DNA from: an uncultured Thermodesulfobacteriota bacterium | GTDB taxonomy: Bacteria; Desulfobacterota; DSWW01 | DNA: 28,361 nucleotides | Direction of reading: 5' to 3' | Assembly: GCA_964609935.1 (NCBI GenBank) | Contig: CAZSUQ010000001.1 | Location: 1 to 28,361, forward strand | Part shown: positions 1 through 28,361 of the stretch, piece after piece | Position numbering within the stretch: position 1 is the stretch's first letter | How the letters are laid out: each line of letters starts with the position of its first letter | The notes under the pieces: model-generated | Seen by the model: the letters and a program-made list of their open reading frames with translations, nothing else | Databases searched by the model: none | What the model was told of the DNA's origin: nothing | Position numbers and translations under genes: made by a program

Positions 1-143
1 GAATCGGCTTCTTCCCAACAACACCCAGAACCTTTTTTCTTTCGGCATGCACATTCTGAAATGGGATTCCCGCAATTGGGACACATTTTCCCATGCTCGG
101 TTGAATATACGAGGGAGCTCTCTTTGTCATTCTTCTTCATCAT
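1..143 (-). CDS. Partial ORF running off the window edge; N-terminus resembles the Zn-ribbon-like N-terminus of bacterial Sui1/YciH
   Basis: My translation from ATG at 143 is MMKKNDKESSLVYSTEHGKMCPNCGNPISECACRKKKGSGCCWEEAD. LVYSTE-G-CPxCG-P-CxC-KKK matches my recollection of proteobacterial YciH N-termini. The SUI1 core is not visible and the ORF is absent from the supplied track. Confidence 0.45.
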   Translation of the reverse strand, partial: MMKKNDKESSLVYSTEHGKMCPNCGNPISECACRKKKGSGCCWEEAD

Positions 144-150
144 GGAGTAC

Positions 151-336
151 TCAGGACACCACCGATTTTGTCACTTCTTTTCGAAGATGGTCGAGCTCTT
201 CGTCTGTAAAGTCAAAACCTTCGTATTCCAGGATCCGTGCTCTCACTTCCGGGGATTCCGCTTCGGCAATGCGTCTTCGAAATTCCGGGTCCGTCTTCAT
301 CCTTTCAACAAATGTTTTTGCACTTTCGATCGACAT
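151..336 (-). CDS. Nif11-like leader-peptide family small protein (61 aa)
   Basis: MSIESAKTFVERMKTDPEFRRRIAEAES...EGFDFTDEEL is the typical Nif11/N11P leader pattern. GAGGA lies 7 nt before ATG 336, so the start is placed there rather than at 387. Confidence 0.8.
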   Translation of the reverse strand: MSIESAKTFVERMKTDPEFRRRIAEAESPEVRARILEYEGFDFTDEELDHLRKEVTKSVVS

Positions 337-402
337 GGCTGGATCCTCGGGTACGTTTGGATTCTGATCTCGCGCTCTGACACGCACATCTTTTGGAATC
401 TC

Positions 403-450
403 AAAAAAAAATCCCGTGCCGCCCTGGGAATTGAGGAGACAGCACGGGAT
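403..450 (-). terminator. Probable intrinsic terminator downstream of the csp gene
   Basis: 9-bp inverted repeat ATCCCGTGC (411-419) / GCACGGGAT (442-450), followed on the minus strand by a T-run (A-run 403-411). The 22-nt loop is unusually large. Confidence 0.55.
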
Positions 451-469
451 GAATCATCGAGCGACTTCT

Positions 470-679
470 CTAGATAACGGTCACGTTGCTTGCAGCGGGT
501 CCTTTCTGTCCCTGTGTAACCACGAATTCCACGCGGTCACCTTCATTCAGGGTTTTGAACCCGTCTCCGGCGATTTCATTGAAGTGCACAAAAACGTCGC
601 CATCCCCCGATTCGCGAGAGATGAATCCGTAACCTTTGCTGCTGTTGAACCATTTTACGGTTCCTTTTTCTTTCTCCAT
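470..679 (-). CDS. csp: Cold-shock protein, CspA family (69 aa)
   Basis: GTVKWFN, RNP1 KGYGFI, RNP2 VFVHF and [10 protein letters not shown] motifs. AGGAGG precedes ATG 679. Confidence 0.97.
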
Positions 680-742
680 TTTAAGAGAACCTCCTTCTGG
701 TGATTGAATGTTTCCTCTGGAAGTTCCGCTTTTTTCCCACAT

Positions 743-776
743 AAAAAAACCGCCCAGACAGGTAAATCTGAGCGGT
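743..776 (-). terminator. Terminator-like hairpin inside the predicted csp 5' leader
   Basis: Minus strand reads ACCGCTCAGA-TTTACCTG-TCTGGGCGGT-TTTTTT: a 10-bp stem with one G.U pair, an 8-nt loop and a U-tract. Confidence 0.65.
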
Positions 777-822
777 GAAGCTTACGCCTTTAAAAAACAG
801 AACTTACCATACTTGAAATTAT

Positions 823-852
823 ATTATATGATAATTATTTCAAATTTGTCAA
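823..852 (-). promoter_or_regulatory. Consensus sigma70 promoter directed at csp
   Basis: Minus strand TTGACA (852-847), 18-nt spacer, TATAAT (828-823) in an AT-rich intergenic region. Predicted start site is about 816. Confidence 0.75.
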
Positions 853-879
853 ATGAAGGTTTTAAGGGGGAAGCAAACG

Positions 880-2217
880 ATGGCCGAAAACGGGAAGATT
901 ACGCGGGAAGACATCCATCTCAAGGCAAGGGTGCTGTCCGAAGGCGTAAGGGTGAAAGGCCTGGAGATGCCGCCCTTCAAGGATCTGGCCGACGGCGGCC
1001 ACATCCCCATGCCGGACAAGCTGAACGTGGATGACGTGGAGGAGATCCTGGGGTACTACGCGGATGCGGCTCTCAACGAAGCCAACATGGCCAATTCGCG
1101 CTTCGGCACCCCGTTCAGGTTAGACGGCTGCGGTCTGCAGGTGGCGGTGATTCCCAACCCGTACTCGAGGCTGGATCTCGTGGTTGAGGACGACCGAGTG
1201 ACCCTGATGGACGGGGGGGAGATGCTGGCAACGGGAACGATCCCCGAGCGGCCGGCATGGCAGGATGAGAAGCTCTCCAACGGGATGCCGATCATGGCGG
1301 TCATGCCCCAGGCCACCGCGGGGATCATCAATATCGTGTACAGCCTCTCCTGCATGAACTACAACACGGGCCGGGGATGCCGCTACTGCAACCTGTTCTC
1401 CAATCCCGTGTCCCGGAAGATCGTGATGCTGCCAAAGGAGACGCTGCGGGCCTGGGCCCGCTACCAGGCAGAGGGGATCAGGATCGCCACGGACAGCGGG
1501 TGGAGAGGGACGCTGGCCGTGAGCGGCGGGGCGCTGCCGCCGGCGCACCGGGGCGAGTATCTTGAGAGACTGGAAATCGTGATGAACGAGATCCGGAAGA
1601 TCATCGACGAGAAGACCTTCGGAGAGCTCAGAAAGATCTACAACCACTTCCCGCCCGAGGACTTCAACGACATGCACGTGTGGAAGGATCTCGGCATCGA
1701 CAGCACGAGCATCGATCTCGAGGTGATGGACGATGCATACTTTGCAGCCATCTGCCCGGGAAAGAACGCGTACAAGCCTCTTCCCTACTGGAAGGAGGCC
1801 CAGGAGGCCTCGGTGGAGGTGTTCGGTCCGTACGTGAACTCCACGGGGTGTGTGGTCACGGGAATCGAGCCCATGTCCACGTTGCTGAAGGGGTTCGACG
1901 AAAGGCTGTCAAAGGGGGTTGGGCCCTTGCCGCTCATCTTCGGGCCTGCACCCGGGTCGGACTACAGGGGTTTCCGGCCCCCCAATGCGGACTGGTTTCT
2001 GGAGGTCACGGAAAGGATGGGGGACCTGTTCATGAACCACGGTCCCAAGGTGCTCAAAGCCGTGGTTCAGGCAGGGGGAGGCACCACGTTGAACAGCCCC
2101 CAGTCCATGATGAGGTCCAGTCCCATATCCCTGATCTTCGACGAGGTGCAGCGCAGGTTGCAAAACCTGACGAACGGGGCGGTTGGTCCACCATCGAAAG
2201 AGGAGGCAGGCACATGA
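880..2217 (+). CDS. Radical SAM protein with a CX8CX2C motif (biotin-synthase-related / COG2516-like)
   Basis: CMNYNTGRGCRYC at 1351-1389, then VSGG, SIDLEV...ICPGK and GIEP, typical of this radical SAM group. AAGGGGG precedes ATG 880. Confidence 0.85.
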   Translation: MAENGKITREDIHLKARVLSEGVRVKGLEMPPFKDLADGGHIPMPDKLNVDDVEEILGYYADAALNEANMANSRFGTPFRLDGCGLQVAVIPNPYSRLDLVVEDDRVTLMDGGEMLATGTIPERPAWQDEKLSNGMPIMAVMPQATAGIINIVYSLSCMNYNTGRGCRYCNLFSNPVSRKIVMLPKETLRAWARYQAEGIRIATDSGWRGTLAVSGGALPPAHRGEYLERLEIVMNEIRKIIDEKTFGELRKIYNHFPPEDFNDMHVWKDLGIDSTSIDLEVMDDAYFAAICPGKNAYKPLPYWKEAQEASVEVFGPYVNSTGCVVTGIEPMSTLLKGFDERLSKGVGPLPLIFGPAPGSDYRGFRPPNADWFLEVTERMGDLFMNHGPKVLKAVVQAGGGTTLNSPQSMMRSSPISLIFDEVQRRLQNLTNGAVGPPSKEEAGT

Positions 2218-3212
2218 ACCCGTTGCACAGGCAGTGGTTGGTGAGCGTCAGCGTATGCGCGGTCTGCCTCCTGGCCTGCGACGGCAATACAACCCCACCC
2301 CCGTTTTCCACGATGCTTTCGTCACCACAGAGCCTGGCCACGCTCAACGCGGGCACACACCCCTTGCTGGATCTCATAGAACCATCACCTGTGAGGGACG
2401 TGTGCGATACCTGGTATGGGAACGATCTCTGCACCATGGATGCCGAGGAGCTAGTGAAGGAGGCCATCGCATCGGAGATGCCGGATATCATCCTGTTTCA
2501 GGAGATCTGGGATCAGACACTCTGTGACGGTCCGGCAGGACAATCACCGCCGGCAGACCCGCCGTTTGTCTGCAGTGCGGGGGACGCTCACCAACTGGTC
2601 AGGGTGCTGCCCGAAGACTACGATTTTGCCTGTGGAACGGACAAGCCCGGCAGCAGGGATGCCCTCAGTTGTATTGCCTTCAAGCGTGCGGTCTTCACGC
2701 CTCAAGGACCGCAGGGTGTGGATTCAGGATGCACGAATCGTGATTGTTCCAGTTTGCTGGAGATTCTGGAGACCGAGTGTGATTCGGAGTGGGGCAAGAT
2801 CATCCTGCTTCGAGGACGGACAGGATCCGGCCCCGTGGTTCTGGTGAGCGTCCATCTCTTCCTGGACTTTTCGTTGAGCGCCCTGATGTGCCAGGCGGAG
2901 CAGGTTCGTCTCCTGAGCGATACCCTGGATGGCTTTTCGGGCGATACGCTGGTGATCGTTGGAGGGGACTTCAACCTCGATCTCAGGCTGCCCCTTCTGG
3001 GAGCCGCCGCCCTGGCGGAAATGCAGGCCGAGCAGGGCCTGGACCTCCTCGGCCGAACGGAGCCCACGAATCAGGTTATCCCCTGCCTGCGACTCGACAT
3101 GATCTTCACGCGCGAGTGGGAGGGGGCTGCGGACGCAACCTGTCAGGTGTCGTTCCTCAATCCGGATGAGGGGCCGCCCATGGTTGATCATGGACTGGTC
3201 ATGTGCCGGTAG
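2214..3212 (+). CDS. Endonuclease/exonuclease/phosphatase (EEP) family putative lipoprotein (332 aa)
   Basis: EEP motifs ATLN, ILFQEIW, GGDFN, LDMIF and MVDH. Signal peptide ends in LLAC. ATGA overlap with the radical SAM stop and a GAGGAGG RBS. Confidence 0.8.
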   Translation: MNPLHRQWLVSVSVCAVCLLACDGNTTPPPFSTMLSSPQSLATLNAGTHPLLDLIEPSPVRDVCDTWYGNDLCTMDAEELVKEAIASEMPDIILFQEIWDQTLCDGPAGQSPPADPPFVCSAGDAHQLVRVLPEDYDFACGTDKPGSRDALSCIAFKRAVFTPQGPQGVDSGCTNRDCSSLLEILETECDSEWGKIILLRGRTGSGPVVLVSVHLFLDFSLSALMCQAEQVRLLSDTLDGFSGDTLVIVGGDFNLDLRLPLLGAAALAEMQAEQGLDLLGRTEPTNQVIPCLRLDMIFTREWEGAADATCQVSFLNPDEGPPMVDHGLVMCR

Positions 3213-3276
3213 TCACCTGGTCGGGACATGGGTTGCTTTCCGATGGAGCCCGCATCATTGAAGCACCCCAGGAGAA

Positions 3277-4992
3277 TCAGCGGGGCTCCCATTTCCTTCC
3301 GGCCCAGATCTCGAAGCCGTCCACAGCGTTGGCCACGCCTACCAGGAGGCCCCACCGCGTGGACAGGAGGTTTCGGATCCCGTAGTTGTCATGCTCCCCG
3401 AAGCCCGTGTCGCTGACCTTGATCCAGTTGATACCGTCCCGGGTCCTCCACAGGTCAAAACCGGTGGGGCCCGCGATCAGGTCCACGAGCCAGGCGATCT
3501 CCGGAGGGATCTCTCCCCCGAAGAACTCGGCAATGGCATCCACGCCCATGCCGTTGAAATCGCAGGTTCCCACGTAGAACCACCGGTGGTGTTCACCCAT
3601 GTACCAGCTGTAGAAGTTCGAAGGTTGATCAAAGCCCGGTCCGATGCCCGACAGGGGCTCCACCGGGTCGGGCCCGATGACGCCCGCTTCCCGGGTCTTG
3701 CCCACTACCAGTTCCACATTGTCGTTTGCATCCAGGCGGATGATCTCGGTGCCCTGGATCGCCGCTCCGGTCCCAAAGAAGGGCGGATACGTGAACGTAC
3801 CGATGTAGACGTGATCCCTGAACGGCCGGATGGTCATGAATCCCATGCCGCTGTTGCCGAATCCCCCCTCCACCACGCGCGTCCAGTTCCCCGGCGCCGG
3901 GTCCGTTGTCTTCCAGCACTCCGGTCCTGTCTCGTTGTTGTTGGTGATGGCATAGAGGTGATCGTTGAAAACGGCGAGCTGCCAGATGGAATGGTTGTCC
4001 GGCGTGTCCATCTCGAAGATCTCGAATTGTGAGGTGGCATCCGGAACCGTGTCCCATTCGGCTGCAACCCACAGGGTGGTTCTGTCGTTGGTGAGGATCG
4101 ATCGGGTCTGTCCAGCGCCGGTGCCCGTAAGGATGCGAACCTGTCTTCCCACATGGGAGAAGGGCATCCACCGCCCGGTATCGTCCGTGAGGGTGTCTGT
4201 CGTGGCCAGGTCCACGGTTCCCGACGCATAAACACCGCTGTGAACACCGCCGCCGGAGCTCACGAATCCCGTGCTGTTGGCCTGTTCCCAGGCAGCGGGA
4301 TCGGTGGAGGGATCTGCCGAGCAGAAGATCATGCATGCGCTGTCCGAGGAGATGTAAAGCTTGTCCCGGAAGACCTGGGCCCCGCGGAAGCCGCCCTGTC
4401 CGGCCACGGCCCCCATTCCGGGGGGCGATGCCTTGTGGAAATGGTCGCCGTCCGTGGTCTTGTAGACATAAGCACCTTCAAGGCCGTTTCCTGTCAGGTA
4501 GAGGGCATCATCGAACACACGGGCTCCCCGGAACCCGCCCACCTGTTCATATGGTGGATCCCAGACGCGCTCCCAGGCCCACGTGCCCTTGCCCCTGTTG
4601 TATGTGCCGCGAAACACGTGGACCGGGCTGTTGGTGGCCTCGTAATAGGGCTCCCAGCTGGCGAGGTCCCTCGGGTCGCCCCACAGGTCGTTCCTGCACT
4701 GCCATCGTACCGGAGGGCGGTACGGGATGAGCGGGCAGAGCAGTTCGATCCATGCCATGAGAGGTGCCTGGATACACAGCGCGTTACCAAGGGTGCCCAC
4801 GTAGACCTCGGGCGTCCCGTCACCGTCGCCGTCGAACTGCTCCATGGCCCACGGATAACTGTTGAGGCGGTCGTCCACGCCTTCACCCGCGATCCTTGAA
4901 AAATCCTCTTCTTTCAGGCCGGTATTGCAGGCAAATCCCTGCAACAGGCAGAGGATGACCACAACCTGCTTCAAGAAAGCTCTCTTGTTCAT
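3277..4992 (-). CDS. Exported beta-propeller-type putative lipoprotein with an inserted ~70-aa module
   Basis: Signal peptide MNKRAF...QGFAC. Recurrent blade-like repeats GFRGARVFDDALYL, GFRGAQVFRDKLYI, SIWQLAVFNDHLYA, GFMTIRPFRDHVYIGT and FDLWRTRDG. GGAAGGA RBS precedes ATG 4992. The fold is inferred from the repeats. Confidence 0.7.
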   Translation of the reverse strand: MNKRAFLKQVVVILCLLQGFACNTGLKEEDFSRIAGEGVDDRLNSYPWAMEQFDGDGDGTPEVYVGTLGNALCIQAPLMAWIELLCPLIPYRPPVRWQCRNDLWGDPRDLASWEPYYEATNSPVHVFRGTYNRGKGTWAWERVWDPPYEQVGGFRGARVFDDALYLTGNGLEGAYVYKTTDGDHFHKASPPGMGAVAGQGGFRGAQVFRDKLYISSDSACMIFCSADPSTDPAAWEQANSTGFVSSGGGVHSGVYASGTVDLATTDTLTDDTGRWMPFSHVGRQVRILTGTGAGQTRSILTNDRTTLWVAAEWDTVPDATSQFEIFEMDTPDNHSIWQLAVFNDHLYAITNNNETGPECWKTTDPAPGNWTRVVEGGFGNSGMGFMTIRPFRDHVYIGTFTYPPFFGTGAAIQGTEIIRLDANDNVELVVGKTREAGVIGPDPVEPLSGIGPGFDQPSNFYSWYMGEHHRWFYVGTCDFNGMGVDAIAEFFGGEIPPEIAWLVDLIAGPTGFDLWRTRDGINWIKVSDTGFGEHDNYGIRNLLSTRWGLLVGVANAVDGFEIWAGRKWEPR

Positions 4993-5059
4993 GGTTGTCC
5001 TTCCCCCTGGTTGCACCTTATTTCAGAACCGGATGTTTCTACTTGACAGCCACGAAGAC

Positions 5060-5097
5060 GTATAGTAGATATATCTATACATGCAGTAAACACTGCA
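5060..5097. promoter_or_regulatory. Clustered palindromes, candidate operator(s)
   Basis: Perfect 12-bp palindrome TAGATATATCTA (5066-5077), overlapping GTATAG-N9-CTATAC (5060-5080), and TGCAGT-N4-ACTGCA (5082-5097). They lie between the divergent lipoprotein and tetR genes. Confidence 0.45.
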
Positions 5098-5112
5098 AAT
5101 AAGGTAATTTGT

Positions 5113-5141
5113 ACTTTACTCAATCTCCTCCAGGCTGTCAA
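5113..5141 (-). promoter_or_regulatory. sigma70-type promoter for the beta-propeller lipoprotein gene
   Basis: Minus strand TTGACA (5141-5136), 17-nt spacer, TAAAGT (5118-5113). Confidence 0.6.
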
Positions 5142-5258
5142 GGCAGAAGTTCCAGGAGTTTTACCCGCATATGCATGAAGTCTTCCACTGCTCTTGCGAT
5201 GAAATTTCGCGCAATATGCGGTCTGACTCATTGTCATTAGCGAATCGAGGCCGGCCCC

Positions 5259-5879
5259 ATGGAAACGGAAAATATCGTTCAGAAAACAAAGGACAAGCTG
5301 GTTGAGTACGAGAAGAGGCACCAGGGGATCCTGAAAGCCGCCATGCGGCTGTTCAATGCCAACGGCTATGCTGCAACAACCACAGCGAGCATTGCCAGGG
5401 CCGCGGGCGTTACGGAAAAGACCATGTACAGGCATTTCCAAATCAAGCAGGCCCTGTTTACCGAGTGCGTGTTGTCCATCACGAATGACCTGATGGGGAT
5501 ATGGCAAAAGGAGCGGGAAAGGAACAGGGGTGACAGTCTTGCCTACCTGAAGGCCGTGGCAAGCGCCTATGTGCAATTCGTGATCAACAACCCGGACAAG
5601 TCCATGTTCCTTGTCCACCTGTACAGCTACAGGGGGATCCCTGGAATGGACGAGGGCTTCAGGAGTTTTGTGCAGGATCGCATCAACGAAACCGAAAGGG
5701 TCATTCTCTCTTTGAAGGAGAAGGGCGTGGTCAAGAGCGACCTCCACCCCCGCGTGCTCGCCGGGGTGTTCATCGGTCAGTATTTCACCAATGTCTTTTT
5801 GAATGAGTTCCTTGGACCCGAGCTTTTCAACCCCGATGTCGTCGTCGAGCTGACCAAGGGCCTTTTGCGGATCGATTGA
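5259..5879 (+). CDS. TetR/AcrR family transcriptional regulator
   Basis: N-terminal HTH ILKAAMRLFNANGYAATTTASIARAAGVTEKTMYRHF; 206 aa. Confidence 0.95.
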   Translation: METENIVQKTKDKLVEYEKRHQGILKAAMRLFNANGYAATTTASIARAAGVTEKTMYRHFQIKQALFTECVLSITNDLMGIWQKERERNRGDSLAYLKAVASAYVQFVINNPDKSMFLVHLYSYRGIPGMDEGFRSFVQDRINETERVILSLKEKGVVKSDLHPRVLAGVFIGQYFTNVFLNEFLGPELFNPDVVVELTKGLLRID

Positions 5880-5896
5880 CGGCTCCAGCCCGCAAC

Positions 5897-5938
5897 TTGC
5901 ATGAAAATTCGCCAATCGCAGTAAAAGGCTTCATGCAA
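5897..5938. promoter_or_regulatory. Inverted repeat between tetR and the arylsulfotransferase gene (operator or hairpin)
   Basis: TTGCATGAA (5897-5905) / TTCATGCAA (5930-5938). TGCATGAA also occurs at 5172-5179, upstream of tetR. Confidence 0.4.
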
Positions 5939-5972
5939 TAGGCAGGCTGGTCAGGCAAAGGAGGCTTTCATC

Positions 5973-7361
5973 ATGAACAGAAGGGCAGTGTCTTTGTTGA
6001 GCATCGTCATGTTTACGCTTGTTGCGCTCACCGGTTTCGGGTGCAGCCTGCCGGTTCCCGGCGTCAGCGTCTACAAGCCGGAGAAGTGCGACAACGGCTA
6101 CACCCTGTTGACCTCCTTTGGCGCTCACGAAAGCCCGCCCGGCTCGGGCATCTACCATGGGGCCCTTCTCATCGACATGGAGGCCAGGCTCATCAATGCG
6201 TGGGAGATCACGGGAATGCCGGCCAAGATGCTCCCGGGCGGCCATGTAATGGGGTACGACGCCTTCAGGGACGACGGCAGCGGTCATCAGGACTGCAATG
6301 CTTTGGTGGTTCAGGACTGGTTCGGAAACGAGGTGTGGAGGTGGGACCAGTGGGATGTGGATGATCATGGAAACACCATCAGCCGGGGGCATCATGACTT
6401 TCAGAGGGAAGGCAACCCGGTGGGCTATCCGGTTCCGGGCATGGATCCCCTTGTTCACAGCGGCAAGACCCTCATCCTGAGTCACGAGAACGTGGTCAGG
6501 CCGGACATCGCGCCGTGGATCATCGAGGACGATGTTCTCCTCGAGGTGGATTATGCAGGAAACATCCTCTGGGAATGGCATGCGGTTGATCACCTCGATG
6601 AGTTCGGTTTCACCAGTAAGGCCAGGGCAGCCCTGCAGAGCGTACAGGTGACGGTCCCTGAGATCATGGGCGGGGGAGCCGATGTCACGGACTGGCTGCA
6701 CGTCAACAGCGCGAGTTACCTGGGCCCCAACCGGTTCCATGACCAGGGGGACGCCCGCTTCCATCCGGACAACATCATCGTGGACGCACGCAGCGCCAAC
6801 ATCATCTGGATCATCGAAAGGGCCACAGGGGACATCGTGTGGAAGGTGGGGCCGGACTACGGCTTCTTCCATCCGGAGAGAAAACTCGGTCAGATCATCG
6901 GGCAGCACCACGCCCACATGATCCCCAGGGGGCTTCCCGGCGAGGGGAACATCCTGGTTTTCGACAACGGCGGAGGGGCAGGGTTCGGCAAGCGGCTGGG
7001 CAAGCCCGTGTTCCCGCACAAGTATCGATTCTATTCAAGGGTGATCGAATTCGACCCCACCGATCTCAGCATCGTGTGGGAGTACGAAAGGCAGGAGCCT
7101 GCTCCAGGAGAGTACTACATGTTTTACAGCTACTTCATCAGCGGTGCGCAGCGGCTCCTGAACGGGAACACGCTCATCACCGAGGGCTCCACCGGAAGGG
7201 TGTTCGAGGTCACCGCCTCAGGCGAACTCGTCTGGGAGTACGTCTCCATCTACCACGATCTGTCCTTTGACACGATGCCCGGTCTTCTGCGTTTCGAGAA
7301 CGACGTGTACCGTGCCTACCGGGTCCCTTACGACTCCATTCCCAGCGAGTACCTTCCCTGA
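5973..7361 (+). CDS. Arylsulfate sulfotransferase (ASST) family putative lipoprotein
   Basis: HHDFQREGNPVGY, DWLHVNS, DARS, GQHHAH, LVFDNG and FYSYFISGAQRLLNGNTLITEG. The ASST-type His/Asn/Arg/His catalytic set appears intact. Signal peptide ends in GFGC. Confidence 0.9.
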   Translation: MNRRAVSLLSIVMFTLVALTGFGCSLPVPGVSVYKPEKCDNGYTLLTSFGAHESPPGSGIYHGALLIDMEARLINAWEITGMPAKMLPGGHVMGYDAFRDDGSGHQDCNALVVQDWFGNEVWRWDQWDVDDHGNTISRGHHDFQREGNPVGYPVPGMDPLVHSGKTLILSHENVVRPDIAPWIIEDDVLLEVDYAGNILWEWHAVDHLDEFGFTSKARAALQSVQVTVPEIMGGGADVTDWLHVNSASYLGPNRFHDQGDARFHPDNIIVDARSANIIWIIERATGDIVWKVGPDYGFFHPERKLGQIIGQHHAHMIPRGLPGEGNILVFDNGGGAGFGKRLGKPVFPHKYRFYSRVIEFDPTDLSIVWEYERQEPAPGEYYMFYSYFISGAQRLLNGNTLITEGSTGRVFEVTASGELVWEYVSIYHDLSFDTMPGLLRFENDVYRAYRVPYDSIPSEYLP

Positions 7362-7365
7362 GGGG

Positions 7366-9450
7366 TCAGCCCGTCTTTCTCAGTCGTCTCCGGATGACGG
7401 GGATGGCTCCCAGGGACACGAAGAGCGGACCGAGAAGGTTCAGCGCGTTCGTAACGGGAACGTGGTTGGCGTCCATGGAAGAAGCCGGCGTGCCCCAGGG
7501 AGGGGTGTTGGGGTCGCAGTCGTCATCGATCCCGTTTCCGGGGATCTCCGGAACGCCGGGGCTCACGTCGGGATTCCCATCGTTGCAATCCATCTCCGGG
7601 TGCGGGCATGACAGGGACGCCGGGTCCCCGTATCCGTCCCCGTCGAGATCCGTGCAGTCCAGGTAGGGGGCAAGCGGGTCCGTGTACCAGGAGGCCTCCA
7701 TGGGGCAGATCTGCGCGGGCGCCCCGGGATCGATCTCGCTCCCCTGGTAGGAGAGGCATTCAGGGCAGGCCGTTTCCATGCCCTGCCGGCCGTAAACCAG
7801 CAGGCAGGCGCCGCATGCAAAGGCGTCGCTCGATGGATTTGCGCAGTGCTTGCAGTCCTCGCTCTGGTCCTCCACGAAGTACCCTGTGGGCGTACCCTGC
7901 GGCTCGAGAAGCTGCCAGCCGTCGCGGAGCCGCCGGTTTGCATACGTCATGCCCCACATCCCTTCCTCGTTGCACAGGTAATCGCCGTTCGCGTCACAGA
8001 CCTCGCCCACGAGGTTCAAGCCCCAGGAAAGGGCGAACTCCCGTGTTGCCGTGATCCCGGCCGTGAGGAGGTCTGCGCCCGCATTCCGCTCATGCAGCGC
8101 CTGAATCATGGGGTGCTCGAAGTCGATGCTGCCGATGAGATCGATGACGCGCTGTTCCAGGAAGGCCTCCACGTTGGGGCAGTACACGTCGGCCGCATAG
8201 GCGCACAGGGGGTCTGTTCCCGGGCTCCTCGCATAGGTTCTTGCCGGGTAGTCTGTTTCGTGCAGCATCCACACCGTGACCGCACCGGCCCCGTGGCTGC
8301 AGCCCGTGGCCGAGTATGTGGGGCCGTCGATCAGCGCCTGCACCGGGCTCGTTGTCATCAGGTAGTCCTTCACCGACAGGAACTGGGAGGTCTCGGTGGG
8401 GTACGTGGCCGTGTCCAGACCGCCACCCTCGCAGTAAGGGTCCACGGTGACCACCATGAACCCCCGGTCCGTCCAGGGGCTCACACCGGCGTCATAGTCA
8501 TCCGCACAGGCGCCCCCGCCGCTTATGCTGAACAGCAGCGGACAGGGGGTTGCCGGGGTGCAGGTCTCGTCATCGTATGCCACCTTGAAGCGCGTGGGCA
8601 CCGGGTGCGTGAAGTCGCGGGGGGAGGTGATGAGCACCTCTTCGAAGCAGGTCAGCCCGGCGGCGCAGTAGGTGGGGTGGAAGTCGAACATGTCGCCCTC
8701 GCCCGGAGCGTGGTTGGTGATCAACACCACGTCGATCAGGCCGTCGAACCCTTCGGCGATCTTCACCCCATACCCCTGGGGGGGCTCGAGCCCGGTGACG
8801 TCCACCTCGGCGGCCACCTCGCCGTCCAGGAACAGGCGGACAACAGGCACTACGCCGCTGGTGTCCACGGAGAGGGTCAGATGGTGGTATGCACCGTCAG
8901 CGGGCCAGGAAACACCCGTGGGGATGGAAACCGTTCCCCCGCCGCTGCCGGGCCCTTCGACGACGAACTCGCCGGCAACGAGCTTCACATAATGTGCGTC
9001 GTCGGCCACGAGGATATGGCCTGAGCTTGCATCACGCGCCTTGAGCCATGCGAACAGGGTCATGATCCCTGACCCGGAAATGCCGTAGTCCGGGCACTCG
9101 ATCTCGATGGAGCCGTCGCCGGCCGGAATATCCGCGGCACGCCCGTAACGCCCTTCGGTGATCGCGCTTCGCCGCGCCTCCCCGGTGAGCAGGGCCGTGC
9201 ATTGCCCGATCCCCAGGGAGGAGTTGTTGTTCTGCATGTTGTTCAGTTCTGCGAACCCGTTGTGAGCGCCCGCGCCGTCGATTTCGTCATCAAAGCTCAG
9301 CTCCACCCGGCGCCCCGCGTGTGCAGGATCAAAGGGTGTCAAAGCTGCGGCGAAGATGATCAGAACGCCCAGAAACATGGCGAACCCTCGATATCTTGCA
9401 ACATGCTTGCATGTGCTGTTGATTCCGGCTCTTGCAGTTTCCCTGATCAT
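7366..9450 (-). CDS. Secreted multidomain protein: LamG/ConA-like domain + alpha/beta-hydrolase-like domain + MopE-type metal-binding repeat + C-terminal membrane anchor
   Basis: Signal peptide ending AHA. LamG-like segment (TLFAWLK, YHHLTLSVD, RLFLDGE, FDGLIDVVLI). ISGGG and G-C-S-H-G elbow at 8290-8304. CNDGNPDVSPGVPEIPGNGIDDDCD at about 7513-7587. Hydrophobic tail followed by RRRLRK. AGGAGG RBS. Confidence 0.75.
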   Translation of the reverse strand: MIRETARAGINSTCKHVARYRGFAMFLGVLIIFAAALTPFDPAHAGRRVELSFDDEIDGAGAHNGFAELNNMQNNNSSLGIGQCTALLTGEARRSAITEGRYGRAADIPAGDGSIEIECPDYGISGSGIMTLFAWLKARDASSGHILVADDAHYVKLVAGEFVVEGPGSGGGTVSIPTGVSWPADGAYHHLTLSVDTSGVVPVVRLFLDGEVAAEVDVTGLEPPQGYGVKIAEGFDGLIDVVLITNHAPGEGDMFDFHPTYCAAGLTCFEEVLITSPRDFTHPVPTRFKVAYDDETCTPATPCPLLFSISGGGACADDYDAGVSPWTDRGFMVVTVDPYCEGGGLDTATYPTETSQFLSVKDYLMTTSPVQALIDGPTYSATGCSHGAGAVTVWMLHETDYPARTYARSPGTDPLCAYAADVYCPNVEAFLEQRVIDLIGSIDFEHPMIQALHERNAGADLLTAGITATREFALSWGLNLVGEVCDANGDYLCNEEGMWGMTYANRRLRDGWQLLEPQGTPTGYFVEDQSEDCKHCANPSSDAFACGACLLVYGRQGMETACPECLSYQGSEIDPGAPAQICPMEASWYTDPLAPYLDCTDLDGDGYGDPASLSCPHPEMDCNDGNPDVSPGVPEIPGNGIDDDCDPNTPPWGTPASSMDANHVPVTNALNLLGPLFVSLGAIPVIRRRLRKTG

Positions 9451-9701
9451 GGATCCGTCCTCCTTCCCTGTCTTGGTCGTTGATTGGACACCAGGAAGAT
9501 CGCCGACAGGCAGGCATGGACGCCGAAGCTGATCGCGCGCAACTTCGCCGGCCTCCTGCTCCGATCATATCCCTTCAATGGTTTCTTATAAAGTAAAACA
9601 CAGGAAAAAGGGGAAGGTTCTGATCTTCCTGCGGAAAGTGTAGAATAGGTCAACATGGCAGGGTCATCTTCAGCAATGAAACGCGTATCGGAGAATGCAT
9701 A

Positions 9702-10355
9702 ATGTTTCCATTCATGAGAACGATAAGATCGGTGACAGGGGCCAAGCTTCTTGGCCTGATGTTTGCCTGTGCCGCGCTCGCGGTGGCGGTTGTGCTGGTG
9801 GCGGTGGGGGCCCTCACCTGGCTCACGGCCCACCTGGTGGACATCCAGATCGGATGGCTGGACAGCCTGGTCAACTGGCTCACAGGCGGCATTCTGGGCG
9901 TTGCCGGCTGGTTCATGCTGCCCGCGATCATTGTGCTCGTATCCGGCATGTTTCAGGAAAAGACGATCCACCGGGTGGAGCTTGCCTACTACCCGGATGA
10001 GGTGCGTACCGAGGAGCCCGGGTTCTGGCCCGACCTGGCGCATGACATCCGGTTCACCTTGAGGGCGTTGATTCTCAATGTCCTGGTCCTGCCTCTGTAC
10101 CTCCTTGGTATCGGCTTTGTCATATCCGTTCTCCTCAACAGCTACCTTTTGGGTCGCGAGTTCTTCGAAGGTGCTGCCGGTTATCACATCGGGAAGCCGG
10201 AAGCCAAAACCATCGGTCAGCGGAACAGGGTCGCGGTCTACGGGGGCGGTCTCGTGATCACGCTGATGGCCCTGGTGCCCGTGATGAACCTCTTCGTCCC
10301 GATCTTTGCCGTCGTCTGGATGGTGCATGTTTATCACGGGTTGAAGAAGGGATGA
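9702..10355 (+). CDS. EI24/CysZ-like membrane protein
   Basis: Several hydrophobic helices, FQEKTIHRVELAYYP and NSYLLGREFFE, typical of EI24-domain proteins. Confidence 0.75.
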   Translation: MFPFMRTIRSVTGAKLLGLMFACAALAVAVVLVAVGALTWLTAHLVDIQIGWLDSLVNWLTGGILGVAGWFMLPAIIVLVSGMFQEKTIHRVELAYYPDEVRTEEPGFWPDLAHDIRFTLRALILNVLVLPLYLLGIGFVISVLLNSYLLGREFFEGAAGYHIGKPEAKTIGQRNRVAVYGGGLVITLMALVPVMNLFVPIFAVVWMVHVYHGLKKG

Positions 10356-10365
10356 CCGCCTGCAT

Positions 10366-10400
10366 GCCGTCTCTGCAGGAAGGTCGCAGAGGCGGCTGTT
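10366..10400 (+). terminator. Hairpin after the EI24 gene, possible terminator
   Basis: GCCGTCTCTGC-N9-GCAGAGGCGGC (11 bp, one G.U pair), followed only by TGTT, a weak U-tract. Confidence 0.35.
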
Positions 10401-10608
10401 AGAGATTTCACGAAACGTGTGCTCTCCCCGGGAAAATGAAAACTCGAATCGCCTGTTCACGGCCGAGCCGACTTTCCGTCTCCGCAGCTTCTGCTCATTA
10501 CGTAAGCTTCCCGGTTCATTCCTCACCCTGAATTCGGGTAGAAAAACCGGCTTCTTTACACTGCCGGACCTGCCCCACCTGTCTTCTGAAACCCTCCTGA
10601 AAATTCCC

Positions 10609-10638
10609 TTGACAAGTCCCGGCGGATTCGGGTACAAA
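10609..10638 (+). promoter_or_regulatory. Possible sigma70 promoter of the IclR operon
   Basis: TTGACA (10609-10614), 18-nt spacer, TACAAA (10633-10638). The -10 match is imperfect. Confidence 0.4.
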
Positions 10639-10645
10639 ACAGGCA

Positions 10646-10682
10646 GTTGCATATAATGATATTGAGTTGCAAATAGCGCAAC
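10646..10682. promoter_or_regulatory. Candidate tandem IclR operator
   Basis: GTTGC-AAATAGC-GCAAC (10666-10682) is preceded 20 bp upstream by a degenerate copy GTTGC-ATATAAT-GATAT (10646-10662), just before the IclR start. Confidence 0.55.
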
Positions 10683-10698
10683 ATAGATCAGGGAGAGC

Positions 10699-11484
10699 AT
10701 GGAACAAAAACCCAGCACACACGCTGCCGTGGAGAAGGCCTTGAGGATCCTGCTCGCCTTCACACCTCAAAACGAAGGCCTGGGGACCCAGGAGCTGAGT
10801 GAAAAGCAAGGGCTCCACAAGTCCACCACCAACCGCCTGCTCAAGGTCCTTGAGAAACACGGGTTCGTTGAACAGGACGCAGAGACGAAGAAATATCAGC
10901 TGGGGAGATCCGCGGTTCAGATTGGAAGGGCTGTTGTACAGTCCCTGGACACACGTCTGGTTTCCATTGCAAGGCCTTATGTCCACAACCTCCGCGACCA
11001 GCTGAACGAGGGCGTGGCCCTGGAGGTGTGGGCCGGGGACACCACGGTTTTGTCCTACGCAGTGGAAGGGCCCCGGCTCGTCCGGGTCTCGGCCGACCTG
11101 GGGCAGCGAATGCCCGTGCACGTTGCCGCCGGAGCCAGGGCGATCATGGCCTTTTTGCCACCGGAGATCGTGGACGAGCTGCTCAGGCAACAGTTCACAC
11201 GCTACACAAGAAAAACGGTGACCGATCCGCGTGTCATCAAGCGCAGGCTGAAGGATGTAAGGAAAGCCGGGGTGGCATTTGATTACGGCGAGTTGGACGC
11301 GGACATGCAGGGTATGGCGGCCCCGGTCTTTAATTACAGCCAACGGCCCGTGGCAGCCATTGTGACCGTGGGGCCGGCCTCACGCATGAAGGCAGTCATG
11401 GGATCCAAAAAAACGACTTTCCTGCTAAAGGAAACCGCAGCGAACATTTCGTCCAGGCTTTACTATGACAGGGAGGAAACATGA
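10699..11484 (+). CDS. IclR family transcriptional regulator
   Basis: AVEKALRILLAF, HTH LSEKQGLHKSTTNRLLKVLEKHGFVEQD...KYQLG, and effector domain AGARAIMAF...MAAPVF. Confidence 0.95.
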   Translation: MEQKPSTHAAVEKALRILLAFTPQNEGLGTQELSEKQGLHKSTTNRLLKVLEKHGFVEQDAETKKYQLGRSAVQIGRAVVQSLDTRLVSIARPYVHNLRDQLNEGVALEVWAGDTTVLSYAVEGPRLVRVSADLGQRMPVHVAAGARAIMAFLPPEIVDELLRQQFTRYTRKTVTDPRVIKRRLKDVRKAGVAFDYGELDADMQGMAAPVFNYSQRPVAAIVTVGPASRMKAVMGSKKTTFLLKETAANISSRLYYDREET

Positions 11485-12734
11485 AACCGGGAGCCTTCGG
11501 AAAGTATGCAGTGGATTACGAAACACGGGTGGACTACGACCGCCTGAGAAAAGAGCGGCTTCAAAAGGCCAAAGAGCAGATCAACAGGGATGGACTTGGA
11601 GCGCTGATCACCTGGGACGAGGCCAACATCCGCTACCTCACCTCCTACTATGTCACCACGCCCATGAGGGCAAGCGAGGTCCAGTTCGTCTTCTGCCCCA
11701 GGAACGGTGAGCCGCTCCTGTTCGGCGGCGGAACGCCCAGCGAGACAGAGCGGCGCATGCCGTGGATGAAGGACCGGGTGCACCCCGTGCTGGCCGCGCC
11801 CAAGCTCACGGCTGCGGATGCGGACGATGTCATGGTCGTGGTGATCGTGGATGCAATCGCCAGGCTCATGGCCGAGTACGGTGTTGAAAAGGAGCCCCTT
11901 GGCATCGACGGGTCCACGCTCCAGATGCTCTTTGCGGATGCCTTCAGGAAGAAAGGGATCGAGGTGGTGCACGGCAAGCCCACCATGGATGAGGCGCGGC
12001 TGATCAAGACACAGGACGAGATGGAACTGATGCGGATCACCTGCGCGAACTCGGAGAAGGCCTTTGCCGCCATTGCGGATGCCATCCGGCCCGGCGTGCG
12101 GGAGTGCGACCTGGTGGGCATCGGCATCAAGGCCCTGTACGAGGAAGGCGACGATCACACCGAGGATCTGGTGTGTTGTTCCGGGTTCAACACGAACCCG
12201 TACGGATGGTCCTTCACGGACAAGCCGATACGGCCGGGTGATCTCATCTACATCGACGTGGACGGCGCTTCCTACCAGGGGTACAAGTCCTGTGTCTACC
12301 GCACGTTCTGCTGCGGCAAGGCCACCCAGGAGCAGAAGGACCTCTACGAGGAGTGCCGCGCCATGCTCTACGCGGGCATGAGCGCAATCAAGGACGGGGC
12401 CACCGACTACGACATCGTGGACAAATGGCCGGACTCGCCGGGCTACTGGGGATACGAGAACTGGAACGAGGTTGCCGCCTATGCCATCGGACACGGCATC
12501 GGCCTGACGCTTCACGACCGGCCGGCGATCTCCATGCTGAAAAAGGCCTTCGGGTTCCCTCCCACCGAACTCAAAGCGGGGATGGTCCTGGCCCTGGAAA
12601 CCTATGCAGGGAGAAAGGGTGGGGCAGACGGCGTGCGCCTGGAGGAGAACGTCCTTGTGACCGGGGACGGCTACGAACGGCTCACCCGCTGGCCCGTTGA
12701 AGAGTTGATGGAGTGCTGGCTGCCCTACCGTTGA
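11481..12734 (+). CDS. M24 (Xaa-Pro peptidase/creatinase fold) family protein, non-canonical
   Basis: Creatinase-like N-domain (WDEANIRYLT), ARLIKTQDE, IYID, GHGIG, LET and RLEEN. ATGA overlap with iclR. Confidence 0.88.
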   Translation: MKPGAFGKYAVDYETRVDYDRLRKERLQKAKEQINRDGLGALITWDEANIRYLTSYYVTTPMRASEVQFVFCPRNGEPLLFGGGTPSETERRMPWMKDRVHPVLAAPKLTAADADDVMVVVIVDAIARLMAEYGVEKEPLGIDGSTLQMLFADAFRKKGIEVVHGKPTMDEARLIKTQDEMELMRITCANSEKAFAAIADAIRPGVRECDLVGIGIKALYEEGDDHTEDLVCCSGFNTNPYGWSFTDKPIRPGDLIYIDVDGASYQGYKSCVYRTFCCGKATQEQKDLYEECRAMLYAGMSAIKDGATDYDIVDKWPDSPGYWGYENWNEVAAYAIGHGIGLTLHDRPAISMLKKAFGFPPTELKAGMVLALETYAGRKGGADGVRLEENVLVTGDGYERLTRWPVEELMECWLPYR

Positions 12735-12852
12735 AGCATCGCGGAGGGGGACGCACCCCTAAGGATCCGTGTCGATGGGGATCCCCTGTGGTTGGGGTGC
12801 GAAACGCGCCACGAAGACAGGGTTCAGAGCCAAAGCAAAGAGGTGAAATCAC

Positions 12853-14118
12853 ATGGAAAAGTCCATCGTATCCATCGTCAAGGGGTTGGATCCCGAAGAA
12901 ATGGTGGAGCAGGCGCTCGATCATCTGGGCGGGGTGAAGTCCCTTATCAGGCCGGGGTCCACGGTGGTGGTCAAGCCGAATGCAGGCCATGAGGGCGCGC
13001 CGGCCAGCTCCGTGAATACGAGCCCCGAGGTCGTGGCTGCCGTGATCCGGTTACTGAAGAAAGCCGGGGCAGGCAGGATCATCCTTGCCGAGGCTTCTGC
13101 CATCGGCTGCGATACCATGGCTTGCCTGGAATCGAGCGGGATCCGGAAGGCAGCGGAAGACGCCGGGGCGGATGAGGTTCGCGACATCAAGAGCGAGAAG
13201 GACCTGGTGAAAAAGGAAATCCCGCATCCCACCTCGGACATCAAGCATGTGGAGCTTCCGCGATTCCTCCTGGAGGCGGACCATCTGGTGAACGTGCCCA
13301 TCTTCAAATCCCATGTGAGCATGGTTTTCACCTGTGCCCTCAAGAACCTGAAGGGCGTTGTGCAGGACATCCACCACTACATCATGCACTGCACCAATCT
13401 CGCTGCGGCCATGATGGACCTGGGGGATCTCGTCCGGCCGGATTTCACGGTGGTGGACATGATACGGCCCATGGAGGGGTTTGGCCCGCATTCCGGTACC
13501 CCGGCGGAATTTGGTTGCGTCGTGGCGGGCCGGGACATGGTGGCCATCGACGCCACTGCCTGTCGCATGGTGGGGCTCCCCCTGGACAAGGTGGACTACT
13601 TTGACGCCGCCAGGGAAAAGGGTCTCGGGAATTTCGATGAAGAGAAGATCGAGATCCGCGGGGAACGTGTCGAGCACGTGTACCGAAAGCTTTACCTGCC
13701 CTACCTGGACGGGTTTGACGCCTGGCCCGAATACCATTTCCACGTGGAGAAGGCCTGCAGCACCTGTCAGGGGCTTCTGGCGTTCACCATGTCCAAGCTG
13801 AAGTCTCTTGCCCAGTACGACAGGAACAAGGGGATCCACATCGTTCTCGGCCGCCACCGAAAGATCCCCGAGGGGATTGCATTCGGGAAGGACCTCGTAC
13901 TCATGGGCGACTGCAGCATGGCACTGAAGAAGAAGGTTGAAAAGGCAGGGGAGACCTGTCTCCACATCCCCGGATGCCCTCCCGGTGAGCCGATCCCGGC
14001 CTGGACGATCGTGGACCGGCAGGATTTTCAGGCAACCGATCCCGAGCAGGTCAGAAGCAGACAGGTTGAGGAAGAGCGGCTTTTCAAGGAATGGCTTTCA
14101 AGGCAGCATCCTGTGTGA
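12853..14118 (+). CDS. DUF362 family protein with a C-terminal Cys-rich putative Fe-S domain
   Basis: VVVKPN, NVPIFKSH, CALKNLKG, MEGFGP and DMVAIDA. C-terminal CSTC...MGDC...PGCPP. Confidence 0.85.
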   Translation: MEKSIVSIVKGLDPEEMVEQALDHLGGVKSLIRPGSTVVVKPNAGHEGAPASSVNTSPEVVAAVIRLLKKAGAGRIILAEASAIGCDTMACLESSGIRKAAEDAGADEVRDIKSEKDLVKKEIPHPTSDIKHVELPRFLLEADHLVNVPIFKSHVSMVFTCALKNLKGVVQDIHHYIMHCTNLAAAMMDLGDLVRPDFTVVDMIRPMEGFGPHSGTPAEFGCVVAGRDMVAIDATACRMVGLPLDKVDYFDAAREKGLGNFDEEKIEIRGERVEHVYRKLYLPYLDGFDAWPEYHFHVEKACSTCQGLLAFTMSKLKSLAQYDRNKGIHIVLGRHRKIPEGIAFGKDLVLMGDCSMALKKKVEKAGETCLHIPGCPPGEPIPAWTIVDRQDFQATDPEQVRSRQVEEERLFKEWLSRQHPV

Positions 14119-14377
14119 ACCCAACCATCAGCGGCCGGGGATGCTTCCTACAGGCGTGCTGTTCCTCCTTCTGTTGGACGAACCGCAGTGATGGATGTCT
14201 TCCCCCTTCTTCCTTTCCTTTCAAAGATTGCATAAACTCAAGTGAGCCCAGACCCTATAGAGCCGGTCGCCCCATATGATCTCTGGGTTCCCCGGAGGAA
14301 CTGTGGGGATAGGATTCTTCCCGGCTGGGGAATTCTTTGCAGCAAGACCCTGAAAAGGGTGACAGGAGATCGCCAGC

Positions 14378-17300
14378 GTGACCAGGCAAAAACCGGGCGC
14401 CTCCACCTCCTTTCCGAGGAACCTCGGAAGTCTCCTTGAGGCCCCTTTCCTTGTGACCGTTCCCGCAGCGATGCTTCTTGCAATATGCTGGCTGGTTCTC
14501 CTCTTCCTCCCCGCTTCCCTCTCCGCCTGGGTGGACGAACCCGATGATCCTCTCTTCCGACATGATCCCTTTGAAGGCGTTGAGGAACAGTGGAATCTCA
14601 TGTCCGACGGCAGGGGCATCGCGGTCACTGAGGCCTGGAAGCTCACGCACGGGGACCCGGCCGTGGTGGTGGCAAACATCGACTGCGGGATCAACTATCG
14701 TCACGAGGACCTGCGGAACCAGATGTTCCTGAATGCCGGGGAGCTTCCCCTTCCCAGGGATGCCCACGGCGTGCCTGCCGGCAGGTACGATTTCAACGAG
14801 GACGGCATCTTCAATGTGCTCGACTATGAAGAGGACCCGGGGGTGGAGGACCTTCATGATGACGGGGCGGACGTGGGGGACCTGCTCCACGCCTTCAGCA
14901 ACGGGGTGGACGACGACCTCAACGGGTATGTGGACGACCTGAGCGGATGGGACTTCTTTGACAACGACAACGACATCTACGATGCGGGCCGTTACGGTCA
15001 CGGGACCCAGACGGCATCCGTGCATTCCGCTGAAACGGACAACGGGAAGGGGATGGCCGGCATTGCGCCGCTCTGCCGCGTGATGGGGCTGCGCATCGGT
15101 GATGCCACGCACATCTCCCATTCCCGGATCCTCGGAGAGGCCGTGATCTACGCGGCGGACAACCGGGCAAAGGTCCTGAGCATGAGCCTGGGCAGCATGA
15201 CCAACTCGCCTTTCCTGAGGGAAGCGTTTCGCTACGCAACGAGCAAGGGCGTTGTGAGTGTGGCTGCCATGGGAAACGAGCACAGCTTCCATCACAACGT
15301 TCCCGCAACCTACGAAGATGTCATCGGTGTGGGGTCTGTTCACCCCGACACGAGCGGGCTTCCCTACCCGTTGTTCTTTCCCACTTCCTGGGTCACCCGG
15401 GGAAGCTACTCTGATTACGGAGGACACATCGAACTGGCAGCCCCTTCCTGGGTGATTGCGGCAAGGTTTCCCCATGGTTACCAGGATCACTCCGGAGGGA
15501 CATCCAATGCCGCACCCCACGTGAGCGGGGTTGCGGCCCTGGTCTTCTCCGAGGCGCTCGCCAGGGGCTTGGAGCCGCCCATGAGCCCGCACGAGGTTCG
15601 GCAGGTCCTGCGGGGCACGGCCGAGGACATTACCGGAACCGCATACCAGTGCAAGGAAGGGTTCGATCAGTGGACCGGTTACGGTCGCCTGAGGGCCGAC
15701 AGGGCTGTTTCCGCGGTGGCTGAGATGAGGATACCCCCCACGGCCCGAATCCGTTCGCCCGGGTGGTACCGCACGATGGACCCTTTCCGCACACCCGTGG
15801 TTTCCATCCAGGGCAATACAGGCGCCGAGCGTGCAACGGGATACGCCTTTCACATTGACTGGGCACCAGGGGTCGAGCCTGACGAAGATGCATTTCAACT
15901 CGTCTGTTCGCACTCCAGCGTCACGCACGCCCTGGGCGGAAAGCTCTGCGAATGGGACATCCGGGATGCCCTGGAGGCCGTGGCCCATCCCACGGTCTTG
16001 CCCAATGACCCGGCAGTCACCCTGCGGCTCCGGGTGAGGGACTCCTTCGGGGTGGAGGCAGAGGACAGGCGGACCCTGTTCATCCATCACGACGTCTCGT
16101 GGCACCATGGCTTTCCAAAGCACCTGGGTGCCTCCATGGAGGCGTCGTTGAGGGTCTTTGACCTGGACGGGGACAACAGGAAGGAGATCATCCTGGCCAC
16201 ATCCGAAGGGGTGGTTTCTGTCCTCAGGGAGGACGGAACCCGGTTCGGCCGGGTTCACGGTATGGATACGTGCTGGCCTGCGCGGCTGGACCCTGTGGAG
16301 GTGCTCGGCCCGGAGGAGGGACATCACGGCACAGCGCCCGCCTTTCTGCAAGGTGTTGTGGAGGTGCCGAGCAGCCCGGTTGTGGCAACACCTGCGGTGG
16401 GGGACCTGGAAGGGGACGGCCTGTACGAGATCGTGGTTGCCGGGACGGACGGCAAGGTCTATGTCTTTGGGCCGGACGGTTCCCGGAGGCCGGGCTTCCC
16501 TGTCTCTGTGAACCTGGAGTTTGCCCTGGAGGATCCGTGGCTGGAGGCCGGGATCCTCTCCTCTCCTGCCCTGGCGGACCTGGATGGAAACGGGACCATG
16601 GAGATCGTGGTGTCGGCCATGGACCAGCGGGTCTATGCATGGCACGGGGATGGAACGCCCACGAATGGGTGGCCCGCCCTGGCAAGGAATCCGGACTCCC
16701 CCATCGTAGACAAGATCGTTTCCTCTGTAGCCGTGGGGGACATCGACGGCAGGATCGAGGCGGACGGCCGCATGCACCCCGAGGTCGTGGTGGGCACGAA
16801 CGAGCTGGCCGGCGAACTCCCGCTGATGACAGGGAGGATCTATGCCCTTGGTTACGAAGGCCGCATAAAAGAGGGCTGGCCGGTGGAGCTTTTCACGCCC
16901 ATGGGAGAGATGCTGCCCACCGTGGGGAAGGGTGTTCCCATGAGCCCGATCCTGGTGGACCTGGACAAGGACGGCACGCTGGAGATCATTGCCCATCCTG
17001 TCATGGGAGCCCCGGTGGTCCTTTCGGGCAGCGGCAGGATCAGGTTCACACTCCCCTCGGGCTTCTTCGGGAGCGGGAGCGACTCAAGGGACGCCATCCT
17101 CCTTGCCCTGCCGGCCAACAGTTCGCTCGGGGACATGAACAACGACGGTACGCCGGAGCTGGTCATGGGCGGGATAGGGGCCCGGATTGCGCTCGCAAAG
17201 CTTTTCGAGGGCCAGAGGTTTGACTTCGACCACCTCCTGGGGTGCTGGGACCTGAAGAGCCGGAGGTACCTGGAAGCCTTTCCCAGGGTCACCGACGGCT

Positions 17301-18115
17301 TTCATTTCATTACACAGCCGGCGGTGGCCGATGTGGACGGGGACGGCGCACCGGACATCCTGGACGGAAACTCCCACTACATGCTGCGCGCCTTTTCCGC
17401 CGACGGAAGGGAGCCGAAAGGCTGGCCCAAGTTCACGGGAGGATGGATCGTGGGGTGCCCTGCCGTGGCCGACCTGGATGCGGACGGCCTCCTGGAGGTG
17501 GCGCTGGGCACGCGGGAAGGGGACCTCTATGTGTGGGACACGGAAGGGGATGCGCTCCAGGAGCCCGGCTGGTGGGGCTTTCATCATGACAGACGGTCCA
17601 CGGGAAACCACCATGCCGACACGTGGCCTCCGGACTCCATCGAGGACCTGCGTGCGGAACCTGCAACGCAGGGAAAGTCGGAGGGCGTGCGCCTCACCTG
17701 GACCGCGGTGGGGGACAACGGGAGGCAGGGCAGGGCAGCCGCATACGAGATACGGGCCCTTTCGGGCCCCATCGATCCCTTCAACTGGACACAGGCAGAG
17801 AAAATCGACACGGCCCTGGAGCCGGGGGAGCCGGGGAGCAGGGAGGAGGTTTTTCTCGAAGGGTTTTCAGCAGCGTTTTATTTTGCTGTTCGCGCACTGG
17901 ATGCCGCAGGCAACCTTTCCGGCCTCCACCCGGGCGGCGCCCCGGGGGCTGAGCCCATGATTCAGGCCCAGGGCAATGAAGGGGGCTGCGGCTGCTCGGT
18001 CCTGCAGGGAGGCCCGGGGGCGAGTGCGTTTCAGCCTTTGGCGGGCGTTCTCCTCTACGGATTGCATTGTGATTTTCCCTCTGCTTTGAGAAGGCTGTAT
18101 CCTCATTTGCGGTAA
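14378..18115 (+). CDS. S8 (subtilisin-like) serine protease with FG-GAP repeats, an FN3-like domain and a GGCGC C-terminal motif
   Basis: Triad motifs NIDCG, HGTQTAS and GGTSNAAPHVSG; oxyanion AMGNE. Repeated (D/G)LDGDG..EIV blades. RLTWTAVGDNG..GRAAAYEIR. C-terminal GGCGCSV. Start is GTG 14378 (AGGAG RBS) or ATG 14471. Confidence 0.92.
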   Translation: MTRQKPGASTSFPRNLGSLLEAPFLVTVPAAMLLAICWLVLLFLPASLSAWVDEPDDPLFRHDPFEGVEEQWNLMSDGRGIAVTEAWKLTHGDPAVVVANIDCGINYRHEDLRNQMFLNAGELPLPRDAHGVPAGRYDFNEDGIFNVLDYEEDPGVEDLHDDGADVGDLLHAFSNGVDDDLNGYVDDLSGWDFFDNDNDIYDAGRYGHGTQTASVHSAETDNGKGMAGIAPLCRVMGLRIGDATHISHSRILGEAVIYAADNRAKVLSMSLGSMTNSPFLREAFRYATSKGVVSVAAMGNEHSFHHNVPATYEDVIGVGSVHPDTSGLPYPLFFPTSWVTRGSYSDYGGHIELAAPSWVIAARFPHGYQDHSGGTSNAAPHVSGVAALVFSEALARGLEPPMSPHEVRQVLRGTAEDITGTAYQCKEGFDQWTGYGRLRADRAVSAVAEMRIPPTARIRSPGWYRTMDPFRTPVVSIQGNTGAERATGYAFHIDWAPGVEPDEDAFQLVCSHSSVTHALGGKLCEWDIRDALEAVAHPTVLPNDPAVTLRLRVRDSFGVEAEDRRTLFIHHDVSWHHGFPKHLGASMEASLRVFDLDGDNRKEIILATSEGVVSVLREDGTRFGRVHGMDTCWPARLDPVEVLGPEEGHHGTAPAFLQGVVEVPSSPVVATPAVGDLEGDGLYEIVVAGTDGKVYVFGPDGSRRPGFPVSVNLEFALEDPWLEAGILSSPALADLDGNGTMEIVVSAMDQRVYAWHGDGTPTNGWPALARNPDSPIVDKIVSSVAVGDIDGRIEADGRMHPEVVVGTNELAGELPLMTGRIYALGYEGRIKEGWPVELFTPMGEMLPTVGKGVPMSPILVDLDKDGTLEIIAHPVMGAPVVLSGSGRIRFTLPSGFFGSGSDSRDAILLALPANSSLGDMNNDGTPELVMGGIGARIALAKLFEGQRFDFDHLLGCWDLKSRRYLEAFPRVTDGFHFITQPAVADVDGDGAPDILDGNSHYMLRAFSADGREPKGWPKFTGGWIVGCPAVADLDADGLLEVALGTREGDLYVWDTEGDALQEPGWWGFHHDRRSTGNHHADTWPPDSIEDLRAEPATQGKSEGVRLTWTAVGDNGRQGRAAAYEIRALSGPIDPFNWTQAEKIDTALEPGEPGSREEVFLEGFSAAFYFAVRALDAAGNLSGLHPGGAPGAEPMIQAQGNEGGCGCSVLQGGPGASAFQPLAGVLLYGLHCDFPSALRRLYPHLR

Positions 18116-18221
18116 CAGGGAGTAGAACGATTACTCGGACCTTGATCTCGTTCGAGCCCCAGCGATTTTCGCCGGATTTTTTTGCAACATCCAGGGTTAC
18201 TCTTTCTCCGGATCAAAGGTT

Positions 18222-19472
18222 ATGAAGAAGAACAAGCTCCTGTCCCTTTCTTTGCTGATTGTCCTGATGGGCGGGTGCTGGGCGTACGGATGCCGCAGTG
18301 ATGCAACAACCGATCATTTGGACGATTCCCCCTCACGTCCGGAGCCGCCCTACGACTGGGCAGACCCGGGGCTTGCACTTCGTCTCCAGGATGCACTCGA
18401 GGGTTGGGCCGAGTATTTTGGATTCCATGGTGCCTCGGCAGTCGTGCGGACCCCGGGATGGCTGGACTGGTCGGGCAGCACCGGCATGATAGACATCCAG
18501 GCGGGGGAGCCTTACGAAACCGATGCCCCCTGCCGTATCGCCAGTATCACGAAGCCGTTTACGTCCACCGTTATCCTCCAGCTGGTGGACGAGGGACTGC
18601 TTGCACTGGACAACACAACCCTGGCCGAGCTCGTACCGGGGTACCCGAACGGAGAGGACATCACCGTGGAACACCTTCTGCGACACCGCAGCGGGATTCC
18701 CGAGATCCACTCCGTTGATGCCGTCTTCCTGGCAGCGCTGGTCCTCAGGCCTGAGAGATGGGTAAGCCCCGGGGAGGTCCTGGAATGGACTTATCTGCCC
18801 ATTCCGATCTATCACCTCCGCTGGAGAACGTTCCTACCCAGGGAACCGCTGGCAATGCCGGGCGGAAACTTCCACTACTCGCAGTCAAACTACGTCGCAC
18901 TCGGCATCATCATCGAGGAGGTCACGGGCAAAGCACTTGCCGATGTGTTCGACGAACGTATTTTCGAGCCCCTTGGAATGACGGGAGCATACCTGCCGCG
19001 CCGCGGCGACCCCTTCGATCTTTGGGGATACACCAACCTGCTCGGCCTCCTCAATCAGAAGTTTCCGAGCAAATACCTGTGGAGATCCGAGAACTGGCTT
19101 AACAGTGCCGGCTGGTCTTCGGCAGCTATCGTCACCACGGCCAGCGAGTTGGTGGTCTTCCTGTCGGGATTGCTGGAAGGGCGGTTGCTCTCCCGTGAGG
19201 GGCTTTCGAACGCGACGGATTGGATGGAGATCGAGCCCGGCGATATCGTCACAGAGGGGGAACACGGCATGGGGCTGTTTCGACACCGGTACGACGGCTT
19301 CTGCACCGTCGGGCACACGGGTTCGCTGCCGGGCAGCCTGTCCATCATGCAGTACATCCCTGAACTCGATGTCTACATCGGTGCCGGTACGAACAATGAC
19401 CGCGTTAGGGGTGGGGGGCCAGGCCTGGTGGAACGGATCCGATGGGCGCTCCTGAATGAATACCCGGGCTGA
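18222..19472 (+). CDS. Serine hydrolase, beta-lactamase class C / D-Ala-D-Ala carboxypeptidase-like, exported
   Basis: RIASITK (SxxK), HLLRHRSGI, FHYSQSNY and GHTG. N-terminal signal contains GGC/YGC. Confidence 0.9.
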   Translation: MKKNKLLSLSLLIVLMGGCWAYGCRSDATTDHLDDSPSRPEPPYDWADPGLALRLQDALEGWAEYFGFHGASAVVRTPGWLDWSGSTGMIDIQAGEPYETDAPCRIASITKPFTSTVILQLVDEGLLALDNTTLAELVPGYPNGEDITVEHLLRHRSGIPEIHSVDAVFLAALVLRPERWVSPGEVLEWTYLPIPIYHLRWRTFLPREPLAMPGGNFHYSQSNYVALGIIIEEVTGKALADVFDERIFEPLGMTGAYLPRRGDPFDLWGYTNLLGLLNQKFPSKYLWRSENWLNSAGWSSAAIVTTASELVVFLSGLLEGRLLSREGLSNATDWMEIEPGDIVTEGEHGMGLFRHRYDGFCTVGHTGSLPGSLSIMQYIPELDVYIGAGTNNDRVRGGGPGLVERIRWALLNEYPG

Positions 19473-19567
19473 AACCTGAACAAGCTTTGACCCATCACCC
19501 TGTACAGGATCGAGCGGATGAGCCTTTGGCGTCTACCCTGCGAGACCCGTGTAAGATCGAGTCCCGG

Positions 19568-20143
19568 TCAGGATACCTCACTCACCGCCCTCTTCCCCAG
19601 TGAATACGCCTCCTGCTTTGCCTTGCCGTCCTTGTTCACCGCACCCTTTTCGGCTGCGGAAGCCAGAACGGCTCCCAGCCAGCTCATGCCGGTGAATTGA
19701 CTCGTCATTTTGAAGGAGTGGACCACCGGGTCCGCGATGGACACGTCGGGGGCTCCACACACCGTGATCACACCGATCTTCTTCCCTTCCATCTTGGGGA
19801 GGTGGTTTTCATGCCACCTCCATTCGGCATCGAAGAAGGCGCACCACCGGTCCAGGTAGGCCTTCATCTGTGCGGTCATGGAAAAGAAGTAGACCGGGAC
19901 GCTGTGGATGATCGCATCCGCCTGGAGGATCTTCCCGTGAATCTCCTGCATGTCGTCATCGATCACGCACGAGCCCGTCTCGATGCATTGCTTGCAGTCC
20001 ATGCATCCGGAAATCTTCTTCCGAACGAGAGTTATCTTTTCCACCTCGGCACCGGACTCCCGTGCGCCCGACAGGGCCTGATCCAGGAGGATGTCGCTGT
20101 TCCCTTTGATCCTGGGACTTCCGAGTACACCCAAAACTTTCAT
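19568..20143 (-). CDS. Flavodoxin-fold iron-sulfur flavoprotein (Isf / NADPH-dependent FMN reductase family)
   Basis: MKVLGVLGSPRIKGNS, CMDCKQCIETGSC (CX2CX2CX5C) and PVYFFSMTAQMKAYLDR. GGGAG precedes ATG 20143. Confidence 0.9.
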   Translation of the reverse strand: MKVLGVLGSPRIKGNSDILLDQALSGARESGAEVEKITLVRKKISGCMDCKQCIETGSCVIDDDMQEIHGKILQADAIIHSVPVYFFSMTAQMKAYLDRWCAFFDAEWRWHENHLPKMEGKKIGVITVCGAPDVSIADPVVHSFKMTSQFTGMSWLGAVLASAAEKGAVNKDGKAKQEAYSLGKRAVSEVS

Positions 20144-20174
20144 GACCGTGTCTCCCATTCCATAGGGTCTGATC

Positions 20175-20795
20175 CTAAAGGCCGCCCAGGGTCTCTTTGA
20201 ATGCCCGGACCACCTCGGGCAGATTCCCGGCGGACATGATGGCTGAAATCACACCGACCCCGGCCGCGCCCTTCTCTATGCACACGCCCGCATTCCCAGG
20301 TGTGATGCCTCCCACTGCGAGAACCGGGATCCCCACAGCCTCGGCAACCTCGGACAGTGCATCGAGCCCCTTTGGGGCGCCGTACCTTCTTTTTGAAGGT
20401 GTGTCGAAAACGGGTCCGAAAAGGAGGAAGGAGGCCCCTTGTGCTTCCGCCTCTCTTGCACGCTCCAGGGAATGTGCACTCGCCCCCACAAGGGTCGAAG
20501 GAGAAAGCCGGCGAGCCGCATCCACCGGCAGGCCGCTCTCCGTGCAGTGAACGCCGTCCGCACCCACGGCAAGAGCGATGTCTGCCCGGTCATTGATCAG
20601 GAGCCTGGCCCCTGCCTGCCGGGTCAGCTCCCTCACCGTGGTTGCCTGATCGTAGAGGGCCCGTCCGGGGAGGTCCTTTTCTCGAAGCTGCACCGCACGA
20701 ACACCTTCCCCGCATGCATCCTTCACGATTCTCTCGAGAGGCAGGGGGCTGCACAGGGTTCTGTCGGTGATGAGATAAAGCCTGAAATCGATCAT
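20175..20795 (-). CDS. thiE: Thiamine-phosphate synthase (ThiE/TenI family)
   Basis: LYLITDR, VQLREK, INDRADIA, GVH, GASAHS, FGPVFDTPSK and AVGGIT. FGPVF (not TenI FGHVF) favours ThiE. The start is uncertain (20795 or 20819). Confidence 0.8.
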   Translation of the reverse strand: MIDFRLYLITDRTLCSPLPLERIVKDACGEGVRAVQLREKDLPGRALYDQATTVRELTRQAGARLLINDRADIALAVGADGVHCTESGLPVDAARRLSPSTLVGASAHSLERAREAEAQGASFLLFGPVFDTPSKRRYGAPKGLDALSEVAEAVGIPVLAVGGITPGNAGVCIEKGAAGVGVISAIMSAGNLPEVVRAFKETLGGL

Positions 20796-20841
20796 CCTGA
20801 GAATCTGCCAAGAGCCCAAAGATTAGGGGACAACCTCGTGA

Positions 20842-21627
20842 TCAACGATCCGGCCCCTTGCCGATGATCCCCTCCAGCGGGCTCGATGCCGTGGCATAGA
20901 GCTTGCGCGGGATGCGGCCGGCCCGGGAGGCAAGCCGTCCGGCCTCCACGGCGAGACGCATGGCGCGCGCCATCTCCACCGGGTGCTTGGCCTGGGCCAC
21001 GGCGGTGTTGAGGAGGATGGCGTCGAACCCGAGTTCCATGGCGATGGCCGCGTCCGATGCGGTCCCCACGCCGGCATCCACCACGAGGGGGATATCGATC
21101 AATTCCCGGATGATCATCAGGTTGTAGGGGTTCCGGATTCCCATGCCCGAGCCGATGGGCGCGCCGAGAGGCATGACCGCAGCGCATCCCATGTCAGCGA
21201 GTTTCCTGCACGTGATCGGGTCATCGTTGCTGTAGGGCATGACCACGAATCCTTCCTTGAGAAGCTCCTGGGCGGCCTTCAGCAGCTCAGGGATGTCCGG
21301 GAAGAGGGTCTCGTCGTCACCGATCACCTCGAGCTTGACCCAGTGGGTCCCGAGCGCCTCTCTGGCAAGATGCGCGGTGAGCACGGCCTCCTTTGCGGTA
21401 TAGCAGCCGGCCGTGTTCGGCAGGATCGCGTACTTCTTCCGGTCAATGAGATTGAGGACGCTCTCCTCGTCCTGGTCTTCGAGATTGACCCTCCGGATCG
21501 CCACCGTGACCAGTTCCGTGCCGCTCGCCTCCAGCGCGTCCAACATGATCTGGGGGTTCGGGTAGCGGGAGGATCCCATGATCAACCTTGATGTAAATGT
21601 TCGGTCCGCAATCTTCAGCTCGTCCAT
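20842..21627 (-). CDS. thiG: Thiazole synthase
   Basis: [35 protein letters not shown] and LLNTA. Start chosen at MDELK (GGAG RBS); an alternative ATG is at 21666. Confidence 0.97.
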
Positions 21628-21687
21628 CCCTTTCAGCTCCGTTTTTCCGGCTACAGTGTTCTCCATGGATGTGGATTCCGCAACAGG

Positions 21688-21894
21688 CTAGCCACCTTGC
21701 ACAGCCCGGATGATCTCGAGCCTGTCCCCTTCCCGGAGTTCCCTTTCTTCCCACTTGTCTCTGGGAACCACTGCATCGTTCACCGCCACGGCGATGCCCT
21801 GCAGGGGCGCCGACTCCATCATCTGCTCGAGCAGTTGCTTGAGGGTGGCCCCGGCTTCCACCTCGGTATCCTTGCCGTTTACCAGCAAACGCAT
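21688..21894 (-). CDS. thiS: Sulfur carrier protein
   Basis: MRLLVNG...IAVAVNDAVVPR...LREGDRLEIIRAVQGG with a C-terminal GG. GGAG precedes ATG 21894. Confidence 0.95.
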   Translation of the reverse strand: MRLLVNGKDTEVEAGATLKQLLEQMMESAPLQGIAVAVNDAVVPRDKWEERELREGDRLEIIRAVQGG

Positions 21895-21969
21895 CTCGAA
21901 TCTCCGGGTCAATCCATAAGGTGATTCCACACGGGTGTTCCGGTCCTGTGGCAGCCCACCCATGGGATT

Positions 21970-23136
21970 CTACCAGTTTATGGAACGTTTTTCAGCGGGA
22001 AGGAACCGGGTGGGTTTGAAGGGCTCGAAAAACCCGGAGGAGGCGTCTTCAAGGATCAGACCGGAGATTTCATCGGCCGTGGCCGGTGCAAGCAGGATCC
22101 CGTGGCGATAGTGCCCGGTGGCGTAATAGAGACCCTGGATCGGGCTCTTTCCCACAATGGGGTTGTGGTCCCGGCTTCCGGGTCGAAGCCCGGCCAGGAT
22201 CTCTCGGATGGGCAGGTCGTATATGCCCGGCATGGCTTCCCATCCCCTTTCAAGGAGCCGAAAGATCGGGCCGGCGGTGATCGTCGTGTCAAACCCCATC
22301 TCTTCTTCCGAGGCCCCCAGGATGACACGGCCGTCCCCCTTTGGCAGGAGGTAGGCATCCGGGGCCCGGACCACATGGGAAAACGTGTACTCCTCGATCT
22401 CTTCCAGGGTGATGATCTGCCCTTTGACAGGGCGGACAGGAGGCAGCAGTTCCCTGGGTATGCCTTCGATGCCTTTGGACCAGCAGCCTGCGGCGATCAC
22501 CACACGGTGGGCTTCCACATCGCCGTCCTCTGTCCGGAGCCCCTGCACCTGTTCATTGTCTACGTGAACCCTGGAGACCGGGCATCCCTCGTTCAGCGTT
22601 CCGCCGCGCTTCTGGAATGCGGCCTTGAGCAGCTCCACGAGCCTTCGGTTGTCCACCTGGTGGTCATCCGGTATCCAGATCGCGGAGCTGGCCCTTGGCG
22701 ATATGAAAGGCTCGATCTCGCGGGCCTCGGTCCCTGTGAGCCATTTTACCGGGAGGCCCAGGTCCTCCCTGAACACATGAAGCCTTCGGAGCCGTTCGGC
22801 ATCGTCCCTGTCGAGGCCGATGATCAGCGTTCCCCGGGTATCCAGTGCGATCTCGTCGCCCGCATCCTCTGCGAGCTCCTTGAGGAAGCCGGGAAAAAGG
22901 CGGAGGCTCTCCCGGCCCAGGGCCAGAAACTCCAGTTCCTCGAAACCAACCTCCGAAAGGGGGGCGAGCATGCCTGCCGCGATCCAGCTGGCCCCCTGTC
23001 CGACCCTGTCCTTCTCATACAGGGAAACGGCCGCACCCTTGCGGGCGAGCCGCCACCCTGTGGCAAGCCCGATCACCCCGCCACCCACGATGGCAACAGG
23101 TGTCTGAGGGCTGTTTTTCCGGTTGTTTGCCGCCAT
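21970..23136 (-). CDS. thiO: Glycine oxidase
   Basis: IVGGGVIGL FAD motif, ASWIAAGMLAP, PVKGQI, GLRP and ATGHYRHGILLAP. Directly upstream of thiS-thiG. Confidence 0.92.
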   Translation of the reverse strand: MAANNRKNSPQTPVAIVGGGVIGLATGWRLARKGAAVSLYEKDRVGQGASWIAAGMLAPLSEVGFEELEFLALGRESLRLFPGFLKELAEDAGDEIALDTRGTLIIGLDRDDAERLRRLHVFREDLGLPVKWLTGTEAREIEPFISPRASSAIWIPDDHQVDNRRLVELLKAAFQKRGGTLNEGCPVSRVHVDNEQVQGLRTEDGDVEAHRVVIAAGCWSKGIEGIPRELLPPVRPVKGQIITLEEIEEYTFSHVVRAPDAYLLPKGDGRVILGASEEEMGFDTTITAGPIFRLLERGWEAMPGIYDLPIREILAGLRPGSRDHNPIVGKSPIQGLYYATGHYRHGILLAPATADEISGLILEDASSGFFEPFKPTRFLPAEKRSINW

Positions 23137-23161
23137 GAAGGACCCCTTTCCCGAAGAAAGG

Positions 23162-23191
23162 ACAATAGGGGAACCGCTGTCTGCTTGTCAA
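23162..23191 (-). promoter_or_regulatory. Possible sigma70 promoter for the thi operon
   Basis: Minus strand TTGACA (23191-23186), 18-nt spacer, TATTGT (23167-23162). This implies a leader of only about 20 nt. Confidence 0.5.
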
Positions 23192-23340
23192 CAAACCCGG
23201 CCGGTCATTTCCCCTGGAAAGGCATCAAAGAGGATAGAAGGCAGGACGCCCGGAGATATCGTTCCGGATGAAATGAGATAGATGTTCCCGGAAGAGAATT
23301 CGTGTGATCCCTTGAACAAACCCGACGGTTTGACGACAGG

Positions 23341-24537
23341 TTATCCCTGCTGGTCCTCTCCGGCCAGCTGGAGAGCTTTTTCGGAGAGTTCCCGCCCGGC
23401 GTCGCGGCACTCGTCCAGGATCTCCTTTGTGGGGGCGAACTGCACCTCAATGGGATCACGGGAAAGCGCGAATTTCATGTCCTTCAGGTAGCCTTCGATG
23501 TCGCGGCAGGCCCCCTTGGACCATCCGTACGACCCAAAGGAGAATCCGGCCTTTCCGCTTGGCTTGAACCCTTTGAGGTAGGCCAGCAGCGCAGCGAGCT
23601 GGGGCATGAGGGTCTGGTTGAGGGTTGCAGACCCGAATGCGATGGCTGCAGAGTCCAGGACCTCGGTGGCCAGGTTCGTCAGGTCGTTGTTGCGCACGAA
23701 GAAGAGCTTTACGTCGACCCCTGGAATCATCGCACCCTCCAGGACCGCACTGGCCATCTTCTCGGTGCTGTGCCACATGGTATCGTAGATGATCAGGACC
23801 TTTGCCTTCCGTCGGCCCTTCACCCAGTCCTGGTAAGCGCTCACGATCTTGTCCACATGGGTCCGCCAGATCACACCGTGACTCGGGGCGATGATGTCAA
23901 TATCGATTTTGCTAGCCGTGTCCAGCGCTTTCTGGCCCGGCGCCCGGTAGAGCATCACGATATTCGCAAAATAGGCTTTCGCCTCTGCCATGATCACATC
24001 CAGGGATTCCTGGTCGTCGAAGCGGCCTCCCGAGGCATAATGCTGCCCAAAAACGTCCATGGAGAACAGGAGCTTTTCCTCTTTTACATAGGTCATCATG
24101 GATTCCGGCCAGTGCACCATGGGTGTGTTGACAAAGGTCAGGGTCCTTTTCCCGAGTGAAAGGGTCTCCCCGTCCTTGACGATCTGAACGTTCCATCCCT
24201 CGGTGTCATAATACATGCCCAGGTACTTCAGGCACTTGTCGTTGCAGACGAGGACTGCGTTGGGGCAGGCTTTCATGACCTCGGGAAGCGCGCCCGAATG
24301 GTCCGGCTCCGCGTGGTTGCAAACGATGTAATCGATCTTGGAAAGGTCTGTCCGCGACTGGATGTTCTGCAGGAGGTTCTGCGCAAAAGGCCTCTTCACC
24401 GTGTCGATCAGCGCCGTCTTCTCGTCCTGAACGAGATAGGCGTTGTAGGTTGACCCTCGATCCGTTTTGTAACTGTGAAAATCTCGAACGTTCCAATCCA
24501 CAAAACCTATCCAGTCGATTCCTTCGCAGAGTTGCAT
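23341..24537 (-). CDS. fprA: Flavodiiron protein (A-type flavoprotein; O2/NO reductase family)
   Basis: YNAYL, NHAEPDHSG, HWPESM, SMDVFGQH and PSHG, plus a C-terminal flavodoxin domain (YDTMWHSTE, FGSYGWS). AAGGAG RBS. Confidence 0.95.
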   Translation of the reverse strand: MQLCEGIDWIGFVDWNVRDFHSYKTDRGSTYNAYLVQDEKTALIDTVKRPFAQNLLQNIQSRTDLSKIDYIVCNHAEPDHSGALPEVMKACPNAVLVCNDKCLKYLGMYYDTEGWNVQIVKDGETLSLGKRTLTFVNTPMVHWPESMMTYVKEEKLLFSMDVFGQHYASGGRFDDQESLDVIMAEAKAYFANIVMLYRAPGQKALDTASKIDIDIIAPSHGVIWRTHVDKIVSAYQDWVKGRRKAKVLIIYDTMWHSTEKMASAVLEGAMIPGVDVKLFFVRNNDLTNLATEVLDSAAIAFGSATLNQTLMPQLAALLAYLKGFKPSGKAGFSFGSYGWSKGACRDIEGYLKDMKFALSRDPIEVQFAPTKEILDECRDAGRELSEKALQLAGEDQQG

Positions 24538-24791
24538 GTGCCTAGCTCCTTCGTTTCAAGTGTGATCTGTCAAATCCCCTGAATCATTACATTCCGACAC
24601 ACATGTTTCATGATAAAGAAGCAGCCCGGGTCTCGGTGCCGCTGTATTCCCGGAAGCCGGGAGGAAGGGGGTTCAAGTTGAATGACCAGGAATTTAGGTG
24701 AAGGTTCGAGTCAGAGTCAAGGGGTGCCCTGCGGCACCTGGTTAAAACATTGGATGCGCCTGCCCCTTCTTTTGTTCCACAACCCCGGTGG

Positions 24792-25472
24792 CTACCTGAG
24801 TGCCGGATCTCGATAAAAACGCTTGAGCCTGGAAGGAGGAACACCAAGGTGGTACAGGAAGACGAGAATCGTGTTCCGTATCTGCTGCCTTGCCACGCCG
24901 TGGGTGATGAACCTCCTTGCCGCGCTCACCACCGGGGTGCGGATCTTGAGAAACCCGCCCATGTTTCTGAGCCGCTGCTGGATTTCAATGTCCTCCATGA
25001 TCGGGATGTCCCTGAAGCCCCCGATACGCTCGAAGGTTCGCCGGCGCACGAACAGCCCCTGGTCGCCGTAGGTGAAAAGCATGTGATTGATCCGGCTGAA
25101 GAAACAGATGGCGCGAAGCAGGGGGGTCTGCCGGTCAAACCCCAGACAAAAACTCCCCCCGATGATTTCTCCGGATGAGAATGCCGAACGGATCAGTTCC
25201 AAACCGTTGGGCGGCAGGCGGGTGTCCGCGTGCAGGAAGAGGAGGATTTCCCCCTTTGCTAGCACGGCTCCGGCGTTCATCTGACTGGCTCGTCCCCTTG
25301 CTCCCTCCACACACCTCACCGCAGGGAACCCCTTCACGATCTCCAGGGTCCCGTCTTCGCTTCCCCCATCAGACACAACGACCTCGAAACCGCCTTGCTG
25401 TTCCATCAAGGCGTTGAGAGAGGAGGCGATGAAGTCGGCCTCATTCAGGCTTGGAATGATAATGGAAATCAT
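24792..25472 (-). CDS. GT2 glycosyltransferase, TIGR04283-type (arsenosugar / rSAM-selenodomain-associated family)
   Basis: ISIIIPSLNEA, SDGGSEDGT, GRASQMNAGA, LLFLHADTRLP, YGDQGLF and IMED. The family is assigned from recognised motifs; no HMM was run. Confidence 0.8.
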   Translation of the reverse strand: MISIIIPSLNEADFIASSLNALMEQQGGFEVVVSDGGSEDGTLEIVKGFPAVRCVEGARGRASQMNAGAVLAKGEILLFLHADTRLPPNGLELIRSAFSSGEIIGGSFCLGFDRQTPLLRAICFFSRINHMLFTYGDQGLFVRRRTFERIGGFRDIPIMEDIEIQQRLRNMGGFLKIRTPVVSAARRFITHGVARQQIRNTILVFLYHLGVPPSRLKRFYRDPALR

Positions 25473-25547
25473 TTCGAATCACGATAATCGGCTCTGTTCG
25501 TTGTTCCGTATCGAGCCCTTGTATGATGAAGGCCTTCCTGTCCCGGC

Positions 25548-26306
25548 CTATTCAACCCTGCCTCCAAAAGCGAAGATCGTCCCCTGAATGATGGGCGTGA
25601 TGGCCGCGATCTGCTCGAACGTGAAGTAGGCGCCGCGTATCCTGTGGGTGCTTTTTCGATATTCCCGTGCGTGTTCTTCTGACCAGAAGAATACACACTT
25701 CTGTCAGAACGCGTGGATGATGCTCGGGTCCTCCAGCGCGTAGAGGTCCACATCCGGTACAAAGACGAGGGGATCCGCCCCCTGCTCCCTGACGCTGTAT
25801 TTGAGCTCACTGTCTATTTCCACGTGCATCTGCCGGGAGCAGTGAGCGCATTCCGTCCCCACCAGGACCGAAAGGGGCTCTCCACGCAATTGCCCTTGCA
25901 CGAAGGGCGACGCAAACGCGTCGGCCGCTCAGGCCGCGTAGAGCTGTTCCCCCGTGCTGAACGTGAGGTGGTGCGGCGTGGGTTCAACGGTCACCGGATA
26001 CGCCCAGACGACTTCCCCTTCACGGTTTCGGTAGAGGAACGTCATGTGCGCTTCCATCTCTGCCAGGATCTCGGGAACGCGTTCCGCGGGCATTCCCAGG
26101 TTGTCGGCGATGAATCCCGGCGATAGGGGTTGCCCGGCACGGGGAAGCTCCCTGACGACAAAATGATGAACCGTCCGATGTTCATCGGTCATGAACCCGG
26201 TTTCGGCATCGATTTTCTTCTTCATTCTGTGAATCTGTTTCTTCCAGAGGGTCGGCGGAACCTGGAGCATGATCCTCCAGAATCCGCTCATGAGCTTGTT
26301 GCTCAT
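25548..26306 (-). CDS. MerB (alkylmercury lyase)-like protein with two predicted selenocysteines (U126, U201), 252 aa
   Basis: One frame runs from ATG 26306 to TAG 25550-25548, with in-frame TGA at 25931-25929 (LYAA-U-AAD) and 25706-25704 (HAF-U-QKCVFFWS). These align with MerB LYAWCALD and SFCCHVHFF. SECIS-like hairpins follow both TGAs. Confidence 0.82.
25669..25698 (-). promoter_or_regulatory. Bacterial SECIS-like element after the second UGA
   Basis: UGA-CAGAA-GUGUG-(UA bulge)-UUCUUCU-[GGUC]-AGAAGAA-CACGC. The upper stem starts 12 nt after UGA and the apical loop contains GGU. Confidence 0.75.
25884..25921 (-). promoter_or_regulatory. Bacterial SECIS-like element after the first UGA
   Basis: Upper stem GCCCUU-[CGUGC]-AAGGGC with its loop 26 nt after UGA, and lower stem ACGCG/UGCGU. 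A competing hairpin GACGC-GUUU-GCGUC is possible. Confidence 0.55.
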
Positions 26307-27670
26307 GGCATGTCTCCCCTTGTTGAGAATCGCAGTACAACAAAGCCAAGTACAGCAGAAAGGATGGACGCTGCAAAGATACCCACCTTGGAGTACATGA
26401 GCATCTGAGGGTCTTCAAAGGCCAGGCCGTTGATGAACAGGGCCATGGTGAAGCCGATCCCAGCCAGACAGGCTACTCCAGCGATCATGGTCCAGGTAAC
26501 CCCCTTTGGAATCTCCGCGAGGCCGAGTCTGGCGGCACACCATGAAAAGAGAAAGATTCCCACAGGCTTTCCGAGCAAGAGCCCGAGGAAGACGCCCATG
26601 GGTAACGGATTGGAAATCAACATCGTCAGGTTCACATCCGTGAGATGAACACCTGCATTGGCAAAGGCAAAGACAGGGATCACGACGAAGCTGATCCAGG
26701 GATGGAGGTCATGAACAAGCCGGTTCAGGGGGGAGATGGCGCGCGTGATGTCCCGGGCTTCCTTCACCAGATCCGGGGCGCTCTCCGGGTGGACGAGTTC
26801 CTGGTCATGATCTACCCGTACGGACTGAACAACCTTGTCGGTGAGTCTTTGCAGGGAGTCGGCAAGAACCGGTGGCCGGACCCAGTTTTCAAGGGGTGTG
26901 AGAAGCCCCAGAAGGACGCCGGAGATGGTGGGGTGAATGCCGGACTTGAGGAACGAAAGCCACACCAGGAAACCCACGGCGCCGCTGACCCAGATTCGCC
27001 GCACGCCGATGTACCGGACAAGGACCATGAGGCCGAAAGAGAGGGCCGCTGCACCCAGGGCCAGGCCGGAAAGCTGCTCGGTGTAGAAGAAGGCGATCAC
27101 CAGGACCGCGCCCAGGTCGTCCACGATGGCCAGGGCGAGAAGAAAGACCTTGAGCGAGACAGGCAGGCTCCGGGTGAGGAGTACCAGGATCCCCACGGCA
27201 AAGGCGATGTCCGTGGCCATGGGAATGCCCCAGCCCTTTGCGCCGGGTTCGCCGAGATTGAACAGGAGAAAGATGGCCGCCGGAAGGATCATCCCGCCCA
27301 GGGCCGCGGCAATGGGCAGAACCGCCTTCTTGGGTGTGGAGAGCTCGCCGATGGTGAGCTCCCTTTTGATCTCCATCCCGATGAAAAAGAAGAACAGGGT
27401 CATGAGGGCGTCGTTGATCCAGTGAACCAGGGTGTTGTCCAGGACAAAAGATCCGATCTGGAGCTTGCATCGCATGTGAATGAGATGGTGGTACGATTCC
27501 CACCAGGGGGAGTTGGCCCAGATCAGTGCGGCACCCGTGCTGAGCAGGAGAAGGATGCCCCCCGCGGACTCGGTCCGGAGGAACTGCTCCACCGGATAGG
27601 CAAGGTACTGAACCGCTTTTGCAACCGTGTGGTCAGGGCCTGACTCGATGTCGTTTTTCGTGTCTTTCAT
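26303..27670 (-). CDS. nhaA: Na+/H+ antiporter NhaA (455 aa)
   Basis: HWINDALMTLFFFFIGMEIKRE, GWGIPMATDIAF, LAIVDDLGA, GKPVGI and GIGFTMALFI. AGGAAGGA precedes ATG 27670. Confidence 0.96.
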   Translation of the reverse strand: MKDTKNDIESGPDHTVAKAVQYLAYPVEQFLRTESAGGILLLLSTGAALIWANSPWWESYHHLIHMRCKLQIGSFVLDNTLVHWINDALMTLFFFFIGMEIKRELTIGELSTPKKAVLPIAAALGGMILPAAIFLLFNLGEPGAKGWGIPMATDIAFAVGILVLLTRSLPVSLKVFLLALAIVDDLGAVLVIAFFYTEQLSGLALGAAALSFGLMVLVRYIGVRRIWVSGAVGFLVWLSFLKSGIHPTISGVLLGLLTPLENWVRPPVLADSLQRLTDKVVQSVRVDHDQELVHPESAPDLVKEARDITRAISPLNRLVHDLHPWISFVVIPVFAFANAGVHLTDVNLTMLISNPLPMGVFLGLLLGKPVGIFLFSWCAARLGLAEIPKGVTWTMIAGVACLAGIGFTMALFINGLAFEDPQMLMYSKVGIFAASILSAVLGFVVLRFSTRGDMP

Positions 27671-27693
27671 GGTCCTTCCTGAGGTGCAAGTCT

Positions 27694-28361
27694 CTACATC
27701 AACCAGCCTGCGGCACTCCGGGCGATATCCAGGAACGGCGCAGGATAGATCCCTGCCGTGACCAGCAGGGCGATCATGCCCCATGTCAGCAGCTTGGTGG
27801 CCAAGGAGAGCTGAAGCGGGGGCAAGGCTTCATCCCCTTCCAGGAGGTAGGCGGCCCGGATGATCATGAGGTAATAGTAGAGCGAGATGACCACGTTGAA
27901 CATAGCGATGAAGACCAGGGCAAGGTGTCCCTGCTCGATGGCCGCAAGAAAGATCACGAGCTTGCCTGTGAAGCCCATCGTGGGTGGGATGCCGGCCAGG
28001 CTGAAGGCGCTCACCATGAGGGCCAGTGCCAGAAGGGGGGAGCGATGATGGAGCCCGGCAAGTTGATCGATCCGAAGGTTGTCCCCGCCGGAGGCCACCT
28101 TCACCACCACGAGGAAGAAGGTGAACTGCATCACCATGTATGCCAGGGCATAGAAGAGGGTCCCGGTGAAGCCGTCCCGGCTCATGCAGAGGATCCCGAT
28201 CAGGATGTAGCCCGCATGGGCGATGCTCGAATAGGCCAGAAGCCGCTTCAGGTCCTTCTGAACGATGGCCACAAGGTTCCCCAGGGTCATGGAGACAACG
28301 GACAGGGTCACCAGGATGTGGGTGAGGAAGGAGCTCTGGCCGCCCACGAGCGAGACCATGC
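27694..28361 (-). CDS. nuoN: NADH-quinone oxidoreductase subunit N (C-terminal part; 5' end outside the window)
   Basis: GNLVAIVQKDLKRLLAYSSIAHAGY, SLAGIPPTMGFTGK and VISLYYYL. Confidence 0.88.
   Translation of the reverse strand, partial: MVSLVGGQSSFLTHILVTLSVVSMTLGNLVAIVQKDLKRLLAYSSIAHAGYILIGILCMSRDGFTGTLFYALAYMVMQFTFFLVVVKVASGGDNLRIDQLAGLHHRSPLLALALMVSAFSLAGIPPTMGFTGKLVIFLAAIEQGHLALVFIAMFNVVISLYYYLMIIRAAYLLEGDEALPPLQLSLATKLLTWGMIALLVTAGIYPAPFLDIARSAAGWLM

Follow-up and report, generated by a model that had tools for sequence, protein, structure and literature searches.

A predicted MerB-like protein with two selenocysteine codons, encoded between nhaA and a TIGR04283 glycosyltransferase gene in an uncultured marine bacterium

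Introduction

The window analysed here (28,361 nt of a contig from an uncultured marine bacterium) carries a gene for a MerB-like protein that is interrupted in frame by two TGA codons. The gene lies behind nhaA, at what appears to be the tail of a nuo operon, and an orphan TIGR04283 glycosyltransferase (GT2) gene then follows. The locus raises the question of what such a protein might do, and whether the genes on either side share in its function. A MerB homologue with selenocysteine (Sec) has been described before: SaoL, an organometallic lyase encoded in the nine-gene SAO locus, is a MerB-like selenoprotein, and mercury was doubted as its sole substrate (Haft and Gwadz, 10.1101/2022.07.06.499078).

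Results

Gene order and expression signals

On the minus strand, nuoN is followed after 23 nt by nhaA, nhaA overlaps the MerB-like gene through ATGA, and the GT2 gene comes 75 nt further on (Table 1); the four gene identities and the spacings given in an earlier note on this DNA were confirmed by Pfam and NCBIfam profiles and by direct reading. nuoN runs off the end of the window (TAG stop at 27696-27694), and nuoG-H-I-J-K-L-M continue upstream of it on the same contig in a metagenome. The nhaA product (ATG at 27670) passed the curated NhaA cut-off (TIGR00773, 418.5 bits against 254). The nhaA stop codon, TGA (26305-26303), overlaps the ATG of the MerB-like gene (26306-26304), the Shine-Dalgarno sequence of which, GGGGAG, sits within the 3' end of nhaA; by these two features the MerB-like gene is probably translationally coupled to nhaA. 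The ATG of the GT2 gene is not preceded by a clear Shine-Dalgarno sequence.

Promoter-like or terminator-like sites were absent from both the 23-nt and the 75-nt spacer, and the four genes may be co-transcribed, as the earlier note supposed. Sigma-70-like matches were no more numerous than in shuffled sequences, and the only match on the minus strand is weak evidence; it may mark the start of the next transcription unit. No tRNA was found in the window, and the Sec-insertion genes selA, selB, selC and selD were absent from it.

Table 1. Positions of the genes, spacers, codons and hairpins discussed in the text.
Feature	Position	Strand	Basis
nuoN, 3' part (complex I subunit N)	27694..28361	-	Proton_antipo_M (Pfam) 125.9 bits; best NCBIfam match NuoN (TIGR01770, fragment)
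nuoN-nhaA spacer, 23 nt, Shine-Dalgarno AGGAAGG	27671..27693	-	read directly
nhaA, Na+/H+ antiporter, 455 aa	26303..27670	-	Na_H_antiport_1 (Pfam) 494.8 bits, E 1.8e-148
MerB-like gene, predicted selenoprotein, 252 codons + TAG (25550-25548), Sec126 and Sec201	25548..26306	-	translation, Pfam MerB
In-frame TGA, codon 126, read as Sec, aligns with MerB Cys96	25929..25931	-	TGA in 80/80 related loci and phmmer alignment
GAC, Asp129, aligns with MerB proton donor Asp99	25920..25922	-	MerB alignment
SECIS-like region after first TGA: small hairpin GACGC-GUUU-GCGUC, then conserved hairpin (G)CCCUU-CGUGC-AAGGG(C)	25891..25922	-	pairing conservation
Cys153-Ala-His-Cys156 (CxxC) codons	25839..25850	-	alignment
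In-frame TGA, codon 201, read as Sec, aligns with MerB Cys159	25704..25706	-	80 locus contexts and alignment
SECIS-like hairpin after second TGA, core UUCUUCU-GGUC-AGAAGAA	25669..25696	-	MFE and pairing conservation
MerB-like/GT2 spacer, 75 nt	25473..25547	-	read directly
GT2 glycosyltransferase, TIGR04283, 226 aa, ATG 25472	24792..25472	-	TIGR04283 and Pfam Glycos_transf_2
Only sigma-70-like promoter match on minus strand; after GT2, before flavodiiron gene	24691..24720	-	consensus scan, 9/12 matches

Two conserved in-frame TGA codons

As nhaA terminates on TGA, this codon is an ordinary stop in this organism. Relatives of the MerB-like protein are encoded in 295 species genomes, and 820 clusters of them were counted at 50% identity; 80 loci from the 295 genomes were compared for synteny within 10 kb. 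Both codons are TGA in all 80 loci, which come from other species and encode proteins of 52-66% identity, so the two internal TGAs did not arise by chance. In 79 loci TGA accounts for the first two stops met in the frame, and in the remaining one the same pair comes after an extra upstream TAA. A minority of relatives have Cys instead of Sec at the first position, and database relatives mostly end exactly at position 125, some at 200. With UGA conserved and the frame continuing beyond it, the gene is predicted to encode a selenoprotein; for the full-length product, SelB-dependent recoding of UGA would have to occur twice, guided each time by a hairpin that follows the codon closely and is itself part of the coding sequence.

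SECIS-type hairpins, conserved with compensatory changes, are present downstream of both UGAs. After the first, the second of two hairpins was paired in 93.5% of cells (81 sequences) against 31-59% when the pairing was slid, and a G-C pair is changed to U-A in five sequences; the small first hairpin was 77.2% paired, with C-G changed to U-A in eight. The folding energy of this region is not unusual in the window sequence (z = -0.84). The hairpin after the second TGA has an MFE of -15.4 kcal/mol (z = -3.49; none of 200 shuffles as good) and was paired in 89.8% of cells; its loop-closing U-A pair has become C-G in 12 sequences, with three U-G intermediates. The same nucleotides also encode the conserved peptide FFWSEE.

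Like the SECIS of E. coli fdhF, the second-TGA element is a hairpin right after UGA with GGUC in the apical loop, which occupies nt 23-26 (counted from the U of UGA) as compared with nt 22-25 in fdhF, but its stem sequence differs and the bulged U is not evident. The first TGA is arranged otherwise: the small hairpin comes first, and the CGUGC loop then falls at nt 30-34. An Rfam scan gave no match.

MerB fold and active site

With Sec written as Cys, the MerB-like protein matched Pfam MerB (PF03243) over residues 106-235 with 53.6 bits (gathering score 27). An AlphaFold model of a 62%-identical homologue (P0001; pLDDT 89.9, pTM 0.87) was compared with the PDB by Foldseek; the top 11 matches were all MerB or MerB2 (E 2.4e-10 to 1e-6, TM 0.77 to target), and a MerB fold is predicted on this basis. 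In a phmmer alignment to MerB structures, U126, D129 and U201 align with MerB C96, D99 and C159, the contexts being 'lyaaCaaDaf' against MerB 'LYAWCALDTL' at codon 126 and 'ihafCqkcvffws' against MerB 'VRQSFCSHVHFFAS' at codon 201. Asp129 and Cys153 are invariant and Cys156 is nearly invariant in 28 full-length homologues; Cys153 aligns with MerB Cys117, which is buried.

The protein shares with MerB (3F0O/3F0P; MerB2, 5C17) the Pfam family and the predicted fold; the three catalytic positions align, and the Asp is kept. It differs in that both catalytic Cys are encoded by TGA, read as Sec, in an identity of only about 18-19%, in an N-terminus longer by about 40 residues and in the CxxC motif. 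SaoL (NF040728) is likewise a MerB homologue of anaerobes with Sec at the Cys159 position and with database entries truncated at TGA; its only Sec, however, lies in a CU dipeptide, and the position of Cys96 is still Cys, whereas the present protein reads ...YAA-U-AAD... and ...HAF-U-QKC..., with two Sec and no CU dipeptide. Its scores fell far below the equivalog cut-offs of canonical MerB (NF009710, 57.8 against 193; NF033555, 49.7 against 200), and the SaoL profile gave 40.7 bits where 140 are required. The MerB-like protein is distinct from both. The caution of the earlier note, that the substrate may not be organomercury, is reasonable since the protein fails the cut-offs for both families.

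Distribution and neighbours of the related genes

The relatives occur in lineages of strict anaerobes, mainly Desulfobacterota but also Chloroflexota and Nitrospirota, and the clade was not found on any of 72,556 plasmids. The MerB-like protein is thus far apparently undescribed as a group; the group is widespread among anaerobes, and Sec appears to take the place of both metal-binding Cys of MerB in it. Unlike canonical merB, it is never beside merA, merT or merP in the 80 loci and the window, it is absent from the plasmids and it is found in uncultured anaerobes. In the window, tblastn with Tn21 MerR, MerT, MerP, MerC, MerA, MerD and MerE gave no match at E<=1e-3, and Pfam scans of the other large ORFs revealed no mer or ars genes. 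The lack of mer genes remarked on earlier thus holds for the window and extends to the 80 related loci: in 1.24 Mb of sequence (80 loci and window), tblastn found no MerA, MerT, MerP, MerC or MerE, except for one 27% Pyr_redox-type fragment, and the MerR matches around the 81 copies cover the HTH domain only.

The recurrent neighbour in the 80 loci is an upstream regulator on the same strand, of MarR type in about 20-23 and of the MerR family in about 15-17. Neither type has conserved Cys, which is not usually the look of a Hg- or As-responsive switch, and all metal-sensor equivalog cut-offs were missed. An acyl-CoA thioesterase is sometimes encoded downstream. Besides these and scattered histidine kinases, no ORF cluster was present in more than seven of the 80 loci within 6 kb; the ABC transporter, efflux pump and double-cubane protein of the nine-gene SAO neighbourhood do not recur in them.

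The genes that flank the MerB-like gene in the window are not conserved in this way. nuoN was near it in none of the 80 loci. nhaA adjoins it in one (L037), on the other side, directly downstream, and is only 39% identical. A true TIGR04283 gene lies within 10 kb in one (L024), as a fused TIGR04282-TIGR04283 gene 3.3 kb off; it is encoded on the other strand, with three unrelated genes in between. The other 78 loci have neither neighbour, and the three closest relatives on metagenome contigs lack nhaA and GT2. The arrangement of the window was shared only by contigs whose proteins are identical and which thus represent one population.

The GT2 protein itself exceeds the TIGR04283 equivalog cut-off (230.2 bits against 182; profile positions 1-221 of 221) and is a full-length member of this family, the rSAM/selenodomain-associated transferase 2, the definition of which was based on its association with the ArsS radical SAM protein and TIGR04282. 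Both of these are missing from the window and the 26-kb source contig. Among 3240 homologues at E<=1e-20, three close ones lie in unrelated contexts with no MerB-like gene; close homologues are often solitary too.

Discussion

We favour, with moderate confidence, the view that the gene order is a lineage-specific juxtaposition and not a functional module, and that the Sec/Sec MerB-fold enzyme stands alone and probably cleaves a carbon-metal(loid) bond. The most likely mechanism would be MerB-type protonolysis: an organometal(loid) compound would be bound through its soft metal or metalloid centre by the two selenolates, and Asp129 would protonate the leaving carbon; MerA would not be available to accept the product. 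Homology alone puts organomercurials, methylmercury among them, first among the candidate substrates, though the bond cleaved may be another carbon-metal(loid) bond. An inducible single-gene function fits, as the gene lies behind a MarR-type or MerR-family regulator of its own in roughly half of the other species examined. Against a lyase, Hg(II) held by two selenolates should be released very poorly and no acceptor is encoded nearby, and the Sec/Sec pair together with CxxC also suits a redox role.

Instead, the enzyme could be a MerB-type lyase that acts, in the absence of oxygen, on organometal(loid)s other than those of mercury, for example methylarsenite, alkyl-tin or alkyl-lead; we consider this possible though rather unlikely. 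The missed MerB cut-offs and the consistent absence of a mer operon from the 80 loci and the window would agree with this, as would PDB entries 5U79 and 5U7A-C, which we take to be organotin and organolead complexes of MerB. Sec at the metal site of a MerB homologue has also been argued to change the substrate range possibly, and MerB binds other metals (Haft and Gwadz). No genes for handling arsenic (ars), tin or lead recur nearby, however, and the link to arsenic comes solely from the non-conserved GT2 neighbour.

Somewhat less probable still is a selenol-based redox protein that reuses the MerB scaffold, with a Sec126/Sec201 diselenide/diselenol pair serviced by Cys153-x-x-Cys156. Bacterial selenoproteins are mostly redox enzymes. 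Here two Sec would be brought together in a MerB-type active site, the invariant Cys153 and the nearly invariant Cys156 form a CxxC motif, the regulators are without metal-binding Cys and metal transport or reduction genes are not found nearby. A pure dithiol/diselenol redox function would not, however, require the invariant equivalent of the MerB proton donor, Asp129; Cys153 corresponds to a buried residue of MerB and not to one of the active site; and no thioredoxin-like partner recurs in the neighbourhoods.

The earlier note had proposed that the MerB-like protein and the TIGR04283 transferase act together on an organometalloid, by C-As cleavage or arsenosugar-type modification, and are expressed with complex I and NhaA; it had also allowed for an incidental adjacency. 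The genes do share a strand, the gaps between them are short and free of terminator-like sites, NCBI names TIGR04283 an arsenosugar biosynthesis glycosyltransferase, and the two exceptional loci each carry one of the neighbours. A rough estimate of the chance expectation is, however, a few tenths of such matches in 80 windows of 20 kb, and the fused gene in L024 is oriented against the MerB-like gene and separated from it by three unrelated genes. Neither the window nor the 26-kb source contig encodes ArsS, TIGR04282 or arsM, the close GT2 homologues have unrelated neighbours, and the arrangement is limited to a single population. A lack of conserved synteny in relatives had been named in the note as refuting this proposal, and synteny proved not to be conserved (nhaA and TIGR04283 in one of 80 loci each). 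A joint module is therefore largely refuted and very improbable, and incidental adjacency is the better-supported branch of the two.

That both TGAs are real stops in a pseudogene or a gene for a 125-aa fragment, as the 125-aa and 41-aa products annotated by automatic gene callers would have it, can practically be dismissed, as the frame runs 126 codons further with MerB homology to its end, both TGAs fall exactly on catalytic Cys positions and are conserved in 80 of 80 species, and hairpins follow them.

For the stand-alone lyase that we prefer, a more far-reaching possibility, of rather low probability, is that the Sec/Sec clade is the MerA-independent carbon-metal lyase of strict anaerobes, either the enzyme responsible for the mer-independent breakdown of methylmercury in anoxic sediments or an anaerobic lyase for C-As or C-Sn bonds, which would be the first. 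If so, its two selenolates would allow even very dilute substrate to be captured under sulfidic conditions.

Gene order and transcription

An earlier note had described the order nuoN-nhaA-MerB-like gene-GT2 (a TIGR04283-family glycosyltransferase gene), and this order, with its spacings and gene identities, proved correct in every detail by sequence and profile scores.

Features of the window in the order in which they are read on the minus strand
Feature	Position	Strand	Remarks
nuoN (3′ part, entering from the window end)	stop TAG 27696-27694	-	
nhaA	start 27670	-	23 nt past nuoN; AGGAAGG Shine-Dalgarno sequence in front
ATGA overlap	nhaA stop TGA 26305-26303; MerB-like ATG 26306-26304	-	
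MerB-like frame	26306 to TAG 25550-25548	-	in-frame TGA at 25931-25929 (codon 126) and 25706-25704 (codon 201)
GT2 (226 aa)	25472..24792	-	75 nt beyond the MerB-like gene
Flavodiiron gene, then thiO, thiS, thiG, thiE			254 nt past GT2

NhaA is full length (494.8 bits with Pfam Na_H_antiport_1; 418.5 bits with TIGR00773, cut-off 254), and the GT2 product was upheld as a TIGR04283 member, covering the whole profile with 230.2 bits (cut-off 182). The window was also correctly described as devoid of mer genes: queries with Tn21 MerR, MerT, MerP, MerC, MerA, MerD and MerE gave no match. No mer or ars genes were found among its other large ORFs, and a tRNA scan of the window detected no tRNA. Several large ORFs at 850-10800 had no Pfam match; the G+C content was lower at 1-1000 (0.47) and 5001-6000 (0.51) than elsewhere (∼0.6).

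It is likely that nhaA and the MerB-like gene are translationally coupled, because the two overlap by ATGA and the GGGGAG Shine-Dalgarno sequence of the latter lies within the 3′ end of nhaA. Consensus scans, which are of limited value, revealed no promoter- or terminator-like match in the nuoN-nhaA and MerB-like-GT2 gaps; the sole promoter-like match on the minus strand lay beyond GT2. Judged from the sequence, it is plausible that the nuo genes, nhaA, the MerB-like gene and GT2 form one transcript. Among public runs, the window locus was present in marine DNA runs only, and three seawater RNA runs contained no match to it. A sediment metatranscriptome (run X5) yielded a 215-nt contig ∼96% identical over 25940-26154, that is, over the N-terminal half of the MerB-like gene to just short of the first TGA, which implies that some close relative is transcribed. 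In the window (26303-28361) and in L081/L087, nhaA with its own Shine-Dalgarno sequence tails a complete nuoG-to-nuoN complex I operon; an NhaA-type antiporter gene adjoining nuoN was not seen in any other locus examined.

MerB fold and catalytic residues

With its TGA codons written as Cys, the MerB-like protein belongs to Pfam MerB (53.6 bits, gathering score 27). Catalytic positions were assigned by phmmer alignment to PDB sequences of MerB, the organomercurial lyase of mer operons. The segment LYAA[U]AADAF aligned with MerB LYAWCALDTL, which places codon 126 on Cys96 and Asp129 on Asp99; IHAF[U]QKCVFFWS aligned with MerB ...VRQSFCSHVHFFAS..., which places codon 201 on Cys159. Cys153 aligned with MerB Cys117. 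The structure was predicted for a 62%-identical homologue instead of the window protein (pLDDT 89.9, pTM 0.87), the database sequence of this homologue having Trp at both Sec positions. In a Foldseek search of this model against the PDB, the best 11 matches were all MerB or MerB2 (E down to 2.4e-10, TM 0.77 to target). The protein is thereby shown to have a MerB fold whose three catalytic positions are occupied by Sec, Asp and Sec, as well as a conserved CxxC motif (Cys153/Cys156).

Selenocysteine codons and recoding hairpins

TGA is an ordinary stop here, as nhaA ends on it, and the internal TGAs therefore need recoding. Genetic code 4, under which some JGI gene calls read TGA as Trp, was rejected because of this stop within the same operon and the location of the internal TGAs on catalytic Cys positions.

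The second TGA is followed by a hairpin (UUCUUCU-GGUC-AGAAGAA plus five further pairs; −15.4 kcal mol−1, z = −3.49), which none of 200 shuffles equalled. In an 81-sequence alignment, 89.8% of the cells of this helix were paired, compared with 40-62% when the partner was slid. Its loop-closing pair is U-A in 64, C-G in 12 and U-G in 3 sequences. The U-to-C change converts Trp into Arg within the peptide FFWSEE, and the partner change (TCA to TCG) is synonymous; RNA pairing is therefore preserved at an amino-acid cost. The E. coli K-12 fdhF element likewise has an apical GGUC loop, at nt 22-25 from the U of UGA compared with nt 23-26 here.

After the first TGA, a small hairpin (GACGC-GUUU-GCGUC in the window) is 77.2% paired family-wide, with C-G replaced by U-A in eight sequences. 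The next hairpin, CCCUU-CGUGC-AAGGG, which encodes PFVQG, is 93.5% paired compared with 31-59% when slid, and its basal G-C pair is replaced by U-A in five sequences. The folding energy of the first-TGA element in the window is unremarkable (z = −0.84), so that the case for this element is one of conservation only. At gathering thresholds, no Rfam family matched the window; hence no curated SECIS family applies. The hairpin stems (25669-25696 and 25891-25909) encode the two best-conserved post-Sec motifs, FFWSEE(H) and PFVQG, and their synonymous sites are almost frozen (TTC TTC, GAA, CCC, GTG, GGG). Comparative analysis shows the MerB-like gene to be a predicted double selenoprotein gene with two putative recoding hairpins.

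Family breadth and database records

Relatives are encoded in 295 of the genomes scanned, each species being represented by a single genome. Loci of the best 80 (52-66% identity; ∼20 kb each) were retrieved for comparison, and all 80 carried TGA at both codons. By record titles, these loci were mostly from Desulfobacterota (Syntrophaceae, Smithellaceae, Desulfomonilaceae, Desulfobacterales), with several from Chloroflexota, two from Nitrospirota and a few others.

Protein-database entries for most relatives end at residue 125; in a minority the first position is Cys and the sequence ends at residue 200. Among the database relatives P0001-P0039, "full-length" JGI entries carry Trp at both Sec positions and one carries Gly. 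These entries look as if genes on short contigs had been called under another genetic code (4 or 25), and alignments or models that include them would be misled. When 1.84 billion representatives were searched with a profile, 820 clusters matched at E≤0.001; of the best 150, the majority terminate at profile position 125. Full-length relatives that are more distant show Ser, Cys or other residues at the two Sec sites. A search of 72,556 plasmids for the MerB-like gene gave a single match. This match (27% identity), on the Simkania negevensis plasmid NC_015710.1:57927-58418, lies beneath a gene annotated as merA, which suggests a MerB-MerA fusion or a mis-annotation.

Recurrent neighbours

All ORFs of ≥90 aa, called mechanically up to 6 kb from each of the 80 copies, were clustered. 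Immediately upstream and on the same strand, a 150-aa MarR-type winged-helix protein was encoded at 23 loci and a 180-210-aa MerR-family protein at 17; a YbgC/FadM-type acyl-CoA thioesterase followed immediately downstream, on the same strand, at about 8-10 loci. A Pfam scan of 74 upstream and 74 downstream neighbours agreed with the clustering (MarR 19, HTH_24 20, MerR_1 15, 4HBT 8). The MarR-type regulator, the Sec/Sec MerB-like protein and the thioesterase are encoded together on one strand in L030, L039, L046, L054, L060, L062, L068 and L075 (∼9.4-11.3 kb in the 20-kb loci). This trio may hint that part of the clade is connected with acyl-CoA or aromatic acids.

The upstream regulators scored below every NCBIfam equivalog cut-off, had no conserved cysteine pair and resembled Tn21 MerR mostly in its N-terminal DNA-binding domain (residues 6-75). 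These properties set them apart from typical Hg, Cu, Zn or As sensors. A metal-sensing role of the MerR-family members was rejected on the same grounds, MerR, CueR and ZntR being matched only by the N-terminal part of the profile. MerA, MerT, MerP, MerC and MerE were found in none of the 80 loci, and the distribution of the MerB-like gene is shown to be stand-alone, without mer partners.

Proposed chemistry

By analogy with Cys96 and Cys159 of MerB, the selenolates of Sec126 and Sec201 would coordinate the soft metal or metalloid in an organometal(loid) compound, and the leaving carbon would be protonated by Asp129, as it is by Asp99 in MerB. The substrate is possibly an organomercurial, an assignment that we make tentatively. 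That the two selenolates would receive a different organometal(loid) is unlikely, and a redox function, exerted through the Sec pair and the CxxC motif, is rather more doubtful still. A simple mercury-resistance role is disfavoured by the lack of MerA, by regulators without cysteines and by the expectation that release of Hg(II) from two selenolates would be hard.

Conservation of the window arrangement

According to the earlier note, the MerB-like protein and the GT2 might form an organometalloid module expressed with respiratory genes. The survey of the 80 loci (within 10 kb; 80 of the 295 genomes) contradicted this proposal, synteny not being conserved in relatives. The window NuoN, NhaA, GT2, flavodiiron, ThiO and ThiG proteins were compared with these loci by tblastn. 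NuoN, flavodiiron, ThiO and ThiG had no match in any of the 80; NhaA had one (L037) and GT2-like matches occurred in three. The nhaA gene of L037 (10864-12081; 39% identity to the window NhaA) lies on the same strand 107 nt downstream of the MerB-like gene, not upstream. An nhaA gene beside a MerB-like gene has now been met twice, in the window and L037, as unrelated cases; one in 80 is about chance level.

Only L024 carries a true TIGR04283 domain, fused to TIGR04282 (14073-15488) and located 3.3 kb off on the opposite strand, past three unrelated genes. A second, weak TIGR04283-like domain occurs there in a nearby 749-aa protein. The other two matches were rejected as TIGR04283: L034 encodes an ArnC-like enzyme, and L077 (Anaerolineales; 10986-11831) a generic GT2 (TIGR04283 55.7 bits, cut-off 182) on the same strand, 229 nt downstream of the MerB-like gene. 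If a 20-kb locus contains ∼20 genes and a genome one or two members of each family, chance would by a rough estimate give a few tenths of a match in 80 loci; the single matches to NhaA and to TIGR04283 thus do not indicate linkage.

Of the relatives found on usefully long metagenome contigs, the three closest had neither nhaA nor GT2 as a neighbour. The exact arrangement of the window occurred only on contigs from several samples, in runs labelled marine; as these all encode identical proteins, they represent one population. One such contig reaches upstream through nuoG to nuoM. Three close GT2 homologues stood in unrelated contexts, and a 125-aa gene near a GT2 homologue (L093), considered as part of a second MerB-like/GT2 pair, proved unrelated on translation. 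The proposed module is thus very improbable; the arsenosugar-type transferase and respiratory-gene context is ordinary gene shuffling, and a module of this kind should stay out of the annotation.

Relation to known systems and significance

The MerB-like protein falls outside both curated MerB equivalogs (57.8 against 193 and 49.7 against 200) and outside the model for SaoL (40.7 against 140), and it passed no model of NCBIfam release 20. SaoL, the MerB-like selenoprotein of the SAO locus, contains one Sec, within a CU dipeptide, has retained Cys as its first catalytic residue and belongs to a nine-gene locus (Haft and Gwadz, bioRxiv 10.1101/2022.07.06.499078); the window protein has none of these traits. 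Two reviews of prokaryotic selenoproteomes list SaoL as the sole entry under MerB, and MerB does not figure in the main text of a 2026 selenoprotein database paper. The literature searched contained no double-Sec form and no MerB-like selenoprotein other than SaoL. The Sec/Sec clade appears to be undescribed within the limits of that literature.

Mercury surveys count merB by profile models. Because of this practice, and because gene callers cut the gene at codon 125, such surveys miss or mis-score a clade that occurs in at least 295 anaerobe species; many of these species fall in orders that include known mercury methylators. If the protein does cleave C-Hg or other carbon-metal(loid) bonds without MerA, it would be a candidate gene for models of methylmercury turnover in anoxic sediments, and a rare enzyme in which both metal ligands are selenocysteine and two recoding events take place in one short mRNA.

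Follow-up and report, generated by a model that had tools for sequence, protein, structure and literature searches.

A gene of an uncultured Thermodesulfobacteriota bacterium very probably encodes a MerB-fold protein containing two selenocysteines (Sec), inserted at two in-frame UGA codons that are recoded through a SECIS element each; the two residues would form part of a metal or metalloid site acting as a lyase or as a trap. The gene lies on the minus strand of the window (the whole stretch of DNA analysed, 28,361 nucleotides), where it occupies positions 25548..26306. Translation of this frame from 26306 to 25548 gives 252 sense or TGA codons from an ATG start to the true terminator, a TAG (25548..25550). 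The only stops within the frame are two TGAs, at codon 126 (25929..25931) and at codon 201 (25704..25706). Read as Sec, these two codons give a protein of 252 residues. A Shine-Dalgarno-like AGGGGAG (26314..26320, minus strand), whose putative role is suggested by its sequence, is found 7 nt 5' of the ATG. The TGAs divide the frame into three pieces (25929..26306, 25704..25901 and a 51-codon tail), and the GC content by codon position of all three is the coding signature of the confident genes of the window. The preliminary description had presented these pieces as one frame split by only two TGAs, which proves correct down to the peptide strings that it quoted. A scan for TGAs flanked on both sides by a coding signature yielded no other convincing selenoprotein gene in the 28-kb window.

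Two in-frame stops within 252 codons have the classical look of a pseudogene, and a sequencing or assembly error could give the same picture. Both explanations are extremely improbable, since TGA is present at both sites in 84 of 84 orthologous genes, which come from several phyla and show a dN/dS of about 0.2 throughout; the initial opinion that two chance nonsense mutations are unlikely is thereby confirmed. In addition, four contigs from other metagenome samples carry a gene identical to that of the window over the bases that they hold. Three of them span both TGAs, while the fourth, which is truncated, covers the first only, so that the assembly error that had been envisaged at the outset is not what is observed. 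Alternatively, the organism could use genetic code 4 or 25, in which TGA is read as Trp or Gly, and the JGI calls on short contigs do give Trp at both sites of homologues. The codons underlying these calls are however TGA. The confident genes of the window stop with TGA and are devoid of internal TGA, which points to the standard code; the carriers of the family are ordinary code-11 bacteria, and the natural variants, like the aligned MerB residues, are Cys. A reassigned codon is therefore scarcely credible, and the Trp residues found in databases, of a kind that the preliminary description would have counted against selenocysteine, are wrong-code readings of TGA and not real Trp.

The behaviour of homologues at the two sites is that of Sec codons. 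In this large orthologous family the double-Sec form is the rule, and genes with Cys at one of the sites are exceptional: P0034, P0036, P0040 and P0050 have a Cys codon (TGT or TGC) at site 1 and TGA at site 2, loci L086-L089 have TGT or TGC at site 1, and P0121 and P0125 have Cys at site 2. The real terminators of the same orthologues are mixed (TGA in 46, TAA in 19 and TAG in 17) and fall within a few codons of the position of the TAG of the window gene. Purifying selection is equally strong before, between and after the TGAs, with dN/dS values of 0.18, 0.20 and 0.18, respectively. The comparison of homologues proposed initially thus gave TGA, more rarely TGT or TGC, at both sites, and conservation that continues 3' of each. 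Relatives are encoded in 271 species-level genomes, the carriers including Thermodesulfobacteriota, Nitrospirota and Chloroflexota and, among narrower groups, Syntrophales, Desulfobacterales, Desulfomonilaceae and Anaerolineae.

These data also bear on the simplest alternative, namely that the first UGA is a real stop, that the gene product is only the N-terminal winged-helix fragment of 125 residues and that the rest consists of untranslated remnants or of separate small genes. Every standard gene caller gives this model. The 50%-identity representative library is made up mostly of fragments of 125-126 residues ending exactly at site 1, and the members present in the protein collections searched are either cut (at residue 125 or at residue 200) or contain a wrong-code Trp. 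Model bacteria insert Sec with low efficiency, and a truncated by-product is probable, especially when selenium is scarce. Yet the segments downstream of the first UGA are in frame, are under the same purifying selection and complete the MerB domain; the second catalytic position lies among them; TGA is the only internal stop, to the exclusion of TAA and TAG; and the variants with Cys codons are read through. That the fragment is the whole product of the gene is therefore very unlikely.

The coding sequence contains one hairpin past each TGA. SECIS element 1 (25891..25920, minus strand) contains a main hairpin with conserved pairing, GCCCUU-CGUGC-AAGGGC (25908..25892), preceded by a mini-hairpin of 3 bp (25920..25911). 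Its stem is of 6-7 bp, its apical loop begins 26 nt past the UGA, and its folding energy is -16.7 kcal/mol. SECIS element 2 (25667..25698, minus strand) consists of an upper stem, UUCUUCU-GGUC-AGAAGAA (25691..25674), and of a lower stem beneath it (7+4 bp in all); its apical loop begins 19 nt past the UGA, with an energy of -14.2 kcal/mol (z = -3.4). Both hairpins satisfy the published rules for bacterial SECIS elements, taken here as the criteria for judging them (PMC13188914), and both combine frozen synonymous sites with compensatory base-pair changes. For SECIS 1, 95.6% of the alignment cells are paired in 81 sequences, with a compensatory change from G-C to U-A in two of them, and four codons are nearly fixed (CCC in 83/84, GTG in 84/84, GGG in 84/84 and CAA in 70/84), their usage elsewhere in the genes being 28-38%. 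For SECIS 2, the 82 distinct sequences have 97.1% of their cells paired; at the closing pair, 64 of them have U-A, 15 have C-G and 3 have U-G, with none unpaired, and a Ser codon is TCA in 64/84 and TCG in 20/84, as compared to 8% and 16%, respectively, elsewhere in the same genes. The SECIS elements also provide an instance of RNA structure that dictates protein sequence, in the form of a Trp/Arg polymorphism tracking a base pair. A scan of positions 25400-26500 against Rfam, with E-values up to 10, gave no SECIS family and only three chance matches to snoRNAs or sRNAs, far below threshold; Rfam has no model for the SECIS elements of this gene.

The two elements are not equivalent in one respect. 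Folded alone, the window sequence of SECIS 1 is no more stable than shuffled sequences (z = -1.1), and it is the comparison among orthologues only that argues for this putative hairpin. Decay of the hairpin was expected, by way of internal control, in the genes that have Cys at site 1. This expectation was contradicted, as the four such genes examined have the hairpin without a single nucleotide change. Retention of hairpin 1 behind Cys codons is not readily accounted for by a role as SECIS alone.

In the established bacterial mechanism, SelB is brought to the mRNA by the SECIS hairpin, together with Sec-tRNA(Sec), when the ribosome gets there. I propose that each UGA of the window gene is recoded separately in this way, through its own hairpin within the coding sequence, so that two Sec insertions would be needed to produce the full-length protein of ~28 kDa. 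As to the insertion machinery, none of selA, selB, selC and selD is present within the 28-kb window, and a search for tRNA-Sec in the window and in 60 related loci, whose flanks are short, returned only one tRNA-Ser. In locus L011, a gene of the GRDB family, a known type of selenoprotein, contains an in-frame TGA and is located 2.4 kb from the orthologue, an indirect sign of Sec use in a carrier genome.

When U is replaced by C, the read-through protein matches the Pfam MerB family (PF03243) over residues 106-235 with 53.6 bits (gathering score 27). This match, obtained in the search that the preliminary description had recommended, spans both TGAs, and a precomputed PF03243 match is present in the full-length homologues. 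A homologue that is 62% identical, P0001, was used as a structural stand-in for the window protein; its AlphaFold2 model, which has Trp at both TGA sites, has a pLDDT of 89.5 and a pTM of 0.87. The best 11 matches of this model in the PDB are all MerB or MerB2 (E-values from 1.8e-10 to 1e-6), and its TM-scores against the MerB and MerB2 structures, normalised on the target, are 0.77-0.80. The homologue is thus confidently modelled with a MerB fold.

The alignment places U126, D129, C153 and U201 opposite C96, D99, C117 and C159 of MerB. The first Sec codon corresponds to the Cys of LYAWCALD and FAWCAIS, and the second to that of SFCC and GGTCKQ; the two Cys of MerB2 likewise align with U126 and U201. 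The claim that the TGAs sit at the equivalents of Cys96 and Cys159 is thus upheld against both proteins. Asp129 (GAC, 25920..25922, minus strand), the equivalent of the proton donor Asp99, is located, as had been stated, three residues past the first TGA and is invariant in the homologue alignment and in all 84 loci, as is the whole putative triad formed by the predicted Sec126, Asp129 and the predicted Sec201. A Cys-x-x-Cys sequence (TGC GCT CAC TGC, 25839..25850, minus strand) comprises Cys153, which is aligned with the buried Cys117 of MerB and is invariant in the homologue alignment, and Cys156, which is at least 90% conserved. The UxxC motif that the preliminary description had noted at the second TGA is present in the window gene but is not a motif of the family, being found in 11 of the 84 orthologues, while 68 have UxxS. 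The residue preceding U201 is Phe in 83 of them and Leu in one. Taken together, the presence of TGA at both sites in 84/84 genes, the alignment of both with MerB Cys residues and the existence of Cys variants at either site strongly support the prediction, already made in the preliminary description, that both metal-ligand thiols of the MerB site are replaced by selenols.

One MerB-like selenoprotein has been described, SaoL (NF040728), the organometallic lyase of the SAO locus (Haft & Gwadz; bioRxiv 10.1101/2022.07.06.499078). SaoL and the window family have in common membership of the MerB superfamily, Sec at the Cys159 equivalent, database entries cut at the UGA and anaerobic hosts, and all of the 32 family members tested match the SaoL HMM weakly. 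The gene could accordingly be viewed as the SaoL ortholog of an SAO system, yet this is very improbable. The window protein scores 40.7 with the SaoL HMM, whose cut-off is 140, and the best E-value among the 32 members, 1e-15, is still far under the cut-off. SaoL has a single Sec, in a C-U dipeptide; the window family has two predicted Sec, and the second is preceded by F, never by C. The equivalents of Cys96 and Asp99 are conserved in SaoL, but the former is Cys, whereas Sec is predicted there in the window family. SaoL of C. difficile has ~213 residues against ~250 for the window protein, which has an extra N-terminal segment of ~40 residues. Finally, the SAO locus comprises nine conserved genes, including those of an ABC importer and an efflux pump, whereas the window gene stands alone: neither the window nor the nearest neighbours in the 83 other loci include any SAO gene (SaoB/P/X ABC transporter, SaoE, SaoC, SaoT and others). 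The distinction from SaoL drawn initially is thus vindicated by the HMM score, the F-U dipeptide and the lack of an SAO locus.

The family differs equally from canonical MerB. MerB (EC 4.99.1.2; plasmid R831b, PDB 3F0O/3F0P) and MerB2 (PDB 5C17) have the same fold and belong to the same Pfam family, but the window protein is only 16-20% identical to them. Its scores with the MerB equivalog models NF009710 and NF033555 are 57.8 and 49.7, for cut-offs of 193 and 200, respectively, and the 32 family members likewise miss both cut-offs. MerB has thiol ligands and a vicinal Cys160 and is encoded in a mer operon (merA, merR, merT/P), none of which applies to the window gene; its hosts are aerobic mercury-resistant bacteria, whereas those of the window family are strict anaerobes. 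On these sequence comparisons, the window family is neither SaoL nor canonical MerB. Other bacterial proteins with two Sec, likewise believed to serve as metal ligands, are of other folds and families and have their Sec pair in one short motif (UxxU, CU), while the Sec residues of the window family are 75 residues apart, with a SECIS element each; the NCBIfam scan gave no match of the window family to these other two-Sec families. No model of NCBIfam 20.0 covers the family, no entry of the 2026 catalogue of 119 selenoprotein families matches it, none of the families of Haft & Tolstoy 2025 listed there is MerB-like, and the literature on two-Sec relatives of MerB yielded SaoL only. Within these sources, the suggestion that the gene is of an undescribed type holds good.

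The upstream neighbour is nhaA, coding for a Na+/H+ antiporter (26303..27670, minus strand; TIGR00773, 418 bits for a cut-off of 254; 455 residues in the JGI gene call), whose TGA stop overlaps the ATG of the MerB-like gene (ATGA, 26306-26303). Downstream, on the same strand and after a gap of 75 nt in which no terminator-like site was found, lies a family-2 glycosyltransferase gene (24792..25472, minus strand) that matches the 'arsenosugar biosynthesis' model TIGR04283 with 230 bits (cut-off 182). The neighbours in the window comprise nuo genes, nhaA, this glycosyltransferase, a flavodiiron protein and thi genes. A conserved link to arsenic was considered and rejected: the pairing with the glycosyltransferase was not found in the other loci, which gave one ArsA and scattered methyltransferases only, and no arsenic, mercury or SAM-methyltransferase gene was found as a conserved neighbour among the loci compared. 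The arsenosugar glycosyltransferase link is thus a hint from a single locus. No mer operon, merA, merT/P or transporter gene adjoins the gene in the window or in the 83 other loci, where the nearest upstream gene encodes a MarR-type regulator in 19 cases and a MerR-family one in 16.

The favoured and very probable interpretation is that the product of the window gene is a cytoplasmic protein of 252 residues with a MerB fold, Sec at the positions of Cys96 and Cys159 and a retained catalytic Asp. By homology with MerB, the two Sec residues are expected to meet in the folded active site, where two selenolates and Asp129 would form a MerB-type site able to bind a soft metal or a metalloid. The bound carbon-metal(loid) bond may then be cleaved by protonolysis, or the metal may be trapped very tightly. 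The substrate would by default be an organomercurial, with organoarsenic, tin or lead compounds as alternatives. The protein would function as a stand-alone detoxification enzyme outside any mer operon, often behind a MarR- or MerR-type regulator of its own. Its probable function is that of a carbon-metal(loid) lyase, or of a trap for metals, based on two selenols.

A diselenolate would hold Hg(II) so strongly that release of the product is questionable, and turnover with it. It is thus possible, if not the favoured interpretation, that the gene encodes a true two-Sec selenoprotein that is not a lyase, but a redox protein with a diselenide/diselenol couple, or a high-affinity metal chaperone, sensor or sink, the two selenols being brought together by the MerB fold. 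This possibility would be in keeping with the affinity expected between mercury and selenium, with the absence of mer genes and transporters from the neighbourhood and with the existence of a divergent clade of paralogues that lacks both Cys/Sec positions while keeping the fold signature, an indication that the scaffold has other uses. Moreover, most predicted bacterial selenoproteins are redox proteins, as reviewed elsewhere. Against it, the proton-donor Asp of MerB, for which neither a redox couple nor a chaperone has any need, is invariant in 84/84 loci; there is no redox motif of the CxxC/UxxC type, the second site being UxxS in 68 of 84; and the nearest characterised relatives are all lyases. 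The strongest version of the lyase-or-trap interpretation, which I put forward only tentatively, is that a diselenolate site (Sec, Sec, Asp) would here be met for the first time in a natural enzyme family, and that this family would provide anaerobes with a widespread, oxygen-independent carbon-metal(loid) lyase.

A protein encoded in at least 271 species-level genomes has thus been overlooked as a selenoprotein by annotation resting on truncated or wrong-code gene calls. The predicted replacement of both thiol ligands by selenols has no precedent among the MerB structures matched; it should alter metal affinity, nucleophilicity and pH dependence, and the family would offer a naturally occurring test of what cells gain from the costly use of selenocysteine. 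The carriers are anaerobes of sediments, aquifers and digesters, which are sites of organometal(loid) cycling. In such settings, no enzyme is known to account for mer-independent degradation of methylmercury or for anaerobic demethylation of organoarsenicals. If the diselenolate lyase interpretation is true, the family, whose carriers belong to lineages that dominate mercury-methylating sediments and aquifers, could be the enzyme that anaerobic, mer-independent methylmercury demethylation lacks or, alternatively, an anaerobic C-As lyase, the window gene being located directly upstream of a glycosyltransferase gene of the arsenosugar family.

On the minus strand of the window, 26306..25548 is a single frame of 252 codons that terminates at TAG and contains only two internal stops, both TGA, at codon 126 (25931-25929, site 1) and codon 201 (25706-25704, site 2). 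The pieces of this frame named in the preliminary description recur in a mechanical ORF list, and all three match the window's confident genes in GC content by codon position. On the same strand, AGGGGAG lies 7 nt 5' of the ATG, and in the sequence ATGA this start codon overlaps the stop (TGA) of nhaA, the next gene upstream. Since the confident genes use TGA as a stop and contain none internally, the genetic code in the window is standard. An assembly artefact at TGT or TGC codons, raised initially as a possible source of the TGAs, is ruled out because contigs from four other metagenome samples carry the gene, identical over the shared bases; three of these contigs cover both TGAs and one stops before the second.

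With TGA read as Cys, the read-through protein matches Pfam MerB over residues 106-235 (53.6 bits, gathering score 27), a segment that includes both TGA positions. Only three NCBIfam models were touched, none coming near its cut-off: the MerB equivalog (57.8 bits, cut-off 193), lyase_MerB (49.7, cut-off 200) and SaoL (40.7, cut-off 140); 32 relatives likewise scored below the cut-offs of these models. The AlphaFold2 model of P0001, a database homologue 62% identical to the window protein (pLDDT 89.5, pTM 0.87), gave significant PDB matches to MerB and MerB2 only (E ~1e-10, TM 0.77-0.80 on target), its N-terminal part matching MarR-type winged helices more weakly. Active-site equivalences were read from alignments, by sequence and by profile, to MerB and MerB2 of known structure. 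These place codon 126 on MerB Cys96 (LYAWCALD / FAWCAIS), Asp129 on Asp99, Cys153 on the buried Cys117 and codon 201 on Cys159 (SFCC / GGTCKQ), so the assignment of the TGAs to the Cys96 and Cys159 equivalents, with the Asp kept, proved correct. The conserved motifs are Y-A-A-U-A-x-D-A-F-A-T-P-F-V at site 1 and I-I-x-A-F-U-[KR]-x-[SC]-V-F-F-[WR]-S-E-E-H-A at site 2; the UxxC motif ascribed to site 2 in the preliminary description does not generalize, being found in just 11 of 84 orthologues. In a divergent clade of full-length paralogues (P0124, P0127, P0132, P0143, P0178, P0182, P0205), both ligand positions lack Cys and Sec: site 1 reads, for instance, ADE, AGG or ADG, and F-C-S-E-E-H-A replaces F-W-S-E-E-H-A. 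This branch may have no catalytic activity or a different one.

The 141 relatives found by protein search fall into three length classes: ~250 residues with 'W' at both sites, ~200 residues with Cys at site 1 and an end exactly before site 2, and ~140-150 residues ending exactly before site 1. The 'W' residues, which might have been taken for non-Cys homologues, are TGA codons that were translated under an incorrect code in short contigs. The JGI proteins P0001-P0039 (e.g. L003, 515-1273) come from short metagenome contigs called with TGA as Trp, presumably by a caller switching to code 4; databases therefore contain seemingly full-length proteins whose two catalytic sites wrongly read Trp. 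When one genome per species was scanned, relatives were encoded in 271 genomes, the best 80 being full-length matches in Syntrophales, Smithellaceae, Desulfomonilaceae, Desulfobacterales, Nitrospirota, Anaerolineae/Chloroflexota, Abyssobacteria and others. TGA occupies both sites in all 84 genes, whose genuine terminators are TGA (46), TAA (19) and TAG (17); 80 genes have the two sites 75 codons apart, and the other 4 have them 74 apart. The dN/dS ratio (Nei-Gojobori) is 0.18 in the segment ahead of site 1, 0.20 from site 1 to site 2 and 0.18 beyond site 2: purifying selection persists past each TGA, as the proposed read-through demanded, and covers the entire product. Searched exhaustively, the 50%-identity representatives yielded 914 matches, mostly fragments of 125-126 residues spanning profile positions 1-125, which indicates a large family whose members gene callers nearly always truncate at site 1.

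Each TGA is followed by its own SECIS-type hairpin. Hairpin 1 (GCCCUU-CGUGC-AAGGGC, spacing 26 nt, -16.7 kcal/mol including a small upstream hairpin) is 95.6% paired over 81 sequences, in two of which compensating synonymous changes turn a G-C pair into U-A; taken alone, the window's hairpin 1 is no more stable than shuffled sequence (z = -1.1). Hairpin 2 (UUCUUCU-GGUC-AGAAGAA on a lower stem of 4-6 bp, spacing 19 nt, -14.2 kcal/mol, z = -3.4) is 97.1% paired over 82 distinct sequences. Its closing pair (columns 22/27 of the site-2 alignment A3, window 25685 and 25680) is U-A in 64, C-G in 15, U-G in 3 and unpaired in none. The C-G version combines a Trp to Arg change (TGG to CGG) with a synonymous one (TCA to TCG), and the Trp/Arg change in FF[W/R]SEEH is thus an amino-acid polymorphism set by RNA pairing. 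Synonymous sites are frozen within both hairpins compared with the rest of the same genes: CCC for Pro in 83/84 (33% elsewhere), GTG for Val in 84/84 (38%), GGG for Gly in 84/84 (28%), CAA for Gln in 70/84 (31%), TTC for Phe in 252/252 (62%), and TCA or TCG for Ser in 64/84 and 20/84 (8% and 16%).

Cys/Sec pairs occur at both sites. Four loci (L086-L089) have TGT or TGC at site 1 and TGA at site 2, while two proteins (P0121, P0125) have Cys at site 2 and Ser at site 1. A SECIS element should be dispensable at a Cys codon, yet hairpin 1 is unchanged in all four Cys-at-site-1 genes (L086, 6376-6435; L087; L088; L089) and in L088 includes a compensatory U-A pair; recent Sec-to-Cys switches or a further function of the hairpin would account for this. 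Rare sense-codon variants keep largely intact hairpins: P0015 (L084) with GGT at site 1 (2376-2378) and TTA at site 2 (2598-2600), and P0046 (L085) with TGG at site 1 (1995-1997). They are probably inactive or erroneous: the copies may be decaying, they may belong to inactive paralogues, or the reads may be wrong. No sel gene and no tRNA was found within the 28-kb window. At the Syntrophaceae MAG locus L011, a GRDB-family gene (8129..9013, plus strand; Pfam PF07355, 51 bits), 2.4 kb from the MerB-like gene, has an in-frame TGA at 8651 in the motif TPA-U-PFCC, with a hairpin after it. This gene probably encodes a further unannotated selenoprotein, and its TGA lends indirect support to Sec use in a carrier genome.

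Upstream of the MerB-like gene in the window lie nuoG-N and nhaA. Downstream, after 75 nt in which no terminator-like site was found, is a glycosyltransferase gene (24792..25472, minus strand) matching TIGR04283, 'arsenosugar biosynthesis glycosyltransferase', at equivalog level (230 bits against 182), then a flavodiiron protein and thiO/S/G/E genes. This arrangement is private to the window's lineage, the glycosyltransferase pairing being absent from 83 other loci; the TIGR04283 neighbour hints, at this single locus, at organoarsenic chemistry. In 19 of those 83 loci the nearest upstream gene encodes a MarR-type regulator, and in 16 a regulator of the MerR family; such regulators, in loci L004-L083, lie directly 5' of the gene and mostly on the same strand (e.g. 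L034 4463-4909, L027 4352-4921), a position held by nhaA in the window. These regulators suggest expression inducible by an effector. The downstream gene varies there (thioesterase in 7, ArsA in 1, CutA1 in 1), and neither a mer operon nor an SAO locus was found around the gene in the window or the 83 loci. Elsewhere in the window, a 694-aa ORF with a MopE-type putative Cu-binding motif (7366..9450, minus strand) adjoins a 462-aa arylsulfotransferase-family ORF (5973..7361, plus strand), and the large neighbouring ORFs 3277..5016, 4989..5915 and 9447..10763 have no Pfam match.

The gene product is a MerB-fold protein in which two metal-ligand positions are UGA, each with a conserved SECIS-type hairpin, and it is very probably a selenoprotein with two Sec residues; the preliminary reading of both ligands as Sec was essentially right. 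MerB binds Hg through Cys96 and Cys159 and uses Asp99 to protonate the leaving carbon. Sec126, Sec201 and Asp129 would form the equivalent site, which may bind a soft metal or metalloid and cleave, or simply capture, the bound organometal(loid); to judge by its MarR/MerR neighbours, the gene may serve in inducible detoxification. A specific lyase function is tentative, a little short of an even prospect. Hg-Se bonds are very strong and leave turnover uncertain. The protein might instead serve as a chaperone or stoichiometric trap, or in diselenide redox chemistry; taken together these are less likely than not, but serious alternatives. Under limiting selenium, termination at UGA1 should give a 125-residue winged-helix fragment.

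SaoL (NCBIfam NF040728) lies in a nine-gene SAO neighbourhood and carries a single Sec: its Cys159 equivalent is the U of a C-U dipeptide, and its Cys96 equivalent is Cys (bioRxiv 10.1101/2022.07.06.499078). Sec at the second site is common to both families, whereas the two-Sec proteins differ in length, have F-U there (83/84) and an additional Sec at site 1, lack SAO genes and score below the SaoL cut-off, which bears out the distinction from SaoL drawn initially. They also fail the MerB equivalog models and lack mer context. They are therefore best filed as a separate family within the MerB superfamily and the bacterial selenoproteins. No NCBIfam 20.0 model covers this family, and it is undescribed in the searchable literature, where SaoL is the only MerB-like selenoprotein found, and in a 2026 catalogue of 119 prokaryotic selenoprotein families, whose only MerB-like entry is SaoL. 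A MerB-like selenoprotein was thus already known; the new feature here is that both ligands are Sec.

Follow-up and report, generated by a model that had tools for sequence, protein, structure and literature searches.

A MerB-fold protein family of anaerobic bacteria with two putative selenocysteine codons, each followed by a conserved SECIS-like hairpin

Introduction

Can a single open reading frame (ORF) carry two UGA codons that are both decoded as selenocysteine (Sec), each by means of an RNA hairpin of its own? The question arises for a gene in a stretch of 28,361 nucleotides (contig CAZSUQ010000001.1, GenBank assembly GCA_964609935.1; hereafter the window) from an uncultured Thermodesulfobacteriota bacterium. 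A sequence-only reading of the window had claimed that both UGAs are recoded, had described a SECIS-like hairpin downstream of each, one of them similar to the element of E. coli fdhF, which is the archetypal bacterial SECIS, and had named two comparisons that bear on the claim, viz., covariation across homologues and the state of the hairpins in homologues with Cys in place of Sec. Upon comparing the family, we consider it very probable (about 0.9) that the gene encodes a MerB-fold enzyme with Sec at both metal-binding catalytic positions, each UGA being served by its own intragenic SECIS.

A MerB-like gene with two in-frame UGA codons

The gene (Table 1) follows nhaA behind a nuo operon, its ATG overlapping the TGA stop of nhaA (ATGA), and its two UGAs are 75 codons apart. 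The protein translated from the window scores 53.6 bits with Pfam PF03243 (MerB; E = 2.7e-14), the cutoff being 27. A phmmer alignment with 3f2g brings all three of the MerB positions 96, 99 and 159 into register, the two TGA codons falling on Cys96 and Cys159, and Asp99 being retained as Asp129, three residues past UGA-1. The AlphaFold model of a homologue (P0001, with W at both sites) has a pLDDT of 89.8, and Foldseek searches initiated with it against the PDB returned MerB structures as all of the top 11 matches (E about 3e-11, target-normalised TM 0.62-0.81). At the level of predicted structure, a MerB fold is thus shown here for the gene product. Upstream neighbours include a MarR-type regulator at 21/79 loci and a MerR-type regulator at 18/79. 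Neither the window nor the conserved neighbourhoods contain mer genes. No conserved transporter locus or SAO-type neighbourhood was found in the neighbourhoods compared, and no tRNA or tRNA-Sec in the window. Among public-run reads, a 215-nt metatranscriptome contig is about 96% identical over 25940-26154, and otherwise there are short contigs with deep pile-ups over the conserved SECIS cores; these reads are uninformative on recoding.

Table 1. Positions in the window of the gene, its two UGA codons and the hairpins that follow them
Feature	Position	Strand	Description	Basis
Predicted MerB-family selenoprotein CDS	25548..26306	-	252 codons plus TAG stop, two in-frame UGAs read through	Translation
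TAG, true stop codon	25548..25550	-		Translation and sequence
Shine-Dalgarno-like AAGGGGAG	26314..26321	-	7 nt upstream of ATG; presumed function	Seen in sequence
UGA-1	25929..25931	-	Codon 126, putative Sec; MerB Cys96 equivalent (site 1)	Translation and MerB alignment
UGA-2	25704..25706	-	Codon 201, putative Sec; MerB Cys159 equivalent (site 2)	Translation and MerB alignment
SECIS-1	25892..25908	-	GCCCUU / loop CGUGC (25902-25898) / AAGGGC, 6-bp stem	Folding and comparative pairing
SECIS-2 core	25674..25691	-	7-bp upper stem UUCUUCU/AGAAGAA and GGUC tetraloop (25684-25681)	Folding and comparative pairing
Full SECIS-2 hairpin	25667..25698	-	6-bp lower stem, 1x1 A/C mismatch, core: GUGUGU-A-UUCUUCU-GGUC-AGAAGAA-C-ACGCAC (25698-25667)	MFE structure in the window

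The MerB-like family is common among anaerobic bacteria: 410 species-representative genomes contain a match, as do at least 548 contigs from metagenomes, and 1354 clusters of proteins match at E <= 1e-20. The analyses below use 161 double-TGA loci, made up of the best 80 from the 410 matching species genomes, 79 parsed loci from the metagenome matches, of which likewise the best 80 were retained, one further locus (L088) and the window; 159 of these are distinct and the hairpin counts refer to them. The peptide patterns by which loci were retrieved included FFWSEEH and PFVQG, and the amino-acid sequences of these motifs are possibly enriched in the set. A further pattern in the second scan, of metagenomes, was VVWAYPVT, which does not depend on either hairpin. 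Metagenomes were also scanned from Cys-at-site-1 seeds with the aim of finding a Cys clade, and double-TGA loci alone were returned; an established Cys-at-site-1 group surfaced only in a profile protein search. Our searches found no two-Sec MerB family in the searchable literature.

Both UGA codons lie within conserved coding sequence

Both sites read TGA in 161/161 double-TGA homologous loci (window included), which are spread over many phyla. In each of the three ORF segments, third codon positions vary far more than the first and second: the entropies at positions 1/2/3 are 0.93/0.76/1.59 upstream of UGA-1, 1.02/0.71/1.57 in the middle segment and 0.98/0.84/1.66 downstream of UGA-2. Judged from this variation, all three segments are therefore evolving as coding sequence under purifying selection. 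Public gene calls, which yield a 125-aa and a 41-aa fragment for the gene and, in some short contigs, Trp at the TGAs, would fit true stops in a split or decaying gene, or Trp or Gly codons under a reassigned code, but we regard this as exceedingly improbable and reject both an alternative genetic code and a pseudogene, given that the TGAs occupy the same two catalytic positions in every one of these loci, that selection spans all three segments, that TGA is the ordinary stop of 7/12 other Pfam-confirmed genes of the window, and that the recurrent alternative at site 1 is Cys and not Trp.

Conserved hairpins downstream of the UGA codons

The core of SECIS-2 encodes Phe-Phe-Trp-Ser-Glu-Glu (codons 206-211), its upper stem beginning 12 nt and its loop 19 nt past UGA-2. 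The seven pairs of the upper stem are all formed, without interruption, in 159/159 sequences, and the GGUC loop is found in the same 159/159. The hairpin has an MFE of -15.4 kcal/mol in a 60-nt context and -9.7 over 28 nt; folding of a 41-nt segment gives z = -5.0, with 0/200 shuffles as stable, and that of a 60-nt segment z = -2.3. Two pairs of the upper stem vary (positions are counted from the U of UGA). Pair 22-27 is UA in 145 sequences, CG in 11 and UG in three, a change of Trp to Arg (W208R) going together with a silent Ser change from UCA to UCG. Pair 19-30 is CG in two sequences, Phe becoming Leu with a silent change of GAA to GAG, the partner being a silent Glu or Gln codon.

Below the core, pairing declines from 14-35 (156/159) through 13-36 (139/159) and 12-37 (122/159) to 11-38 (82/159), with 9-40 and 10-39 mostly unpaired, so that only the inner two to four lower pairs recur in homologues. 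Of the fold proposed earlier for this element, the 7-bp upper stem, the GGUC loop and the start at 12 nt are retained, while the 5-bp lower stem with its UA bulge is not: this register is possible in the window, but its pair 12-35 forms in just 42/159 sequences, as against the near-constant U14-A35 pair of the MFE register with the 1x1 mismatch.

SECIS-1 coincides with codons 134-138 (Pro-Phe-Val-Gln-Gly) and extends by one base on either side, into the third position of codon 133 (Ser in the window, mostly Thr in homologues) and the first of codon 139. The earlier claim of a 6-bp stem with a GU-containing loop 26 nt past UGA-1 is borne out. The MFE of the 17-nt hairpin in the window is -7.4 kcal/mol, against a family mean of -7.0 and a published bacterial SECIS threshold of -7.5, and its folding z of about -0.8 to -1.0 is not unusual in the GC-rich context of the window. 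Since the folding energy of the single sequence is unremarkable, the case for SECIS-1 is built on comparative data. Its cells are paired in 98.7% of instances, compared with 21-68% in slid controls, and its five core pairs are formed in 156-159 of the 159 sequences. Pair 24-40 shows compensatory changes (GC in 133, UA in 15), and pair 28-36 is UA in 134, UG in 23 and CG in two. The loop is CGUGC in 157/159, the other two having GGUUC or GGUCC. Two other folds after UGA-1, a CGACGC-GUUU-GCGUCG hairpin (25923-25908) and a 10-bp alternative in the 60-nt MFE fold of the window, were rejected, as neither is conserved across the 159 sequences.

For either hairpin, 0/500 shuffles reach the observed covariation score, and slid controls pair far less. 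The compensatory changes sought across homologues are thus present in both stems, and some of them alter the amino acid. Selection on codon choice is also apparent. Synonymous codon entropy at conserved residues is 0.9-1.0 bit for two-fold and 1.5-2 bits for four-fold codons gene-wide, and falls to about zero (range 0-0.7 bit) in the two hairpin stretches, codons 134-138 and 206-211, where CCC is used in 79/80 genomes and UUC, GUG, GGG and GAA in 80/80 each. That the hairpins are by-products of the conserved PFVQG and FFWSEE peptides, with no function at the RNA level, would agree with the invariance or near-invariance of the residues for which the stems code and with the natural complementarity of Phe and Glu codons. 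However, protein constraint is unable to fix synonymous positions, and for Pro, Val and Gly the four-fold sites of the hairpins are identical in 79-80 of 80 genomes, against 1.5-2 bits of codon entropy for these residues in the rest of the gene. Moreover, pairing is kept at the cost of the amino acid, UGG changing to CGG only alongside UCA to UCG, and PFVQG relaxes where site 1 is Cys (see below). Synonymous invariance, compensatory changes and this relaxation contradict the peptide-motif reading, which is left with hardly any probability. Taken at the level of sequence, the comparative data show that both hairpins behave as functional RNA elements.

We compared both hairpins with the published consensus model of the bacterial SECIS (bSECIS; PMC13188914, Fig. 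2A), and each is a stem-loop in the coding region directly downstream of an in-frame UGA. The model has an apical loop of 3-9 nt on an upper stem of 4-16 bp (PMC13188914), into which SECIS-2 (4 nt and 7 bp) and SECIS-1 (5 nt and 5-6 bp) both fit. It also places a G at the first or second position of the loop, with G or U as the usual next base (PMC13188914), as is seen in GGUC of SECIS-2 and in the CGUGC, GGUUC and GGUCC loops of SECIS-1. The distance from UGA to the apical loop is 16-37 nt in the model, with an MFE of -7.5 kcal/mol or lower (PMC13188914); the spacings of 19 nt (SECIS-2) and 26 nt (SECIS-1) lie within this range, and the MFE of SECIS-2 is below the threshold, with SECIS-1 borderline at -7.4. 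Rfam gave no match to either hairpin at the gathering threshold and none in a permissive local scan.

The invariant TGAs, the coding signature, the alignment with Cys96 and Cys159, the synonymous invariance, the compensatory changes, the agreement with the bSECIS model and, for SECIS-2, the loop and spacing of fdhF (see below) together support the earlier claim that both UGAs are recoded, and point to decoding of each as Sec via its own SECIS. Strong dependence on selenium and release of truncated products, with predicted lengths of 125 and 200 aa, are plausible, predicted consequences of such double recoding.

Fate of the hairpins in variants without UGA

In the established Cys-at-site-1 group, a large sister group of the family, PFVQG is present in 13/63 protein clusters and lost in 50/63 (48/63 if PFVEG is counted as stem-compatible), and at the protein level the changes in clusters without PFVQG break the stem. 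Among TGA-at-site-1 clusters, 45/54 have PFVQG and another four the stem-compatible PFVEG. The evidence for the Cys group comprises DNA for one locus (L175) and is otherwise at the protein level. In L175, which has TGC at site 1, hairpin 1 is destroyed, the region folding at -0.1 kcal/mol, while UGA-2 is kept and hairpin 2 is intact; hairpin 1 is therefore dispensable for decoding of UGA-2. Site 2 is TGA in all Cys-at-site-1 loci examined. In L176, a locus with no Sec that has Ser and Cys at sites 1 and 2, respectively, both hairpins have mismatches. Equal conservation of hairpin 1 in Cys homologues, which would have spoken against recoding, is thus not what is seen in the established group. 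These comparisons of sequences show hairpin 1 to be linked to the presence of UGA-1.

At least seven tip lineages without UGA-1 nevertheless have a nucleotide-perfect hairpin 1: the variants carry TGT or TGC (L081/L082, L083, L084, L085 and L086), TGG (L087 and L174) or GGT (L173) at site 1, and the last has lost both UGAs while keeping both hairpins. The hairpins might accordingly act beyond or instead of local recoding, for example in loading of SelB before the second UGA, in pausing or in SelB-mediated regulation, which would explain their persistence where the local UGA is gone, hairpin 1 being nucleotide-identical in every recent UGA-1-loss variant. L083 and L085, both with Cys, are of interest in this regard, as they are mutually closest (80% amino-acid identity, identity of 0.61 at four-fold sites). 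Were their common ancestor to have had Cys already, we estimate the neutral chance of identity at all free hairpin sites at about 0.08. This value is not significant, and their Cys codons differ (TGC in L083, TGT in L085). A second role also sits poorly with the loss of the motif from most established Cys-at-site-1 clusters and with the destroyed stem of L175, in which UGA-2 and hairpin 2 remain. Besides, the variants which retain the hairpin are singletons nested among double-TGA relatives, as is expected for recent, short-lived losses. We consider a second role improbable, and the intact hairpin 1 of the rare UGA-1-loss variants is best read as a fossil of a probably recent loss.

Comparison with known systems

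For comparison, the fdhF sequence was fetched and folded. Like the hairpins described here, its SECIS is intragenic and follows the Sec UGA immediately. It shares with SECIS-2 an identical GGUC tetraloop (nt 22-25 in fdhF, nt 23-26 in SECIS-2, counted as above) at a similar distance from the UGA, the loop lying 18 nt past it in fdhF and 19 nt in SECIS-2, and the apical helix starting at 11 nt and 12 nt, respectively. However, fdhF has a U bulged three pairs below the loop, whereas the 7-bp stem of SECIS-2 is unbroken, has U-A as its closing pair and sits on a variable 1x1 mismatch. The resemblance to fdhF noted earlier accordingly extends to the loop and the spacing and not to the bulged U, the upper stem being uninterrupted throughout the family, and outside the loop the sequence is unrelated to fdhF. 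SECIS-1, with its 5-nt CGUGC loop at 26 nt, is unlike fdhF; the fdhF-type loop and spacing are found in SECIS-2 only.

MerB is the organomercurial lyase, which cuts mercury-carbon bonds. Canonical MerB (PF03243; PDB identifiers 3F0O, 3F2F and 5C17) has the same fold as the family (target-normalised TM 0.75-0.81) and residues 96, 99 and 159 align, but the window protein is only about 18-20% identical to it, has putative Sec in place of both Cys and is not encoded in a mer operon. With scores of 57.8 against 193 for NF009710 and 49.7 against 200 for NF033555, and without mer-operon context, it is not MerB proper.

A MerB-like organometallic lyase selenoprotein with one Sec, SaoL, has been described (NCBIfam NF040728; Haft and Gwadz, bioRxiv 10.1101/2022.07.06.499078). 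SaoL resembles the present family in its MerB fold, in Sec at the MerB Cys159 position, in its occurrence in anaerobes and in the truncation of its database entries at UGA. It differs in that its single Sec is part of a Cys-Sec (CU) motif, with Cys at the Cys96 position, in a protein of about 213 aa that serves as a marker of the nine-gene SAO locus; the 252-aa protein of the window has Phe-Sec and a second putative Sec at the Cys96 position, and site 2 of the family reads F-U or Y-U, not C-U. Identity with SaoL was rejected, the window protein scoring 40.7 bits and L175 42.2 against an NF040728 cutoff of 140.

In a 2026 catalogue, the vast majority of 119 families are single-Sec and multi-Sec proteins are rare, the multi-Sec bacterial selenoproteins including UxxU metal-binding and FmdB-family entries (PMC13188914). 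The Secs of these entries lie within one short motif, whereas the two UGAs of the window gene are far apart and each has its own putative SECIS.

Proposed mechanism and implications

As the product of the gene we propose a MerB-fold enzyme, with Sec for the equivalents of Cys96 and Cys159 and with the proton-donor Asp (MerB Asp99) kept. For a ribosome positioned at a UGA, SelB-GTP-Sec-tRNA(Sec) would bind the apical stem-loop immediately outside the mRNA channel and deliver Sec in place of termination. The loops recognised by SelB would be GGUC for UGA-2 and CGUGC for UGA-1. Since the hairpins consist of coding triplets, they fix the choice of codons as well as the peptides PFVQG and FFWSEE. 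From the conserved features of the family, we infer SelB binding, actual insertion of Sec and enzymatic activity, the likely activity being cleavage, through protonolysis at a diselenolate/Asp site, of a bond between carbon and a metal or metalloid. A wider reading, with widespread diselenol MerB-like lyases acting on a substrate other than classical organomercurials (e.g., another carbon-metal or carbon-metalloid bond) and hairpins with a second role in SelB loading or regulation, would account for nucleotide-perfect hairpins even in UGA-loss variants, and we hold it to be unlikely.

With double recoding, the prokaryotic selenoproteome would gain a widespread family that public gene calls fragment or mistranslate with Trp. 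Replacement of both catalytic thiols of a MerB-type site by selenols would make for an unusual active site. Anaerobes dominate mercury cycling, and a diselenol site may be relevant to their organometal chemistry, including that of methylmercury. The double-Sec, Cys/Sec and rare no-Sec forms provide a natural experiment on the birth and decay of SECIS elements and on how an RNA element may fix protein sequence. The same series may inform which MerB cysteine gains most from selenium, site 2 being almost never given up. Being compact and extremely conserved, the two hairpins would also provide test cases of how SelB recognises its targets beyond Enterobacteria.

The MerB-like gene and its surroundings

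The protein encoded across the two in-frame TGAs belongs to the MerB fold family. With both stops written as Cys, it matches the Pfam MerB model (PF03243) with an E-value of 2.7e-14 and 53.6 bits against a cutoff of 27, and the AlphaFold model of a homologue that is 62% identical to it (P0001; pLDDT 89.8) has MerB structures as all of its top eleven PDB matches. Around the first UGA, LYAW-C-ALD of MerB aligns with LYAA-*-AAD of the window protein, with Asp99 conserved. Assignment as a canonical MerB was rejected (57.8 against 193 and 49.7 against 200 with the NCBIfam MerB models; no mer operon), as was assignment as SaoL, the known one-Sec MerB-like selenoprotein (40.7 against a cutoff of 140; neither a Cys-Sec dipeptide nor an SAO locus).

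Features of the MerB-like selenoprotein gene and its neighbourhood in the window
Feature	Position	Strand	Remarks
MerB-family selenoprotein gene	26306-25548	minus	252 residues when the two in-frame TGAs are read through
UGA-1, codon 126	25931-25929	minus	aligned with Cys96 of MerB crystal-structure sequences
SECIS-1 (hairpin 1)	25908-25892	minus	GCCCUU-CGUGC-AAGGGC; loop begins 26 nt past UGA-1
UGA-2, codon 201	25706-25704	minus	aligned with Cys159 of MerB crystal-structure sequences
SECIS-2 (hairpin 2)	after UGA-2	minus	GUGUGU-A-UUCUUCU-GGUC-AGAAGAA-C-ACGCAC, -15.4 kcal/mol
True stop TAG	25550-25548	minus	read from the sequence
Neighbours	19568-24537 and 26303-28359		thiE, thiG, thiO-like, FMN reductase, flavodiiron-type protein, GT2 glycosyltransferase, nhaA, last nuo subunits; housekeeping genes, none mer- or selenium-related

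The gene follows nhaA behind the nuo operon; its ATG is preceded by AAGGGGAG and overlaps the TGA stop of nhaA (ATGA, 26306-26303). Among 79 genome loci of relatives, 39 have, as their immediate upstream neighbour in the same orientation, a regulator of the MarR type (21) or the MerR type (18), which suggests inducible expression; the window has no such regulator. Further along the window, within 1-11343, the long ORFs 853-2217, 1680-3212, 3277-5016, 4989-5915, 5931-7019, 9447-10763 and 10516-11343 have no Pfam match at 1e-5, and ORF 7366-9450 has a MopE-type copper-binding motif only. The contig is found again in three JGI metagenomes, and its source is given as marine metagenome in public runs. 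Such runs hold short, very deep contigs at both SECIS cores (25657-25691 and 25887-25922), including one 32-nt contig with a depth of 140, the same k-mers being evidently common to many organisms in the sample. A 215-nt contig from a sediment metatranscriptome is about 96% identical to 25940-26154.

Both TGAs are conserved and hidden by annotation

In a protein search, about 70 clusters end exactly at ...GEQLYAA, cut at the first TGA, further clusters of about 200 aa end at ...IIDAF, cut at the second, and the 'full-length' homologues from JGI (P0001-P0048) show Trp at both Sec positions. In the DNA behind one of these Trp/Trp proteins (L088:515-1273), both sites are TGA, and the stored protein is not its translation. 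Therefore, the Trp residues are a gene-calling artefact, in which TGA is read as Trp on short contigs and the selenoprotein is hidden by its annotation. Reassignment of the genetic code is dismissed since 7 of the window's 12 other Pfam-confirmed genes end at TGA as an ordinary stop.

Relatives are encoded in 410 genomes when each GTDB species is represented by one genome, and at no fewer than 548 further loci in metagenomes; the peptide patterns used for scanning included both hairpin motifs, with one pattern, VVWAYPVT, independent of them. The comparisons below use the best 80 loci of each scan. TGA is present at both sites in all of the best 80 genome loci, which come from Syntrophales, Smithellaceae, Desulfobacterales, Desulfomonilaceae, Nitrospirota, Chloroflexota/Dehalococcoidia and others, and in 79/79 of the best metagenome loci parsed at both sites, a count that leaves out L096, which runs off its contig beyond its site-1 TGA. 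Genomes, metagenomes, the window and L088 together give a double-TGA set of 161 loci, 159 of them distinct. Nucleotide variation at codon positions 1/2/3 is 0.93/0.76/1.59 bits before UGA-1, 1.02/0.71/1.57 bits between the UGAs and 0.98/0.84/1.66 bits after UGA-2, and the three segments thus evolve as one reading frame.

A SECIS-like hairpin follows each UGA

The sequence-only reading had proposed a SECIS-like hairpin downstream of each UGA, and folding of the window mRNA recovers both at the proposed positions, with the upper stem of SECIS-2 starting 12 nt after UGA-2 and the loop of hairpin 1 at 26 nt from UGA-1, also as proposed. The 41-nt segment of SECIS-2 has a z-score of -5.0 (0/200 shuffles fold as well). 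The folding energy of SECIS-1 is unremarkable in its GC-rich context (z about -1, window), and hairpin 1 is real in the window, yet from the single sequence not beyond chance. A perfect 6-bp hairpin, CGACGC-GUUU-GCGUCG (25908-25923, minus strand), begins 8 nt after UGA-1 and would be a competitor of the SECIS-1 closing pair. Only the window has it (Ser133, Thr in homologues); in 139/159 homologues it has an A-A mismatch. This hairpin and a 10-bp alternative after UGA-1 were rejected, as neither is conserved among homologues.

The bacterial SECIS model has a loop of 3-9 nt, an upper stem of 4-16 bp, a G within the first two loop positions, a UGA-to-loop distance of 16-37 nt and an MFE no higher than -7.5 (PMC13188914). 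SECIS-2 agrees with it throughout (4 nt, 7 bp, GGUC, 19 nt, -9.7 to -15.4), and SECIS-1 agrees in structure (5 nt, 5-6 bp, CGUGC, 26 nt) with a borderline energy of -7.4. The suggested resemblance of SECIS-2 to the fdhF element holds for loop and spacing but not for the bulged U: in E. coli K-12 fdhF, folded here, the GGUC loop lies at nt 22-25 from the UGA and the mini-helix starts at 11 nt, against nt 23-26 and 12 nt in SECIS-2. The UA-bulge register earlier assigned to SECIS-2 is not conserved among homologues, where only 2-4 pairs of the lower stem recur.

Selection at the RNA level

Along the gene, conserved residues have a synonymous codon entropy of 0.9-1.0 bit (two-fold amino acids) or 1.5-2.0 bits (four-fold amino acids), and this collapses only at codons 134-138 (CCC 79/80, UUC 80/80, GUG 80/80, CAA 66 or CAG 14, GGG 80/80) and 206-211 (UUC 80/80, UUC 80/80, UGG, UCA 68 or UCG 12, GAA 80/80, GAA 72 or GAG 8), which are exactly the two hairpins. 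All 7/7 pairs of the SECIS-2 upper stem and its GGUC loop are present in 159/159 distinct sequences; the five core pairs of SECIS-1 form in 156-159 of the 159, with the loop CGUGC in 157/159.

Covariation across homologues, the check suggested along with the hairpins, is borne out by compensatory double changes in both stems. Pair 22-27 of SECIS-2 (nucleotides counted from the UGA) is U-A in 145, C-G in 11 and U-G in 3 of the 159 sequences, and its change from UGG to CGG (Trp to Arg) is always joined by a silent UCA to UCG change. Two sequences have C-G at pair 19-30 (Phe to Leu with silent GAA to GAG), and two have C-G at pair 28-36 of SECIS-1 (UUC to CUG with silent CAA to CAG; the loop becomes GGUYC). 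At the SECIS-1 closing pair, 133 of the 159 sequences have G-C and 15 have U-A. For the 80-sequence alignments, 0/500 shuffles reach the observed covariation score in either hairpin, and sliding the partners lowers pairing from 86% to 36-63% in SECIS-2 and from 99% to 21-68% in SECIS-1.

Loss of Sec and the fate of hairpin 1

Hairpin 1 is nucleotide-perfect in five loci whose site 1 is TGT or TGC (L081/L082, L083, L084, L085, L086) and in L087 and L174, which have TGG; L173, which has lost both UGAs (GGT at site 1, TTA at site 2), keeps both hairpins. These loci (L081-L087, L173, L174) are separate tip lineages whose closest relatives are double-TGA forms. Trp or Gly at a catalytic position points to copies that are decaying or non-catalytic, or else to sequencing errors. 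A profile search finds a large and diverse sister group (P0125-P0190), stored as truncated proteins of 163-207 aa that end at the second TGA. Its members have Cys at site 1 (the Cys96 position), and Sec is confined to the Cys159 position; assignment of the group as SaoL was rejected too (42.2 bits, cutoff 140).

It had been proposed that the SECIS reading would be refuted if Cys-containing homologues conserved the hairpins equally well. The recent loss variants do keep hairpin 1, but the established Cys group loses the peptide PFVQG that it encodes: only 13/63 clusters with Cys at site 1 have it, the remainder showing PFVQA, PFVES, PFVQS, AFVLG, PFVLG and similar peptides, which mostly disrupt the stem's 3' arm, as against 45/54 clusters with TGA at site 1, with the stem-compatible PFVEG in 4 more. 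The group is represented by protein clusters and, at the DNA level, by one locus, L175 (L175:5001-5640, on a 1.27-Mb contig), which has TGC at site 1 and, in place of hairpin 1, GCCCUUCGUGCAAUCGC, folding at -0.1 kcal/mol; it retains UGA-2 and, after it, an intact UUCUUCUGGUCAGAAGAA hairpin. L175 also has a divergent MarR gene upstream. In L176, which has no Sec (Ser at site 1, Cys at site 2), both hairpins have mismatches. Thus, the cluster counts together with L175 and L176 indicate that hairpin 1 is kept with UGA-1 and decays where Cys is established. For the perfect copies that recent loss variants carry, the best reading is that of fossil SECIS elements. That the retained hairpins serve a second role is a residual possibility; the estimated probability of their retention under neutrality in L083/L085, about 0.08, is not significant. 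The site-1 Sec has been given up many times, the site-2 Sec in only 2 sequences seen, and SaoL has the same polarity, with Sec kept at the Cys159 position.

A probable two-Sec MerB-like family

In the open literature searched, SaoL, with a single Sec, is the only MerB-like selenoprotein. A 2026 catalogue of 119 prokaryotic selenoprotein families likewise has no MerB entry besides SaoL, and few of its families have more than one Sec (PMC13188914). NCBIfam has no model for a double-Sec MerB-like family, and every member seen from NCBI is a truncated hypothetical protein. We provisionally regard the two-Sec MerB-like family as a new form relative to SaoL.

Probably, the hairpin just downstream of each UGA recruits SelB-GTP-Sec-tRNA(Sec), which then decodes that UGA. 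At UGA-2, the ribosome would melt the lower stem and expose the 7-bp GGUC helix at +12, as in fdhF. The product would carry a Sec/Asp/Sec site, probably cleaving a carbon-metal or carbon-metalloid bond. With two independent recoding events, full-length yield should be selenium-dependent, and double recoding could also give products of 125 aa and 200 aa.
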